This document shows, piece after piece, positions 1 to 64,000 of a stretch of DNA of 64,000 nucleotides. Both the position numbers and the translations under genes were made by a program. Within the stretch, counting starts at the first letter, position 1, and each line of letters starts with the position of its first letter. The notes beneath the pieces were generated by a model. The model saw only the letters and a list, made by a program, of their open reading frames with translations. It did no database searches and had not been told where the DNA came from. This DNA is from Octopus sinensis (taxonomy: Eukaryota): contig NC_043026.1 of the NCBI RefSeq assembly GCF_006345805.1, forward strand, positions 11,222,001 to 11,286,000, written 5' to 3'.

Positions 1-66
1 AATAATACTATATTTGTCCCACGTCCTCGTGTTGTTGTGTCTTTTTGTGCTTTCTTGTTTGGATTA

Positions 67-119
<53 letters not shown>

Positions 120-1149
120 CAGCACGGATCTTTTTCAGTGAACAGGTTGCGGTCTTAAAGCGACGAAAATGTTTTGACAAATTAAACTTAAATGTTGAAG
201 TGAATCGAACGGCTTTTGTGTGTTTCTTAAATGGCTTACAAACACCTTCCACGCTGCAAATGTTTTCGTTTCAGCACACAATCTCAGATCAAATCACTTG
301 CTATGCAAGTACATCTCCGTAATATATATATATATTTCTACTGCTATATTTTATCATCAACACGGATTGCCATTGATATCTGTAGAAGATGTAAGAGCCT
401 TTGTCAAATTATCCAAATGTTTTTAGTTAAGAGCAGTATGCAAACTCATCTTGTAATTATTTTCTACAGTGAAAGTAAAGATTTTTTGCTTTTCTTATCT
501 TAGTTCAGAAGCAACTTTTCACATAAATTCTCCCATGGATTTATACACACAAGGTTATTTCTATTTCAATATTTTGCATAACCTCTGTAGATGATTTTTC
601 TGATGTAAATGATTCTTTGGGCCATCAGCCAATCTGAAATTATAAATAAACAGTGTAAGATACGCAGGTTACTACATTTATATACTGATAAACTATTACC
701 TCAATACTTATTTTTTTAAATTTACACAAATTGCATGAACCCAAGATGACTGCTAGTTGACCAAAGCATTGTAAGTAGATACAGTAAACGGAAACTGAAA
801 GAAGCCCATCAAACATGGCACCTTGGGGCAATGTCTTTTACGATTGCCTAGGGCTAAGTAGATTTGGTAAATAGAAACTGAAAGAAGCCCTTTGTATGTA
901 TGTAGCGCCGAGTTTACAATTCTCTAAATAATAATAACGGTATTTTTATATAAGCTTAAAGCTTTTGGCGATCACTGTGCAATGACTAAGGAAAGTAGTT
1001 TAATAAAGGGGCATATAAGCCCTCGACAGTAAAAAGGCTTTCCTATCCATGTTGGAGTCGAACCCATATCCCTTTGTTAGTGTCGAGGGAATGTGAACTA
1101 AATGTTTTTTTTTTTTTGGAACAGTGAATCTCGAAACATAATACTATAA

Positions 1150-1368
1150 ATATTAGTTTCAAATTTTGGCACAAGGCCAGCAAGGTTGGGGGAAGGAGTA
1201 AGTCGATTACATCGATCCCAGTGCTCAACTGACTCCCATTTTATCGATCTCCAGAGGATGAAAGGCAAAGTAGAACCCGGCGGAATTTGAACTCAGAACT
1301 TTAAAATGGGCGAAATGCCGCTAAGCATTTGGCCCGGCGTGCCAACGATTCTGCCAGCTCGCCGCCCT
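1150..1368 (-). mobile_element. SINE-A-related copy with an alternative 3' tail
   Basis: Same GGCGGCGAGCTGGCAGAATCG head and core, but ends in ...CCTTGCTGGCCTTGTGCCAAAATTTG. Confidence 0.7.
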
Positions 1369-2000
1369 ATGTTTCGAGATCCATTGTTCCAAAAAAGAAT
1401 TATACCTGCAAAATATTTTTTTCTGATTATTTCCCCCCTCGCGTAATCGTATTCTACATCATTTAAAAGTAATCTCTGGAAAAATTAATGAGAGAGAAAA
1501 AAAAAACAACAAAAAACATTTCAAAGAAAGTTCTGAGCAAACAAGATCAGATGGGGGGATTATCCGAAACTGGTTGGAATTTTTTTTTTTTGTTTTACAA
1601 TTTTTCTCTCAGTATAATCGCAATCTAGATTATCTACAACGTATGTGAAAAATTTCGTTAAAAAATATGCATTTTAAAGCAAGCTGTGAGGAATCAGAAT
1701 CGGGGAGGGGGATTATTTGAAGCTTCGTGAAAAATTTAGATTTTACAATTTTTTCCTCTATATATAATCGTAATCTTCTTAATCTGAAATGTACCCTGAA
1801 CAAAAAATCGTTAAAAAACGTGCGATTTGAAGAAAGTTATAGGGAAACAAAGTCAAAGAGTCAGTCACACCTTTGTAGTTCTACATAATCATCACCATAC
1901 TTCGGTAAGTATAGTGAAGGCTACATATTTAATACTAGTTGTATTATACAATCAATGAAATCAGTTATTACTTTCCCACTGCTGGCTAAAATAATTATTT

Positions 2001-2420
2001 GGCAATCTTTCGTCTCTAGTAGACCTTTCCGTCGATTTCCGTAAAAAATTTTTTTTTTTTACATATGGGTTTGCGGGAACTTTTGAAGTAATGAGAGCGA
2101 AAGAGACTAAGAGAAAGCGATTGTATGACGAGGGAAGTTCTTTTGAAGTTACCGTGCATGGCAAGCATTGATGTACATTTGTGTGTGTGTGTGTTTGATG
2201 GGATGTGGGAGACAGACAGTATGTTGTGTAAGTGAAGTGCTTCTCTTAGTGTGTGTGAAGAGACAGAGTAATGTGTGAAAGAAAGAGATAACTGAAATTT
2301 TTTACTCGGTGTATGTGTATATGTATGTATATTACTTCAAAAGTTCCCGCAAGCCCATATGTAAAAAAAAAAATTTTTACGGAAATCGACGGAAAGGTCT
2401 ACTAGAGACGAAAGATCGCC
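2001..2420. mobile_element. MITE with about 85-bp TIRs starting GGC(A/G)ATCTTTCG (Merlin-like)
   Basis: Long TIRs; flanks AATTATTT / AAGTATTT (8-bp TSD, 1 mismatch). Confidence 0.8.
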
Positions 2421-3987
2421 AAGTATTTATATTTCTTTGTGAATTTATTATTTAAACTTCCCATACCGATATGGAAAACACGAAATAAAGCAAATAATGG
2501 TATTTGACTATTATATTTTCTCACTGCAATATTTATCAACTTTTAAGTACTTCGCTCATTATATATATTAACAATAACATACATATGGTTCTTCTTATAG
2601 ATACTGTATGAATTTTTCCCCAATTCTTGTTTTACTTTAATAAATGTACAACTTTCTATATTTGGTTCCATCGCGATTCATTCATCACTGTACTTCGCTG
2701 AGTATAGTGAAGGCTACATATTTAATATTAGTTGTATCATGCAATCAATCAATGGAAATAGTTATTACTTTCGCACTGCTGGGTAACAGAACCTACCTGT
2801 TTCTCTGCATACGCTTATTATTCTTATGATTTCTCTTTGCGATCTCTTCAAACTGATTTCTTTGGCGGAAAAAAAAAAGTCTCAGTTAAATGGCGCGGAT
2901 TCAACTGGACCAGAAATAAGACAATGGAATGTAAAACTTGACATTGAAAACGAAACGAAACGCACGGACAAATCGGAATTTATCACTTTTTTTGTCCTTC
3001 GTTCTTCATTTATGTTCAGGCATACCTCAATTTACGTCGGTAATTGGTTCTAAGACATGCGATTTAACTCGGAAAACTATGTTAGACGCGCACGCGCGAA
3101 TGAAAAAGAACCATAAGAAAAATTCGGTGAAATTCGTTAAAGGAGGACACGTTTATGTGTTTCGGTCTGTGTGTGCAGACCCCAACAAATAATGGGCTGA
3201 AAGCTGCTCAACGGAAATTCTTTCTCCTGCTGCCCACTAATATCGTTGAGAGTTTCTAATTACTACTTACTCTACTACAAACATTAAATAAAAAAAGTAA
3301 AATTTTCTACAATAGACACGCTCAACTAGAACTTATTTCAGCGACCTCGACCGATAAAAGGCGCAGTCGCCATCGGCTGAATTCGAACTCAGACCATGCA
3401 GACAGACGAAATGCTGCCAAGTATTTTAGTTCGGCGTGCTAACGATTCTGTTAGCTACCACCTTCATTTTAACAACAGTAATAGTACCTTTTGAGAAACA
3501 TACTCGAAATGGCACTTAATATATTCCTCAGAGCTCGATATCTTTAGAAACTTATTCACGATTTTGTCATATGTGAAGGACGAAGACTCTAGTTTGTACT
3601 GTCCTATAATGTACTATATTAGGCAATACGAAAGATCGTCCTATATTAAGTATAGCAGATATATTCCATTTTTTTTTTCGTCTTCATAAAATTTATAGAA
3701 TCATAGCAAGTGCGTGTTTTTATATTTCAAACATATGCGGCACACTTTTTGCCAGGTTGCAATTTCGAGCGAGGAAAATTTCGACACCATAAATGTAAAG
3801 TTTCAGTTTTTGTGTCTTTCGAAACGGCCAACTTTTGTCTTCCACGCTGCAATCGCTACATACATTCAAATTTATATATGTATGTAATGAATACATATTG
3901 AGCTGGCTGAATCGTTAGCACGCCAGACAAAATGTTTAACGGCATGACTTTGCTTTTCATCCTTCTGCGCCGATACAATAAGTACCC

Positions 3988-4193
3988 ATTTCTTTATTAC
4001 CCACAAGGGGCTAAACATAGAGGGGACAAACAAGGACAGACATAGGTATTAAGTCGATTACATCGACCCCAGTGCGTAACTGGTACTTAATTTATCGACC
4101 CCGAAAAGATGAAAGGTAAAGTCGACCTCGACTCACAACGTAACGGCAGACGAAATACCGCTAAGCATTTCGCCCGACGTGCTAACGTTTCTG
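3988..4193 (-). mobile_element. SINE-A copy (tRNA-like head) split by the ORF1 element; its 5' end is at 5846-5877
   Basis: SINE-A body GAGGTCGACTTTACCTTTCATCTTTTCGGGGTCGATAAATTAAGTACCAG; the head resumes after the second TSD. Confidence 0.85.
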
Positions 4194-5845
4194 ATTTCTT
4201 TATTACCCACTAGGGGCTACATAGAGGGGACATTACAAACATTGGGGACATAGAACATCACAATTACATATATATGAGCAAAATGGAATATGAAAATGAT
4301 ATATGAGAGTGATACCGACGGCCCCATCCGCCAGCATCACTTATCTGTCCTTCTTCACCCATTTCCAATTAGCATTCCTTGTTTTCCTATCACAACATTC
4401 GTTTTTCTTTTAGCCATCTCTATCCATTCATCTTTCATTTCCACTGACCTCCAACACACACCCTCTTCCTCAAACCTTCTCATCAATATACCCGTATCAT
4501 CACTATCCACAGCCGTGGTAGCTACAATCTTCGTGTTCGTACCACTTGGTTAACACCTGTTTTTTAACGTTGTATGTCTTTCCCATGTATAACACATAAA
4601 AAATGGGTCTCGGGACTTTCTTTGCTCTGTGTGTGTGTTTTGGATTTTCTTGTAGGAGGGGAGTGGGTGGAATCACTGTTTGCCGGGGAGGGTCGGGACT
4701 CCAAGGGTATGGGTGGTGTCTGGGTGGGTTGGGGCTTCGCACAGTTCTTCTTTTTCCTTCTTTTTCTCTTTGTTCCCCCTTCTTTCCACTCTTGTTGCAT
4801 CTCTTCTTCTGTCGTTTCCTTCTCTGTTTGTTTCTGTTTATTTTCTTCCTCTCCTGGGGCTTCCTCAACGCTTTCCTTTTCTTTTTCCTTTGGTGGGGGA
4901 GGGCAGTAGGCTCTTATGTGACCCCTTTGGCCACACTTGTAGCACCTGGCGCCCTACCTCCACCCACACTCTCATAATAATATTTCCAGTTTTTATGCTG
5001 TCCGTAATCCTCTCTATAACATCCGCCTCCGTTTGAATGTTCATAACTAGTGTGGCACCTCTCACGCCTTCATACTTCATAATGGCGTGGAGGATGTCCA
5101 CTTTATCTTCATTTCCTTTTATAACCGCAGCCGTTATTAATTCGCCCTCTATGTGTGGAGGTATTCCTTCCACCCTAATTCTGGTTGTCCGCCTATTCAG
5201 ATACGAGGGTAACAAGTAAAACTTTTCAGTACTCACCACCTTGGCTGCTACATTCCTGGCTGCTTTTTCACTTTTAAATTGCACCGTTATGGTTCCGTAT
5301 TGTAATCCTTTTGTCATGTACACAATTTCCTCTCCTGTCTGCTTGAGAGCCTCTTCAATTGCTTCCATGTTAATTACTTCCATCTTTCTCCCTCCATTCA
5401 TAAAAACTTTATATTTAATGGTTCTACGATGGAACCAGTCTCCGTGCCCTACTGGAGGCAGCAGCTCGACCTCTCCGTTTTCGTCCTCCTTCACAAACTC
5501 CTGGAGGCCCGTCAACTTAGCCAGGTCTATCTCTCTTTCCATTGACTTCTTCGTTACACCTGCGTAGGTGCCTTCCATCTTTTTCACCGCCAACTCCTCC
5601 TCAGATGACGATACTTCCGTCGAAATTTCAGAGAAATTTCTCCCTTCCATCTCCTCCGTTTGATGGAGGCGGCTCATAATCGCCTCAGACCGAAAAACGG
5701 CCTCCCGAACCGAAAAAGTTTAACGCGCTGAACGAGCGAAACGCGAAACCGCGTCAACGCCGTTCAGAGTTTCCACAACAACAACCACGCTTTTTGTTCT
5801 TTTTACCGAATTTTCAGGAGCCGAAAAAAACACAACCGACGTCAA
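4194..5845 (-). mobile_element. ORF1-only non-LTR retroelement (HAL1-like; L1/Tx1-type ORF1) with 19-bp TSD
   Basis: TSD CGACGTGCTAACGTTTCTG at 4175-4193 and 5846-5864; CpG-rich 5' UTR; ORF1 starts at 5677; 3' end GTCCCCTCTATGTAGCCCCTAGTGGGTAATAAAGAAAT; no ORF2 motifs seen. Confidence 0.85.
4564..5677 (-). pseudogene. Frameshifted retroelement ORF1 (RRM-like region plus CCHC zinc knuckle)
   Basis: 270-aa frame includes TITVQFKSEKAA...RIRVEGIPP. A frameshift near 4950 hides the knuckle CYKCGQRGHIRAYC (4944-4903), which is followed by an acidic/basic low-complexity tail. Confidence 0.8.
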
Positions 5846-6106
5846 CGACGTGCTAACGTTTCTGCCAGCTCGCCGCTTTAAAATACAATAAATACCAGCG
5901 GGACACTGGGATCGATGTAAATTGCTGGCCTAGTGAAACCATTATTAATGATATTTAAAACAAAACATATGCAGCGTGTAAGGTGGTTTATAAGCCATCT
6001 AAAAACACACAAAAACCGTTAGATTTACTTCAACATTTAAATTTAATTTGCCAAAATACTTTCATCGCTCTGAGACCGCGACCTGATCACTGACAAAATT
6101 CCGTGC

Positions 6107-6145
<39 letters not shown>

Positions 6146-7134
6146 TTTATTTTTAGATATAAATGATGTACTCAAGTGTAGTTATTTTTTAGCTTGTGCT
6201 TTTTCCATGATCATACGTGAGTATTTTATTTATATCCCATCGAAATTTCTACTGAAGAAGGAATATATCTTTTTTTATAAGATTAAGTCCGAAATTGATT
6301 CAATATAGAGATAACGAAATTTAAATTTTCTAAAGGTTAGTTGCCCGTTTTCAGTTTCAATTTTCCTGTAACAAGCGGATTATAAGTGGATAAAACAGTG
6401 TATTTGGCTTTAGAATAACCCTCTTTAGCCCTTAATTATATATGTATATTGCAACCGTAACGGTTTTTTTAAATATACTGCCCACGCTTCCTGATGAATT
6501 CATTTGCTGTAGAGTAAGGGACTTCATCCTATATTGCTTAGTAGTAAACTCGATGCTTGCTACAGGAGGACTGGTAACCATTACAATTTGTAGCGGCGAA
6601 AGGTCTGGACGTTGTTTTCTGAGGCTGACCAAAGAATTTTTATTTTTAGATATAAATGATGTACTCAAGTGTAGTTATGTTTTTAGCTTGTGCTTTTTCC
6701 ATGATCATACGTGAGTATTTTATTTATATCCCATCGAAATTTCTACTGAAGAAGGAATATATCTTTTTTTATAAGATTAAGTCCGAAATTGATTCAATAT
6801 AGAGATAACGAAATTTAAATTTTCTAAAGGTTAGTTGCCCGTTTTCAGTTTCAATTTTCCTGTAACAAGCGGATTATAAGTGGATAAAACAGTGTATTTG
6901 GCTTTAGAATAACCCTCTTTAGCCCTTAATTATATGATATATATATATATATATATAATTTTTATAAAATTAATTAAGGGTAGAAATTGATATTTATCAA
7001 TTAATCCCACTTGTTTATTGCTATGGTTTTGTGCTGAGTTTGATCTGAGAACATAATCTTTTGTGGAGAATGGCGATTTGACGTCTATATCTAGCATGTT
7101 GACTGTCCACTTTTCGTGTTCAGTCCTTAATTGG

Positions 7135-7176
<42 letters not shown>

Positions 7177-8184
7177 TTTGTTCTGCAAGATTCATGTGAA
7201 ATTGTCCGTTGATGCATATTTCAGGATTTTTTTTTTTTTTCCAAATTTAACGAGTATATAGTGCGTGTGGTTATTTGGCAAAAAAAAATTGACCATCCTG
7301 AAATATAAGAATATATAAATATCCTAGCAGCTTAGGTAAACTAGGTAAACTTTATCGATTTCGTTTCCGAGTTGGTTTTTTGATTTCGGTAACTTGTCAA
7401 ATATTAAATTCCGGTTGACCCACATCCTGGAATGAGAAATCTTTTTGTGGCATTGTTGAAGGCATTTGGGTGTAATTAAAGATGTTTTACTGTAAACACG
7501 TATTCATGTAGCATCACAGGTAAGATATAATAATACAGATATTTTAGTAAAAGTAATTAGACATGGATTGGATAATGTAAAACGTTTTGATGTTGCTTCT
7601 TAGACTTTGATATTAATTTTATTCTCCACCGCTTTGTCTAAAATCAATGATTGAACGTGTTTAGACATAACTACATGTGGATCAAAATGGATATTTGTAA
7701 ATAAAACGTTCAATAGATACTCTTCAGATGGTGTATATTACGAATTTGATGAGTGGGCGAAAAATAAGGATGACGATAATTCACATATTTGAAAACGTAT
7801 GAGGGAAAAAGTCGGGGATTTGTGAATTATCCGATTCCACAAAGTTTTGCTTTCACATCATATTCCCATGAAATCATAACATGAAACATATTTATAGAAC
7901 ATTTTATTAAAAAAATGTCTAGATTTCCGAAAGTTATGAGGAAACATCGCAGTTCCTCAACACCCTTCCGAAACCTTTTCCAGAACAAATTTCGATATAA
8001 CCCTAATCTGCACCATGTAAATTGTATCTCTGGGAAATTTCTTTAAGAAATATGCATTTTCAGAAAGTTATAGAGAAGCAAATTTGGTGGAGTATTTGTA
8101 GTTATACCAGTGAATCAGTATTTTGTGCATTTTTACTAAACTACGAAAGAATTTTTAGTTAATGCTGACACTATTACTAGGAAA

Positions 8185-8915
8185 CATGGGTGCTTTTTAC
8201 GTGCCACTGGCACAGGAGCCAGGGGAGGCTGGCAACAGCCACGGTCAGTTGGTGCTTTTTACGTGCCACCGGCACATGAGCCAGGGAAGGCTGGAAATGG
8301 CCACTATCAGTTGGTGCTTTTTACGTGCCACCGGCACAGGAGCCAGGGGAGGCTGGCAACGGCCACGATCAGTTGGTGCTTTTTACGTGCCACCGGCACA
8401 GGAGCCAGGGGAGACTGGCAACGCCACGATCAATTGGTGCTTTTTACGTGCCACAGGCACAGGAGCCAGGGGAGGCTGGTAACGGTCACAATCAGTTGAT
8501 ACTTTTTACGTGCCACCGGCTCAGGAGCCAGGGGAGGCTGGAAACGACCACGATCAGTTGGTGCTTTTTACGTCCCACTGGCACAGGAGCCAGGGGAGGC
8601 TGGCAACGTCCACGATCAGTTGGTGCTTTTTACGTGCCACCGGCACATGAGCCAGGGAAGGCTGGAAATGGCCACTATCAGTTGGTGCTTTTTACGTGCC
8701 ACCGGCACAGGAGCCAGGGGAGGCTGGCAACGTCCACGATCAGTTGGTGCTTTTTACATGCCACCGGCACATGAGCCAGGGAAGGCTGGAAATGGCCACT
8801 ATCAGTTGGTGCTTTTTACGTGCCACCGGCACAGGAGCCAGGGGAGGCTGGCAACGGCCACAATCAGTTGGTGCGTTTTATGTGCCACCAGCACGGAAGC
8901 CTGTCAAGGTGGCGC
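8185..8915 (-). repeat. 62-bp minisatellite (about 12 units) derived from family C
   Basis: Unit GGTGCTTTTTACGTGCCACCGGCACAGGAGCCAGGGGAGGCTGGCAACGGCCACGATCAGTT; the (GAT)n tail part is absent. Confidence 0.9.
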
Positions 8916-9373
8916 TGGCATTAAATACAACACACAAAAAAAAAAAAGAAAGCAAGGCGAGCTTCTTAACCATGTGCCATATATCTTTTATCTTCCACCC
9001 GATTCATGACTACGGCCATACTGGAACACTGCCGAGATGAATGTTTTAGTCAAGCAAATCAGCTCTAGAACTTTTTTTTGTTTCTTAAGCCTTGTATTTA
9101 TTCTTTTTCTTTTTCTTTTCTTTTATTTGTTTCAGTCATTTGACTGTGGCCATGCTGGAGCACCGCCTTTAGTCGAGCAAATCGACCCCGGGACTTATTA
9201 TTTGTAAGCCCAGTACTTATTCTATCGGTCACTTTTTGCCGAACCGCTAAGTTGGTTTCTTTTGCTGAAGTGCTAATCCACAAGGACATAAACACACCAA
9301 CACCGGTTGGCAAATGATGGTGCAGAACAAACGGCACACACATACACACACACACACACACGTGACTAGCTTC

Positions 9374-10252
9374 TTATTTCTTTTATTGCCCACAAGGGGC
9401 TAAACATAGGAGGGACAAACAAGGACAGAGAAAGTTGACCTCAGCGGAATTTGAACTCGGAACGTAACGGCAGACGAAATACCTATTTCTTTATAACCCA
9501 CAAGGGGCTAAACACAGAGGAGACAGACAAACGGATTAAGTCGATTACATCGACCCCAGTGTGTAACTGGTACTTTATTTATCGACCCCGAAAGGATGAA
9601 AGGCAAAGTTGACCTCAGCGGAATTTGAACTCAGAACGTAACGGCAGACGAAATACCTATTTCTTTATAACCCACAAGGGGCTAAACACAGAGGAGACAG
9701 ACAAACGGATTAAGTCGATTACATCGACCCCAGTGTGTAACTGGTACTTTATTTATCGACCCCGAAAGGATGAAAGGCAAAGTTGACCTCAGCGGAATTT
9801 GAACTCAGAACGTAACGGCAGACGAAATACCTATTTCTTATAACCCAACCCACAAGGGGCTAAACACAGAGGAGACAAACAAGGACAGACAAACGGATTA
9901 AGTCGATTACATCGACCCCAGTGTTTAACTGGTACTTAATCTATTGGCCCTGAAAGGATGAAAGGCAAAGTCGACCTCAGCGGAATTTGAACTCAGAACG
10001 TAACAGTAGACGAAATACCTATTTCTTTACTACCCACAAGGGGCTAAACACGGAGGAGACAAACAAGGACAGACAAAGGGATTAAGTCGATTACATTGAC
10101 CCCAGTGTGTAACTGGTACTTAATCTATCGGCCCTGAAAGGATGAAAGGCAAAGTCGACCTTGGCGGAATTTGAACTCAGAACGTAACAGTAGACGAAAT
10201 ACTGCTAAGCATTTCACCCGGCGTGCTAACGTTTCTACCAGCTCGCCTCCAA
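9374..10252 (-). mobile_element. SINE-A head-to-tail pentamer inserted in a SINE-B
   Basis: Five units (mostly about 174-187 bp; the first is internally deleted), only one with a full head; flanked by direct repeat GTGACTAGCTTC (9362-9373, 10253-10264). Confidence 0.85.
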
Positions 10253-10390
10253 GTGACTAGCTTCCTTCAACTTCCATCTACCAAATTCACTCACAAGTCT
10301 TTGGTTGGCCTAAAATGACACACATTGGAACTGAACCTGGGACCACATGGCTGGAAAGCAAACTTTTTACCACAGTCACACCTGTACCTA

Positions 10391-10903
10391 TCTATATATA
10401 TAAAACTGTAGTTGTGTAAGTGTCTGTCCCCTTCGATTTAGATTCCTAACTACTCCCACATTTTGCGGTGCAGTTTAACCAAATTCGGGTATCTTATAGT
10501 CGTGATTCATATCGAGCCCGTCTGAGTATTAGCGCGCGTCTACGATGAGTCTACGATTTTAAAAATAATTTAACATCATTCTTTATTCCATTTTAATGCA
10601 TAATTTCTCGTGTGTCGATGGCGGCGGAGTTGGCGTCCATGGTCACACCTGCACCTGTTTGCTTCTCCCCCTTCTTACCTCCCTCGTGAAGCTGTGGGGA
10701 AGGGAGTGTAAGGAAATTAACGTCGTAAAGCGTTGTCAAGGAGACCAGCGTTCTTTTAGAACAACGACTTCATGGCTTGAAGAGACCAAAACAGAAATGG
10801 CTAAGAAAGCCCGAATTGGCATCTATAAGGGAAGTAACTCTCTAAAAATGCTTATATAGTTATTTCCCTTACAAACCCGAGCAACGCCGGGCGATACTGC
10901 TAG
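10391..10903 (+). mobile_element. Non-autonomous Helitron
   Basis: A|TC...CTAG|T termini; subterminal hairpin CCCG-AGCAACGC-CGGG; no TSD. Confidence 0.85.
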
Positions 10904-11389
10904 TAATATATAAATTTATCAATACTATTTAATCATCTACACCGTTATGATATACACTTGTTTTGGCAATGTAGTGAAAACATTGTTCAGTTATTAATTT
11001 AGGTTTACAGTTAACCTGTATAGAAATTTGCTAAAACTTCCACTGTTGTATCTCTACTTTCTTGCATATCTTCTATATCTTATACCATTTTTTTCCCCTT
11101 TATTCCCCTCTTCCCCTTTTTTTCCCCCTTTTTTCATTTCTCTTTTTTTTTGTTCCTTTTCCTTTTCTTTTTTTTTAATTTTTCTTTTTTATTTTATTTA
11201 TTTTTTTTGTTCTTTTCTTCCCTTTTATGATCCCTCTTGATCGAAAACCTACGCCACCCCCTTTTTTTTTTGGTTTCTTTTGTTTTTTTGTTTTTTTCAT
11301 CCCCCAAAAGAAAAGCTCTACCTTGTAACTTGTCCCATCTGTGTGCAGCCCTGTGTGGCCAATAAAGAAACTTATGTCTTATACTATAT

Positions 11390-11480
11390 TTTTTCTTTAT
11401 TATTTCAGAATAAAAGATGACACTGGCAAAGAACCGTTTACATCAGAAATATCATCAGTGTTTATAATCTGTTAAAGATT
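11390..11480 (+). promoter_or_regulatory. Putative splice acceptor and conserved leader segment of ZNF-1 (AG at 11407-11408)
   Basis: TTTTCTTTATTATTTCAG|...GATGACACTGGC...TTTATAATC is homologous to segments upstream of the other three ZNF genes. Confidence 0.55.
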
Positions 11481-11644
11481 AAAGGAAGATATTATATGAA
11501 ATCGATACAATCCTGTTTATATAAATCTATAGTGAAATAAGAGGAATATTTTTATTTCTTTTCTGCACTGTGAATCAGAATAGAACTGTATGGAATGTAG
11601 GTGATTTTGCATTCTAAGTATCCCGTCGGTATTTAATGCAGTTG

Positions 11645-12275
11645 TGTTGTGGGCACGTAACAAACACCATCCAAGCGTGGCCGTTCGCCAGCCTCGTCTG
11701 GCACCTGTGTCAGTGGCACATAAAAAACACCATCCGAGCGTGGCCGTCTGCCAGCCTCGTCTGGCACCTGTGTCGGTGGCACATAAAAAACACCATCCAA
11801 GCGTGGCCGTTCGCCAGCCTCGTCTGGCACCTGTGTCAGTGGCACATAAAAAACACCATCCGAGCGTGGCCGTTCGCCAGCCTCATCTGGCACCTGTGTC
11901 AGTGGGACATAAAAAACACCATCCGAGCGTGGCCGTCTGCCAGCCTCGTCTGGCACCTGTGTCAGTGGCACATAAAAAACACCATCCGAGCGTGGCCGTC
12001 TGCCAGCCTCGTCTGGCACCTGTGTCAGTGGCACATAAAAAACACCATCCGAGCGTGGCCGTTCGCCAGCCTCGTCTGGCACCTGTGTCGGTGGCACATA
12101 AAATCACCCACTACACTCTCGGAGTGGTTGGCGTTAGGAAGGGCATCCAGCTGTAGAAACACTGCCAGATCTGACTGGCCTGGTGCAGCCTTCGGGCTCC
12201 CCAGACCCCAGTTGAACCGTCCAACCCATGCTAGCATAGAAAGCGGACGTTAAATGATGATGATGATGATGATAT
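11645..12275 (+). mobile_element. Family C retroposon: about 7.5 x 63-bp units, unique body and (GAT)n tail
   Basis: Body AGGAAGGGCATCCAGCTGTAGAAAC...GGACGTTAAATGATGATG; the simple-repeat tail is typical of non-LTR 3' ends. Confidence 0.8.
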
Positions 12276-12798
12276 CCATCCCAAATATTTTACCTGTTTT
12301 ATGTTAAAACTGACCAGATCCATCTTCTCGCGCCTACCCTACAATGTCATTCTGAAAACGTACAAAAGCACCATTGAAATCTTGAAGCTACAACGTGATG
12401 CATGATTAATTCAAAACAATGTGAATAAATAAACAATACATTTGACAAAGAATTCTGAATGCGAAAGCATTAAACTTGGATTATATTGTGGTTTACCGGA
12501 TCTTCCCATTCCAAAAACTAAATATGGCTGATGGAAAAATAGTGGTAGAAATAAATATTGGATTGAAAAATACTTTGGGTAGAAGAAGTCTGAGGCTGGC
12601 CATGGGAGTGAACCCACATCTCCTGTAAACATGTACTCATGTACTTAGAGATATTCTGTTCCAAAAAAGAATTATTTCACGTTCTCTCAAAAGTTTTTGA
12701 ATTCTTATGGCATAAATAGGAGTAGGAATATTTGTTAGGAATCAACAAAAAAGCAAAAAAAGAGGAAAACATTTATATGTTAAGGTGAAAGAAGAAAA

Positions 12799-13827
12799 AT
12801 GATGGAAAATGAATTATGCGTGAAAGAGGGCATATTTAAACCAAAGTCTAATTTTATAGATTTTCCTGGTGATATAAAGGAAGAGAAAGAGGAAGAGAAA
12901 CCCTTATATCATTGTGATGTCTGTGAAAAGATGTTCTATAAAAAATGCCACCTAATGATACACAAACGTATTCATACAGGAGAGAAGCCATATTGCTGTG
13001 ATATCTGCGGTAAATCCTTCTCTGTTGGTAGTACCTTAACTAAACACAAACGCATTCATACAGGAGAGAAGCCTTACCAATGTGATGTCTGTGGTAAATC
13101 GTTCTCTGGAAGTAGTGACTTAACTATTCATATACGCATTCATACAGGAGAGAAACCATATGTCTGTGATATCTGTGACAAATCATTCTCCGTACGAGGT
13201 CATTTAACTGAACATAAGCGAATTCACTCAGGAGAGAAGCCATATCGGTGTGATATCTGTGGTAAATCATTCTCTCAAAGTTGTACCTTAACTAACCACA
13301 AAGGTATTCATACAGGTGAAAAACCCCACAGCTGTAGCATTTGTGGTAAATCATTCTCACTAAGACATCACTTAACTGAACACAAGAATATTCATTCAGG
13401 AGAGAAACCATATCATTGTGATATCTGTTATAAATCATTTTATCAGATTCGTACCTTAACTAATCACAAACGTCTTCATACAGATGGGAAAACATATCAC
13501 TGTGGTATCTGTGGTAAATCTTTCTTTCAAAATATTGAATTAATTACTCATAAACGTATTCATACTGGAGAGAAACCATATCAGTGTGATATCTGTGGTA
13601 AATCGTTCTCTCATAATCCTAACTTAACTATACACAAACGTGTTCATACAGGAGAGAGACCTTATCTCTGTGACATTTGTGGTAAATCATTCTCTCATAA
13701 CCATCACTTAATAAGGCACAAACGTATTCATACAGGCAAGAAGCCATATCACTGTGATATTTGTGGTAAATCATTCTCTGAAAACAGTCTCTTATCTATA
13801 CATTCATGTATTCTGAAAGAAAAGTAA
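12799..13827 (+). CDS. C2H2 zinc-finger protein ZNF-1 (342 aa; 10 intact fingers plus 1 degenerate terminal finger)
   Basis: Tandem CxxC-12-HxxxH fingers with TGEKPY linkers; the last finger ends HSCIL and lacks the second His; short N-terminal leader [10 protein letters not shown]...IDFP. Confidence 0.95.
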
Positions 13828-14222
13828 TTGTACTTGTCTTAAAATTCAGTTTGTGGTAAATATATAACACAGCAAGCAGACTTTTGAGGAAACCGTTTCT
13901 CGTTTAGCCAGCCCACATATGCATACCTTTCCTTCTTGGGACACAAAACTCTGCTTGCGAAAACCTGTTGAAGCAAGTAAAATCGGAATCAAAATCGAAA
14001 TTGCTAAAAAATCAATGGAAATTGTAGGCTTATAAATAATTGGACCTTGGATTGATTTCAACTAAAAACCCTTTAAGGCATTGCTCCAGCATGGCTGCAG
14101 TCAAATGATTATGTGTGGTTGTGTTGGGATTTTTTTTTATTTTGAAGGATAGTTTTCAACCTGACCAGAATTTATTAAATGCATACTTTTCAATGAAATT
14201 TTTCCTCAGATACGATTTTAGC

Positions 14223-14600
14223 TGTGGGCACGTAACAAACACCATCCGATCGTGGCCATTCGCCAACCTCATCTGGCACCTGTGTCGGTGGCACATAAAG
14301 AACACCATCCGAGCGTGGCCGTCTGCCAGCCTTGTCTGGCACCTGTGTCGGTGGCACATAAAAAACACCATCCGAGCGTGGCCGTTCGCCAACCTCGTCT
14401 GGCACCTGTGCAGGTGGCACGTAAAAATCACCCACTACACTCTCGGAGTGGTTGGCGTTAGGAAGGGCATCCAGGTGTAGAAACACTGCCAGATCTGACT
14501 GGCCTGGTGCAGCCTTCGGGCTCCCCAGACCCCAGTTGAACCGTCCAACCCATGCTAGCATGGAAAGCAGACGTTAAATGATGATGATGATGATGATGAT
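14223..14600 (+). mobile_element. Family C retroposon (about 3 x 63-bp units), near-identical to 11645-12275
   Basis: Same 5' start TGTGGGCACGTAACAAACACC and the same private variants. Confidence 0.85.
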
Positions 14601-14714
14601 TATCTTGATGAAATTTGGAAAACATGTTTTAATGATAATCTATGACCTGAAAGACGTATATCTTGAATGTTTCACTAAAAAAAAAGAGACATTTAGTAAA
14701 ATCCAGTGGAGGCG

Positions 14715-15012
14715 GGTGGTGGAAGTGCTGGTGGCACGTAAAAGAACCATCCGAACGTGGGCGTTGCCAGCGCCGCTCTGACTGGTCTCCGTGCTGGTGG
14801 CACGTAAAAAGCACCAACCGATCGTGGCCGTTTGCCAGCCTTGCCTGGCACGTAAAAAGCACCCACTACACTCACGGAGTGGTTGGCGTTAGGAAGGGCA
14901 TCCAGCTGTAGAAACACTGCCAGATCAGACTGAAGCCTGGTGCAGCCTCCTGGTTTCCCAGACCCCGGTCGAACCGTCCAACCCATGCTAGCATGGAAAA
15001 CGGACGTTAAAC
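14715..15012 (+). mobile_element. Family C retroposon (older variant)
   Basis: Two to three diverged units plus body. Confidence 0.75.
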
Positions 15013-15066
15013 GGTACACTACTTTCTTTTTTTGGTAGATGGAAATTGAAAGAAGCCCATCCTTTA

Positions 15067-15254
15067 CTCATTTCAGTCATTTGACTGCAGCCATGCTGGA
15101 GCACCACCTTTAGTAGATCAAATCGACCCCAGGACTTATTCTTTGTAAGCCTAGTACTTATTCTGTCGGTTTCTTTTACTGAAGTGCTAAGTTACGGGGA
15201 CATAAACACATCAGCATCGGTTGTCAAGCAATGCTAGGGAGACAAACACAGACA

Positions 15255-15299
<45 letters not shown>

Positions 15300-15447
15300 T
15301 CGATGGCCTTCTTTCAGTTTCTGTCTATCAAATCCACTCACATGGCTTTGGCCAGCCTGAGGCTATAGTAGAAGACACTTGCCAAAGGTGCTAAGCAGTG
15401 AGACTGAACCTGGATATATGTGGTTGGTAAGCAAGCTACTTACCACC
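15067..15447 (-). mobile_element. SINE-B (tRNA-like head, internal (CA/TA)n)
   Basis: Diverged copy of the family with head GGCGCAGGAGTGGCTGTGTGGTAAG and tail GACTGAAACAAGTAAAAGAG. Confidence 0.8.
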
Positions 15448-15593
15448 TCCAATCATTTATTTGTATGTATATATCTTTGTTTTTATAATAAAAAAAGCCA
15501 TTACTTTTATACCTTGTGTGCATTTTCTTAGTTTCTTTCTACTTTCCCGCTATTTATACCACATGTAGTCTTTTTTACTCTGAAACCTGTTTC

Positions 15594-16278
<685 letters not shown>

Positions 16279-16559
16279 CAAGATAAGAAAATGGAGAAAT
16301 GCATCTAAATCAAATACCAGTTACCAGATAATACTCAATCACATACTTTATTAAACCACCACATATGAGACTGTAGGGTTAAACATAAAAAAACAGAACA
16401 AATCAGTGTACATAAAGGAATGTACATAAAAAAGTGTACGTAAAAGAGTATATGTTTAACCCTACAGTCTCTTATGTGGTGGTTTAATAAAGTATGTGAT
16501 TGAGTATTATCTGGTAATTGATATTCGATTTAGATGTATTTCTCCATTTTCTTGTCTTG
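16279..16559. mobile_element. Fold-back MITE (about 110-bp arms, TA flanks)
   Basis: Arm CAAGATAAGAAAATGGAG...GGGTTAAACATA and its reverse complement around a roughly 65-nt loop. Confidence 0.8.
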
Positions 16560-16889
16560 TATTAGTAATTTGTGGTAAATCATTTTACCTTTGCCCATCT
16601 AATACAGTAAATGAATTGATTGCATCGCAATCCTTAACATTTATGTATTAACTTTGTTGGGTACTTCACTAGCAGTATATTGGATATATGTTATCCCATG
16701 CAGGGTTGCATTTACAACCCCTATCTCAATTTGTATATATATATAGATATATATATATATATATATAAAAATAGTAATGCATTTTTGCTAGTACATACGC
16801 GGTGAAGCTATACATTAGTGTCGTATTATTACGTTCGCTATTTTCCAGTAAATATCGGTACTTCGTTGTGCCATATATTTGCTTCTATG

Positions 16890-16922
<33 letters not shown>

Positions 16923-17192
16923 GCACATATAGTCAGTTATCATATATCTGAATAAGATGTACACTCTAAAGGATAGAGCTGTAAAGCATTAAATCAGTGA
17001 AGTCTGGTCATAGAGTGACCAGTGGTTTTGCATCCATGAAAGCTGTAGCCTTGTGGACAGCTCACCTGACTTTATACGAAGACAGATTTAACTCTTCACC
17101 TCACAGAGAACCACTACGGTCAAACGGCTGTCAAGAGATAGTTCAATTTGAAGACTCCACTAGAGTGGGCAAAAGCGCTAATATATGATATA

Positions 17193-17534
17193 TCTATATA
17201 TATAAAACTGTAGTTGTGTGAGTGTCTGTCCCCTTCGATTTAGATTCCTAACTACTCCCACATTTTGCGGTGCAGTTTAACCAAATTCGGGTATCTTATA
17301 GTCGTGATTCATATCGAGCCCGTCTGAGTATTAGCGCGCGTCAACGATGAGTCTACGATTTTAAAAATAATTTAACATCATTTTTTATTCCATTTTAATG
17401 CATAATTTTTCGTGTGTCGATGGCGGCGGAGTTGGCGTCCACGCTCAAACACCTGCACCTGTTTGCTTCTCCCCAAAAATGCTTATATAGTTATTTCCCT
17501 TACAAACCCGAGCAACGCCGGGCGATACTGCTAG
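17193..17534 (+). mobile_element. Non-autonomous Helitron (internally deleted)
   Basis: Same termini as 10391-10903, missing the central part. Confidence 0.85.
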
Positions 17535-17697
17535 TGATTTATAAAAACATGTGACATACTAATAAATATCTGTAAATATAAAACCATCCAGATTTCTGAG
17601 TACCTCATTTCTTCTAATATATAATACCTGTACATCATCGCCAAACCTTCTAATATATATATATATATACACACACACATATATATATATTTATATC

Positions 17698-18660
17698 ATG
17701 CATGCCAGGAAGACGGTGCTATTCAACAAAGATTCGATGTGGATCAAGCAATCTGACCCTGAGGGCTCTTTCGATGTGGCTATGGGAGCCTACAACAACA
17801 CCGACGTCTATGATTTTATTGGACTATACATCCTGGACACCTTAGGGAAGAAGTTCCCTTCGATCCTCTTCAGTCTCTACAGAGATGATGCCCTAGATAT
17901 TTCTATAGGAGCTAACAGGTTAAGTTAAGTTAATTTTTTGGCTCAAAAAGCAAAAAGTAAGGCCATGGAGTTATGTACAGAGGTGTTCATGCAAAGAGTT
18001 CAGGCCATTTCTGGTCAACACTAGGTACACACTAAATAGACTCAGAAAGGACCTGATTAGTGCCCTTGGCTCCATGGGATTCAAGATCACCATTGAGTCT
18101 AATCTCACTGCCATAGACATGGACTCAGGTACACACAGGCCCTATCACAAGCCGGACAAGAGGCTGTCCTATATTAACACAGCCTCCTGCCACCCCCACC
18201 CCCGTATCGTGTTTAAGAACCTAGTGAAAGGTGTCAGCAAGAGGATCTCAAATCTATCTGACCAAGATATCTTTGACACTGATGCCCTCTACAACACTGG
18301 TGTCTAGTGGGTTTAAGGACTGCATTTCCTACATGCCAGGCCCTAGCACCCAGAAGAGGAAGTGCTGCTGAAACGTTTGGTTTGTCCCACCCTTCTCACT
18401 CCACGTTAAAACTTGTGTAGGAAGAATATTCTTCAGCTTAATAGACAAGTGCTTCAAACAGACACATAGATATAGACATTTATTCAACAGACACAGCCTA
18501 AGGGTCTCCTGTGGTTGTGCACCCAACATAAAAAGTATTTTAACTAACACTCACATAACACAGAAGGAGGCAGGTTGCTCTTGCAGGGTGTACAATGACT
18601 CCCTGATAGGAGGCTGACGTGAGGCCGAAGGAGTCATCTATGAGACTCCGGTGACACTTA
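17698..18660 (+). mobile_element. Degenerate Penelope-like element fragment (RT, thumb, start of GIY-YIG region)
   Basis: FDVAMGAY...GLYIL...LYRDDAL; KITIESNL...YHKPD...YINTASCHP; WFVPPFSLHVKT...FNRHSLRVS...PNIK; CSCR...GVIYE, with stops and frameshifts. Confidence 0.8.
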
Positions 18661-18853
18661 GACCTGGCAACCACAGTAGCAACAATGTACCATTCAACAA
18701 AGGTGGCGACAGTGGCAGAAATACCAGCTCTGACTCCAACAACCTCAGTACCAACACCACAGCCGGAAGGGATGACCAGTCTGGTACCAATGACACTGAG
18801 GAGGTAACTGGTGACCCCATTCTATCTGTCTATTTCCATATGTGCATCAGTCT

Positions 18854-18901
<48 letters not shown>

Positions 18902-18907
<6 letters not shown>

Positions 18908-19235
18908 TCAAACATATAGGACATCCGACTCACTAGAAAGAGCAGCTAAATTCCAAACCACTAATAGTTGTAATTCTGAAATGGAAAGAGAAATGAAAAC
19001 GTTTACCCTCTCCTTTCTGGACTATGCAATCTTTTGTAAATAAAATAAATTTATTTACGACTGGCGTTGCAAAAGATTGCTGAAACTATGCATAGTCCAG
19101 AAAGGAGAGGGTAAACGTTTTTATTTCTCTTAACATTTCAGAATTACAACTATTAGTGGTTTGGAGTTTAGCTGCTCTTTCTAGTGAGTCGGATGTCCTA
19201 TTATGGCCATCCCTTATATGTTTGAATGTATATTA
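18902..19235. mobile_element. Fold-back element (about 135-bp arms); a terminal piece recurs at about 27595-27660
   Basis: GGACATCCGACTCACTAGAAAGAGCAGC...CAATCTTTTG is inverted at 19075-19235. Confidence 0.75.
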
Positions 19236-20296
19236 CATAGTCTATTGACTATTTTTTCTTTCTCACTTGACCACTGGTAGCGGAGAATTTTTCTAGAATT
19301 TTTTGCTACCCTAAAATTTATAAAACACTGCCAGATCTGACTGGCCTGGTGCAGCCTTCGGGCTCCCCAGACCCCAGTCGAACCGTCCAACCCATGCTAG
19401 CATGGAAAGCGGACGTTAAATGATGATGATGATGATGATGATATATATATCTGTTTGTCTATCTGAGCATTTATCTGTATCCATCTATCAGCTTGTGTGT
19501 CTATTGATCTACCAATCAATACATCCCTTTTTTTACCTCAATCTTCCTCACTCAGTACACCAGAAACTTAAGACTCACAGCCACTATCTGTCCATCTCTT
19601 ATATTTCCATTCCATGATTTCAGGAAATAGCTGAATGATCACTTTCTTAGAACCATTTAGAAGAAACTCTTCTTAATGTTTGAACTATTTGTTATGTATG
19701 AGGAACATCTAATTCCTCAAAGACAAGCTGCAATGCATTCACACCATATTATGAGATGTACACTACTATATAAGAGACAAGAGCAATGATCTTGGTAAGT
19801 GGATGAGATGCCATGAATTTTGTCAGAGACTTTTGGAAGAATAAAACAGAACATGTAGCACAACATAGAGCTGCAAGAGAACAATTATCTGTATCCATCT
19901 ATCTGCTTGTGTGTCTATTGATCTACCAATCAATCCAACCCTTTTTTTACCTCAATTTTTCTCACTGGGTACACTAGAAACTTAAGACTCATGGAAATAT
20001 AAGAGATGGACAGATAGTGGCTGTGAGTCTTAAGTTTCTGGTGTACTGCATGAGAAAGATTGAGGTAAAAAAATGGGATGGATTGATTGGTAGATCAATA
20101 GACACACAAGCAGATTGATGGATACAGATAAATGCTCAGATAGACAAACAGATCATCATCATCATCATCATTTAGTGTCCGTTTTCCATGCTAGCATGGG
20201 TTGGACGGTTCAACTGGGGTCTGGGAAGCCAGAAGGCTGCATCAGGCCCAGTCTGATTTGGCAGTGTTTCTACGGCTGGATGCCCTTCCTAACGCC

Positions 20297-20297
<1 letters not shown>

Positions 20298-20380
<83 letters not shown>

Positions 20381-20383
20381 TGT

Positions 20384-20421
<38 letters not shown>

Positions 20422-20466
20422 CATGTTACCATGTATATGTATATATATTATATATGTATATATATG

Positions 20467-20497
<31 letters not shown>

Positions 20498-20561
20498 GTA
20501 TATTATATATATGTATATTATATATATATATGTATATATATATATGTATAATATATATATG

Positions 20562-20610
<49 letters not shown>

Positions 20611-20669
20611 ATATATATATGTATATATGTATATATATATGTATATATATGTGTATATATATGTGTATA

Positions 20670-20701
<32 letters not shown>

Positions 20702-20748
20702 ATGTATATATATACATGTTACCATGTATATGTATATATATATATACA
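20298..20748. repeat. Compound (TA)n/(TG)n microsatellite
   Basis: Directly visible. Confidence 0.98.
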
Positions 20749-21153
20749 TGGGCATGGTGTAGGCGCAGGCATGGCTGTGTGGTTAGGGAGCTTGCTTCCT
20801 AGCTACATGGTTTCGGGTTCAGTCCCACTGTGTGGCACTTTGGGTAGGTGTCTTCCACTATAGCCCCGAGCCGACCGGAGCTTTGTGATTGAATTCGGTA
20901 GGCGGGAGTTACTGCCGCGTGTGTATGTGTGCGTGTAGCTGCTCAGTGCCTCTCCGAAAGAGAGAGAGGGTTACCATGTTCAAATACAACAGGCTGCAAA
21001 ATATTACTCATTCTGAGCTTAAAACAAGACTTGCACTATTGGAGATTTATTTTTATTCACATGTATCATTAGTAAGGTTGTTACAGACAGTGTTAGATCT
21101 TTGCTGTGGGAATACATCTATTGCTACTGAAACACTTATAATATTAATACATA

Positions 21154-22230
21154 TTTCTTTATTACCCACAAGGGGCTAAACACAGAGGGAACAAACAAGG
21201 ACCGACATAGGTATTAAGTCGATTACATCGACCCCAGTGCGTAACTGGTACTTAATTTATCGACCCTGAAAGGATGAAAGGCAAAGTCGACCTCGGTGGA
21301 ATTTGAACTCAGAACGTAGCTACAGGCGAAATGCTTATTTCTTTATTACCCACAAGGGGCTAAACATAGAGGGAACAAACAAGGACCGACATAGGTATTA
21401 AGTCGATTACATCGACCCCAGTGCGTAACTGGTACTTAATTTATCGACCCTGAAAGGATGAAAGGCAAAGTCGACCTCGGTGGAATTTGAACTCAGAACG
21501 TAGCGACAGGCGAAATGCTTATTTCTTTATTACCCACAAGGGGCTAAACATAGAGGGAACAAACAAGGACCGACATAGGTATTAAGTCGATTACATCGAC
21601 CCCAGTGCGTAACTGGTACTTAATTTATCGACCCTGAAAGGATGAAAGGCAAAGTCGACCTCGGTGGAATTTGAACTCAGAACGTAGCGACAGGCGAAAT
21701 GCTTATTTCTTTATTACCCACAAGGGGCTAAACATAGAGGGGACAAACAAGGACCGACATAGGTATTAAGCCAATTACATCGACCCCAGTGCGTAACTGG
21801 TACTTAATTTATCGACCCCGAAAGGATGAAAGGCAAAGTCAACCTCGGCGGAATTTGAACTCAGAACGTAGCGACAGGCGAAATGCCTATTTCTTTATTA
21901 CCCACAAGGGGCTAAACATAGAGGGGACAGACATAGGTATTAAGTTGTAACGGCAGACGAAATACCGCTAAGCATCTCGCCCGGCTTGCTAACGATTCTT
22001 ATTTCTTTATTGCCAACAAGGGGCTGAACATAGAGGGGACAAACAAGGACCGACATGGGTATTAAGTCGATTACATCGACCCTAGTGCGTAACTGGTACT
22101 TAATTTATCAACCCCGAAAGGATGAAAGGCAAAGTCGACCTCGGCGGAATTTGAACTCAGAACGTAACAACAGACAAAATACGGCTACGTATTTCGCCCG
22201 GCATGCTAACGATTCTGCCAGCTCACCGCC
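21154..22230 (-). mobile_element. SINE-A head-to-tail array (six units)
   Basis: Period about 184 bp; tails at about 21154, 21335, 21519, 21704, 21890 and 22000. Confidence 0.85.
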
Positions 22231-22244
22231 TATAATATTAATAC

Positions 22245-22395
22245 AGTTGGTCTTCTCTGTGAATACATACATGTGTAGCAAACTGTCTTTTTGGAGAGGA
22301 CGAATGGAATAAATCACAATATGGCTTCTCTTCTGCTCCAATGCATTTGTGTGTAGTTCTTTTCATTTCAGTAGAATGATTTATCAAAATGATAA
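22245..22395 (-). pseudogene. Heavily decayed ZNF remnant beyond the CR1 insertion
   Basis: Translates as DKSF...THKCIGAEEKPYCD...HVCIH, a degenerate [13 protein letters not shown] pattern. Confidence 0.55.
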
Positions 22396-22410
22396 TGATA
22401 ATGAAATTAT

Positions 22411-23195
22411 TGTATACAGTGCTCAGGTGCACCACAACTTGTCAGAAAGTGCATATAAAGTACATGCAGCAATGTAGAAATGTCTGGGAAGCGAATAATG
22501 TATGAGTCAGATACATGCTTGCGTGTGTATGGAGGGGAGAAAATCAAGTGTAGTGTTGGCGAATCTCAGGAAGCATGGTAGTTTTGAAGGATGCAGTGCT
22601 CCGACAACTAACAACCGATGCCGGCAGTTTGTTCCATGCTTCAGCAACTCTCAGCGTGAAAAGATGTTTCCTGAAGTCATGGGAGCTGTGCTGTTTTCTT
22701 ACTTTGTAAATATGTCCACGGGTGTTAGATGGGTGGAGTTTGAAGAGGTGCTCAGAGTTATTGTTAATAAGATGGTTAATAATTTCATGGGTGTCTGCAT
22801 ATGCAGTAATGTATGAATGTCTGGGAAGTGAACAGTGTATGAGTCAGATACATGCTTGTGTGTGTATGGAGGGGAGAAAATCAAGTGTAGTGTTGGCGAA
22901 TCTCAGGAAGCATGGAAGTTTTGAAGGATGCAGTGCTCCGACAACTAACAACTGATGCCTGCAGTTTGTTCCATGCTTCAGCAACTCTCAGCGTGAAAAA
23001 ATGTTTCCTGAAGTCATGGGAGCTGTACTGTTTTCTGACTTTGTAAATGTGTCCACGGGTGGAGTTTGAAGAGGTGCTCAGAGTTATTGTTTGTAAGATG
23101 GTTGATAATTTTATGGGTGTCTGCCAAGTCAGCTGCCAGACATCGGAGTTTCAATGTGTCCATGCCCAGGGAAGTAAGGCGTTCAGGATATATCA
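22411..23195 (-). mobile_element. CR1-clade LINE 3' end, dimeric
   Basis: YPERLTSLGMDTLKLR..ADL...TRGH..K..RK.FFTLRV.EAWNKLP..VV, the CR1 ORF2 C-terminus; (ATT)n tail. Confidence 0.85.
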
Positions 23196-24048
23196 GTGAT
23201 ATGGATTTTTTGTTATATGAATATGATTGTTTTTAGTTTAATTAGTCATTTGAGTGAGTGATTTACCATAGTTATCACAACGATATGGTTTCTCACCTGT
23301 TTGAATGCATATGTGCTTAGTTCAGGTACCTCCATCAGGGAATGACTTACCACAGACAACACAATGAAAAGGCTTCTCTCCAGTATGAAAACGTTTCTGT
23401 TTAGTTTAGTTCCTTCCTTCAGAGAATGACTGATCGCAGATAACACGCTGATATGCTCTCTCTCTCCTGTATGAATGCATTTGTGTACAGTTAAGTGGTG
23501 ACTTTGAGAGAATGCTTTACCTCTGATATCACAGTGATAGGGTTTCTACTCTGTACAAGTACATTTGTGTTTCATTAAGACCTCATTTGCAGTGAATGAT
23601 TTATCACAGATATCACAATGATATGGCTTCTCCGTTGTATGAATGCATTTGTGTGCACCTAAGTGATCATTTCGAGAGAACGATTTGCCACAGAAATCAC
23701 ATTCATAAGGTTTCTCTCCTGTATGAATACGTTTGTGTTTAGTTAAGGAACTTCTTACAGAAAATGAATAACCACAGATAACACACTTGATATACTTCAC
23801 TCTCTGGATGAATATGCTTGTGTTTCATGAAGATATGATATTCAGAGAATGATTTGTCACAGATATCACAGAGATATGATATCTTTCTTGTATGAATGTA
23901 TTTGTGTTTGTTTAAGTACTCCTTTCGAGAGAATAATTTACTACAGATATCACACTGATATGGTTTCTCATTAGTACGAATGCACGTGTGTGTAGTCAAA
24001 TCATCATTATGAGAGAATGGTTTATCACAGGTATTACAGTGATATATT
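23185..24048 (-). pseudogene. Decayed continuation of the ZNF-2 finger array (about 10 fingers with frameshifts and stops)
   Basis: Out-of-frame fingers follow the stop: [75 protein letters not shown], then fingers with in-frame TAG/TAA/TGA. Confidence 0.9.
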
Positions 24049-25569
24049 TTATTCCCCGGATGAATGTTTGTGTTTCATGAAGACGTGATTTTTAGAGAAT
24101 GATTTATCACAGATATCACAGTGATAGGACTTCTCTTTTGTATGAATGTATTTGTGTCTATTTAAATGGTCCTTTCGAGAGAATGATTTACTACAGATAT
24201 CACACTGATAAGGTTTTTCTCCTGTGTGAATGCGCTTATGTTTAGACAAATGATCGGAATGCGAAAATGACTTACCACAGATACCACAATGATAAGGTTT
24301 CTCTCCTGTGTGAATACGTTTGTGTTTTGTTAAGGTACTTCCTTCAGAGAACGACTGACCACAGATAACACACTGATAGGGTCTCTCTCCTGTATGAATG
24401 CGCTTATGTGCAGTTAAGCCTTCATTTTGAGAGAATGACCTACCGCAAATTTCACAGATGTAGGATTTCTCCCCTGTATGAATATATTTATGTTTAGTCA
24501 AGTGATGAGATTGAGTGAATGATTTATCACAGACATCACACTCATAAGGTTTCTCTCCTGTATGAATACGCTTGTGTTTAGTCAAACTACTTCCTTCGGA
24601 GAATGACCGACCACAGATAACACAATGAAATGGCTTCTCTCCAGTGTGAGTACGTTTGTGTTTAGTTAAAGTACTTCCATCACAAAATGAATGACCACAG
24701 ATAACACACTGATAAGGTTTCTCCTTAGTATGAATTGGCTTGTGTGCAGTCAAATCATCATTTTGAGAGAATGATTTATCAAAGGTATCACAATGATATA
24801 CTCTACTCTCTGGATGAATATGCTTGTGTTTCATGAAGATATGATTTTCAGAGAATGATTTGTCACAGATATCACAGTGATATGATATCTTTCTTGTATG
24901 AATGTATTTGTGTTTGTTTAAGTACTCCTTTCGAGAGAATGATTTACTACAGATATCACACTGATAAGGTTTTTCTCCAGTGTGAATGTGTTTGTGTTTA
25001 GTTAAGAGGTCATTCCGAGAGAATGATTTACTACAGATATCACAGTGATATGGTTTCTTCTTAGTATGAATGTGTTTGTGTTTAGTTAAGTGGTCATTTT
25101 GAGAGAATGATTTGCTACAGATATCACACTGATAAAGTTTTTCTCCATGGTGAATGCGTTTGTGTTTAATTAGGGTACTTGCACCAGAGAATGACTGACC
25201 ACAGACAACACACTGATATGGCCCCTCTCCTGTATGAATGCGTTTGTGTGCAGTTAAGCGGTCATTCCGAGAGAATGATTGACCACAGATATCACACTGA
25301 TATGGCCCCTCTCCTGTATGAATGTGTTTGTGTGCAGTTAAGCGGTCATTCCGAGAGAATGATTTACCACAGATATCACAGCGATACACTCTCTCTCCAG
25401 TATCAATACCATTGTGAATCCTGAGGCTATCGTCTCCAGCAAATCGATTTTTATGGGTATCACTCTGCTCTGATGTTTTCCCAATATCTTTTGGCATCTC
25501 CTCATCAAAGTCAATCCTTTCAGTCGGCAATTTAGATGTCACATTGTCTTCACACGATTCACTTTCCAT
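24049..25569 (-). CDS. C2H2 zinc-finger protein ZNF-2 (506 aa from MESESC; about 16 fingers, prematurely terminated)
   Basis: TGEKPY-linked fingers. ATG at 25569 chosen because its AATTATGGAA context and MExxxC leader match the paralogues. One finger has Cys>Phe (CDTF). Stop follows a frameshift (HKHSSGE*). Confidence 0.9.
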
Positions 25570-25742
25570 AATTTTCGTTTTTTCCAATACAATATGCAGA
25601 TGCTTTATATACTTTACTCCCAACAAATTTATCTTCTTACTCTTTATCTGAAGATGCTGCAAACTCTTTTCTAATCCAAGTTTAATGAGAATGTAAAATC
25701 ATCATTGAAGAGAAATTTTGCTTCGGTCATAAGAAATTTTTC

Positions 25743-26262
25743 ACAGCTAACGGTTCCTCATGAAGATAATATGGACGCCACTGGGCTCGAAAATTGAACC
25801 ATTATGTAAACCTCTATGAGGAATGTGAAGATGCAGGCTGGAAAGCGGAACATTTTCCAATCGAAGTCGGTTGTAGAGGGTTTGTTGGACACAGTGTGAG
25901 ACGACTGTTGTTATCGCTAGGCCTAACTCATCGTAAAGTCAATACCACCATGACTGATATCCAATCTACAGTGGAGAAGGCTAGCCACTGGATTTGGTTA
26001 AAAAGAGACGATGAGCGATGGCTAAAAGGATATTGAGTTTAACTTCATAACCAGCTGATCTAGCAAGCGGGGCCTCATATCAGTGAGGGGGGGGGCCGGT
26101 GCGCATTGATGCCGCCGAGAGGTAGGCCCTGAAATGGCGCACATTCTCTCCTGATGACCCCATACACTTGCTGGCTTCCGGTATACGGAGCTTTTGACTG
26201 GTAGCACTTGCATGTGCAACTTGTTTGCAAGACATATACCTTCTTTCAATAAACAAGGATAT
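25743..26262 (+). mobile_element. 5'-truncated HERO-like (restriction-like endonuclease) non-LTR element
   Basis: LTVPHE...Y..L.EEC..AGW....FPIEVGCRGF...LG...EKASHWIWLKR matches the RLE C-terminus I recall for HERO-clade elements; GC-rich 3' UTR ending AATAAAC. Confidence 0.75.
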
Positions 26263-26279
26263 ATCTGTTCTATGTAACA

Positions 26280-26390
26280 ATTTTGTTTAGTCTTTGAGAG
26301 ATGATAAATAGTGAAGATGTATCCAGAGTAAAAGAAATTAATTCAGCCAATGTGATCCAGCAATCTGAAATAAGAGAGAAATAGGGAAAA
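26280..26390 (-). promoter_or_regulatory. Putative splice acceptor and conserved leader segment of ZNF-2 (AG at 26366-26365)
   Basis: TTTCTCTCTTATTTCAG|...GATACATC...TTTATCATCT.T.AAAGACTAAA, shared with ZNF-3. Confidence 0.6.
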
Positions 26391-27104
26391 TATAGAGGAT
26401 GCTTAAAAAACAAGAGATTACACAATGGAAAACTTTACATGTTATATTATATGTATAGATATCTGTTACCTTTTACTCATTTCAACTACTGAACTGTGGC
26501 CATGCTAGAGCATTGCATTGGAATGTCTAGCTGAACAAATCAGTTAGAAATAATTTACTCTCTCTCTTTACTGTTTTACTTGTTTCAGTCATTTGACTGC
26601 GGCCATGCTGGAGCACTGCCTTTAGTCGAGCCCAGTACTTATTCTATCGGTCTCTTTTGCCGAACCGCTAGGGTGACGGGGACATAAACACACCAGCATG
26701 CTAGGGGGACAAACACAGACACACAAACACACCCGCACACAGTTTCCGAGGCAATAGTAGAAGACACTTGCCCAAGGTGCCACGCAGTGGGACTGAACCC
26801 GGAACCATGTGGTTTGTAAACAAGCTACTTACCACACAGCCACTACTGCGCTGCCTATTACTTAAATTGATTTAATTATTTCATAAAAGATTATAGTTGC
26901 GTGTTGTGGTAGTCGGGAAAGGGTAACTCAAACACTGACATCACGAGATAAAAAAAAAAAGGACACATAATCCACGTGTGTACATCTGTTACTAAGGTCA
27001 ACAACTCTTGTTCGAATCCCATTTTTCAACATCCTGCCGCTTATAACGTTATGATTGTGCAATGATGGCCAAAGACAGCCAGTTTTATTTCGTAGCTTTT
27101 CTTG

Positions 27105-27137
<33 letters not shown>

Positions 27138-27140
<3 letters not shown>

Positions 27141-27309
27141 GATCCTTCGGTATAGGTACCGTAAGTGGCTTTGTTTACATTTCTGAAGATAACAGAAACC
27201 CTTTTCTCCCACCCCTAACCGTAACCCTACCCCCACCCCCCATATTTATAAAAAAAACACTTTCTTGAAATGTATCCGGTACTTCCGGTACCTATACCGA
27301 AGTTACGCC
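27138..27309. mobile_element. 172-bp MITE with GGCG..CTTCGGTATAGGTACCG TIRs (second copy at 54385-54550)
   Basis: Imperfect TIRs; two near-identical copies in the window. Confidence 0.8.
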
Positions 27310-27385
<76 letters not shown>

Positions 27386-27534
27386 GAGGTCGACTTTGCC
27401 TTTCATCCTTTCGGGGTCGATAAATAAAAGTACCAGTTACGCACTGAGGTCGATGTAATCGACTTAATCCGTTTGTTTGTCCCCTCTATGTTTAACCCCC
27501 TGTGGGCAATAAAGATATATATATTATATATATA

Positions 27535-27568
<34 letters not shown>

Positions 27569-27894
27569 TAATAAATTTTTAATTAATAAATTTTAACTGC
27601 TCTTTCTAGTGAGTCGGATGTCCTATTATGGCCATCCCTTATATGTTTGAATGTATATATATATATACACACACACGCATACCTTGGTACAACTGACGAA
27701 AAGGGGCGGGGGAAAACGGTCCGATGAAGACAGATTGTCCGTAGGTGCAGACATTAAGGTCAGGTTACGTTAGGAGTGGTTAATATCAACAATTACATTA
27801 CAAAAGACAGAGGAATAAATACAGAATCGTACTTTTAATCAAACGCACTACACAGTCTGACAGTGTAAAATATCTGTACACTGTCAATATACAC

Positions 27895-28092
27895 CAGTGG
27901 TTTTCAACCAGGGTTCCGCCAGTACAGTCCAGGGGTTCCGCAAGAAGTTACAAAACTGCTAAAATCGGCAGTAATTTTTAATTCTCCTGTGCAGATATGT
28001 GTGCATAAGACTATTAAATTATTGCACAGGGGTTCTTCGAGCCAGTGGAATGTTTCCTTGGGGTTCCGCTCCAGCAAAAAGGTTGAAAAGCA

Positions 28093-28140
<48 letters not shown>

Positions 28141-28570
28141 TATTATATATCAGTGGTTTTCAACCAGGGTTCCGCCAGTACAGTCCAGGGGTTCCGCAAG
28201 AGGTTACAAAACTGCTAAAATCGGCAGTAATTTTAAGTCTCCTGTGCAGATATGTGTGCATAAGTCTATTAAATTATTGCGCAGGGGTTCCTCGAGCCAG
28301 TGCAATGTTTCCTTGGGGTTCCACTCAAGCAAAAAGATTGAAAAGCACTGGTCTAACTAGTGTCTAACTCAGTGGTTTTCAACCAGGGTTCCGCCAGTAC
28401 AGTCCATGGGTTCCGCAAGAAGTTACAAAACTGCTAAAATCGGCAGTAATTTTTAATCCTCCTGTGCAGATATGTGTGCATAAGACTATTAAATTATTGC
28501 ACAGGGGTTCCTCGAGCCAGTGGAATGTTTCCTTGGGGTTCCGCTCCAGCAAAAAGGTTGAAAAGCACTG
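27895..28570 (+). mobile_element. Three roughly 200-bp hAT-type MITEs (CAGTGGTTTTCAACC TIR)
   Basis: Copies at about 27895-28094, 28150-28349 and 28369-28570. Confidence 0.85.
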
Positions 28571-28589
28571 GATTACACTATGATTCAGT

Positions 28590-28680
28590 ACTTACCATGG
28601 ATGGTGAAGAGGTGTTGTTGATACGCCGTGGTTTTGTCCGCTGCTTCCGAAATCCGTTAAAAGGAGGTTCATAGTATGAG
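28590..28680 (-). promoter_or_regulatory. Candidate CpG-rich leader exon and donor for ZNF-2
   Basis: Perfect donor ATG|GTAAGT at 28596/28595 behind a short CpG-rich stretch, on the ZNF-2 strand. Confidence 0.35.
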
Positions 28681-29226
28681 TGTATATAGAATCTGATATT
28701 AAATATGAATGCAATGTTGTTATAACTGTTGGGTAGACATTTAACACAGACAATTTGTCGTGATTTGCAAAAGGAAATATTAAGAGGAAGTGATTTCAAA
28801 AGGCTGAGATGGAGTCTGCGCATTGTAACAGAAAATACTTAAAGGGTCACACATCTTGTTTCTCGACTCTTTTTTTTTTCTTTTATTCTGTGGACCCTTT
28901 TGATTCCTAATTTATACAGGTGGACGCTCATAACCATTCAATGTTTTAAAAAGTCGTGGTGCTCCTTCAGAAACGCCCCTCTCCAGTTAACCCTAATCCT
29001 AACGATGTTGGAGAGGTGCATTTCTGAAGAAGCTCCAAAATGGTACTACACTTTAATAAAGAAATATTGTTGAGAATTGTAAAGAAGAATTGTTAAAATA
29101 TTTTTGTATATTGGAGAAGTATGACCAATTTATTGCACATAAATTATAACAAAAAAAAACACCCTCTTGTATTGACCCCCAAGGGCCTTATGAATCTCTG
29201 TTGAGAAACACTGGGTTATCCTAGAA

Positions 29227-29662
29227 CAGTGCTTTTCAAACTTTTTGCTGAAGCGGAACCCCAAGGAAATATTCCACTGGCTCGAGGAACCCCTGTGCAA
29301 TCATTTAATAGTCTTATGCACACATATCTGCACAGGAGAATTAAAAATTACTGCCGATTTTAGCAGTTTTGTAACTTCTTGCGGAACCCCTGGACTGTAC
29401 TGGCGGAACCCTGGTTGAAAACCACTGAGTTAGACACAGTCAGTTAAACACTAGTTAGACCAGTGCTTTTCAATCTTTTTTGCTGGAGCAGAACCCCAAA
29501 GAAACATTCCACTGGCTCGAGGAACCTCTGTGCAATAATCTAATAGTCTTATGCTCACATATCTGCACAGGAGACTTAAAAATTACTGCCGATTTTAGCA
29601 GTTTTGTAGCTTCTTGCGGAACCTCTGGACTGTACTGGCGGAACCCTGGTTGAAAACCACTG
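29227..29662 (-). mobile_element. hAT-type MITE dimer flanked by a single 8-bp TSD
   Basis: TCCTAGAA at 29219-29226 and 29663-29670. Confidence 0.9.
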
Positions 29663-29823
29663 TCCTAGAATATTTGGTTAAAATACAAATTGAGACCCGT
29701 TAACGAAAACAAAAAACCCCAGCCTACTAAGTGTAAAAAGATATGTAGAAAACGAATAAAAAGAAATTGCGCAAACGAACGAGGGTGCTTGGGGAGAAGA
29801 CCTTCGGAAAATTAACAAGATCC

Positions 29824-30055
29824 TATTTCTTTATTACCCACAAGGGGCTAAACACAGAGGGGACAAACAAGGACAGACATAGGTATTAAGTCGATTACAT
29901 CGACCCCAGTGCGTAACTGGTACTTAATTTATCGACCCCGAAAGGATGAAAGGCAAAGTCGACCTCGGCGGAATTTGAACTTACAACGTAACGCAGACGA
30001 AGTACCGCTAAGCATTTCGCCCGGCGTGCTAACGTTTCTGCCAGCTTGCCGCCTT
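29824..30055 (-). mobile_element. Full-length SINE-A monomer
   Basis: A/B-box-like head (TGGCAGAAACG, GTTCAAATT); 17-bp TSD GAAAATT(A/C)ACAAGATCC. Confidence 0.9.
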
Positions 30056-30462
30056 GAAAATTCACAAGATCCGATTTTCCTCTCATAACTTTCAGTAAAA
30101 TGGATATATATTGGTGAAATTTTATAGAAATACTGTTCAGATGGTACAAATTAGGATTATAAAAAAATTTCTGTGGGAAATGTTTTCTGAAGGAGGGTGG
30201 GTGGAGAACACAGTCGGAAAATTCACAGGATCTGTTTTTTACCCTCGTAACTTTCAAGATCTAGTTTAGCGCCCGGTCACGAAAACGGAAACAAAAACCA
30301 ATCTAATAGGTGTAAAAGAAACCTGTAGAAAATGAATATTAAAACAAAAATTTGCGCAAACATACATGTGCATACCTTCGTCTTGGTTGGTAATTATTTA
30401 ATGGCAATGATTCAAGAGGGGGAGGCAGAACTTGGCAGCCTCCCACCCCACCGCCGTTCGTT

Positions 30463-30861
30463 TACTCTTTTACTTGTTTCAGTCATTTGACTGCGGCCAT
30501 GCTGGAGCACCGCCTTTAATCGAGCAACTCGACCCCGGGACTTATTCTATTGTAAGCCCAGTACTTATTCTATCGGTCTCTCTTTTGCCGAACCGCTAAG
30601 TGACGGGGACACAAACACACCAGCATCGGTTGTCAAGCAATGCTATGGGGACAAACACAGATACACAAACACACACACACATATATATATACATATATAC
30701 GACGGGCTTCTTTCAGTTTCCGTCTACCAAATCCACTCACAAGGCTTTGGTCGGCCCGAGGCTATAGTAGAAGACACTTGCCCAAGGTGCCACGCAGTGG
30801 GACTGAACCCGGAACCCTGTGGTTGGTAAACAAGCTACTTACCACACAGCCACTCCTGTGC
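30463..30861 (-). mobile_element. SINE-B
   Basis: Full family consensus by eye. Confidence 0.85.
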
Positions 30862-31033
30862 AATTTTCTTTTCATATTCGTTTTCTACACATTTTTTTTT
30901 ACCCCCATTAGACTTTTTTTTTTTCGTTTTGGTGTCTGGGTGCTAAACTAGATCCTGAAAGTTACGAGGGGGGACAAATGGACCGTGTGAACTTACCGAC
31001 AGGCCTCTCCTCACCCCTTTGGGAAACATCTTC

Positions 31034-31102
31034 GGCGATGTTTCGTTTGTTGTAGCACACGTTTCCGTCGATTTCCGTAAAAAATGTAAACACTGAATCG
31101 GC

Positions 31103-31134
<32 letters not shown>

Positions 31135-31712
31135 CACACACACATACATACACACACACACACATACATAGATACATACACACACACATACATGCAGACA
31201 TACATATACACATACACCGAGTAAAAAATTACACTGAATCGGCCATACATACATACATACATACATACACACATATATACACACACACATACATACACAC
31301 ACACACACATACATAGATACATACACACACACATACATGCAGACATACATATACACATACACCGAGTAAAAAATTACACTGAATCGGCCGTACATACATA
31401 CATACACACAAACATACTTACACACACACACACACATACATAGATACATACACACACACACATACATATACACATACACCGAGTAAAAAATTTCAGTTAT
31501 CTCTCTCTTTCACAACATACTGTCTGTCTCCCACACCCCATCAAACACACACACGGGGACTTCAAAAAGTAATTCCCTCGTCATAAAATCGCTTCCTCTT
31601 AGTCTCTTTCGCTCTCATTACTTCAAAAGTTCCCGCAAAGCCATATGTAAAAAAATAAAAGTTTTTTACGGAAATCGACGGAAACGTGTGCTACGACAAA
31701 CGAAACTTCGCC
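31034..31712. mobile_element. Related GGCGA-TIR MITE with internal roughly 142-bp microsatellite-containing tandem repeats
   Basis: TIR GGCGA(T/A)GTTTCGTTTGT(T/C)GTAGCACACGTTTCCGTCGATTTCCGTAAAA; interior shared with 2001-2420. Confidence 0.75.
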
Positions 31713-31774
31713 ACTTTCCTCACAAATTTCTTTATAATTGTAATCTATGCTGTTTGAAAGGTGTTTTTATTCTT

Positions 31775-32178
31775 TCTCTTTTACTTCTTTCAGTCATTTG
31801 ACTGCGACCATGCTGGAGCACCGCCTTTTAGTCGAGCAAATCAACCCCGGGACTTATTCTTTGTAAGCCCAGTACTTATTCTATCGGTCTCTTTGCCGAA
31901 CCGCTAAGTGACGGGGATGTAAACACACCAGCATCGGTTGTCAAGCAATGCTAGGGGGACAAACACAAACACACAATCATATGCACACACATACATATAT
32001 ATAAATACATATATACGACGGGCTTCTTTCAGTTTCCGTCTACCAAATCCACTCACAAGGCTTTGGTCGGCCCGAGGCTATAGTAGAAGACATTTGCCCA
32101 AGGTGCCACGCAGTGGAACTGAACCCAGAACCATGTGGTTGGTAAGCAAGCTACTTACCACACAGCCACTCCTACGCC
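31775..32178 (-). mobile_element. SINE-B
   Basis: Full family consensus by eye. Confidence 0.85.
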
Positions 32179-33057
32179 TGTTTCTGTAAAATTTCATTAA
32201 AAAATATTCATTTTCCTGAAAGTTATGAGGGGAAAAAAAACAAAACAGAATGTGTGAATTTTCCGACAGTCCTCTCCCCACACCTTCGGAAAAAAAATGT
32301 TCCCTACAAATTTCTTTATAATCGTAATTTGTGCCATTTGGATGGTATTTCTATAAAATTTCATTAATATATATCCATTTTCCTGAAAGTTATGAGGGAA
32401 AAATTGGATCTTGTGAATTTTCCAAAGGTCCTCTCCTCACCCATAAGTTTATTTACGGAATTTTTTTTTTTCCATATTCGTTTTTCTACACTCTTTTTTA
32501 CACCTAGAAAGCTGGATTTTTTTTTGCTTTCGATAACGGGTCTCAAACTGTATATTGACCGAATATTTTTAGTTTCTCACCTCAGCCATTTTCTGAAGGT
32601 TAGTTCTGTCATTCTTCCAATATTTATATTTCAGATCATTTCTATTCAAAAGGTCTTCTCTGGTTTGCTTTCAAAATGTTTTGGTAAGTTTCATTTGTTT
32701 TTCTTAGCTTTCTTAAAGATTTCTTAAGGTCCTTTTCTTTAATATTTATTACTTTTCTAAAAATAATTGTTTCAGTTTAGGGAATAAATTTTCCTTCTTT
32801 TTTTTATTATGTCTGTTTACAAATATGTATTTATTTGATTTTAGCCAATGTTGTTACACTCATAATAGAACGGTGCATGTGTCCCCATCATTTTAATGTC
32901 CGACTGATTCTTGTGTAACGTATGTGACACACTGACACACAAATTTAGAAATATTTAAGCTGTAAATCTTGAACGATCTTAAAGACCTGTATTGATTCAT
33001 ATTTCACAGAAAAGTTTTCACACTCAAACAAGTATTACAGCATTTTATTTTTATACT

Positions 33058-33645
33058 CTTACTCTTTTCCTCTTTTACTTGTTTCAGTCATTTGACTGCG
33101 GCCATGCTGGAGCACCACCTTTAGTCGAGCAAATCGACCCCGGGACTTATTCTTTGTAAGCCCAGTACTTATTCTATTGGTCTCTTTTGCCGAACCGCTA
33201 AGTGACAGGGACGTAAACACACCAGCATCGGTTGTCAAGCAATACTAGGCGGACAAACACAGACACACAAACACACACACACACATACATACATATACAT
33301 ATACATATATACGACAGGCTTCTTTCAGTTTCCGTCTACCAAATCCACTCACAAGGCATTGGTCGGCCCGGGGCTATAGCAGAAGACACTTGCCCAAGAT
33401 GCCACGCAGTGGGACTGAACCCGGAACCATGTGGTTGGTTAGCAAGCTACTTACCACACAGCCACTCCTATATACATATATACGACAGGCTTCTTTCAGT
33501 TTCCGTCTACCAAATCCACTCACAAGGCATTGGTCGGCCCGGGGCTATAGCAGAAGACACTTGCCCAAGATGCCACGCAGTGGGACTGAACCCGGAACCA
33601 TGTGGTTGGTTAGCAAGCTACTTGCCACACAGCCACTCCTGCGCC
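33058..33645 (-). mobile_element. SINE-B with tandemly duplicated 5' half
   Basis: Two copies of the roughly 175-bp head segment joined through TATA repeats. Confidence 0.85.
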
Positions 33646-34437
33646 TATGAATGATGATAATGGAAGTGTACAGAAAATAATTATTATTGGTGCAGTGGAA
33701 ATCAAAAACAAAAAACAGATCTTCGAATTACTGGGGGAGAAGCATCATCATCATCATCATCATCATTGTTTAACATCCGCTTTCCATGCTGGCATGGGTT
33801 GGCTGGTTTGACTGGGGACTAGTGAGCCAGATGGTTGCACCAGGCTCCAATCTGACATGGCAGAGTTTCTACAGCTGGATGCCCTTCCTAATGCCAAACA
33901 CTCTGAGAGTGTAGTAAAATTTACATGTTGCTTGATAGGATACAAACCTATGCTGGGAGACCCCAATGGATTTCTAGTCCATCGCCTTAACCACTTGGCC
34001 CTGATTAGAAATAGATGACAACATGCAACATGGAGAAATAAGCACAAGCTTCATTTTGTGTGATGGACGGCCCTTTTAAAACTATTTTATCAAGTAAGGT
34101 TGAGTGATTATGAAGGTCACCTCCAAACCACATAGTTTTGGACCTTGGGCAAGAATCTTCTACTATAAACACTGTGGACAACTAATGCTTTGTGATTGGA
34201 TTTGGTAGGCAAACAACGTGGCATCTCTATATAAATATGTGTATTTTATGTTTGCTTATATCCTCCATAACCTCAAGGGTCAGTAAAAGAACTAACAAAA
34301 TAAGTACCAAATTATAGGCCCAGACATGGCTGTGTGGTTAAGAAGTTTGTTTCACAACCAAGTGATTTCAGGTTTGGTGCCACTGTATGGCACTTTGGGT
34401 CAGCATTTTCTTCCATAGCCCAGACCAATGCCCTTAA

Positions 34438-34910
34438 CCCTTTCGTTACCAACCTGGTTGAAACCACCTCTGGCTCTGAGTACAAATGTCTTGTTTTCAT
34501 AAGTTTTGAATTAAAATCTGTCACCAAACCTTAGTCACAATTTATGTTCCTAACAGTAGCTGAATGATAACCAAGTTATTTTACTAAATTCTTTGTTATA
34601 TTTAAAATTAATTGAAAGAAACACAGAGCATCTCAACAGAAGTATGGTAACAAGAGGGTTAAAATATATAATAGAGAAACAATTCTTAACCCTTTTGATA
34701 CCAACCTGGTTGAAACCACCTCTGGCTCTGAGTACAAATGTCTTGTTTTCATAAGTTCTGAATTAAAATCCTCCACCAAACCTTAGTCACAATTTATGTT
34801 CCTAACACTAGCTTAATGATAACTAAGTTATTTTACTAAATTCTTTGTTATATTTAAAATGAATTGAAAGAAACACAGAGGATTTCAAAAGATATACAGT
34901 AACGAAAGGG
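34438..34910. mobile_element. Two 221-bp piggyBac-type MITEs (34438-34658, 34690-34910)
   Basis: TTAA|CCCT...AGGG|TTAA termini; absent from the duplicated arm near 61990. Confidence 0.9.
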
Positions 34911-35179
34911 TTAAATAATGTCCTTTTACACTAAAGCTTTTCTCATTGCCATACTGAGTTGCCACTCAACAGCATTTTCTGCCAAATACACTGGCATAAA
35001 TTAAAAAAAAACAAAAAAACATTGTAAGAGTTGTAGGTTCACTCTGTGAGCCATCATAGGACACAATTCAATATCTGCATTCCTGATATTGCTACCAAAG
35101 AGAAAAAAAAATGAAGTAATTTGAATGACAATCAGGGAGAACTTTATTGACTGCAAACAATATTTTGACATTAATACAG

Positions 35180-36031
35180 TTACTTTTCTGTATGAAAACA
35201 TTTGTGTGTATTGAAGCTAGTTTTATAAGAGAATGATTTACTACAGATATCACAGTGATACGGCTTTTCTCCCGTATGAATACGGCTGTGTGTGGTCAAG
35301 CTTTCTTTATGAGTGAATGATTTACCACAGATATCACAACGATATGGCTTTTCTCCTGTATGAATACGGCTGTGTTTAGTCAAGTCACCATTTTGTGAGA
35401 ATGATTTACCACAGGTAACACAGTGATATGGTTTCTCACCTGTATGAATACGTATGTGTTCCGTCAAGCGATGACTTCGGGAGAATGAATTACCACAGAT
35501 ATTACACTGGTATGGCTTCTCACCTGTATGAATATACTTGTGAGTGACTAAGACATGTCTCTGAGAGAATGAATTACCACAGATGTCACAATGATACAGC
35601 TTTTCTCCTGTATGAATGCGATTGTGTTTAGTTAAATCACTTTGTCTAGAGAATGATTTACCACAAATATCACAATGATATGGCTTCTCTCCTGTATGAA
35701 TACGTTTGTGTGCAGTTAAGCGGTCAGGTTGACAGAATGATTTACCACAAGTGTTGCAATGATAAGGCTTCTCACCTGTATGAATATATTTGTGAGTAGT
35801 TAAGGCTTGCTTCTGGGTGTATGATTTATCACAGATGTCACAGCGATATGGTGTGTCTCCTGTATGAATGCGATTGTGTCTAATAAGGTGGCTCTTTTGA
35901 GAAAATGCCCTCTTACAGACATCACACTGGTATGATTTTTTACCTGCTCCTTTCTTTATATTCCCTAGAGAATCAATCGTTTTAGATGGGGTTTTAAATT
36001 CAACTTTATCCTCACACAATTTATTTTCCAT
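35180..36031 (-). CDS. C2H2 zinc-finger protein ZNF-3 (283 aa, 9 fingers)
   Basis: Nine intact fingers with TGEKPY linkers; near-identical to ZNF-4. Confidence 0.95.
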
Positions 36032-36289
36032 AATTATGCTCCTCTCACAAAAATATAAAGATGATTGTCTCTTTTTTGCATAGACTTAATTTCTCACAAA
36101 AATTTATATTTCTACTTCTATATTTCCAATATGTTCTTTGCAGCTACCTGGAGATTCTGCAAATTCATTCGTAATCCTTGTTTGAGAAGAAAGCAAAATC
36201 CCCTGGTAAACATTCCAAATAGTGATATAGAGAACTGTTGCTATTTATCCCAAAACAGTGTTTTGTGTATAACATCTTCATTTAGTCTT

Positions 36290-36380
36290 TCAAAGATGAT
36301 AAAGGCTGCTGATGTATCAGGTGAACAAATATTCTTTGATGCCAGTATCACCTGATGATCTGAAATCACAGCAAAAAAAA
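36290..36380 (-). promoter_or_regulatory. Putative splice acceptor and leader of ZNF-3 (AG at 36361-36360); counterpart for ZNF-4 at 59600-59601 (+)
   Basis: TTTTTTGCTGTGATTTCAG|ATCATCAGGTGATACTGGC in both arms. Confidence 0.6.
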
Positions 36381-38359
36381 AATATTATAAGACAAAGAGG
36401 ATACTTAAAAAGTAGTGGAACAATCTCTAGTCATCAAATACACTCCCCACCTCTTCCCCGCCTTCCATCCAACTCATTTTCATCATTGATCACCTCTCCT
36501 CCATTCACTACATTCACCCTTTTACCCTATCCAATCTCTGGCCATCATCTTCTCTGCCCTATATTTTACTTATATCTAACGAGTCCTCATTACCCACAAG
36601 AATTTCATTTGTACCCCACTTGGGATAATTTACCCTAGTTCACCGACCCCTATTCTATAGGGTTACCATGAAATCACAACAAAAAGAACATTATAAGACA
36701 AAGAAGATACTTAAAAAATAATGGAACAATCCCTAGTCATCAAATACACTCCCCTCCACTCCCCCACCTTCCATCCAACTCATTTTCATCATCGATCACC
36801 TCTCCTCCATTCACTACATTCACCCTTTTACCCTATCCAATCTCTGCCCATCATCTTCTCTGCCCTATATTTTACTTATATCTAACGAGTCCTCATTACC
36901 CACAAGAATTTCATTTGTACCCCACTTAGGATAATTTACCCTAGTTCACTGACCCCTGTTCTATAGGGTTACCATGTATGTGATGGTGCGGAAGGTTACC
37001 CAAGTCCCAAGCACATATATTCTCTCATAATATATTGTTATATCATCACACGTGACAAGGAGATTCATTATTTGAAGATGTTGTTTATCCTAACACTCAG
37101 GAATACATTAATTTTCAAATTTCAACAGATTTTTAAAATCTTATCGATGATATGTTTACTAATTAATTATACTGTTTTATTCCCATTTCGCTAAATAATT
37201 ACGTTGCTTTATTCATACATATTACTTATTAATTTACTTTACAACAAAGGTAACCGTCGATCAAAGGGTTTCTGAAAAATAACAGACCAACATTTCACTT
37301 ACAAAGTTATTATCTAAGACGAGGAACTGGGACGGGACAGAATGAAGTGTTTTTACTGCATTTGTGAACATGAGACAAAATATACTTTTACAAATGTTCT
37401 CTACCTTACAAAAACTATACCGGCCAAGCAAATGCCCTTCCCTAAATGTAGTAAAAGTATCATAACATAATCTGAACACTATTTCAGAAAATTATCGTCG
37501 TTTTTTTTGTGTGTGTTTTAGAGCATAAAAAAGACAAATTTAGCTGGGGCAAAATAATGAAATTTGTCGTGCCAGTTCTCCAGAAAACAAACTCATACAC
37601 ATTAATATCCCTCCCTAGACATAAGAAATAATGATGCAATACGCGCGATGTAATGATTTCAAACACTTAGGAAGAAAATAACGAGAAATCAGAAATTACT
37701 CGTTTTGCCCCGTTTGTAAATTTTATCCCAGACCCTATATTTACGTCTATTGTAACGTGTTTTCACTTCGACATAATTACTGTAACGAGGAAGGGTTCAT
37801 ATAATTCTACAACTATTATTATCATCATTATTATTATTATTATTATCAAGTTTCACTTGAAAAGGAAGATGAGAGTAGAGAGAGAAGTGCTGTCTGGTAG
37901 CAAGTTTATTGAAAGGTGGATAAATGTCGCAAGTATGAACGGACCAATTCTGAGGATACACCTGTGAAAAATTAAAAGGAAATATATAAAAGGAGAAAGG
38001 GGCTCTCTATCCCGCTTTTGACCAGGCTCCCGTGGCTTTTATGGGGTTTTCCACAAGTAACCTTTCGAAGCACCTCCCCCTTTTGGGAGTTTTAATTGTT
38101 ACTTATATTTCATTGTAAAGTATACTAGCCATCTCAATATGGCTAACCACTAAGGGTGGGTGTTACTGTAGCTTTTAGCCCCAGCTGGCTTTAGGCACAC
38201 TTTCTGTGCCCTTATGGTATTTGTAAAGGTGTTACATCTCGTTCAGAGATTTATTATTGCTTATATTTCATTGTTATCCTGCTTTTGTACACGGACTTTT
38301 TTCAAACGGACAAAACCCTTTGTAACTTTCGTTCTGTGTTTTAAATAATAATAATAAAC

Positions 38360-38590
38360 ATTGTGTACAGTGCTCAGGTGCACTACAACTCATCTAAAGT
38401 GCATATATAATCAGGTGTAGTTTCGGCGGATTTCGGGAAGCATGAGGGCCTTAAAGGATGCAGGGTCATGGCAGTCAACAACTGACGCAGGCAGTTTGTT
38501 CCATGCTTCAGCAACTCTGAGCGTGAAGAAATGTTTCCGAAAGTCATGGGAGCTGTGCTGCTTTCTGACTTTGTAGGCATGTCCACGTGT
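38360..38590 (-). mobile_element. CR1 3' fragment
   Basis: RGHAYKVRKQHSSHDFRKHFFTLRVAEAWNKLPASVV. Confidence 0.85.
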
Positions 38591-39033
38591 CCCTTTATGT
38601 TTTAATTGATTTTTGTTAGCCCTTGTGGCCAATAAACGAACGAATTATCATCATTATTATTATTATTAAAGCCTTAAAAATAAACCTTTGTCAACCTACC
38701 GCTTTCGTGCAATAACATCGAGTCAGTGCTCCATGAACAGCAAAAGTAATTATAAAACGGTTATCTGCACCGTCTATAGCAAGATCTTGCATGAATACTT
38801 GTATATTTCTTCTTACCTCCTCCAGGTAATTTCAGACGCAAAATATGCCGAGTGCTGTCGCGTATGTGTTAGGAGGATAGCTTCTTTTACTTAAAACAGC
38901 AGGGAGTTCGATACGATCGTCTCATTAAAGAGAGGCTTTCGGAACACCGGTGTTTCCACATATTGTATCTTGTGAAGGAGAAGTAGCCGGAACTTTGAGA
39001 CTAGCAAAAGACGAAGGCTTTTTGTCTACGCTA

Positions 39034-39836
39034 TCTCTTTTACTCTTTTACTTGTTTCAGTCACTTGACTGCGGCCGTGCAGGAGCACCGCCTTTAGTCG
39101 AACAAATCGACCACCAGGACTTATTCTTTGTAAGCCTAGTACTTATTCTATCGGTCATTTTTGCCGAACCGCTAAGTTACAGGGACGTAAACACACCAGC
39201 ATCGGTTGTCAAGCGATGTTGGGGGGGGGGGCAAACACAGACACGCAAACATATACACACACACACATACATACATACATATGTATATATATATATATAC
39301 ATATATACGATGGGCTTCTTTCAGTTTCCGTCTACCAAATCCATTCACAAGGCTTTGGTCAGCCTGAGGCTAGGGTAAAAGACACTTGCCCAAGGTGCCA
39401 CACAGTGGGACTGAACCTGGAACGATGTGGTTCATAAGCAAGCTACTTACCACACAGCCATGAGAGACTTTGCAAATGAGAATGGAATACTCGGTAGTGA
39501 GTTTGCGAGAAAAGGCTTTGGTCAGCCCGAGGCTATAGTAGAAGGGATAATAGTAGAAGCTGTCCAATGTTCCACACACTGGAATTGAACCTGGAGTTGC
39601 TTTATGTTTTTAATTAGTGGGCTGCAGAATAGAATGAAAAAAAGAATGTTGGTAAGAATATTTAATAAGCAGGAGTGGCTGTGTGGTAAGTAGCTTGCTA
39701 ACCAACCACATGGTTCCGGGTTCAGTCCCACTGCGTGGCATCTTGTGCAAGTGTCTTCTGCTATAGCCTCGGGCCGACCAATGCCTTGTGAGTGGATTTG
39801 GCAGACGGAAACTGAAAGAAGCCTGTCTTATATATG

Positions 39837-39873
<37 letters not shown>

Positions 39874-39890
39874 ATGTGTGTGTGTGTGTG

Positions 39891-39922
<32 letters not shown>

Positions 39923-40464
39923 ATGTGTTTGTGTGTCTGTGATTGTTCCCCTAGCATTGCTTGACAACCGATGCTGGTGTGTTTACGTCCCCGTCACTTA
40001 GCGTTTCGGCAAAAGAGACCAATAGAATAAGTACTGGGCTTACAAAGAATAAGACCCGGGGTCGATTTGCTCGACTAAAGGCGGTGCTCCAGCATGGCCG
40101 CAGTCAAATGGCTGAAACAAGTAAAAGAGAGAAAAGAGAGAGAAGTAGATAATATAATTTTTAGTAAATAATAATTCAAAATAATTAACAAAACAATCAC
40201 AAAAGTGGTTTTGGTGAATGTGTGGCTTTATACTGAACAAAGCAAAAACAAAACACTTCAGTTGTACAGGGTGTGTAAATGAATGTGTTATTAGTTGCGA
40301 AGAGGTTGAATTATGACTGTTTCCAGTCTTGAGGCAGCTTAACCATTATGACACAAAGCTGGATTGTTATGTCTTAAGAGGGAGGAAGTGAAGATAAAAT
40401 CGAAATAGCGACAATCAAATGATTTGAAAGTCATTATTTGAAGAGAGAGTGATGGAGAGAGGGT

Positions 40465-40514
<50 letters not shown>

Positions 40515-41657
40515 TAAAGAATAAATAGGAAAACAAGAACGAAAACAATCCATAAACTGTTGAACTGGTTTCCAATATACATTTGGGATTATCATATTTC
40601 AAGACCTGGTATCACAACAATACAGACTAGACTGACTCTGGTTGGTTGGTTGGCTGGTTGGTTGGTTGGTACATACATGCATATACATATATATATATAA
40701 GCGCAGGAGTGGCTGTGTGGTAAGTAGCTTGTTTGCCAACCACATAGTTCCAGGTTCAGTCCCACTGCGTGGCACCTTGGGCAAGTGCCTTCTACTATAG
40801 CCCCGGGCCGACCAATGCCTTGTGAGTGGATTTGGTAGACGGAAACTGAAAGAAGCCTGTCGTATATATGTATGTATATATATATGCATGTGTGTGTTTG
40901 TGTGTCTGTGTTTGTCCCCCTAGCATTGCTTGACAACCGATGCTGGTGTGTTTATGGTGTGTTTACTTAGCGGTTCTGCAAAAAAGAGACCAATAGAATA
41001 AGTACTGGGCTTACAAAAGAATAAGTCCCGGGGTCGAGTTGCTCGATTAAAGGCGGTGCTCCAGCATGGCCGCAGTCAAATGACTGAAACAAGTAAAAAA
41101 GTAAAAGAGAGTAAAGAGTATATTAATTTCGGGAAGTGAGAGGGGAAAAAAGAACAAGAATTGTGTGTGTGTGTATGACATATAAAACAAAGGCTTTATT
41201 ACATACACATCATGTAATTTTGAACTCAAATGTACAAAAACAAAATTATGAGGGCCTACTTGACCTAAGAACATCAGATAATGGGGTCCTTGACTGTTTT
41301 GAATAATAAGTAGCTTATGATTATCCTATTGTACTACATGCATGCATATATGTGTGTGTGTGTATACATATGTATTGCATGTGTGTATATATATATATAT
41401 GTATATGTATATATACATACATATACTCTTTTTCTTTTTCTTTTTTTACTCTTTTTACTTGTTTCAGTCATTTAACTGTGGCCATGCTGGAGCACCGCCT
41501 TTAATCGAGCAAATCGGACCCCGGGACTTATTCTTTGTAAGCCTAGTACTTATTCTATCGGTCTCTTTTGCCGAACTGCTTAGTGACAGGGACATAAACA
41601 CACCAACATTAGTTGTCAAGCAATGCTAGGGGGACAAACACAGACACACAAACACAT

Positions 41658-41688
<31 letters not shown>

Positions 41689-42950
41689 CATATATACGAC
41701 AGTCTTCTTTCAGTTTCCGTCTACCAAATCCACTCACAAGGCATTGGTCGGCCCGGGGTTATAGCAGATGACACTTGCCCAAGATGCCACGCAGTGGGAC
41801 TGAACCCTGAACCATGTGGTTGGTTCGCAAGCTACTTACCACACAGCCACTCCGGTGCCTATATGTATATATTCTTTTATTTTTTTATTTGTTTCAGTCA
41901 TTTGACTGTGGCCATGCTGGAGCACCACCTTTAGTCAAACAAATCAACCCCAGGGCTTATTCTTTGTAAGCCTAGTACTTATTCTCTGGCTCTTTTTGCC
42001 GAACCGCTAAGTTACAGAGACGTAAACACACCAATATCGGTTGTCAAGCAATGGTGAGGGGACAAACACAGACACACAAACATATATATACATATATATA
42101 TATATGACAGGCTTCTTTCAGTTTCTCTCTACCAAATCCCCACATAAGGCATTGGTCAGCCTGAGGCTATAATAGATGACATTTGCCCAAGGTGCCATGC
42201 AGTGGGACTGAACCCAGAACCATGTGGTTGGTAAGCAAGCTACTTACCACACGGCCACATGTCTGTGTATATATATATTTGTGTACATATGTATATGTGT
42301 GTATGTTTGTATAAAAATGTATGTGTATACACACGCTCATATATATTCGTTAGAGGAGCGGCGGAATAGTAATGGTGGTGAAGCTGGAGATGGCATAATC
42401 ATACAAAGAAAGAAAGAAAGAAAGGATGAAAGAAGTGAATGGGAGGAGGAAGAGGAGAGAAATATATTGTTTAATCGAGCAAATCGGACCCCGGGACTTA
42501 TTCTTTGTAAGCCTACTACTTATTCTATCGGTCTCTTTTGCCGAACCGATACGTTTACAGGGATGTAAACACACCAGCATCAGTTGTCGAGCGATGCTGG
42601 GGGGACAAGCACACACACACACAAACACACACACATACACATATATATATAAATATATACATATATACGACAGGCTTCTTTCAGTTTCCGTCTACCAAAT
42701 TCACTCACAAGGCATTGGTCGGCCCGGGGCTATAGCAGAAGACACTTGCCCAAGGTGCCACGCAGTGGGACTGAACCTGGAACCATGTGGTTGGTAAACA
42801 AGCTACTTACCACACAGCCACTCCTGCGCCTATCTATCTATATATTGTCAATAAATTCTAGCCCAAGACACTTGCCCAAGATGCCACGCAGTGGGACTGA
42901 ACCCGGAACCATGTGGTTGGTTAGCAAGCTACTTACCACACAGCCACTCC
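39034..42950. mobile_element. Dense cluster of SINE-B copies (about 39034-39460 -, 39669-40130 +, 40701-41110 +, 41444-41862 -, 41885-42258 -, 42470-42835 -, 42861-42950 -)
   Basis: Repeated family head and tail in both orientations. Confidence 0.85.
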
Positions 42951-43299
42951 TCTGTGTGAATTGTCTATGTAAAATGTTTGACCTAGACACTATAACACAC
43001 AAACCTGCGCACGCACACACACAACCACATCCGTATGCACTACAACATACACATGGAAAGACACTACAACATACATACACATACATTTAAACAAAGCTAC
43101 ACATAGACGCATATGTAGAAGGTGATGCCCGCTCCTTCCTGATGTGCTTTAAGTAACACCACAACTGCGGCATTCTCTGTTTCAACGAAGAGACTTTACA
43201 TGATATTCCCGAGAGAGAAAACTTCAGGCTGAAATTTGAATATTGTTGACTTGGGTAAATATTATTGTGATTATTATTTTAATTAATATAATAATGAAA

Positions 43300-43650
43300 T
43301 TATTGTATAGCAGTGCTCAGGTGCACCACAACTTGTCAGAAAGTGCGTATAAAGTATATGTAGTAATGTACGAATGTCTGGAAAGCGAACAATGTATGAG
43401 TCAGATACATGCTTGTGTGTGTATGGAGGGTAGAAAATCAAGTGTAGTGTTGGCGAATCTCAGAAAGCATGGAAGTTTTGAAGGATGCAGTGCTCCAACA
43501 ACTAACAACTGATGCCGGCAGTTTGTTCCATGTTTCAGCAACTCTTAGCGTGAAAAAATGTTTCCGAAAGTCATGGGAGCTGTGCTGTTTTCTGATTTTG
43601 TAAACATGTCCACGGGTGTTAGATGGGTGGAGTTTGAATAGGTGCTCAAT
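43300..43650 (-). mobile_element. CR1 3' fragment
   Basis: Same family as above, monomer. Confidence 0.85.
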
Positions 43651-44097
43651 TTACCCACTACACTCAATACATGAGTGTAGTGGGTGCTTAACAATTTACT
43701 AACTCATTTGCTTTGTTAAAGAATCATTAGAACTATTTCAAACATAAATATACCGTTATATTCAAAAAATATTTTTATTTTCAGACAGTATTTTATAAGA
43801 CTAGAAACTGTTATAATATTTTACAGTGTCACATTACATTTACAGAATATAATATGAAATATAGTACGTCTATATATTTGTTGTGCAAGATTTTTTACGT
43901 GAAGTCGTGTGTTGAAACAGATATTGTGTGTTTTTATTGGCTAAACTGGCAAAATGACCATTCCGAAATATAACAATATGAAATATAGTTTGGTTTAAAC
44001 TAGGAAAAATCCATTCGATGGAAATGAAAGGAGTGAAAATATTCAATTAATTAAACAGCATTTTAGGTAGTTTACAATGATTTCTAATTCTGGAGTC

Positions 44098-44460
44098 ATC
44101 ATCATCATCATTGTTTAACGTCCGTTTTCCATGTTAGCATGGGTTGGACGGTTCAACTGGGGTCTGGGAAGCCAGGAGGCTGCACCAGGCTCCAGTCTGA
44201 TCTGGCAGTGTTTCTACAGCTGGATGCCCTTCCTAATGCCAACTACTCCGTGAGTGTAGTGGGTGCTTTTTACATGCCACTGGCAGAGGGGCCACAGGAG
44301 GCTGGCAACGGCCACGATTGATTGGTGCTTTTTACGTGCCACTGGCACGTAGGCCAGTCGGGGCGGCACTGGCAACAGCCACGTTCGGATGGTTCTTTTA
44401 CATGCCACCAGCACTGGTATCACAACTACAATTTCCATTGATTTTTGAGCGATTTCGATT
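44098..44460 (-). mobile_element. Family C retroposon
   Basis: (CAT)n start on the + strand, body, three diverged units, then the upstream segment AAATCAATGGAAATTGTAG also seen near 14010. Confidence 0.75.
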
Positions 44461-45295
44461 TCAAAATTTGTAAATCAATTAAATTAATTGGTTATTTTTC
44501 GTAAACTCTATTTTTTAAAAGCTTAATCAAGGGGAATTGGACCCTGTGTAAGAGCCATTATTTTTCCAGGGTTTCAAGACTGGTAGGAAGAAGGCATTCT
44601 CAAAACAAGAGACCTAACATGAATGCATGCAACAGAAAAATCCTCTGTTAAAAGGAGGCCAAAGGACAGGTGGTTGTGTGAAAATAGGCTGTAGTCTACC
44701 ACATAGGGATTTGAACTCAGATCACAAAGAACCACATTAAATACACAGCAAAGATGCTGCAGTGTGGTTAGGGAGACTTGGCTGTTGTTTCTAAAAGGAC
44801 GAGTGCTACTGGAAAGGCTCCCTTGCCAACAAATATTGATTCCCATGTAAAAATTTTCCCTATGAAATTGAGTGGTGGGGTGGAGTGGAATTTCTCTGTG
44901 AAATTGGAGGGGGGGAATTTCCGAGGGTCTCACCCCACCCGCTATTTTCTGGACCAGAACAGCTCACATATATACGACAGGCTTCTTTCAGTTTCCGTCT
45001 ACCAAATCCACTCACAAGGCATTGGTCGGCCCAGGGCTATAGCAGAAGACACTTGCCCAAGATGCCACACAGTGGGACTGAACCCGGAACCATGTGGTTG
45101 GTAAGCAAGCTACTTACCACACAGCCACTCCTGCGCCTATCGTAGTTAATTCTAAATTTTAGTTTTCTAGTGAATGATATTCTAGTGTATAGTAATTTTA
45201 TTCGGTTACAGAAATACATAAATGTTTTGTTTGCATGTTTAAAATAATGAAGCAAACATCATCTCCCTGAAACTTTAATATTTTCAGAAAAGCTA

Positions 45296-45321
45296 AATGT
45301 TTTCTTTATATTTCATTATAG
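45296..45321 (+). promoter_or_regulatory. Putative 3' splice acceptor upstream of the 1804-aa CDS
   Basis: TTTTCTTTATATTTCATTATAG|ATTCACTATG. Confidence 0.6.
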
Positions 45322-45328
45322 ATTCACT

Positions 45329-48300
45329 ATGGAAGATCAAACAGAAAATACTTTAAGAACACACAAATCTCTGAAAAGAGATTCCTGTGACTCAACAACA
45401 AGTGTTGATGGAGTCTACAATCAAAAGTGTATATACTGGAGGAGAGAGATGTTACAGACACAACCTTCATCTCAGTCAATAACAAAACAAAAACGATGTA
45501 AAGAAGACCGTAAAAAGAGGGAAATAACTGGAAGACGAGGTGTTTTCGATAAGCACATATATTATACAAGATGCGATGCATATGAAGACAAAATTAAAAT
45601 GTTGATAAACTTCCAGGAAAAAATATGTACTTTTTTGAAACACATAGGACTGGATAAAAATGATTTCCTACAAGAATATACACAGAGAATAGATATTTTG
45701 ATGAAAGACATTCAGAAATACAATTACAATGAAGACTTTATTATTTTGGCAAAACTTGAATTGTTCTTGAAACACTATTTAAAGACAAATGTTTTACAAG
45801 ACAAACACAAGACCATTGAGGCACCAAAATTAATCAACAAATTTCGACCTCTTTCTCCAGTTGTAATCAGAGAAGCAAGGATCGATGAATCTGAAGATAC
45901 TGGTAACAACATAATATCCAATATTGTTGCAATACAAGGGGGAGTAGTAACATATTCCCACCATTGTATGACAATATGTTGTATGACAAGAAACGGTGAC
46001 AGAAATATTGTTCATTGCCCATCTTCTGCCACCGATTTCACCAGAATTGCTCAAGGCACTGTTCTGGCCACCCTACCCTTTAGAAAAACTATTCTTATTA
46101 TTAATTCCGTAAGCTTTAAAATCAAAACGCTTCCGTTTGGTTTCTATAAGGTTTCTTACCTAGAACATTCTATATTTGTGGGTGTAGAAATGTTTGCGAA
46201 GACAATTTACCTTGTGAACTGGGTTGATATGAGAATTAAAAATAAATTCAATACAAAAGAAATACCTGCAGATATTGCTGTAGGTCCACAGAATAACCTA
46301 TTAATATCGTTTTCCAATATTAATAGAGTTATCTGTTACAATCTGGATGGCCAGCAATTATTTGAGGTCATCACTAATTCTCTGGACCTAGCAACCAACA
46401 TCACTGCATACAAAGATAATTTCTATGTCCTTCAGGGACATATTATTTATAAAATTTCAGCTACAGGTCGTGTGGCAAAGAGAGATGTTGGCAGGAAATG
46501 CCGGCATATTTCTGTTGGAACTGATACTATTTTAGCAACAGATTATTTTGGTGTTGCTCACATCATCAGAACAGACAAAGATTTTTGGCCCAAGCTCTCT
46601 TACACTCAACAGCTACGTACCCCCAGTTTGAACAATCATATTTATATTGAAGATTGCTACAACATAACAAACATTCTACCAATGTCAATATTTTCTATAT
46701 TAGTAATCTACAATAATAAGAAAATTATATTATTCGCTGATACTGGGGAAATAATTAACCAAAATGATCTAACCTTCCTTGAGATTCCTTCTATCGTTTG
46801 TAGATTCAACACAAATAACTTTCTGGTGTTTTACCGCGAAATGAAAGGGCTTCAGTTTATCACCTGTCCTGAACTAAAAAAAGGACCTTTAATAAGGGTC
46901 CACACTGAATACATTGAAATATGTCATATCGTATCAAATAAGGTTTTAGCTCTGACCACCAATGAGAACAAAGATGAGGTACATATTCTGTTGATCAAGG
47001 AGGACAAAGTAGACATCATAGAAAGAATTTCTCTGGGACATGAAAATGTCACCATCGCTGCAACTCCATATAATTTTGTAGTTGTCAACGGAAGGAAAAA
47101 TAAACTGGTATTCTATTCCACATCAGGTGAAGAACTTTTTGAAAAATACCTTCCATTCTATGGCTTCCCTCATCACATCTACACAGATAATGTTTATTTT
47201 TATGTCCTGTTCAAAAGAGAGTCTGTTGTCGTATGTTACAGTATGTTTGGAGAAATGAAATGGCAGTGGAAACTACCTTTCCCTGTTTACCCTCACATTG
47301 CTGTTTTCCAAGGAACAGTTTATGTGCCGGATGTCGAATTCCACAGGATTCTTCTTTACAGGCATCACGACTGGTCTAGCTGTTGTTTACATGTCAAAAA
47401 TCCTTATATCAGAAATCTAAATCTACGACTCAAAGAAAAGGAAAATGACAAACTTCTCATTGCCAAAATACGTCATCTGGCAAATGGAGAGTTGGTGGTG
47501 TCCGACATAAATAATGATCGCTTGTTATACATTTCTAATGAAGGAGACATTGTGTTCAAATTATCTCTGCCATCTACTGCTACAGACATATGTCGATGGG
47601 ATTCTAATCATATAGGTGTTACATTACCCCTAGAGAAACAATTAAGGGTTATCGGAAACCTATCAAAAGCAGTTAGAACTGTGCTATTAAGACAGCCTTA
47701 TGTACGGGTGTGTAAGTTGGGTGAAGGTCAAATTGTTTGTTATTGTGATAAACCATCTCATTTAGATATTTTAGCCATTAATAAATATAATCAAGTTGAA
47801 ATAATTCATAGAATTGATATTCCTTTTGTAGTGAAATCATTAGAAATAGAAAAAGAAACGCTAAAGCTATTAATTGTGACAAAGCGAAAAGTTTTTCAGT
47901 ACAACACTAGAATAGGTGGTGGTGGTCATGCTTATGGTAGACATGGTCGTCGTCCTCATCGTCATGGTCATCATTGCTGTAATATTAAGATGGTCCCCAG
48001 TATTTTACTGTCCCAAGTGAAACCTCCCCCCAATTTCTTTGGTGGATCCATTGATAAAATGTTTGTTTATCTGATAGAGAATGGTCGTATGTTTGCTTTA
48101 AAGAAGCATAATTTGTTCGTTAATGATCTCATTACAAATAATCAACTTAATATTAATATCGACCTGGTAGATGTATTTTCCAGAAACATTTCTGTCAGTG
48201 AAATGTTGTCTTCTACTTTATATCTACAGGATCTGACAGTTTCTGATAAAGCCAGACATATTCATGTCCCTCAAGGTTTTGGAGACAGACGACCAGTGAG

Positions 48301-50743
48301 GATTGCTCCCTTGGTTATTACTGAAAATAACCTGATTGCGGGATACGATAAGGAGAATAAAAACATTAAGATCCTCACATTTGATGGTCGGCTTCTGGAT
48401 TCTATCAAATTGAATGTTGATTACGATATCAAAATGTATCGATGGCAGTCAAACACACTGGTTATTACGACTAAGGATTATGGTGAGAAATATGGACTGT
48501 TGACATTAAAAGTGGAATTTCCATTGTCGTTGGTAATATACCAGACGAAAAATACCTATAGCTATATCGCTTCTTTTTCAAATAATCAACTGCTGCTTTA
48601 TAAATTGGAAAGTGGTGGTGGAGTTAGTTTATATGTCATTGAAATTGATGAAATACATTTGACTGTGAATGAAATTAAAAAAATAGACATATCTGAACCA
48701 TTAACAAGAAAGAGACTTAATATTAATCCCCATGTTGGTATTATAATTACTGCTGATGATGTCATCATTGTCAACACCTCTAGATTCGTCATTTTTGTCA
48801 ATAGTGACGGTCAATATTTACATTCAGTTAGACACTATATGGCAGGTTTTGGTTATTATGACAGGACGACAATTGACGACAGTTATTTGTACATTCAAGG
48901 TGAGTGGGATAAGTATTGTGGTTACGCTGAATATAGAAAAATTGTGTGTTTGACACAAACTGGGGAATACTACAAAATATTTTTAAATCAAAGATTTTAT
49001 AAACATAAAGTAGATTTCTCCAGTATAAACTGTAAGGGACCAAAGTTTGCTGGAAGCTGCCACCAGGAAGAGAATAAATTATATATTGAAGGGTTGTTTA
49101 TGGTTAATCGAGAAAGTTTCTCTGTTTATCGTTTGCAAACAGACAAATGTTCTGTTCAAGTAAAAGATATTGATATCTCTGACGAAGGAAAGACAGTTGT
49201 ATGTGAAAAAGCCAATAGTGGAAATGTTGAAATATTTGATGAAGACGGGAGGTTGCTATGTCACAGAAATGTTGGAAGTTTAGTTGGTGGTGTGTGTTTT
49301 ACAGAAGAAAGAGACGTAATGGTCACACTTCCACAAAGACAAGAAATATTTCAACTAACGCAACAAGATTTAGAGAAATATAAAGTATGGCAAAGTGAGG
49401 TACCTTATGGTGTAATATGGAGGAAAGTGGGAAATATTTACTGGTGTCTACATATTAACTTGATTGAATGTCATAGCATAAAGATTGATGGGGACCAAGT
49501 GAACATTCTGGAATCTGTGTCGTTAGTAAAGCTTAATTCTAGTCTTCATTTCCTTTCCAATAAATCCCAGATGAACAACGAAATATTCAGTAATGAGTTA
49601 ACTAATAGACTGAAATATAGTGGGAAAGATGAAGAAGGGAGAAGAGGTAAGTCAGGTGAAATAATTGGTGAAGGTAGATTAAAGGTGAGATGTGGTAGTT
49701 ACATAGCGGAGAGTATGTTAGGAAGTGACGAAATATCCGTGAGGAGACTTCCATATAGAACAGCAATGGTCCCTCTTTCCATTCCTGCATTCGACGAACC
49801 TATTAATTATAATTATGTTGACATTAGGGACTACAACAGCAAACTAATTAAGTTAGACGACAATGTGTATGTGTTGATGTTTAGAGATACTGTCACATTA
49901 ATTAGCAGAACCACAGGTGACATACTTCAACATAAACAACTACCAAAACAACAACCACTAGGTATATGTCGGTGGACAGATGAACGATTCATAGTCGTCT
50001 TTGGTAAAGAAATGATGGTCTTCAACAGAGATCTCTGTTGTTTAAGAACCATCAACACTGAGAAGTACTACAACACTGTTTATAAATACAATGACAATCA
50101 ACTTGTGTGTGGTGGTCATTATATTAGAGACATAACTCAAAATGAGAGAGAGAAGCACTCTAAAGAGAAACACTACAACAATATTTACTACAAATGCATC
50201 GACCACGACGCCTACGACTCTTATTATGTAGATGTTGTTGATATCAACGATGGGACATGTAAATATGAAGTGTGTCTTGGAGAAACGATGAAATATGGAA
50301 AATATGAGGGAGATGCGGTGGTGTTCGATGTAGCAGTGACAGCTTTTGGTGATGTTGTTGTTGTGAGAGCGGAGTATGAAGAGGAGGAAGACTTGAATTA
50401 TGATTATGATTTCTGTCTTGTTGACTGGTACAGGGAAGAGTCGTTGGTCAGGAGGATAGAGCTAGTACCAGGAGAAATTAATTTCAAATTTGATATCTAC
50501 AGACCTTGTCTGACAGTAGTTGGTGAATATGTTTATATAACAGATTTAGAAAACAATATATACCAAATACCTGGACAAACTGAACATCAAACATCTGAAA
50601 ATACAGCAAAATATTTGCTACTCAGGTGGGACGATAATGAAGTATTCCAAGTTCTTGGTTTTGATGCTTCAGATAATTCTTTCATGGTTTTTGGAATTAT
50701 TCCAGGACGTCAATCCTTTGCTTTCTTTCATTATGACAAATAA
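45329..50743 (+). CDS. 1804-aa intronless protein: helical N-terminus plus about six tandem NHL/TolB-like beta-propeller units
   Basis: 5.4-kb non-repetitive open frame. A motif like PSxATD(I/F)xR...VTLPxxKxLxII recurs near aa 231, 485, 748, 1030, 1316 and 1541. Beta-strand-rich composition, no signal peptide, polypyrimidine+AG acceptor 7 nt before the ATG. Confidence 0.85.
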   Translation: MEDQTENTLRTHKSLKRDSCDSTTSVDGVYNQKCIYWRREMLQTQPSSQSITKQKRCKEDRKKREITGRRGVFDKHIYYTRCDAYEDKIKMLINFQEKICTFLKHIGLDKNDFLQEYTQRIDILMKDIQKYNYNEDFIILAKLELFLKHYLKTNVLQDKHKTIEAPKLINKFRPLSPVVIREARIDESEDTGNNIISNIVAIQGGVVTYSHHCMTICCMTRNGDRNIVHCPSSATDFTRIAQGTVLATLPFRKTILIINSVSFKIKTLPFGFYKVSYLEHSIFVGVEMFAKTIYLVNWVDMRIKNKFNTKEIPADIAVGPQNNLLISFSNINRVICYNLDGQQLFEVITNSLDLATNITAYKDNFYVLQGHIIYKISATGRVAKRDVGRKCRHISVGTDTILATDYFGVAHIIRTDKDFWPKLSYTQQLRTPSLNNHIYIEDCYNITNILPMSIFSILVIYNNKKIILFADTGEIINQNDLTFLEIPSIVCRFNTNNFLVFYREMKGLQFITCPELKKGPLIRVHTEYIEICHIVSNKVLALTTNENKDEVHILLIKEDKVDIIERISLGHENVTIAATPYNFVVVNGRKNKLVFYSTSGEELFEKYLPFYGFPHHIYTDNVYFYVLFKRESVVVCYSMFGEMKWQWKLPFPVYPHIAVFQGTVYVPDVEFHRILLYRHHDWSSCCLHVKNPYIRNLNLRLKEKENDKLLIAKIRHLANGELVVSDINNDRLLYISNEGDIVFKLSLPSTATDICRWDSNHIGVTLPLEKQLRVIGNLSKAVRTVLLRQPYVRVCKLGEGQIVCYCDKPSHLDILAINKYNQVEIIHRIDIPFVVKSLEIEKETLKLLIVTKRKVFQYNTRIGGGGHAYGRHGRRPHRHGHHCCNIKMVPSILLSQVKPPPNFFGGSIDKMFVYLIENGRMFALKKHNLFVNDLITNNQLNINIDLVDVFSRNISVSEMLSSTLYLQDLTVSDKARHIHVPQGFGDRRPVRIAPLVITENNLIAGYDKENKNIKILTFDGRLLDSIKLNVDYDIKMYRWQSNTLVITTKDYGEKYGLLTLKVEFPLSLVIYQTKNTYSYIASFSNNQLLLYKLESGGGVSLYVIEIDEIHLTVNEIKKIDISEPLTRKRLNINPHVGIIITADDVIIVNTSRFVIFVNSDGQYLHSVRHYMAGFGYYDRTTIDDSYLYIQGEWDKYCGYAEYRKIVCLTQTGEYYKIFLNQRFYKHKVDFSSINCKGPKFAGSCHQEENKLYIEGLFMVNRESFSVYRLQTDKCSVQVKDIDISDEGKTVVCEKANSGNVEIFDEDGRLLCHRNVGSLVGGVCFTEERDVMVTLPQRQEIFQLTQQDLEKYKVWQSEVPYGVIWRKVGNIYWCLHINLIECHSIKIDGDQVNILESVSLVKLNSSLHFLSNKSQMNNEIFSNELTNRLKYSGKDEEGRRGKSGEIIGEGRLKVRCGSYIAESMLGSDEISVRRLPYRTAMVPLSIPAFDEPINYNYVDIRDYNSKLIKLDDNVYVLMFRDTVTLISRTTGDILQHKQLPKQQPLGICRWTDERFIVVFGKEMMVFNRDLCCLRTINTEKYYNTVYKYNDNQLVCGGHYIRDITQNEREKHSKEKHYNNIYYKCIDHDAYDSYYVDVVDINDGTCKYEVCLGETMKYGKYEGDAVVFDVAVTAFGDVVVVRAEYEEEEDLNYDYDFCLVDWYREESLVRRIELVPGEINFKFDIYRPCLTVVGEYVYITDLENNIYQIPGQTEHQTSENTAKYLLLRWDDNEVFQVLGFDASDNSFMVFGIIPGRQSFAFFHYDK

Positions 50744-50893
50744 ATATTTTCATAAATGTTAAACTTTGATATTATTAATGTTATTACTGGGTTCACCTGT
50801 GAATCAAACCCGCATTGCTTACATTGCATTCTACATACTAACAATTATTGTTGTAACATTCTTCAACACACACACCATTTGCGTGTATATATA

Positions 50894-52482
50894 TCTATAT
50901 ATATAAAACTGTAGTTGTGTGAGTGTCTGTCCCCTTCGATTTAGATTCCTAACTACTCCCACATTTTGCGGTGCAGTTTAACCAAATTCGGGTATCTTAT
51001 AGTCGTGATTCATATCGAGCCCTTCTGGGTATTAGCATGAGTCTACGATTTTAAAAATAATTTAACATCATTTTTTATTCCATTTTAATGCATAATTTTT
51101 CGTGTGTCGATGGCGGCGGAGTTGGCGTCCATGGTCACACCTGCACCTGTTTGCTTCTCCCCCTTCTTCCCTCCCTCGTGAAGCTGTGGGGAAGGGAGTG
51201 TAAGGAAATCAACGTCGTAAAGCGTTGTCAAGGAGACCAGCGTTCTTTTAGAACAACGACTTCATGGCTTGAAGACACCAAAACAGAAATGGCTAAGAAA
51301 GCCCGAATTGGCATCTATAAGGGAAGCAACTCTCTAAAAATGCTTATATAGTTATTTCCCTTACAAACCCGAGCAACGCCGGGCGATACTGCTAGTATTT
51401 TCATAAATGTTAAACTTTGATATTATTAATGTTATTACTGGGTTCACCAGTGAATCAAACCCGCATTGCTTACATTGCATTCTACTCACTAACAATTATT
51501 GTTGTAACATTCTTCAACACACACCATTTGCGTGTATATATATCTTTATATATAAAAGAGAAGTTGTGTGTCTGTCTCCTACGATTTAGATTCCTAACTA
51601 CTCCCACATTTTGCGGTGCAGTTTAACCAAAACTGGGTATCTTATAGTCGTGATTCATATCGAGCCCTTCTGGGTATTAGCGTGCGTCTACGATGAGTCT
51701 ACGATTTAAAAAAAAAATTACAATCATTTTTTCCATTTTAATGCATTTTTTCGCTATTATATAAGGGAAGTAACTCTCTAAAAATGTCTACGATGAGTCA
51801 ACGATTTAAAAAAAAAATTTACCATCATTTGTTTTCCATTTTAATGCATTTTTTGCTATTTTTTGGCTATAACTCTCTAAAAATGCTTATATAGTTATTT
51901 CCCTTACAAACCCGAGCAACGCCGGGCGATACTGCTAGTATTTTCATAAATGTTAAACTTTGATATTATTAATGTTATTACTGGGTTCACCAGTGAATCA
52001 AACCCGCATTGCTTACATTGCATTCTACTCACTAACAATTATTGTTGTAACATTCTTCAACACACACCATTTGCGTGTATATATATCTTTATATATAAAA
52101 GAGAAGTTGTGTGTCTGTCTCCTACGATTTAGATTCCTAACTACTCCCACATTTTGCGGTGCAGTTTAACCAAAACTGGGTATCTTATAGTCGTGATTCA
52201 TATCGAGCCCTTCTGGGTATTAGCGTGCGTCTACGATGAGTCTACGATTTAAAAAAAAAATTACAATCATTTTTTCCATTTTAATGCATTTTTTCGCTAT
52301 TATATAAGGGAAGTAACTCTCTAAAAATGTCTACGATGAGTCAACGATTTAAAAAAAAAATTTACCATCATTTGTTTTCCATTTTTAATGCATTTTTTGC
52401 TATTTTTTGGCTATAACTCTCTAAAAATGCTTATATAGTTATTTCCCTTACCAACCCGAGCAACGCCGGGCGATACTGCTAG
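50894..52482 (+). mobile_element. Three Helitrons (50894-51395, 51543-51938, 52086-52482) separated by copies of a 149-bp host segment
   Basis: Each has a TC start and hairpin+CTAG end; the second and third are essentially identical (period 543 bp) and differ internally from the first. Confidence 0.9.
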
Positions 52483-52532
52483 TATTTGTATACAATGTTC
52501 AGTATATGTGTGTGCATGCATATATAAACCAA

Positions 52533-52948
52533 GGCGGCGAGCTGGCAGAAACGTTAGCGCACCGAGCGGAATGCTTAGTGGTATTTCATCTGTCGTTGTG
52601 TTCTGAGTTCAAATTCCGCCGAGGTCGACTTTGCCTTTCATCCTTTCGGGGTCGATAAATAAAAGTACCAGTTTCACACTGGGGTCGATGTAATCAACTT
52701 AATCCGTTTGTCTGTCCTTGTTTGTCCCCTCTGTGTTTAGCCCCTTGTGGGTAGTAAAGAAATAGGTATTTCGTCTGCCGTTACGTTCTGAGTTCAAATT
52801 CCGCCGAGGTCGACTTTGCCTTTCATCCTTTCGGGATCGATAAATAGAAGTGCCCGTTTCGCACTGGGGTCGATGTAATCGACTTAATCCCTTTGTCTGT
52901 CCTTGTTTGTCCTCTCTATGTTTAGCCCCTTGTGGGCAATAAAGAAAT
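52533..52948 (+). mobile_element. SINE-A dimer
   Basis: A full unit followed by a unit starting at GGTATTTCG; 13-bp TSD ATATATAAACCAA. Confidence 0.9.
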
Positions 52949-53552
52949 ATATATAAACCAATGTTTTTTCTCCGTTTTGATGAGGATGTAGCGGGACATG
53001 TTAGCTCGGTTTTGTTTTGGCAGCGTAACCAAGGCATGCTACGCCCCCAAACATCCAATCTCTGCTTGCCTTGGAAAGGCACATGTGGCCCAGCGCTGAA
53101 GTGTGAGTTTTGAAAGGCCAAGTTCAGTTGCTGAGAAGACAATGAGATGTAAACACACTGTTACACATTCATATCTATGTGTATACGTAGGCATACGTGT
53201 GTAGAATACATCCCCACTTTTGGCACTATTTTATTAGTAAACAGTACGAACTGTGTCTAAAGTATATAAGTATCACTACGTTGAATGTCGGACAGTTCAT
53301 GTAACATGTAAAGCAAATAAACATGTTAAGCGATAACAATGCCTTCATTTGAGTTGTCTATCACCCATCAAGAATGGAACTACACATAACACACACCATC
53401 TGTTCTTGTCCGGTAATTGATACTATCATGCATAACTTTATCATTTGGTCGATGTATTTTATCTTGTCTCTATATCCAGCTAGAGCCATGTTGTAATAAT
53501 CTGCATGAGTCATAAATATTTCTTGGCTCTTTTCACTTTGACCGGCAGATTT

Positions 53553-53707
53553 TGGCTGTGTGGTAAGTAGCTTGTTTACCAACCACATGGTTCCGGGTTC
53601 AGTCCCACTGCGTGGCATCTTGGGCAAGTGTCTTCTACTATAGCCTCGAGCCGACCAAAGCCTTCTGAGTGGATTTGGTAGACGGAAACTGAAAGAAGCC
53701 CGTCTTA

Positions 53708-53740
<33 letters not shown>

Positions 53741-53945
53741 GCGTGTGTGTGTGTTTGTCCCCCTAGCATTGCTTGACAACCGATGCTGGTGTTTTTATAT
53801 CCCCGTTACTTAGCGGTTCGGCAAAAAGAGACAGATAGAATAAGTACTGGGCTTACAAAAGAGTAAGTCCCGGGATCGAGTTGCTCGATTAAAGGCAGTG
53901 CTCCAGCATGGCCGCAGTCAAATGACTGAAACAAGTAAAAGAGAG
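53553..53945 (+). mobile_element. SINE-B
   Basis: GGCTGTGTGGTAAGTAGC head through GAAACAAGTAAAAGAG tail. Confidence 0.85.
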
Positions 53946-54557
53946 TTACTAAACACTTTTAAACTTCGTATACTGGTAGAATGCGTTACATAAAACATTT
54001 TTTTCTCTTGGCTTTCTTGAGAAAATTCTGTAGTTTGTAAGCTATTTGTTGTTAAATTTCTTGCATTTCGGCAACTTCAACCAATCAATGACGTCTATTG
54101 AGGTGAATACAATTACTGCTGTAGTTTGTCAACTACAATTTCCTGCGGTGTCTACTCAGTATGTCCTGTTATTTATGACATATTTCATATCAGTTACGTT
54201 CGTATGAATAAAAGATTATCGTTATTAAACTTTTATTAATAAACACATATTCTACATATTCTAAGTTCACAACATATGCAGTTTTAATTTTCCTCTCTGT
54301 TGCACAGATACGCACATCACATATTATATATTCGTTTAAGAAACAGATTGGGTTTATTTACATTTCTGAAGAAAAAAAAAGATAGGCGATCCTTCGGTAT
54401 AGGTACCGTAAGTGGCTTTGTTTACATTTCTGAAGATAACAGAAACCCTTTTCTCCTACCCCTAACCCTAACCCCCCATATATATATAAAAAAAAACAAC
54501 TCTTTCTTGAAATGTATCCGGTACTTCCGGTACCTATACCGAAGTTACGCAATTTTT

Positions 54558-54893
54558 GGCAATCTTTCGTCTCTAGTAGACCTTTCCGTTGATTTCCGTA
54601 AAAAACTTCTTTTTTTTTTACATATGGGCTTGCGGGACCTCCTATTGAAGTAATGAGAGCGAAAGAGACTAAGAGAAAGTGATTGTATGACGTGGGAAGT
54701 TCTTTTGAAGTTACCGTGCATGGGAAACATTGATGTACATGTGTGTGTGTGTGTGTTTGATGGGGTGTGGGAGACAGACAGTATGTTGTGTAAGTGAAGT
54801 GCTTCTGTTAGTGTTCCCGCAAGCCCATATGTAAAAAAAAAGAAGTTTTTTACGGAAATCGACGGAAAGGTCTACTAGAGACGAAAGATCGCC
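54558..54893. mobile_element. MITE, same family as 2001-2420
   Basis: Perfect 8-bp TSD CAATTTTT. Confidence 0.85.
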
Positions 54894-55320
54894 CAATTTT
54901 TTTTTTATTGGTCAGTTAAAAAAAAAAAAAAAAAAAACCACCGATCAGCAGAGAATTTGTTCCTTGATAGCAAAGACTATGCCTAGTCTCAAAGTTCCAG
55001 CTTCTTCTGGCTTACGAGACACAACATACTGATACACCGGTGCCCAGAAAGCAGTTCTTCTCCTAAGACATACAACAGAACATTCAGCAAGTTTTTCGGC
55101 CGAAACATCCTAGACGCGTTAAGAAGAAATATGCAAACATTCATTCCAGATCTCACTGTAGACAGTGCAGTGTAGACAGTTCCCTGATTTATGTTATTTG
55201 TGGAGCATTGAACCAATTTTAACAAAACGAAAATGTAAGCTGTCACAGGTTTATTTTAAGGCCCCAATAATAATGATAGAATTATGTGAAACCTTCGCGG
55301 TTACAGTAATTATGTTGAAG

Positions 55321-55550
55321 GCGGCGAGCTGGCAGAAACGTTAGCACGCCGGGCGAAATGCTTAGCAGTATTTCGTCTGCCGCTACATTCTGAGTTCAAA
55401 TTCTGCCGAGGTCGACTTTGCCTTTCATCCTTTCAGGGTCGATTAAATAAGTACCAGTTACGCACTGGGGTCGATATAATCGACTTAATCCGTTAGTCTG
55501 TCCTTATTTGTTCTCTCTGTGTTTAGCCCCTTGTGGGTAGTAAAGAAATA
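55321..55550 (+). mobile_element. Full-length SINE-A monomer
   Basis: 15-bp TSD GTAATTATGTTGAAG at 55306-55320 and 55551-55565. Confidence 0.9.
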
Positions 55551-55669
55551 GTAATTATGTTGAAGTGAAAACACATAACAATCGGAGAAATATATTTCCT
55601 CGACTTCAGTAATAACTTCGTAAGTGAAATGTTGGTCTATGATTTTCCCAAACCCTTTGATCGACTGTT

Positions 55670-57100
55670 GCTCTCTTTTACTCTTTTACTTGTTTCAGTC
55701 ATTTGACTGCGGCCATGCTGGAGCACCGCCTTTAGTCGAGCAACTCGACCCCGGGACTTACTCTTTTGTAAGCCCAGTACTTATTCTATCGGTCTCTCTT
55801 TTTGCCGAACCGCTAAGTAACGGGGACGTAAACACACCAGCATCGGTTGTCAAGCAATGCTAGGTGGGACAAACAGACACACAAACACACACACGCATAT
55901 ATATACATATACATATATACGACAGGCTTCTTTCAGTTTCCGTCTACCAAATCCACTCACAAGGCTTTGGTCGGCCCGAGGCTATAGTAGAAGACACTTG
56001 CCCAAGATGCCACGCAGTGGGACTGAACCCGGAACCATGTGGTTGGTAAACAAGCTACTTACCACACAGCCACTCAAAGTGAATTAGTAAGAAATATATA
56101 TGAATAAAACGGCGATATTAATTATCAAAATGGAGACCGCTTAATTAGTAAACATCGGTAACTTCAAACTTGCTGAAAATATGGAAATTAATATATCACT
56201 AGGTATTAGCATAAACAGCAACTTCGAATAATTAATCTCCTTCTTGCTATGTGTGACGATATAACTATACATTATGAGAGAATGTGCGTATTTGGGGCTT
56301 GGGTAACCTTCCCTATCAGTACATACGTGGTAATCCTATAGAATAGAGTCGGAAATTATGTTGTGCACTCTTTACTCTTTTACTTGTTTCAGTCATTTGA
56401 CTGCGGCCATGCTGGAGCACCGCCTTTAGTCAAGCAAATCGACCCCGGGACTTATTCTTTGTAAGCCCAGTACTTATTCTATCGGTCTCTTTTGCCGAGC
56501 CGCTAAGTCACGGGAACGTAAACACACCAGCATCGGGGGACAAACACAGACACACACACATATATATATACATATATACGACAGGCTTCTTTCAGTTTCC
56601 GTCTACCAAATCCACTCACAAGGCATTGGTCGGTCCAGGGCTATAGCAGAAGACACTTGCCCAAGATGCCACGCAATGGGACTGAACCCGGAACCATGTG
56701 GTTGGTTAGCAAGCTACTTACCACACGAGCCACTCCTGCGCCTATATATATATATACGACAGGCTTCTTTCAGTTTCCGTCTACCAAATCCACTCACAAG
56801 GCATTGGTCGGCCCGGGGCTATAGCAGAAGACACTTGCCCAAGATGCCACGCAGTGGGACTGAACCCGGAACCATGTGGTTGGTTAGCAAGCTACTTACC
56901 ACACGAGCCACTCCTGCGCCTATATATATATATATACGACAGGCTTCTTTCAGTTTCCGTCTACCAAATCCACTCACAAGGCATTGGTCGGCCCGGGGCT
57001 ATAGCAGAAGACACTTGCCCAAGATGCCACGCAGTGGGACTGAACCTGGAATCATGTGGTTGGTTAGCAAGCTACTTACCACACAAGCCACTCCTGCGCC
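55670..57100 (-). mobile_element. Two SINE-B copies (55670-56075; 56368-57100 with triplicated 5' half)
   Basis: Family consensus; three tandem head segments in the second copy. Confidence 0.85.
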
Positions 57101-57315
57101 CACTAAAAAGAAAAAAACAATAAAGCCGCAATTACTTCGGATATCTACGTTTTAAGTATTGTAGATTATGAAGCTACATGAATAAAAAAAAAATTTTTTA
57201 AATAGATGGGAGCCATCATTTTTGCACTCCATCCACCTTTATTTTGTAATTTTACTGTTTGAAAATTCAAAATTTCTATTTGCAAACTTTTGGAAGCTTA
57301 TAAGCCAATCGTTCA

Positions 57316-59095
57316 TCGTTTAGCGTCCGCTTTCCATGCTAGCATGGGTTGGACGGTTCAACTGGGGTCTGGGAAGCCCAAAGGCTGCACCAGGCTCCAG
57401 TCTGATCTGGCAGAGTTTAAAACAGCTGGATGCCCTTCTTAACGCCAACCACTCCGTGAGTGTAGTGGGTGCTTTTTACGTGCCACCAGCACAGGTGCCA
57501 GACGAGGCTGGCAAACGGCCACGATCGGATGGTGCTTTTTATGTGCCACCTGCACAGGTGCCAGACGAGGCTGGCAAATGGCCACGATCGGATGGTGCTT
57601 TTTACGTGCCACCGGCACAGGGGCCAGGCGAGGCTGGCAAACGGCCACGATCGGATGGTGCTTTTTACGTGCCACCTGCACAGGTGCCAGACGAGGCTGG
57701 CAAACGGCCACGATCGGATGGTGCTTTTTACGTGCCACCGGCACAGGGGCCAGACGAGGCTGGCAAACGGCCACGATCGGATGGTGCTTTTTACGTGCCA
57801 CCTGCACAGGTGCCAGACGAGGCTGGCAAACGGCCACGATCGGATGGTGCTTTTTACGTGCCACCGGCACAGGGGCCAGGCGAGGCTGGCAAACGGCCAC
57901 GATCGGATGGTGCTTTTTACGTGCCACCTGCACAGGTGCCAGACGAGGCTGCCAAACGGCCACGATCGGATGGTGCTTTTTACGTGCCACCGGCACAGGG
58001 GCCAGGCGAGGCTGGCAAACGGCCACGATCGGATGGTGCTTTTTACGTGCCACCTGCACAGGTGCCAGACGAGGCTGGCAAACGGCCACGATCGGATGGT
58101 GCTTTTTACGTGCCACCGGCACAGGGGCCAGACGAGGCTGGCAAACGGCCACGATCGGATGGTGCTTTTTACGTGCCACCGGCACAGGGGCCAGGCGAGG
58201 CTGGCAAACGGCCACGATCGGATGGTGCTTTTTACGTGCCACCGGCACAGGTGCCAGACGAGGCTGCCAAACGGCCACGATCGGATGGTGCTTTTTACGT
58301 GCCACCGGCACAGGGGCCAGGCGAGGCTGGCAAACGGCCACGATCGGATGGTGCTTTTTACGTGCCACCTGCACAGGTGCCAGACGAGGCTGGCAAACGG
58401 CCACGATCGGATGGTGCTTTTTACGTGCCACCGGCACAGGGGCCAGACGAGGCTGGCAAACGGCCACGATCGGATGGTGCTTTTTACGTGCCACCTGCAC
58501 AGGTGCCAGACGAGGCTGGCAAACGGCCACGATCGGACGGTGCTTTTTACGTGCCACCTGCACAGGTGCCAGATGAGGCTGGCAAACGGCCACGATCGGA
58601 TGGTGCTTTTTACGTGCCACCTGCACAGGTGCCAGACGAGGCTGGCAAACGGCCACGATCGGACGGTGCTTTTTACGTGCCACCTGCACAGGTGCCAGAC
58701 GAGGCTGGCAAACGGCCACGATCGGATGGTGCTTTTTACGTGCCACCGGCACAGGGGCCAGACGAGGCTGGCAAACGGCCACGATCGGATGGTGCTTTTT
58801 ACGTGCCACCGGCACAGGGGCCAGGCGAGGCTGGCAAACGGCCACGATCGGATGGTGCTTTTTACGTGCCACCTGCACAGGTGCCAGACGAGGCTGGCAA
58901 ACGGCCACGATCGGATGGTGCTTTTTACGTGCCACCTGCACAGGTGCCAGACGAGGCTGCCAAACGGCCACGATCGGATGGTGCTTTTTACGTGCCACCG
59001 GCACAGGGGCCAGGTGAGGCTGCCAAACGGCCACGATCGGACGGTGCTTTTTACGTGCCACCGCCACGGGGCCCAGGCGAGGCTTAAAATATAAA
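57316..59095 (-). repeat. Family C retroposon with expanded 63-bp VNTR (about 25 units)
   Basis: Body at 57316-57470; unit GGTGCTTTTTACGTGCCACC(T/G)GCACAGG(T/G)GCCAG(A/G)CGAGGCTG(G/C)CAAACGGCCACGATCGGAT. Confidence 0.95.
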
Positions 59096-59679
59096 TAAAT
59101 AGTTGCACATTTATCCTTGTTTCTTGTGCGTCTTTGGTTCCCCCCAAACCACCGTGTTAAAGGAATCAGTGACGAACGATTGATAGAACACATGGGGATA
59201 CTGGTTTCATTCGAAAACACCAAGTTTTCACCCCATAACTCACTTTTTAAGTATCTTCTTTGTCTTATAATGTTCTTTTTGTTGTGATTTCATGGTAACC
59301 CTATAGAATAGGGGTCGGTGAACTAGGATAAATTATCCCAAGTGGGGTACAAATGAAATTCTTGTGGGTAATGAGGACTCGTTAGATATAAGTAAAATAC
59401 AGGGCAGAGAAGATGATGGCCAGAGATTGGATAGGGTAAAAGGGTGAATGTGGTGAATGGAGGAGAGGTGATCGATGATGAAAATGAGTCACATGGAAGG
59501 TGGAGAAGAGGTGGGGAGTGTATTTGATGACTAGAGATTGTTCCATTATTTTTTAAGTATCCTCTTTGTCTTATAATATTTCTTTTTTGCTGTGATTTCA
59601 GATCATCAGGTGATACTGGCATCAAAGAATATTCGTTCACCTGATACATCAGCAGCCTTTATCATCATTAAATGATGGG

Positions 59680-60438
59680 CATGGTCATTGAAACTCTGAC
59701 GTCTGGGGGCTGACTTGGCAGACACCCATAAAATTATCAACCATCTTACGAACAATAACTCTGAGCACCTTTTCAAACTCCACCCGTGGACATATTTACA
59801 AAGTCAGAAAGCAGCACAGCTCCCATAACTTTAGGAAACATTTTTTCACGCTGAGAGTTGCTGAAGCATGGAACAAACTGCCGGCATCAGTTGTTAGTTA
59901 TCGGAGCACTGCATCCTTCAAAACTTCCATGCTTTCTGAGATTCGCCAACACTACACCTGATTTCCTCCCCTCCATACACACACAAGCATGTATCTGACT
60001 CATACACGGTTCACTTCCCAGACATTCGTACATTACTGCATATGCAGACACCCATGAAATTATTAATCATCTTATTAACAATAACTCTGAGCACCTTTTC
60101 AAACTCCACCCGTCTAACACCCGTGGACATGTTTACAAAGTCAGAAAACAGCACAGCTCCCATGACTTTCAGAAACATATTTTTACGCTAAAAGTTGCTG
60201 AAGCATGGAACAGACTGCTGGCATCAGTTGTTAGTTATCGGAGCACTGCATCCTTCAAAACTTCCATGCTTCCTGAGATTCGCCAACACTACACCTGCAT
60301 GTATCTGACTCATACACTGTTCACTTCTCAGACATTTGTACATTACTGCATACACTTTACACGCACTTCCTGACAAGTTGTGGTGCACCTGAGCACTGTA
60401 TACAATAATTTCATTATTATTATTATTATTATTATTTT
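59680..60438 (+). mobile_element. CR1-clade LINE 3' end, dimeric, between the ZNF-4 acceptor and ATG
   Basis: Same sequence and same internal junction as 22411-23195; absent from the ZNF-3 arm. Confidence 0.85.
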
Positions 60439-60644
60439 TAAGATGCTATACACAAAACACTGTTCGGGGATAAATCGCTACAGTTCTCTACATCACTTTT
60501 TGAAATGTTTACATGGTGGCCAGATGATATTATCTTCTTATTAAACATGGATAACAAATGAGTTTGCAGAATCTCCAGATAGCAGTTATTCAACGAACAC
60601 AGTTATTCAATAGAGGGATAAATTATTGTGAGAGCAGCATAATT

Positions 60645-61496
60645 ATGGAAAATAAATTGTGTGAGGATAAAGTTGAATCTAAAACACAATCTAAAACGAT
60701 TGATTCTCCAAAAGATATAAAGAAACAAGCAGGTAAAACATCATACCTGTGTGATGTCTGTAAGAAGATATTTTCTCAAAAAAGTAGCCTTATTAGACAC
60801 AAACGCATTCATACAGGAGACACACCATATCGCTGTGACATCTGTGATAAATCATACACTCAGAAGCAAGCCTTAACTACTCACAAATATATTCATACTG
60901 GTGAGAAGCCTTATCATTGCAACACTTGTGGTAAATCATTCTGTCAACCTGACCGCTTAACTGCACACAAACGTATTCATACAGGAGAGAAGCCATATCA
61001 TTGTGATATTTGTGGTAAATCATTCTCTAGACAAAGTGATTTAACTAAACACAATCGCATTCATACAGGAGAAAAGCTGTATCATTGTAACATCTGTGGT
61101 AATTCATTCTCTCAGAGACATGTCTTAGTCACTCACAAGTATATTCATACAGGTGAGAAGCCATATCACTGTGATATCTGTGGTAACTCATTCTCCCGAA
61201 GTCATCGCTTGACGGAACACATACGTACTCATACAGGTGAGAAACCATATCACTGTGTTACCTGTGGTAAATCATTCTCACAAAATGGTGACTTGACCAA
61301 ACACAATCGTGTTCATACAGGAGAAAAACCATATCGTTGTGATATCTGTGGTGAATCATTCACTCGGAAAGAAAGTTTAACTACGCACAACCGTATTCAT
61401 ACGGGAGAAAAGCCGTATCGGTGCGATTTCTGTGGTAAATCATTCTCTTATAAAGTTACCTTGAATAGACACAAATGTTTCCATACAGAAAAGTGA
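60645..61496 (+). CDS. C2H2 zinc-finger protein ZNF-4 (283 aa, 9 fingers), inverted paralogue of ZNF-3
   Basis: Same 852-nt length and [11 protein letters not shown] start as ZNF-3. The upstream ATG at 60558 in the ORF track is not conserved in the paralogue. Confidence 0.95.
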   Translation: MENKLCEDKVESKTQSKTIDSPKDIKKQAGKTSYLCDVCKKIFSQKSSLIRHKRIHTGDTPYRCDICDKSYTQKQALTTHKYIHTGEKPYHCNTCGKSFCQPDRLTAHKRIHTGEKPYHCDICGKSFSRQSDLTKHNRIHTGEKLYHCNICGNSFSQRHVLVTHKYIHTGEKPYHCDICGNSFSRSHRLTEHIRTHTGEKPYHCVTCGKSFSQNGDLTKHNRVHTGEKPYRCDICGESFTRKESLTTHNRIHTGEKPYRCDFCGKSFSYKVTLNRHKCFHTEK

Positions 61497-61618
61497 CTAT
61501 CAATGTCAAAATATTTTTTCTATCAAATAAAGTTCTCCATGTTTGTCATTCAAATTGCTTCATTTTTTTCTCTTTGGTAGCAATATCAGGAATGCAGATA
61601 TTGAATTGTGTCCTATGA

Positions 61619-61851
61619 TGGCGGCGAGCTGGCAGAATCGTTAGCACGCCGGGCGAAACGTGTAGCCGTATTTCATCTGCCGTTACGTTCTGAGTTCAAA
61701 TTCCGCCGAGGTCGACTTTGCCTTTCATCCTTTCGGGGTCGATAAATTAAGTACCAGTTATGCACTGGGGTCGATATAATCGACTTATTCCATTTGTCTG
61801 TCCTTGTTTGTCTCCTCTGTGTTTAGCCCCTTGTGGGTAGTAAAGAAATAA
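61619..61851 (+). mobile_element. Full-length SINE-A downstream of ZNF-4
   Basis: Complete head and tail; absent from the orthologous position downstream of ZNF-3 (about 35050). Confidence 0.9.
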
Positions 61852-62299
61852 GAGTAAACCTCCAAATGTTACAAACAATTTTTCTCTGTTTTGTGTTTTT
61901 TTTTCTCATTTATGTCAGTGTACTTGGCAGAAAATTCTGTTGAATGGATTAGCAGCTCAGTATGTTAGTGAGAAAAGCTTTAATGTAAAAAGACAGCATT
62001 GGTTGGGCTAGGGCTATGGAAAATGATGCTTACCCAAAGTGCCATACAGTGGTACTGAACCTGAAAACATTTGGTTGAGAAACAAGCTTCTAAACCACAC
62101 AGTCATGTTTGGGCCTGTAATTTGATACTTATTCTGATAGTTCTTTTGAGGAACTGTGAGGTTATGGGGATATAATGCCATTATAAACAGTAAATACAGT
62201 ATGACTCAGTGGGTAAGAAGATCACATTGTAACCCCAAGGTGCCAGGTTCATTCCCATTCTGCAGTATTTTGGTGAAACATTTTCTGAACCTGTAAAGT

Positions 62300-62580
62300 A
62301 TAATAGCCATCTCAATATGGCTAACCACTAAGGGTGGGTGTTACTGTAGCTTTTAGCCCCAGGAGATCATCGTCTCCAGCTGGCTTTAGGCACACTTTCT
62401 GTGCCCTCATGGTATTTGCAAAGGGAGGCCATCCCTCTCTTGTAAACCTAAGTGATACGCATGGACCGCAGTTTCGAGGTTGTTGCCTCTTGTCAACGGG
62501 CAGTAATCACCGGTTTACGATGAAAGGGAAAGCCTGTATGCTTTCTGAACCTCTGGTCAGATATTACTTTGAGTGAAATT
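62300..62580. repeat. Unclassified interspersed repeat (partial copy at 38125-38235)
   Basis: Shared TAGCCATCTCAATATGGCTAACCACTAAGGGTGGGTG...GGCACACTTTCTGTGCCC. Confidence 0.6.
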
Positions 62581-62665
62581 AGATAGATGGAAACTGTACT
62601 GAAGCTTGTCAGATGGATTGTGCCTGTAATTAAATAAGTGCAGTCTTCTCACGCACAGTGTCACA

Positions 62666-63078
62666 CTCTTTTACTTGTTTCAGTCATTTGACTGTGGCCA
62701 TGCTGGAGCACCGCCTTTTAGTTGAGCAAATCGACCCCGGGACTTATTCTTTGTAAGCCCAGTACTTATTCTATCGGTCTCTTTTGCCGATCCGCTAAGT
62801 GATGGGGACGTAAACACACCAGCATCGGTGGTCAAACAATGCTAGGGGAACAAACACACACACACAAACATACACACACACACATACATATACATATATA
62901 TACATATACATATCTACAACAGGCTTCTTTCAGTTTCCGTCTACCAAATCCACTCACAAGGCATTGGTCGGCCCGAGGCTATAGCAGAAGACACTTGCCA
63001 AGGTGCCACGCAGTGGGACTGAACCCAGAACCATGTGGTTGGTTAGCAAGCTACTTACCACACAGCCACTCCTGTGCC
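62666..63078 (-). mobile_element. SINE-B
   Basis: Full family consensus by eye. Confidence 0.85.
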
Positions 63079-63283
63079 TTACTTATCATCATCATTTTAA
63101 CATCTACTTTTCTATGTTTCCATGGGTTAGATAGAATTCACTGAGACGTTTTCTAAAGCTTGATGCCCCTCTGCTTATCAACTCCTGCCTGTTTCCAAAT
63201 AAGGCAATATTTCCCATCACTTGCATGATGGTGACCCTCACCTACAACTATCACAGAATGTCAGGACAAGTAAACACTATCTA

Positions 63284-63916
63284 TCCGCTCAGTCGAAGTC
63301 GACTCTCGGTCACTTGTTGGATCAGTGTCCTCCAGTCAGTTCTATCCTGGGCCGCTTCTTCAGATTGGCTATGTCCATTCCGGTATCACTCTTGATGGTG
63401 TCAAGCCAGCGGGTTCTTCGTCGGCTTCTTCCTCTCTTGCCACTGACCATTCTGTATATATAATATATATATAATATATATATATATATATTATATATAT
63501 ATATATTATATATATATATATATCCGCTCAGTCGAAGTCAACTCTCGGTCACTCGTTGGATCAGTGTCCTCCAGTCAGTTCTATCCTGGGCCACTTCTTT
63601 CAGATTGGCTATGTCCATTCCGGTATCACTCTTGATGGTGTCAAGCCAGCGGGTTCTTGGTCGGCCTCTTCCTCTCTTGCCACTGACCATTCCGTAATAT
63701 AATATATATATTATATATATATATATTCCGCTCAGTCGAAGTCGACTCTCGGTCACTTGTTGGATCAGTGTCCTCCAGTCAGTTCTATCCTGGGCCGCTT
63801 CTTTCAGATTGGCTATGTCCATTCCGGTATCACTCTTGATGGTGTCAAGCCAGCGGGTTCTTCGTCGGCTTCTTCCTCTCTTGCCACTGACCATTCTGTA
63901 TATATAATATAATATA

Positions 63917-63969
<53 letters not shown>

Positions 63970-64000
63970 CTCAGTCGAAGTCAACTCTCGGTCACTCGTT
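63284..64000 (-). mobile_element. Tandem 173-174-bp RTE-BovB-like 3' ends separated by (TA)n (3 full plus 1 partial; runs off the window)
   Basis: GKRGRGRPRTRWLDTIK..TGM....LKE..QDR..WR.LI..VTESRLRLSG resembles the BovB ORF C-terminus. Confidence 0.85.

What the first reader, a model, noticed from the sequence alone, without database searches (positions are those of the whole stretch)
45329..50743. 1804-aa single-exon protein with about six tandem, deeply diverged beta-propellers inside a ZNF cluster
Seen: a 5.4-kb intact frame free of TE insertions in a TE-saturated region, which implies purifying selection or recent arrival. A blade-2/3 motif recurs six times at 225-286-aa spacing (PSSATDFTR..VLATLPFRK, PSIVCRF, PSTATDICRW..VTLPLEK, IKMYRW, GGVCF..VTLPQRQ, PLGICRW). 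It follows a ~120-aa helical segment. Established: molluscan TRIM/NHL-like proteins usually carry B-box, coiled coil and one such propeller. Inference: a B-box-less, six-propeller scaffold or receptor-like cytoplasmic protein, an architecture I do not recognise. The units are too diverged for a recent tandem duplication.
Basis: partly seen in the sequence, partly recalled or inferred. Interest (0 to 1): 0.75.

Follow-up and report, generated by a model that had tools for sequence, protein, structure and literature searches.

The report
Six-propeller NHL protein, octopod-specific family
An intact 5.4-kb octopus gene encodes a 210-kDa protein made of six diverged copies of the NHL beta-propeller known from TRIM-NHL regulators, without their ubiquitin-ligase parts, and it belongs to an undescribed octopod-only family of dozens of genes scattered among zinc-finger genes.

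Summary
Window 45329-50743 (+) is an open 1804-codon frame (chance about 1e-38), flanked by C2H2 zinc-finger genes, SINEs and satellites. BLAST sees no internal repeat. Each unit matches a mollusc TRIM-NHL propeller profile at 94-99.7% probability; WD40 and PQQ controls mostly score below 10%. AlphaFold2 models show a partly helical N-terminus followed by all-beta domains, and Foldseek matches only multi-propeller proteins. Four units model as full six-bladed rings. U3 and U5 are incomplete or uncertain. No RING or B-box was found.

The gene is one of about 40 uncharacterized paralogs in Octopus sinensis, O. vulgaris and O. bimaculoides. Argonauta has two colinear copies, and nothing similar was found outside octopods. 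The nearest relative is a cuttlefish RING-B-box-NHL protein. The coding sequence is in one exon, but a conserved splice acceptor 7 nt before the ATG implies a 5' leader exon. dN/dS is about 0.4. Young paralogs show module exchange and faster change in U4 and U6. Function is inferred: a multivalent, ligase-less binding platform. Transcription of this copy is untested.

The parts
45329..50743 (+). Complete coding sequence, 1804 aa, 209.5 kDa, including the stop codon. It corresponds to O. sinensis LOC115226288 on CM016888.1 at 11,267,329-11,272,743.
45197..45328 (+). Conserved upstream block of about 130 nt ending in a polypyrimidine tract and AG splice acceptor 7 nt before the ATG (...TTTTCTTTATATTTCATTATAG|ATTCACTATG). 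It is the probable 3' end of a leader intron plus a short 5' UTR.
   Evidence: 90% identical to the O. vulgaris paralogs L009/L010 and 77% to L003. The paralog models P0003, P0006 and P0012 splice a distant 5' exon into the large coding exon; for P0003 and P0006 the junction was read at this acceptor, for P0012 the upstream exon was shown by tblastn only.
45329..45883 (+). N-terminal region, aa 1-185, basic (pI 9.4). Residues 1-58 are disordered, with a K/R cluster at aa 53-70. This is the least conserved part of the family (2 invariant residues).
45503..45790 (+). Predicted helical segment, aa 59-154 (four helices, pLDDT 45-68). It is a possible oligomerisation or coiled-coil element. It has no detectable homology to the TRIM RING/B-box/coiled-coil region.
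45884..46663 (+). Unit U1, aa 186-445. NHL-type propeller with 23 predicted strands (198-414), pLDDT about 80-88. Carries the motif PSSATDFTR..VLATLPFRK.
   Evidence: (94.5%)
46664..47443 (+). Unit U2, aa 446-705. NHL-type propeller with 23 predicted strands (446-677), pLDDT about 80-90. Carries the motif PSIVCRF.
   Evidence: (93.7%)
47444..48253 (+). Unit U3, aa 706-975. The first three blades are clearly NHL-like, and 18 strands are modelled (711-925). It has a Gly/His/Arg-rich insert at about aa 864-890. A conserved stretch at 926-975 is modelled poorly because both models end there. U3 has the most family-invariant residues (38) and carries the motif PSTATDICRW..VTLPLEK.
   Evidence: (96.8%)
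48254..49138 (+). Unit U4, aa 976-1270. This is the least diverged NHL propeller, with 24 strands. The N-terminal strand 976-979 probably closes blade 6. Its top-face loops are the most variable in the family. Carries the motif IKMYRW.
   Evidence: (99.7%, E 2e-26)
49139..49828 (+). Unit U5, aa 1271-1500. Three confident NHL-like blades (13 strands, 1278-1407), a low-confidence (pLDDT < 50) stretch at aa 1400-1473 whose first ~50 residues have no modelled structure, then four more strands (1452-1483, partly within it). It may be an incomplete propeller. Acidic (pI 5.4). Carries the motif GGVCF..VTLPQRQ.
   Evidence: (95.4%)
49829..50740 (+). Unit U6, aa 1501-1804. NHL-type propeller with 22 strands and several long loops. 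Acidic (pI 4.7). Its C-terminal half is the fastest-evolving part of the protein. Carries the motif PLGICRW.
   Evidence: (97.5%)
50779..50905 (+). Short conserved 3' flank, 76-80% identical to the O. vulgaris paralogs. It is the probable conserved part of the 3' UTR. Paralog similarity ends here.

Best explanation
Shown: the ORF encodes a 210-kDa protein with no signal peptide and no membrane segment. It has a basic, partly helical N-terminal region of about 190 aa followed by six tandem, deeply diverged units that are homologous to the six-bladed NHL beta-propeller of TRIM-NHL proteins. It has no RING and no B-box. It belongs to an octopod-specific family whose coding sequence lies in one exon. 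There are about 40 clusters in three Octopus species and two colinear copies in Argonauta. The nearest outside relative is a cuttlefish RING-B-box-NHL protein. In Octopus the paralogs lie scattered among C2H2 zinc-finger genes, on one chromosome in both O. sinensis and O. vulgaris. Overall dN/dS is about 0.4.

Inferred origin: the NHL domain of a cephalopod TRIM-NHL gene was multiplied six-fold within one gene and lost its ligase module before the Octopus/Argonauta split. The gene then multiplied by local duplication, with exchange of modules between copies.

Inferred mechanism: without a RING it cannot be an E3 ligase itself. It most likely acts as a multivalent intracellular binding platform. 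Each propeller would offer its top face to an RNA or protein ligand, as Brat, LIN-41/TRIM71 and TRIM2/3 do. The conserved propellers (U3, U5) would hold invariant partners, and the fast-changing ones (U4, C-terminal U6) would hold variable targets. The N-terminal helices may mediate self-association.
For: Open frame and motifs.

Six homologous units.

NHL identity of the units:
- Each unit against a mollusc TRIM-NHL propeller profile gives 93.7-99.7% probability over 123-213 columns, in register.
- All six motifs fall on the same profile columns.
- The family profile against PDB sequences returns TRIM71, Brat, TRIM2/3 and Thin NHL domains as its top 12 hits.
- The family profile against the cuttlefish protein P0066 gives 96.8%.
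- P0066 is a genuine RBCC-NHL protein.
- WD40 and PQQ controls are mostly below 10%.

Fold: the AF2 models are all-beta with 22-24 strands in U1, U2, U4 and U6. Foldseek hits are exclusively multi-propeller proteins.

No RING, B-box, TM segment or signal peptide.

Family and distribution.

Gene structure.

Selection:
- omega is 0.40 for an O. sinensis/O. bimaculoides ortholog pair.
- omega is 0.27-0.55 in every unit for window gene vs P0009, all P<0.02.
- Top-face loops evolve faster than strands, and faster than bottom loops, in 5 of 5 pairs.
- U4 and the C-terminal half of U6 reach omega 1.1-2.8 in a young O. vulgaris trio, and dS differs 10-20-fold between units of the same pair.
Against: - Function is entirely inferred. 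There is no ligand, no expression data and no localisation data.
- Transcription of this copy is untested, and its exact product is not on record in the gene-position collection.
- The window protein does not reach any Pfam threshold, NHL included.
- Mean pLDDT is only 63-68. Model coordinates could not be inspected, so ring closure is inferred from strand counts and Foldseek. U3 and U5 are not modelled as complete six-bladed rings.
- The omega>1 signals are nominal (best P=0.015), uncorrected for multiple tests, and confounded by gene conversion.
- The top/bottom loop classification depends on the AF2 strand assignment.
Confidence: 0.7

Rival explanations
1. It is still a TRIM-type E3 ligase. 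The RING and B-box would be encoded by upstream exons spliced onto the conserved acceptor just before the ATG.
For: A conserved polypyrimidine-AG acceptor lies 7 nt upstream of the ATG. Three O. vulgaris paralog models carry a distant 5' exon. That annotation used Iso-Seq/RNA-seq PASA assemblies to add UTRs.
Against: Those 5' exons add only 2-31 residues. They are not conserved between paralogs or with the window. No RING or B-box cysteine/histidine pattern occurs in any frame of 36031-45328. The ME... start is conserved across paralogs. Several paralog models, including Argonauta's, start at that ATG.
Confidence: 0.05
2. It is a gene carried by, or derived from, a mobile or viral element. The copy number would reflect transposition and not host gene duplication.
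For: The family is multicopy, its coding sequence has no introns, and it sits in SINE-rich surroundings. One paralog model is fused to a hAT-like DUF4371 domain (P0016). The family is lineage-restricted.
Against: There is no transposase, reverse transcriptase, integrase or capsid domain. Paralog similarity ends about 130 nt upstream and about 160 nt downstream of the ORF, with no terminal repeats specific to the unit. The nearest relatives are host TRIM-NHL proteins. The O. sinensis and O. bimaculoides orthologs both have a C2H2 array on the minus strand downstream of the gene (about 6 kb and 7 kb from the stop). omega is about 0.4. The viral fold search gives only generic propellers.
Confidence: 0.05
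3. It is a WD40- or YWTD-type multi-propeller scaffold (IFT-, EML-, DDB1- or LRP-like) and not NHL-derived.
For: The top Foldseek hits are IFT-A, UTP/90S tandem WD40 proteins, DDB1 and LRP2/LRP4. U5 scores 65.6% against a WD40 control over 76 columns.
Against: Foldseek ranking on multi-domain models rewards any multi-propeller chain, and TM-scores are only 0.11-0.24. There is no WD40 or Ldl_recept_b Pfam signal. The NHL profile scores 94-99.7% over much longer alignments, whereas controls are mostly below 10%. All sequence hits in PDB are NHL domains. The protein has no EGF spacers, signal peptide or membrane anchor.
Confidence: 0.04
4. It is a non-functional relic: a recently dead or never-expressed copy whose frame is open only because it is young.
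For: No exact product is on record. No close ortholog appears among annotated O. vulgaris or O. bimaculoides proteins, where the best match is 69%. Many family members are truncated models. No AATAAA lies within 550 nt downstream.
Against: Its nearest paralogs differ by dS 0.38-0.52, so the lineage is old, yet 1804 codons remain open (chance 1e-38) with omega 0.27-0.55 in every unit. The splice acceptor and start codon are intact and conserved.
Confidence: 0.06

Closest known systems
TRIM-NHL proteins (Brat, LIN-41/TRIM71, TRIM2, TRIM3, TRIM32, Thin/Abba, Mei-P26). The closest actual sequence is an uncharacterised Acanthosepion (Sepia) pharaonis RING-B-box-NHL protein, CAE1315789.
   Same: Each of the six units is homologous to the six-bladed NHL propeller. 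A helical region precedes the propellers, where TRIMs have their coiled coil. The protein is cytoplasmic/nuclear in type, with no signal peptide. The likely working surface is the propeller top face, which is the fastest-evolving site class here and the RNA-binding face in Brat and LIN-41 (established knowledge).
   Different: There is no RING and no B-box, so no intrinsic E3 activity. There are six propellers instead of one. The N-terminal helices show no detectable homology to the TRIM coiled coil. The sequence is too diverged to pass the Pfam NHL threshold. The family is octopod-restricted and multicopy.
NHL-only and NHL-plus-other-domain proteins (NHLRC2, NHLRC3, malin/NHLRC1, the teneurin NHL domain, the bacterial PknD sensor domain and the designed 'Pizza' propellers)
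   Same: They use the same repeat superfamily without the full tripartite motif. P0066, the bridge sequence, hits the PknD and Pizza NHL propellers.
   Different: To my knowledge (not tested exhaustively) these carry a single propeller. None has six in tandem, and none is related closely enough to appear in the exhaustive search above TRIM-NHL hits.
Multi-propeller scaffolds: LRP1/2/4/5/6 YWTD arrays, EML5/6, DDB1/CPSF160/SF3B3 triple propellers, IFT-A and UTP tandem WD40 proteins
   Same: They share the overall design principle: several beta-propellers on one chain give many binding faces. These are the best Foldseek matches.
   Different: They belong to different propeller families (WD40 seven-bladed, or YWTD with EGF spacers, extracellular). 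They have no sequence relationship to this protein and a different domain context.

Membership tests
TRIM-NHL (RBCC-NHL) proteins | N-terminal RING finger | tested here: not met
   There is no RING hit in Pfam at E<=10. The N-terminus has no HH match to the TRIM RING/B-box/coiled-coil alignment. No RING pattern occurs in six-frame translation of 36031-45328.
TRIM-NHL (RBCC-NHL) proteins | One or two B-box zinc fingers | tested here: not met
   The same tests apply. The relatives P0066, P0067 and P0068 do have B-boxes.
TRIM-NHL (RBCC-NHL) proteins | Coiled coil between the B-box and the C-terminal domain | tested here: inconclusive
   AF2 predicts helices at aa 59-154 at low confidence. There is no profile similarity to the TRIM coiled-coil region. 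No coiled-coil predictor was available.
TRIM-NHL (RBCC-NHL) proteins | C-terminal six-bladed NHL propeller | tested here: met
   The feature is met six times at the profile level, 93.7-99.7%. PDB profile hits are to TRIM71, Brat and TRIM2/3. Four units have 22-24 strands in AF2.
NHL repeat superfamily (Pfam PF01436, beta-propeller clan) | Reaches the Pfam NHL gathering score | tested here: not met
   The window protein has no NHL hit at all. Two of 18 family members give sub-threshold hits, best E 0.002.
NHL repeat superfamily (Pfam PF01436, beta-propeller clan) | Demonstrable homology to bona fide NHL propellers, specific relative to other propeller families | tested here: met
   Searches give the NHL matches, and one search gives the WD40/PQQ controls. 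The exhaustive HMMER search gives E 8.8e-12 to the RING-B-box-NHL protein P0066.
NHL repeat superfamily (Pfam PF01436, beta-propeller clan) | Closed six-bladed ring in each unit | tested here: inconclusive
   Strand counts fit six blades for U1, U2, U4 and U6. U3 has 18 strands and U5 has 13+4. Coordinates could not be inspected, and both models end inside the U3/U4 junction.
WD40 multi-propeller proteins | WD40 repeat signature | tested here: not met
   There is no WD40 Pfam hit for the window protein. The HH control is mostly below 10%.
LDL-receptor-type YWTD propeller arrays | Signal peptide, EGF spacers, membrane anchor | tested here: not met
   There are no EGF or Ldl_recept_b hits. The N-terminus is hydrophilic and there is no TM-like segment.
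Transposable-element or viral gene | Transposase/RT/integrase/capsid domain, or terminal repeats bounding the copies | tested here: not met
   Searches find no such domains. In some searches the flank similarity ends at about -130 and +160 nt. One search returns only generic propeller matches from the viral library.

The most novel reading that the evidence does not exclude
The family is an octopod invention: a diversifying intracellular recognition system. A hexa-NHL-propeller chassis would keep conserved propellers (U3, U5) for signalling or anchoring partners. Its hypervariable modules (U4, C-terminal U6) would be shuffled between paralogs by gene conversion and selected for new RNA or protein targets such as viruses, transposons or edited transcripts. 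It may have expanded together with, and may function alongside, the neighbouring C2H2 zinc-finger genes.
Probability: 0.2. Interest if true: 0.75.

Novelty: new variant of a known kind. Interest (0 to 1): 0.55.

Why it matters
Octopus genomes are known for lineage-specific expansions such as protocadherins and C2H2 zinc fingers. This adds an undescribed family of 200-kDa proteins that lies inside the zinc-finger clusters and that current annotation labels only 'uncharacterized', with no domain.

The architecture is six NHL propellers on one chain with the TRIM ligase module removed. I could not find this arrangement in Pfam, PDB or the searchable literature.

It gives a concrete case of how a single-propeller regulator can be turned into a multivalent scaffold. 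It also shows a pattern seen in recognition or defence gene families: birth-and-death evolution, module exchange and fast-evolving binding-face loops.

If the propellers bind RNA, as those of Brat and LIN-41 do, the family could bear on RNA regulation in an animal group noted for extensive RNA editing. The immediate practical gain is better annotation: a domain definition for about 40 genes per species, and corrected gene models.

Tried and rejected
- Self-BLASTP for internal repeats found nothing. The repeats are visible only at profile level.
- Pfam on the ORF, on 18 family members and on the Argonauta proteins gave nothing above threshold.
- phmmer of the ORF against PDB gave nothing.
- A word-indexed profile search of 5.8 billion proteins added no species beyond Octopus. 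Only the exhaustive HMMER search reached Argonauta and the TRIM-NHL relatives.
- A search with the closest outside relative P0066, meant to name a parental TRIM subfamily, returned just one weak hit, so the parent cannot be named.
- An exact-product look-up for the window protein, used as a proxy for transcript evidence, found nothing on record.
- The Logan contig for P0041 begins in a SINE and has no poly(A), so it cannot be called a transcript.
- The search for a conserved leader exon in the window returned only SINE and low-complexity matches.
- The viral Foldseek library returned generic propellers and is uninformative about origin.
- Five of the six literature searches looked for the family, its LOC identifiers, cephalopod TRIM-NHL or octopus NHL repeats, and found nothing relevant.
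- Fixed-offset identity windows for L009 and L010 used wrong ATG offsets. Only the L003 row and the BLAST result are relied on.
- The two 'introns' in the NCBI model were considered as real splicing. I rejected them as the main isoform because they delete family-invariant residues and are absent from the paralog models.
Full report
OBSERVATION

Window 45329-50743 (+) is an uninterrupted ATG-to-stop frame of 1804 codons, giving a 209.5-kDa protein. The other five frames of the interval carry 81-189 stops. With the window's stop-trinucleotide frequency of 4.75%, the chance of such an open frame is about 1e-38.

The surroundings are as described. Four C2H2 zinc-finger arrays lie at 12799-13827 (+), 24049-25662 (-), 35180-36031 (-) and 60558-61496 (+). 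Between them are SINE copies, TA microsatellites and a 63-bp satellite.

The window corresponds to Octopus sinensis chromosome CM016888.1, where the gene is at 11,267,329-11,272,743 and is annotated as LOC115226288, 'uncharacterized protein'.

IS THE SIX-FOLD REPEAT REAL?

Self-BLASTP finds nothing. I aligned 18 full-length family members and cut the alignment into an N-terminal piece and six units: U1 186-445, U2 446-705, U3 706-975/985, U4 976/986-1270, U5 1271-1500 and U6 1501-1804.

Profile-profile comparison aligns the units with one another in register. U4-U6 scores 95.7%, U3-U6 94.7%, U2-U4 93.8%, U4-U5 91.0%, U3-U4 87.1%, and U2-U3 and U1-U2 84%. The N-terminal piece matches none of them.

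The six motifs all align to columns 115-119 of one external NHL profile. The octopus 'PSTATDICRW..VTLPLEKQL' lies opposite the cuttlefish 'SPPHGICLW..VTLPENKQI'. The recurrence is therefore homology: strands A and B of blade 2 in each unit.

WHAT ARE THE UNITS?

Neither the ORF, the 17 other aligned family members, nor the two Argonauta proteins and three further paralogs scanned reach any Pfam threshold. The ORF alone also finds nothing in PDB by sequence.

The family profile, however, returns the NHL propellers of TRIM71, Brat, TRIM3, TRIM2 and Thin as its top 12 PDB hits. The E-values are weak (1.4e-3 upward) but the hits are unanimous.

I then ran an exhaustive HMMER search of 1.84 billion representative proteins with the aa 706-1804 profile. 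Beyond the family itself it finds proteins that Pfam identifies as follows:
- P0066 (E 8.8e-12): RING + B-box + NHL.
- P0067: RING + B-box.
- P0068: B-box + NHL.
- Several others: NHL only.

P0066 is from the cuttlefish Acanthosepion pharaonis, and P0071 is from a bivalve. P0066 is a genuine TRIM. Its RBCC region matches TRIM28 and TRIM2/3, and its propeller matches TRIM2/3 at 1.6e-11.

Each octopus unit was compared with an alignment of seven of these NHL propellers:

| Unit | Probability |
|---|---|
| U1 | 94.5% |
| U2 | 93.7% |
| U3 | 96.8% |
| U4 | 99.7% (E 2e-26) |
| U5 | 95.4% |
| U6 | 97.5% |

The alignments cover 123-213 columns and start at the same profile position. WD40 and PQQ propeller controls score mostly below 10%. 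The exceptions are 65.6% for U5/WD40 over 76 columns and 40.9% for U4/PQQ. The N-terminus matches neither the propellers nor the TRIM RING/B-box/coiled-coil half.

STRUCTURE

Two AlphaFold2 jobs covered the protein, each with a 29-sequence alignment. The model of aa 1-1000 has mean pLDDT 63. The model of aa 940-1804 has mean pLDDT 68 and pTM 0.66.

Residues 1-58 are disordered. Residues 59-154 form four helices at pLDDT 45-68. Everything after aa 198 is beta-strand, with pLDDT 70-90 in the domain cores.

Strand counts per unit:

| Unit | Strands modelled |
|---|---|
| U1 | 23 |
| U2 | 23 |
| U3 | 18 |
| U4 | 24 |
| U5 | 13 + 4 (a ~50-residue gap with no modelled structure between them) |
| U6 | 22 |

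In U4 an N-terminal strand (976-979) probably completes the last blade. Four units therefore fit six four-stranded blades. U3 and U5 are recognisably NHL-like only over their first three blades.

I placed the cut between the two models inside the conserved 926-975 stretch, so that junction is poorly modelled in both.

Foldseek against PDB returns only multi-propeller proteins for both halves, at E 1e-13 to 1e-21: IFT-A, UTP/90S tandem WD40 proteins, LRP4/LRP2, DDB1 and doublet-microtubule WD40 proteins. TM-scores are low, as expected when domain orientations differ. I could not inspect coordinates, so ring closure is inferred.

THE FAMILY

Homology searches give 42-43 clusters at 90% identity. 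All are from O. sinensis, O. vulgaris and O. bimaculoides, plus one unlabelled run, and all are 'uncharacterized'.

The exhaustive search adds two Argonauta hians proteins of 1913 and 1925 aa. They are colinear with the window protein: 35% identity from aa 92 onward, with 1721 alignable codons. No decapodiform or non-cephalopod protein has the architecture. The six-unit design therefore predates the Octopus/Argonauta split and appears restricted to octopods, within the limits of database coverage.

Identity levels within the family:

| Comparison | Identity |
|---|---|
| O. sinensis vs O. vulgaris orthologs | 96-99.8% |
| One O. sinensis vs O. bimaculoides ortholog pair | 85% |
| Recent burst of paralogs in O. 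vulgaris | 85-95% |
| Window gene vs its nearest relative | 69% |

The window gene has no annotated O. vulgaris or O. bimaculoides ortholog. All fetched O. sinensis paralogs lie on CM016888.1 and all fetched O. vulgaris paralogs on OX597841.1. Three fetched Octopus paralog loci scanned over 10-kb flanks (P0009, P0028, P0031) have a C2H2 array in those flanks. The Argonauta locus does not.

GENE STRUCTURE

In P0009, P0028, P0031, P0045, P0008 and P0011, gene length equals 3 x aa + 3. The coding sequence is therefore intronless across octopods.

However, the window, L003, L009 and L010 share a polypyrimidine tract and an AG acceptor 7 nt upstream of the ATG. The O. vulgaris models P0003 and P0006 splice a distant 5' exon (7-17 kb upstream, 2-5 codons) onto exactly that acceptor; P0012 likewise has an upstream exon (about 11.5 kb, up to 31 codons), though its junction was not inspected. 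That annotation added UTRs from Iso-Seq/RNA-seq PASA assemblies (PMC10700109), so these exons are probably transcript-derived. They are not conserved among paralogs or with the window.

Similarity between paralog loci ends about 130 nt upstream and about 160 nt downstream of the ORF.

The NCBI model of this gene removes two in-frame GT..AG segments: 48119-48229 (aa 931-967) and 50004-50231 (76 residues, about aa 1559-1634). Both contain family-invariant residues and have no counterpart in the paralog models. I regard them as artefacts or minor isoforms.

SELECTION

Nei-Gojobori estimates:

| Pair | dN | dS | omega |
|---|---|---|---|
| Ortholog pair P0031/P0028 | 0.071 | 0.177 | 0.40 |
| Window vs P0009 | 0.209 | 0.519 | 0.40 |
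| Window vs P0031 | 0.357 | 0.874 | 0.41 |
| Window vs Argonauta P0045 (dS saturating) | 0.551 | 1.331 | 0.41 |

Per unit, window vs P0009 gives omega 0.27-0.55, and every unit is significantly below 1 (P<0.02). The gene is under real but relaxed purifying selection.

Using the AF2 strand assignment, I classed loops as top-face (B-C and D-A) or bottom-face. Top-face loops are less conserved than bottom loops and strands (0.69 vs 0.75 and 0.77; Mann-Whitney P=0.002). This is driven by U4 (0.57 vs 0.81), whereas U3 and U5 have conserved top faces. Top loops also have higher omega than strands (0.50-0.75 vs 0.37-0.43), and higher than bottom loops, in five of five pairs.

In the young O. vulgaris trio P0008/P0011/P0012, U4 has omega 1.5-2.4 and the C-terminal half of U6 has 1.1-2.8. 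The best nominal P-values are 0.015 and 0.03, uncorrected. U1-U3 and U5 mostly stay near 0.3-0.5 (U5 reaches 0.80 in P0008-P0012).

dS also differs 10-20-fold between units of the same pair. In P0008-P0011, U1 has dS 0.72 while U2-U6 have 0.01-0.06. In P0003-P0006, U4 and U6b have dS 0.44-0.46 while U3 has 0.012. This shows module exchange or gene conversion between paralogs. These patterns are suggestive and not conclusive.

INTERPRETATION

Shown:
- The protein is a ligase-less, six-unit NHL-propeller protein.
- It belongs to an undescribed octopod family.
- It is embedded in zinc-finger clusters.
- It is evolving by birth-and-death with module exchange, under overall constraint.

Inferred origin: the family arose from the propeller of a cephalopod TRIM-NHL gene.

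Inferred mechanism: it acts as a multivalent intracellular binding platform that uses the propeller top faces, by analogy with RNA binding by Brat and LIN-41 and with partner binding by other TRIM-NHL proteins (established knowledge). The conserved units U3 and U5 would serve invariant partners. The variable units U4 and U6 would serve changing targets. The N-terminal helices may drive self-association.

There is no signal peptide and no membrane segment. Unit charge varies: the N-terminus, U1, U3 and U4 are basic, and U5 and U6 are acidic.

Rivals are judged unlikely for the reasons listed under each. They are a hidden RING/B-box exon, a mobile-element gene, a WD40/YWTD scaffold and a dead copy.

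NOVELTY

No Pfam family, PDB entry or paper in the searchable corpus describes this family or a six-NHL-propeller architecture. That no such architecture is known elsewhere also rests partly on my own knowledge.

I rate it a new variant of a known kind: NHL/TRIM-NHL-derived, with a new architecture and lineage-specific expansion. It is of moderate interest. Its function is unknown and expression of this copy is untested.

Noticed in passing
window 57468-59084; also 8189-8901, 11652-12103, 14227-14432 and 44262-44422: A GC-rich 63-bp (62-63 bp) satellite is present, with 25.7 copies at 95% identity in the largest array. It explains the five overlapping 330-590-aa 'ORFs' on both strands at 57336-59223 and the GC peaks there. 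These ORFs are not genes (no Pfam hit).
   Followed up: partly
window 48119-48229 and 50004-50231: The NCBI model of this gene (XP for LOC115226288, 1691 aa) removes two in-frame GT..AG segments of 111 and 228 nt. Both encode family-invariant residues, and the paralog models lack them. They are probably annotation artefacts or minor 'exitron' isoforms.
   Followed up: yes
window 45197-45328: The last ~130 nt before the ATG are 90% identical to O. vulgaris paralogs whose proteins are only about 65% identical. That is at least as conserved as the coding sequence. Conservation collapses further upstream. The block contains the splice acceptor and may hold a regulatory or 5'-UTR element.
   Followed up: partly
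window 50677-52500: Starting inside the last 67 nt of the ORF, a unit of about 543-650 bp is repeated three times in tandem (51328-51627 and 51871-52170 are 100% identical; the copy overlapping the ORF end is 63%). Its origin and any relation to the 3' UTR are unknown.
   Followed up: no
L007/L008/L011 and L009/L010 (O. vulgaris OX597841.1): Paralogs are mosaics. dS differs 10-20-fold between propeller units of the same gene pair, which indicates exchange of whole modules or gene conversion tracts between family members.
   Followed up: partly
L009 245-2346 (- strand): A truncated family fragment (74-91% identical to aa 3-784 of P0003, annotated as a 411-aa gene) lies near the annotated 5' exon of P0003, on the opposite strand (about 18 kb upstream of its coding exon). 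It is an example of the partial or pseudogenised copies that make up many of the 'family members'.
   Followed up: no
L003 1-18460 (- strand) vs 10001-15406 (+): The O. sinensis paralog P0009 lies wholly within the annotated range of a gene on the opposite strand that has a 1956-aa product and includes a 15-finger C2H2 array at 16906-18313. This could be a nested arrangement or a run-on model.
   Followed up: no
window 41586-45150 and 53553-56000: Many copies of a SINE-like element (core ...GGGACTGAACCCGGAACCATGTGGTTGG...; tRNA origin not tested) lie in both orientations on either side of the gene, but none lies inside the 5.4-kb ORF. They form numerous long inverted-repeat pairs across the gene (for example 44966-45127 with 53553-53714, 94% complementary).
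   Followed up: partly
window 15597-16278 and 20300-20746: Long (TA)n microsatellites are present (344 and 227 copies). They account for the 227- and 243-aa ORFs listed at 15516-16281.
   Followed up: partly
P0004 and P0016 (O. vulgaris models): Two family members are annotated as fusions, one with a C2H2 zinc-finger array (2053 aa) and one with a hAT-like DUF4371 domain (2120 aa). They are probably run-on gene models, but they could be real chimeric transcripts with neighbours.
   Followed up: no
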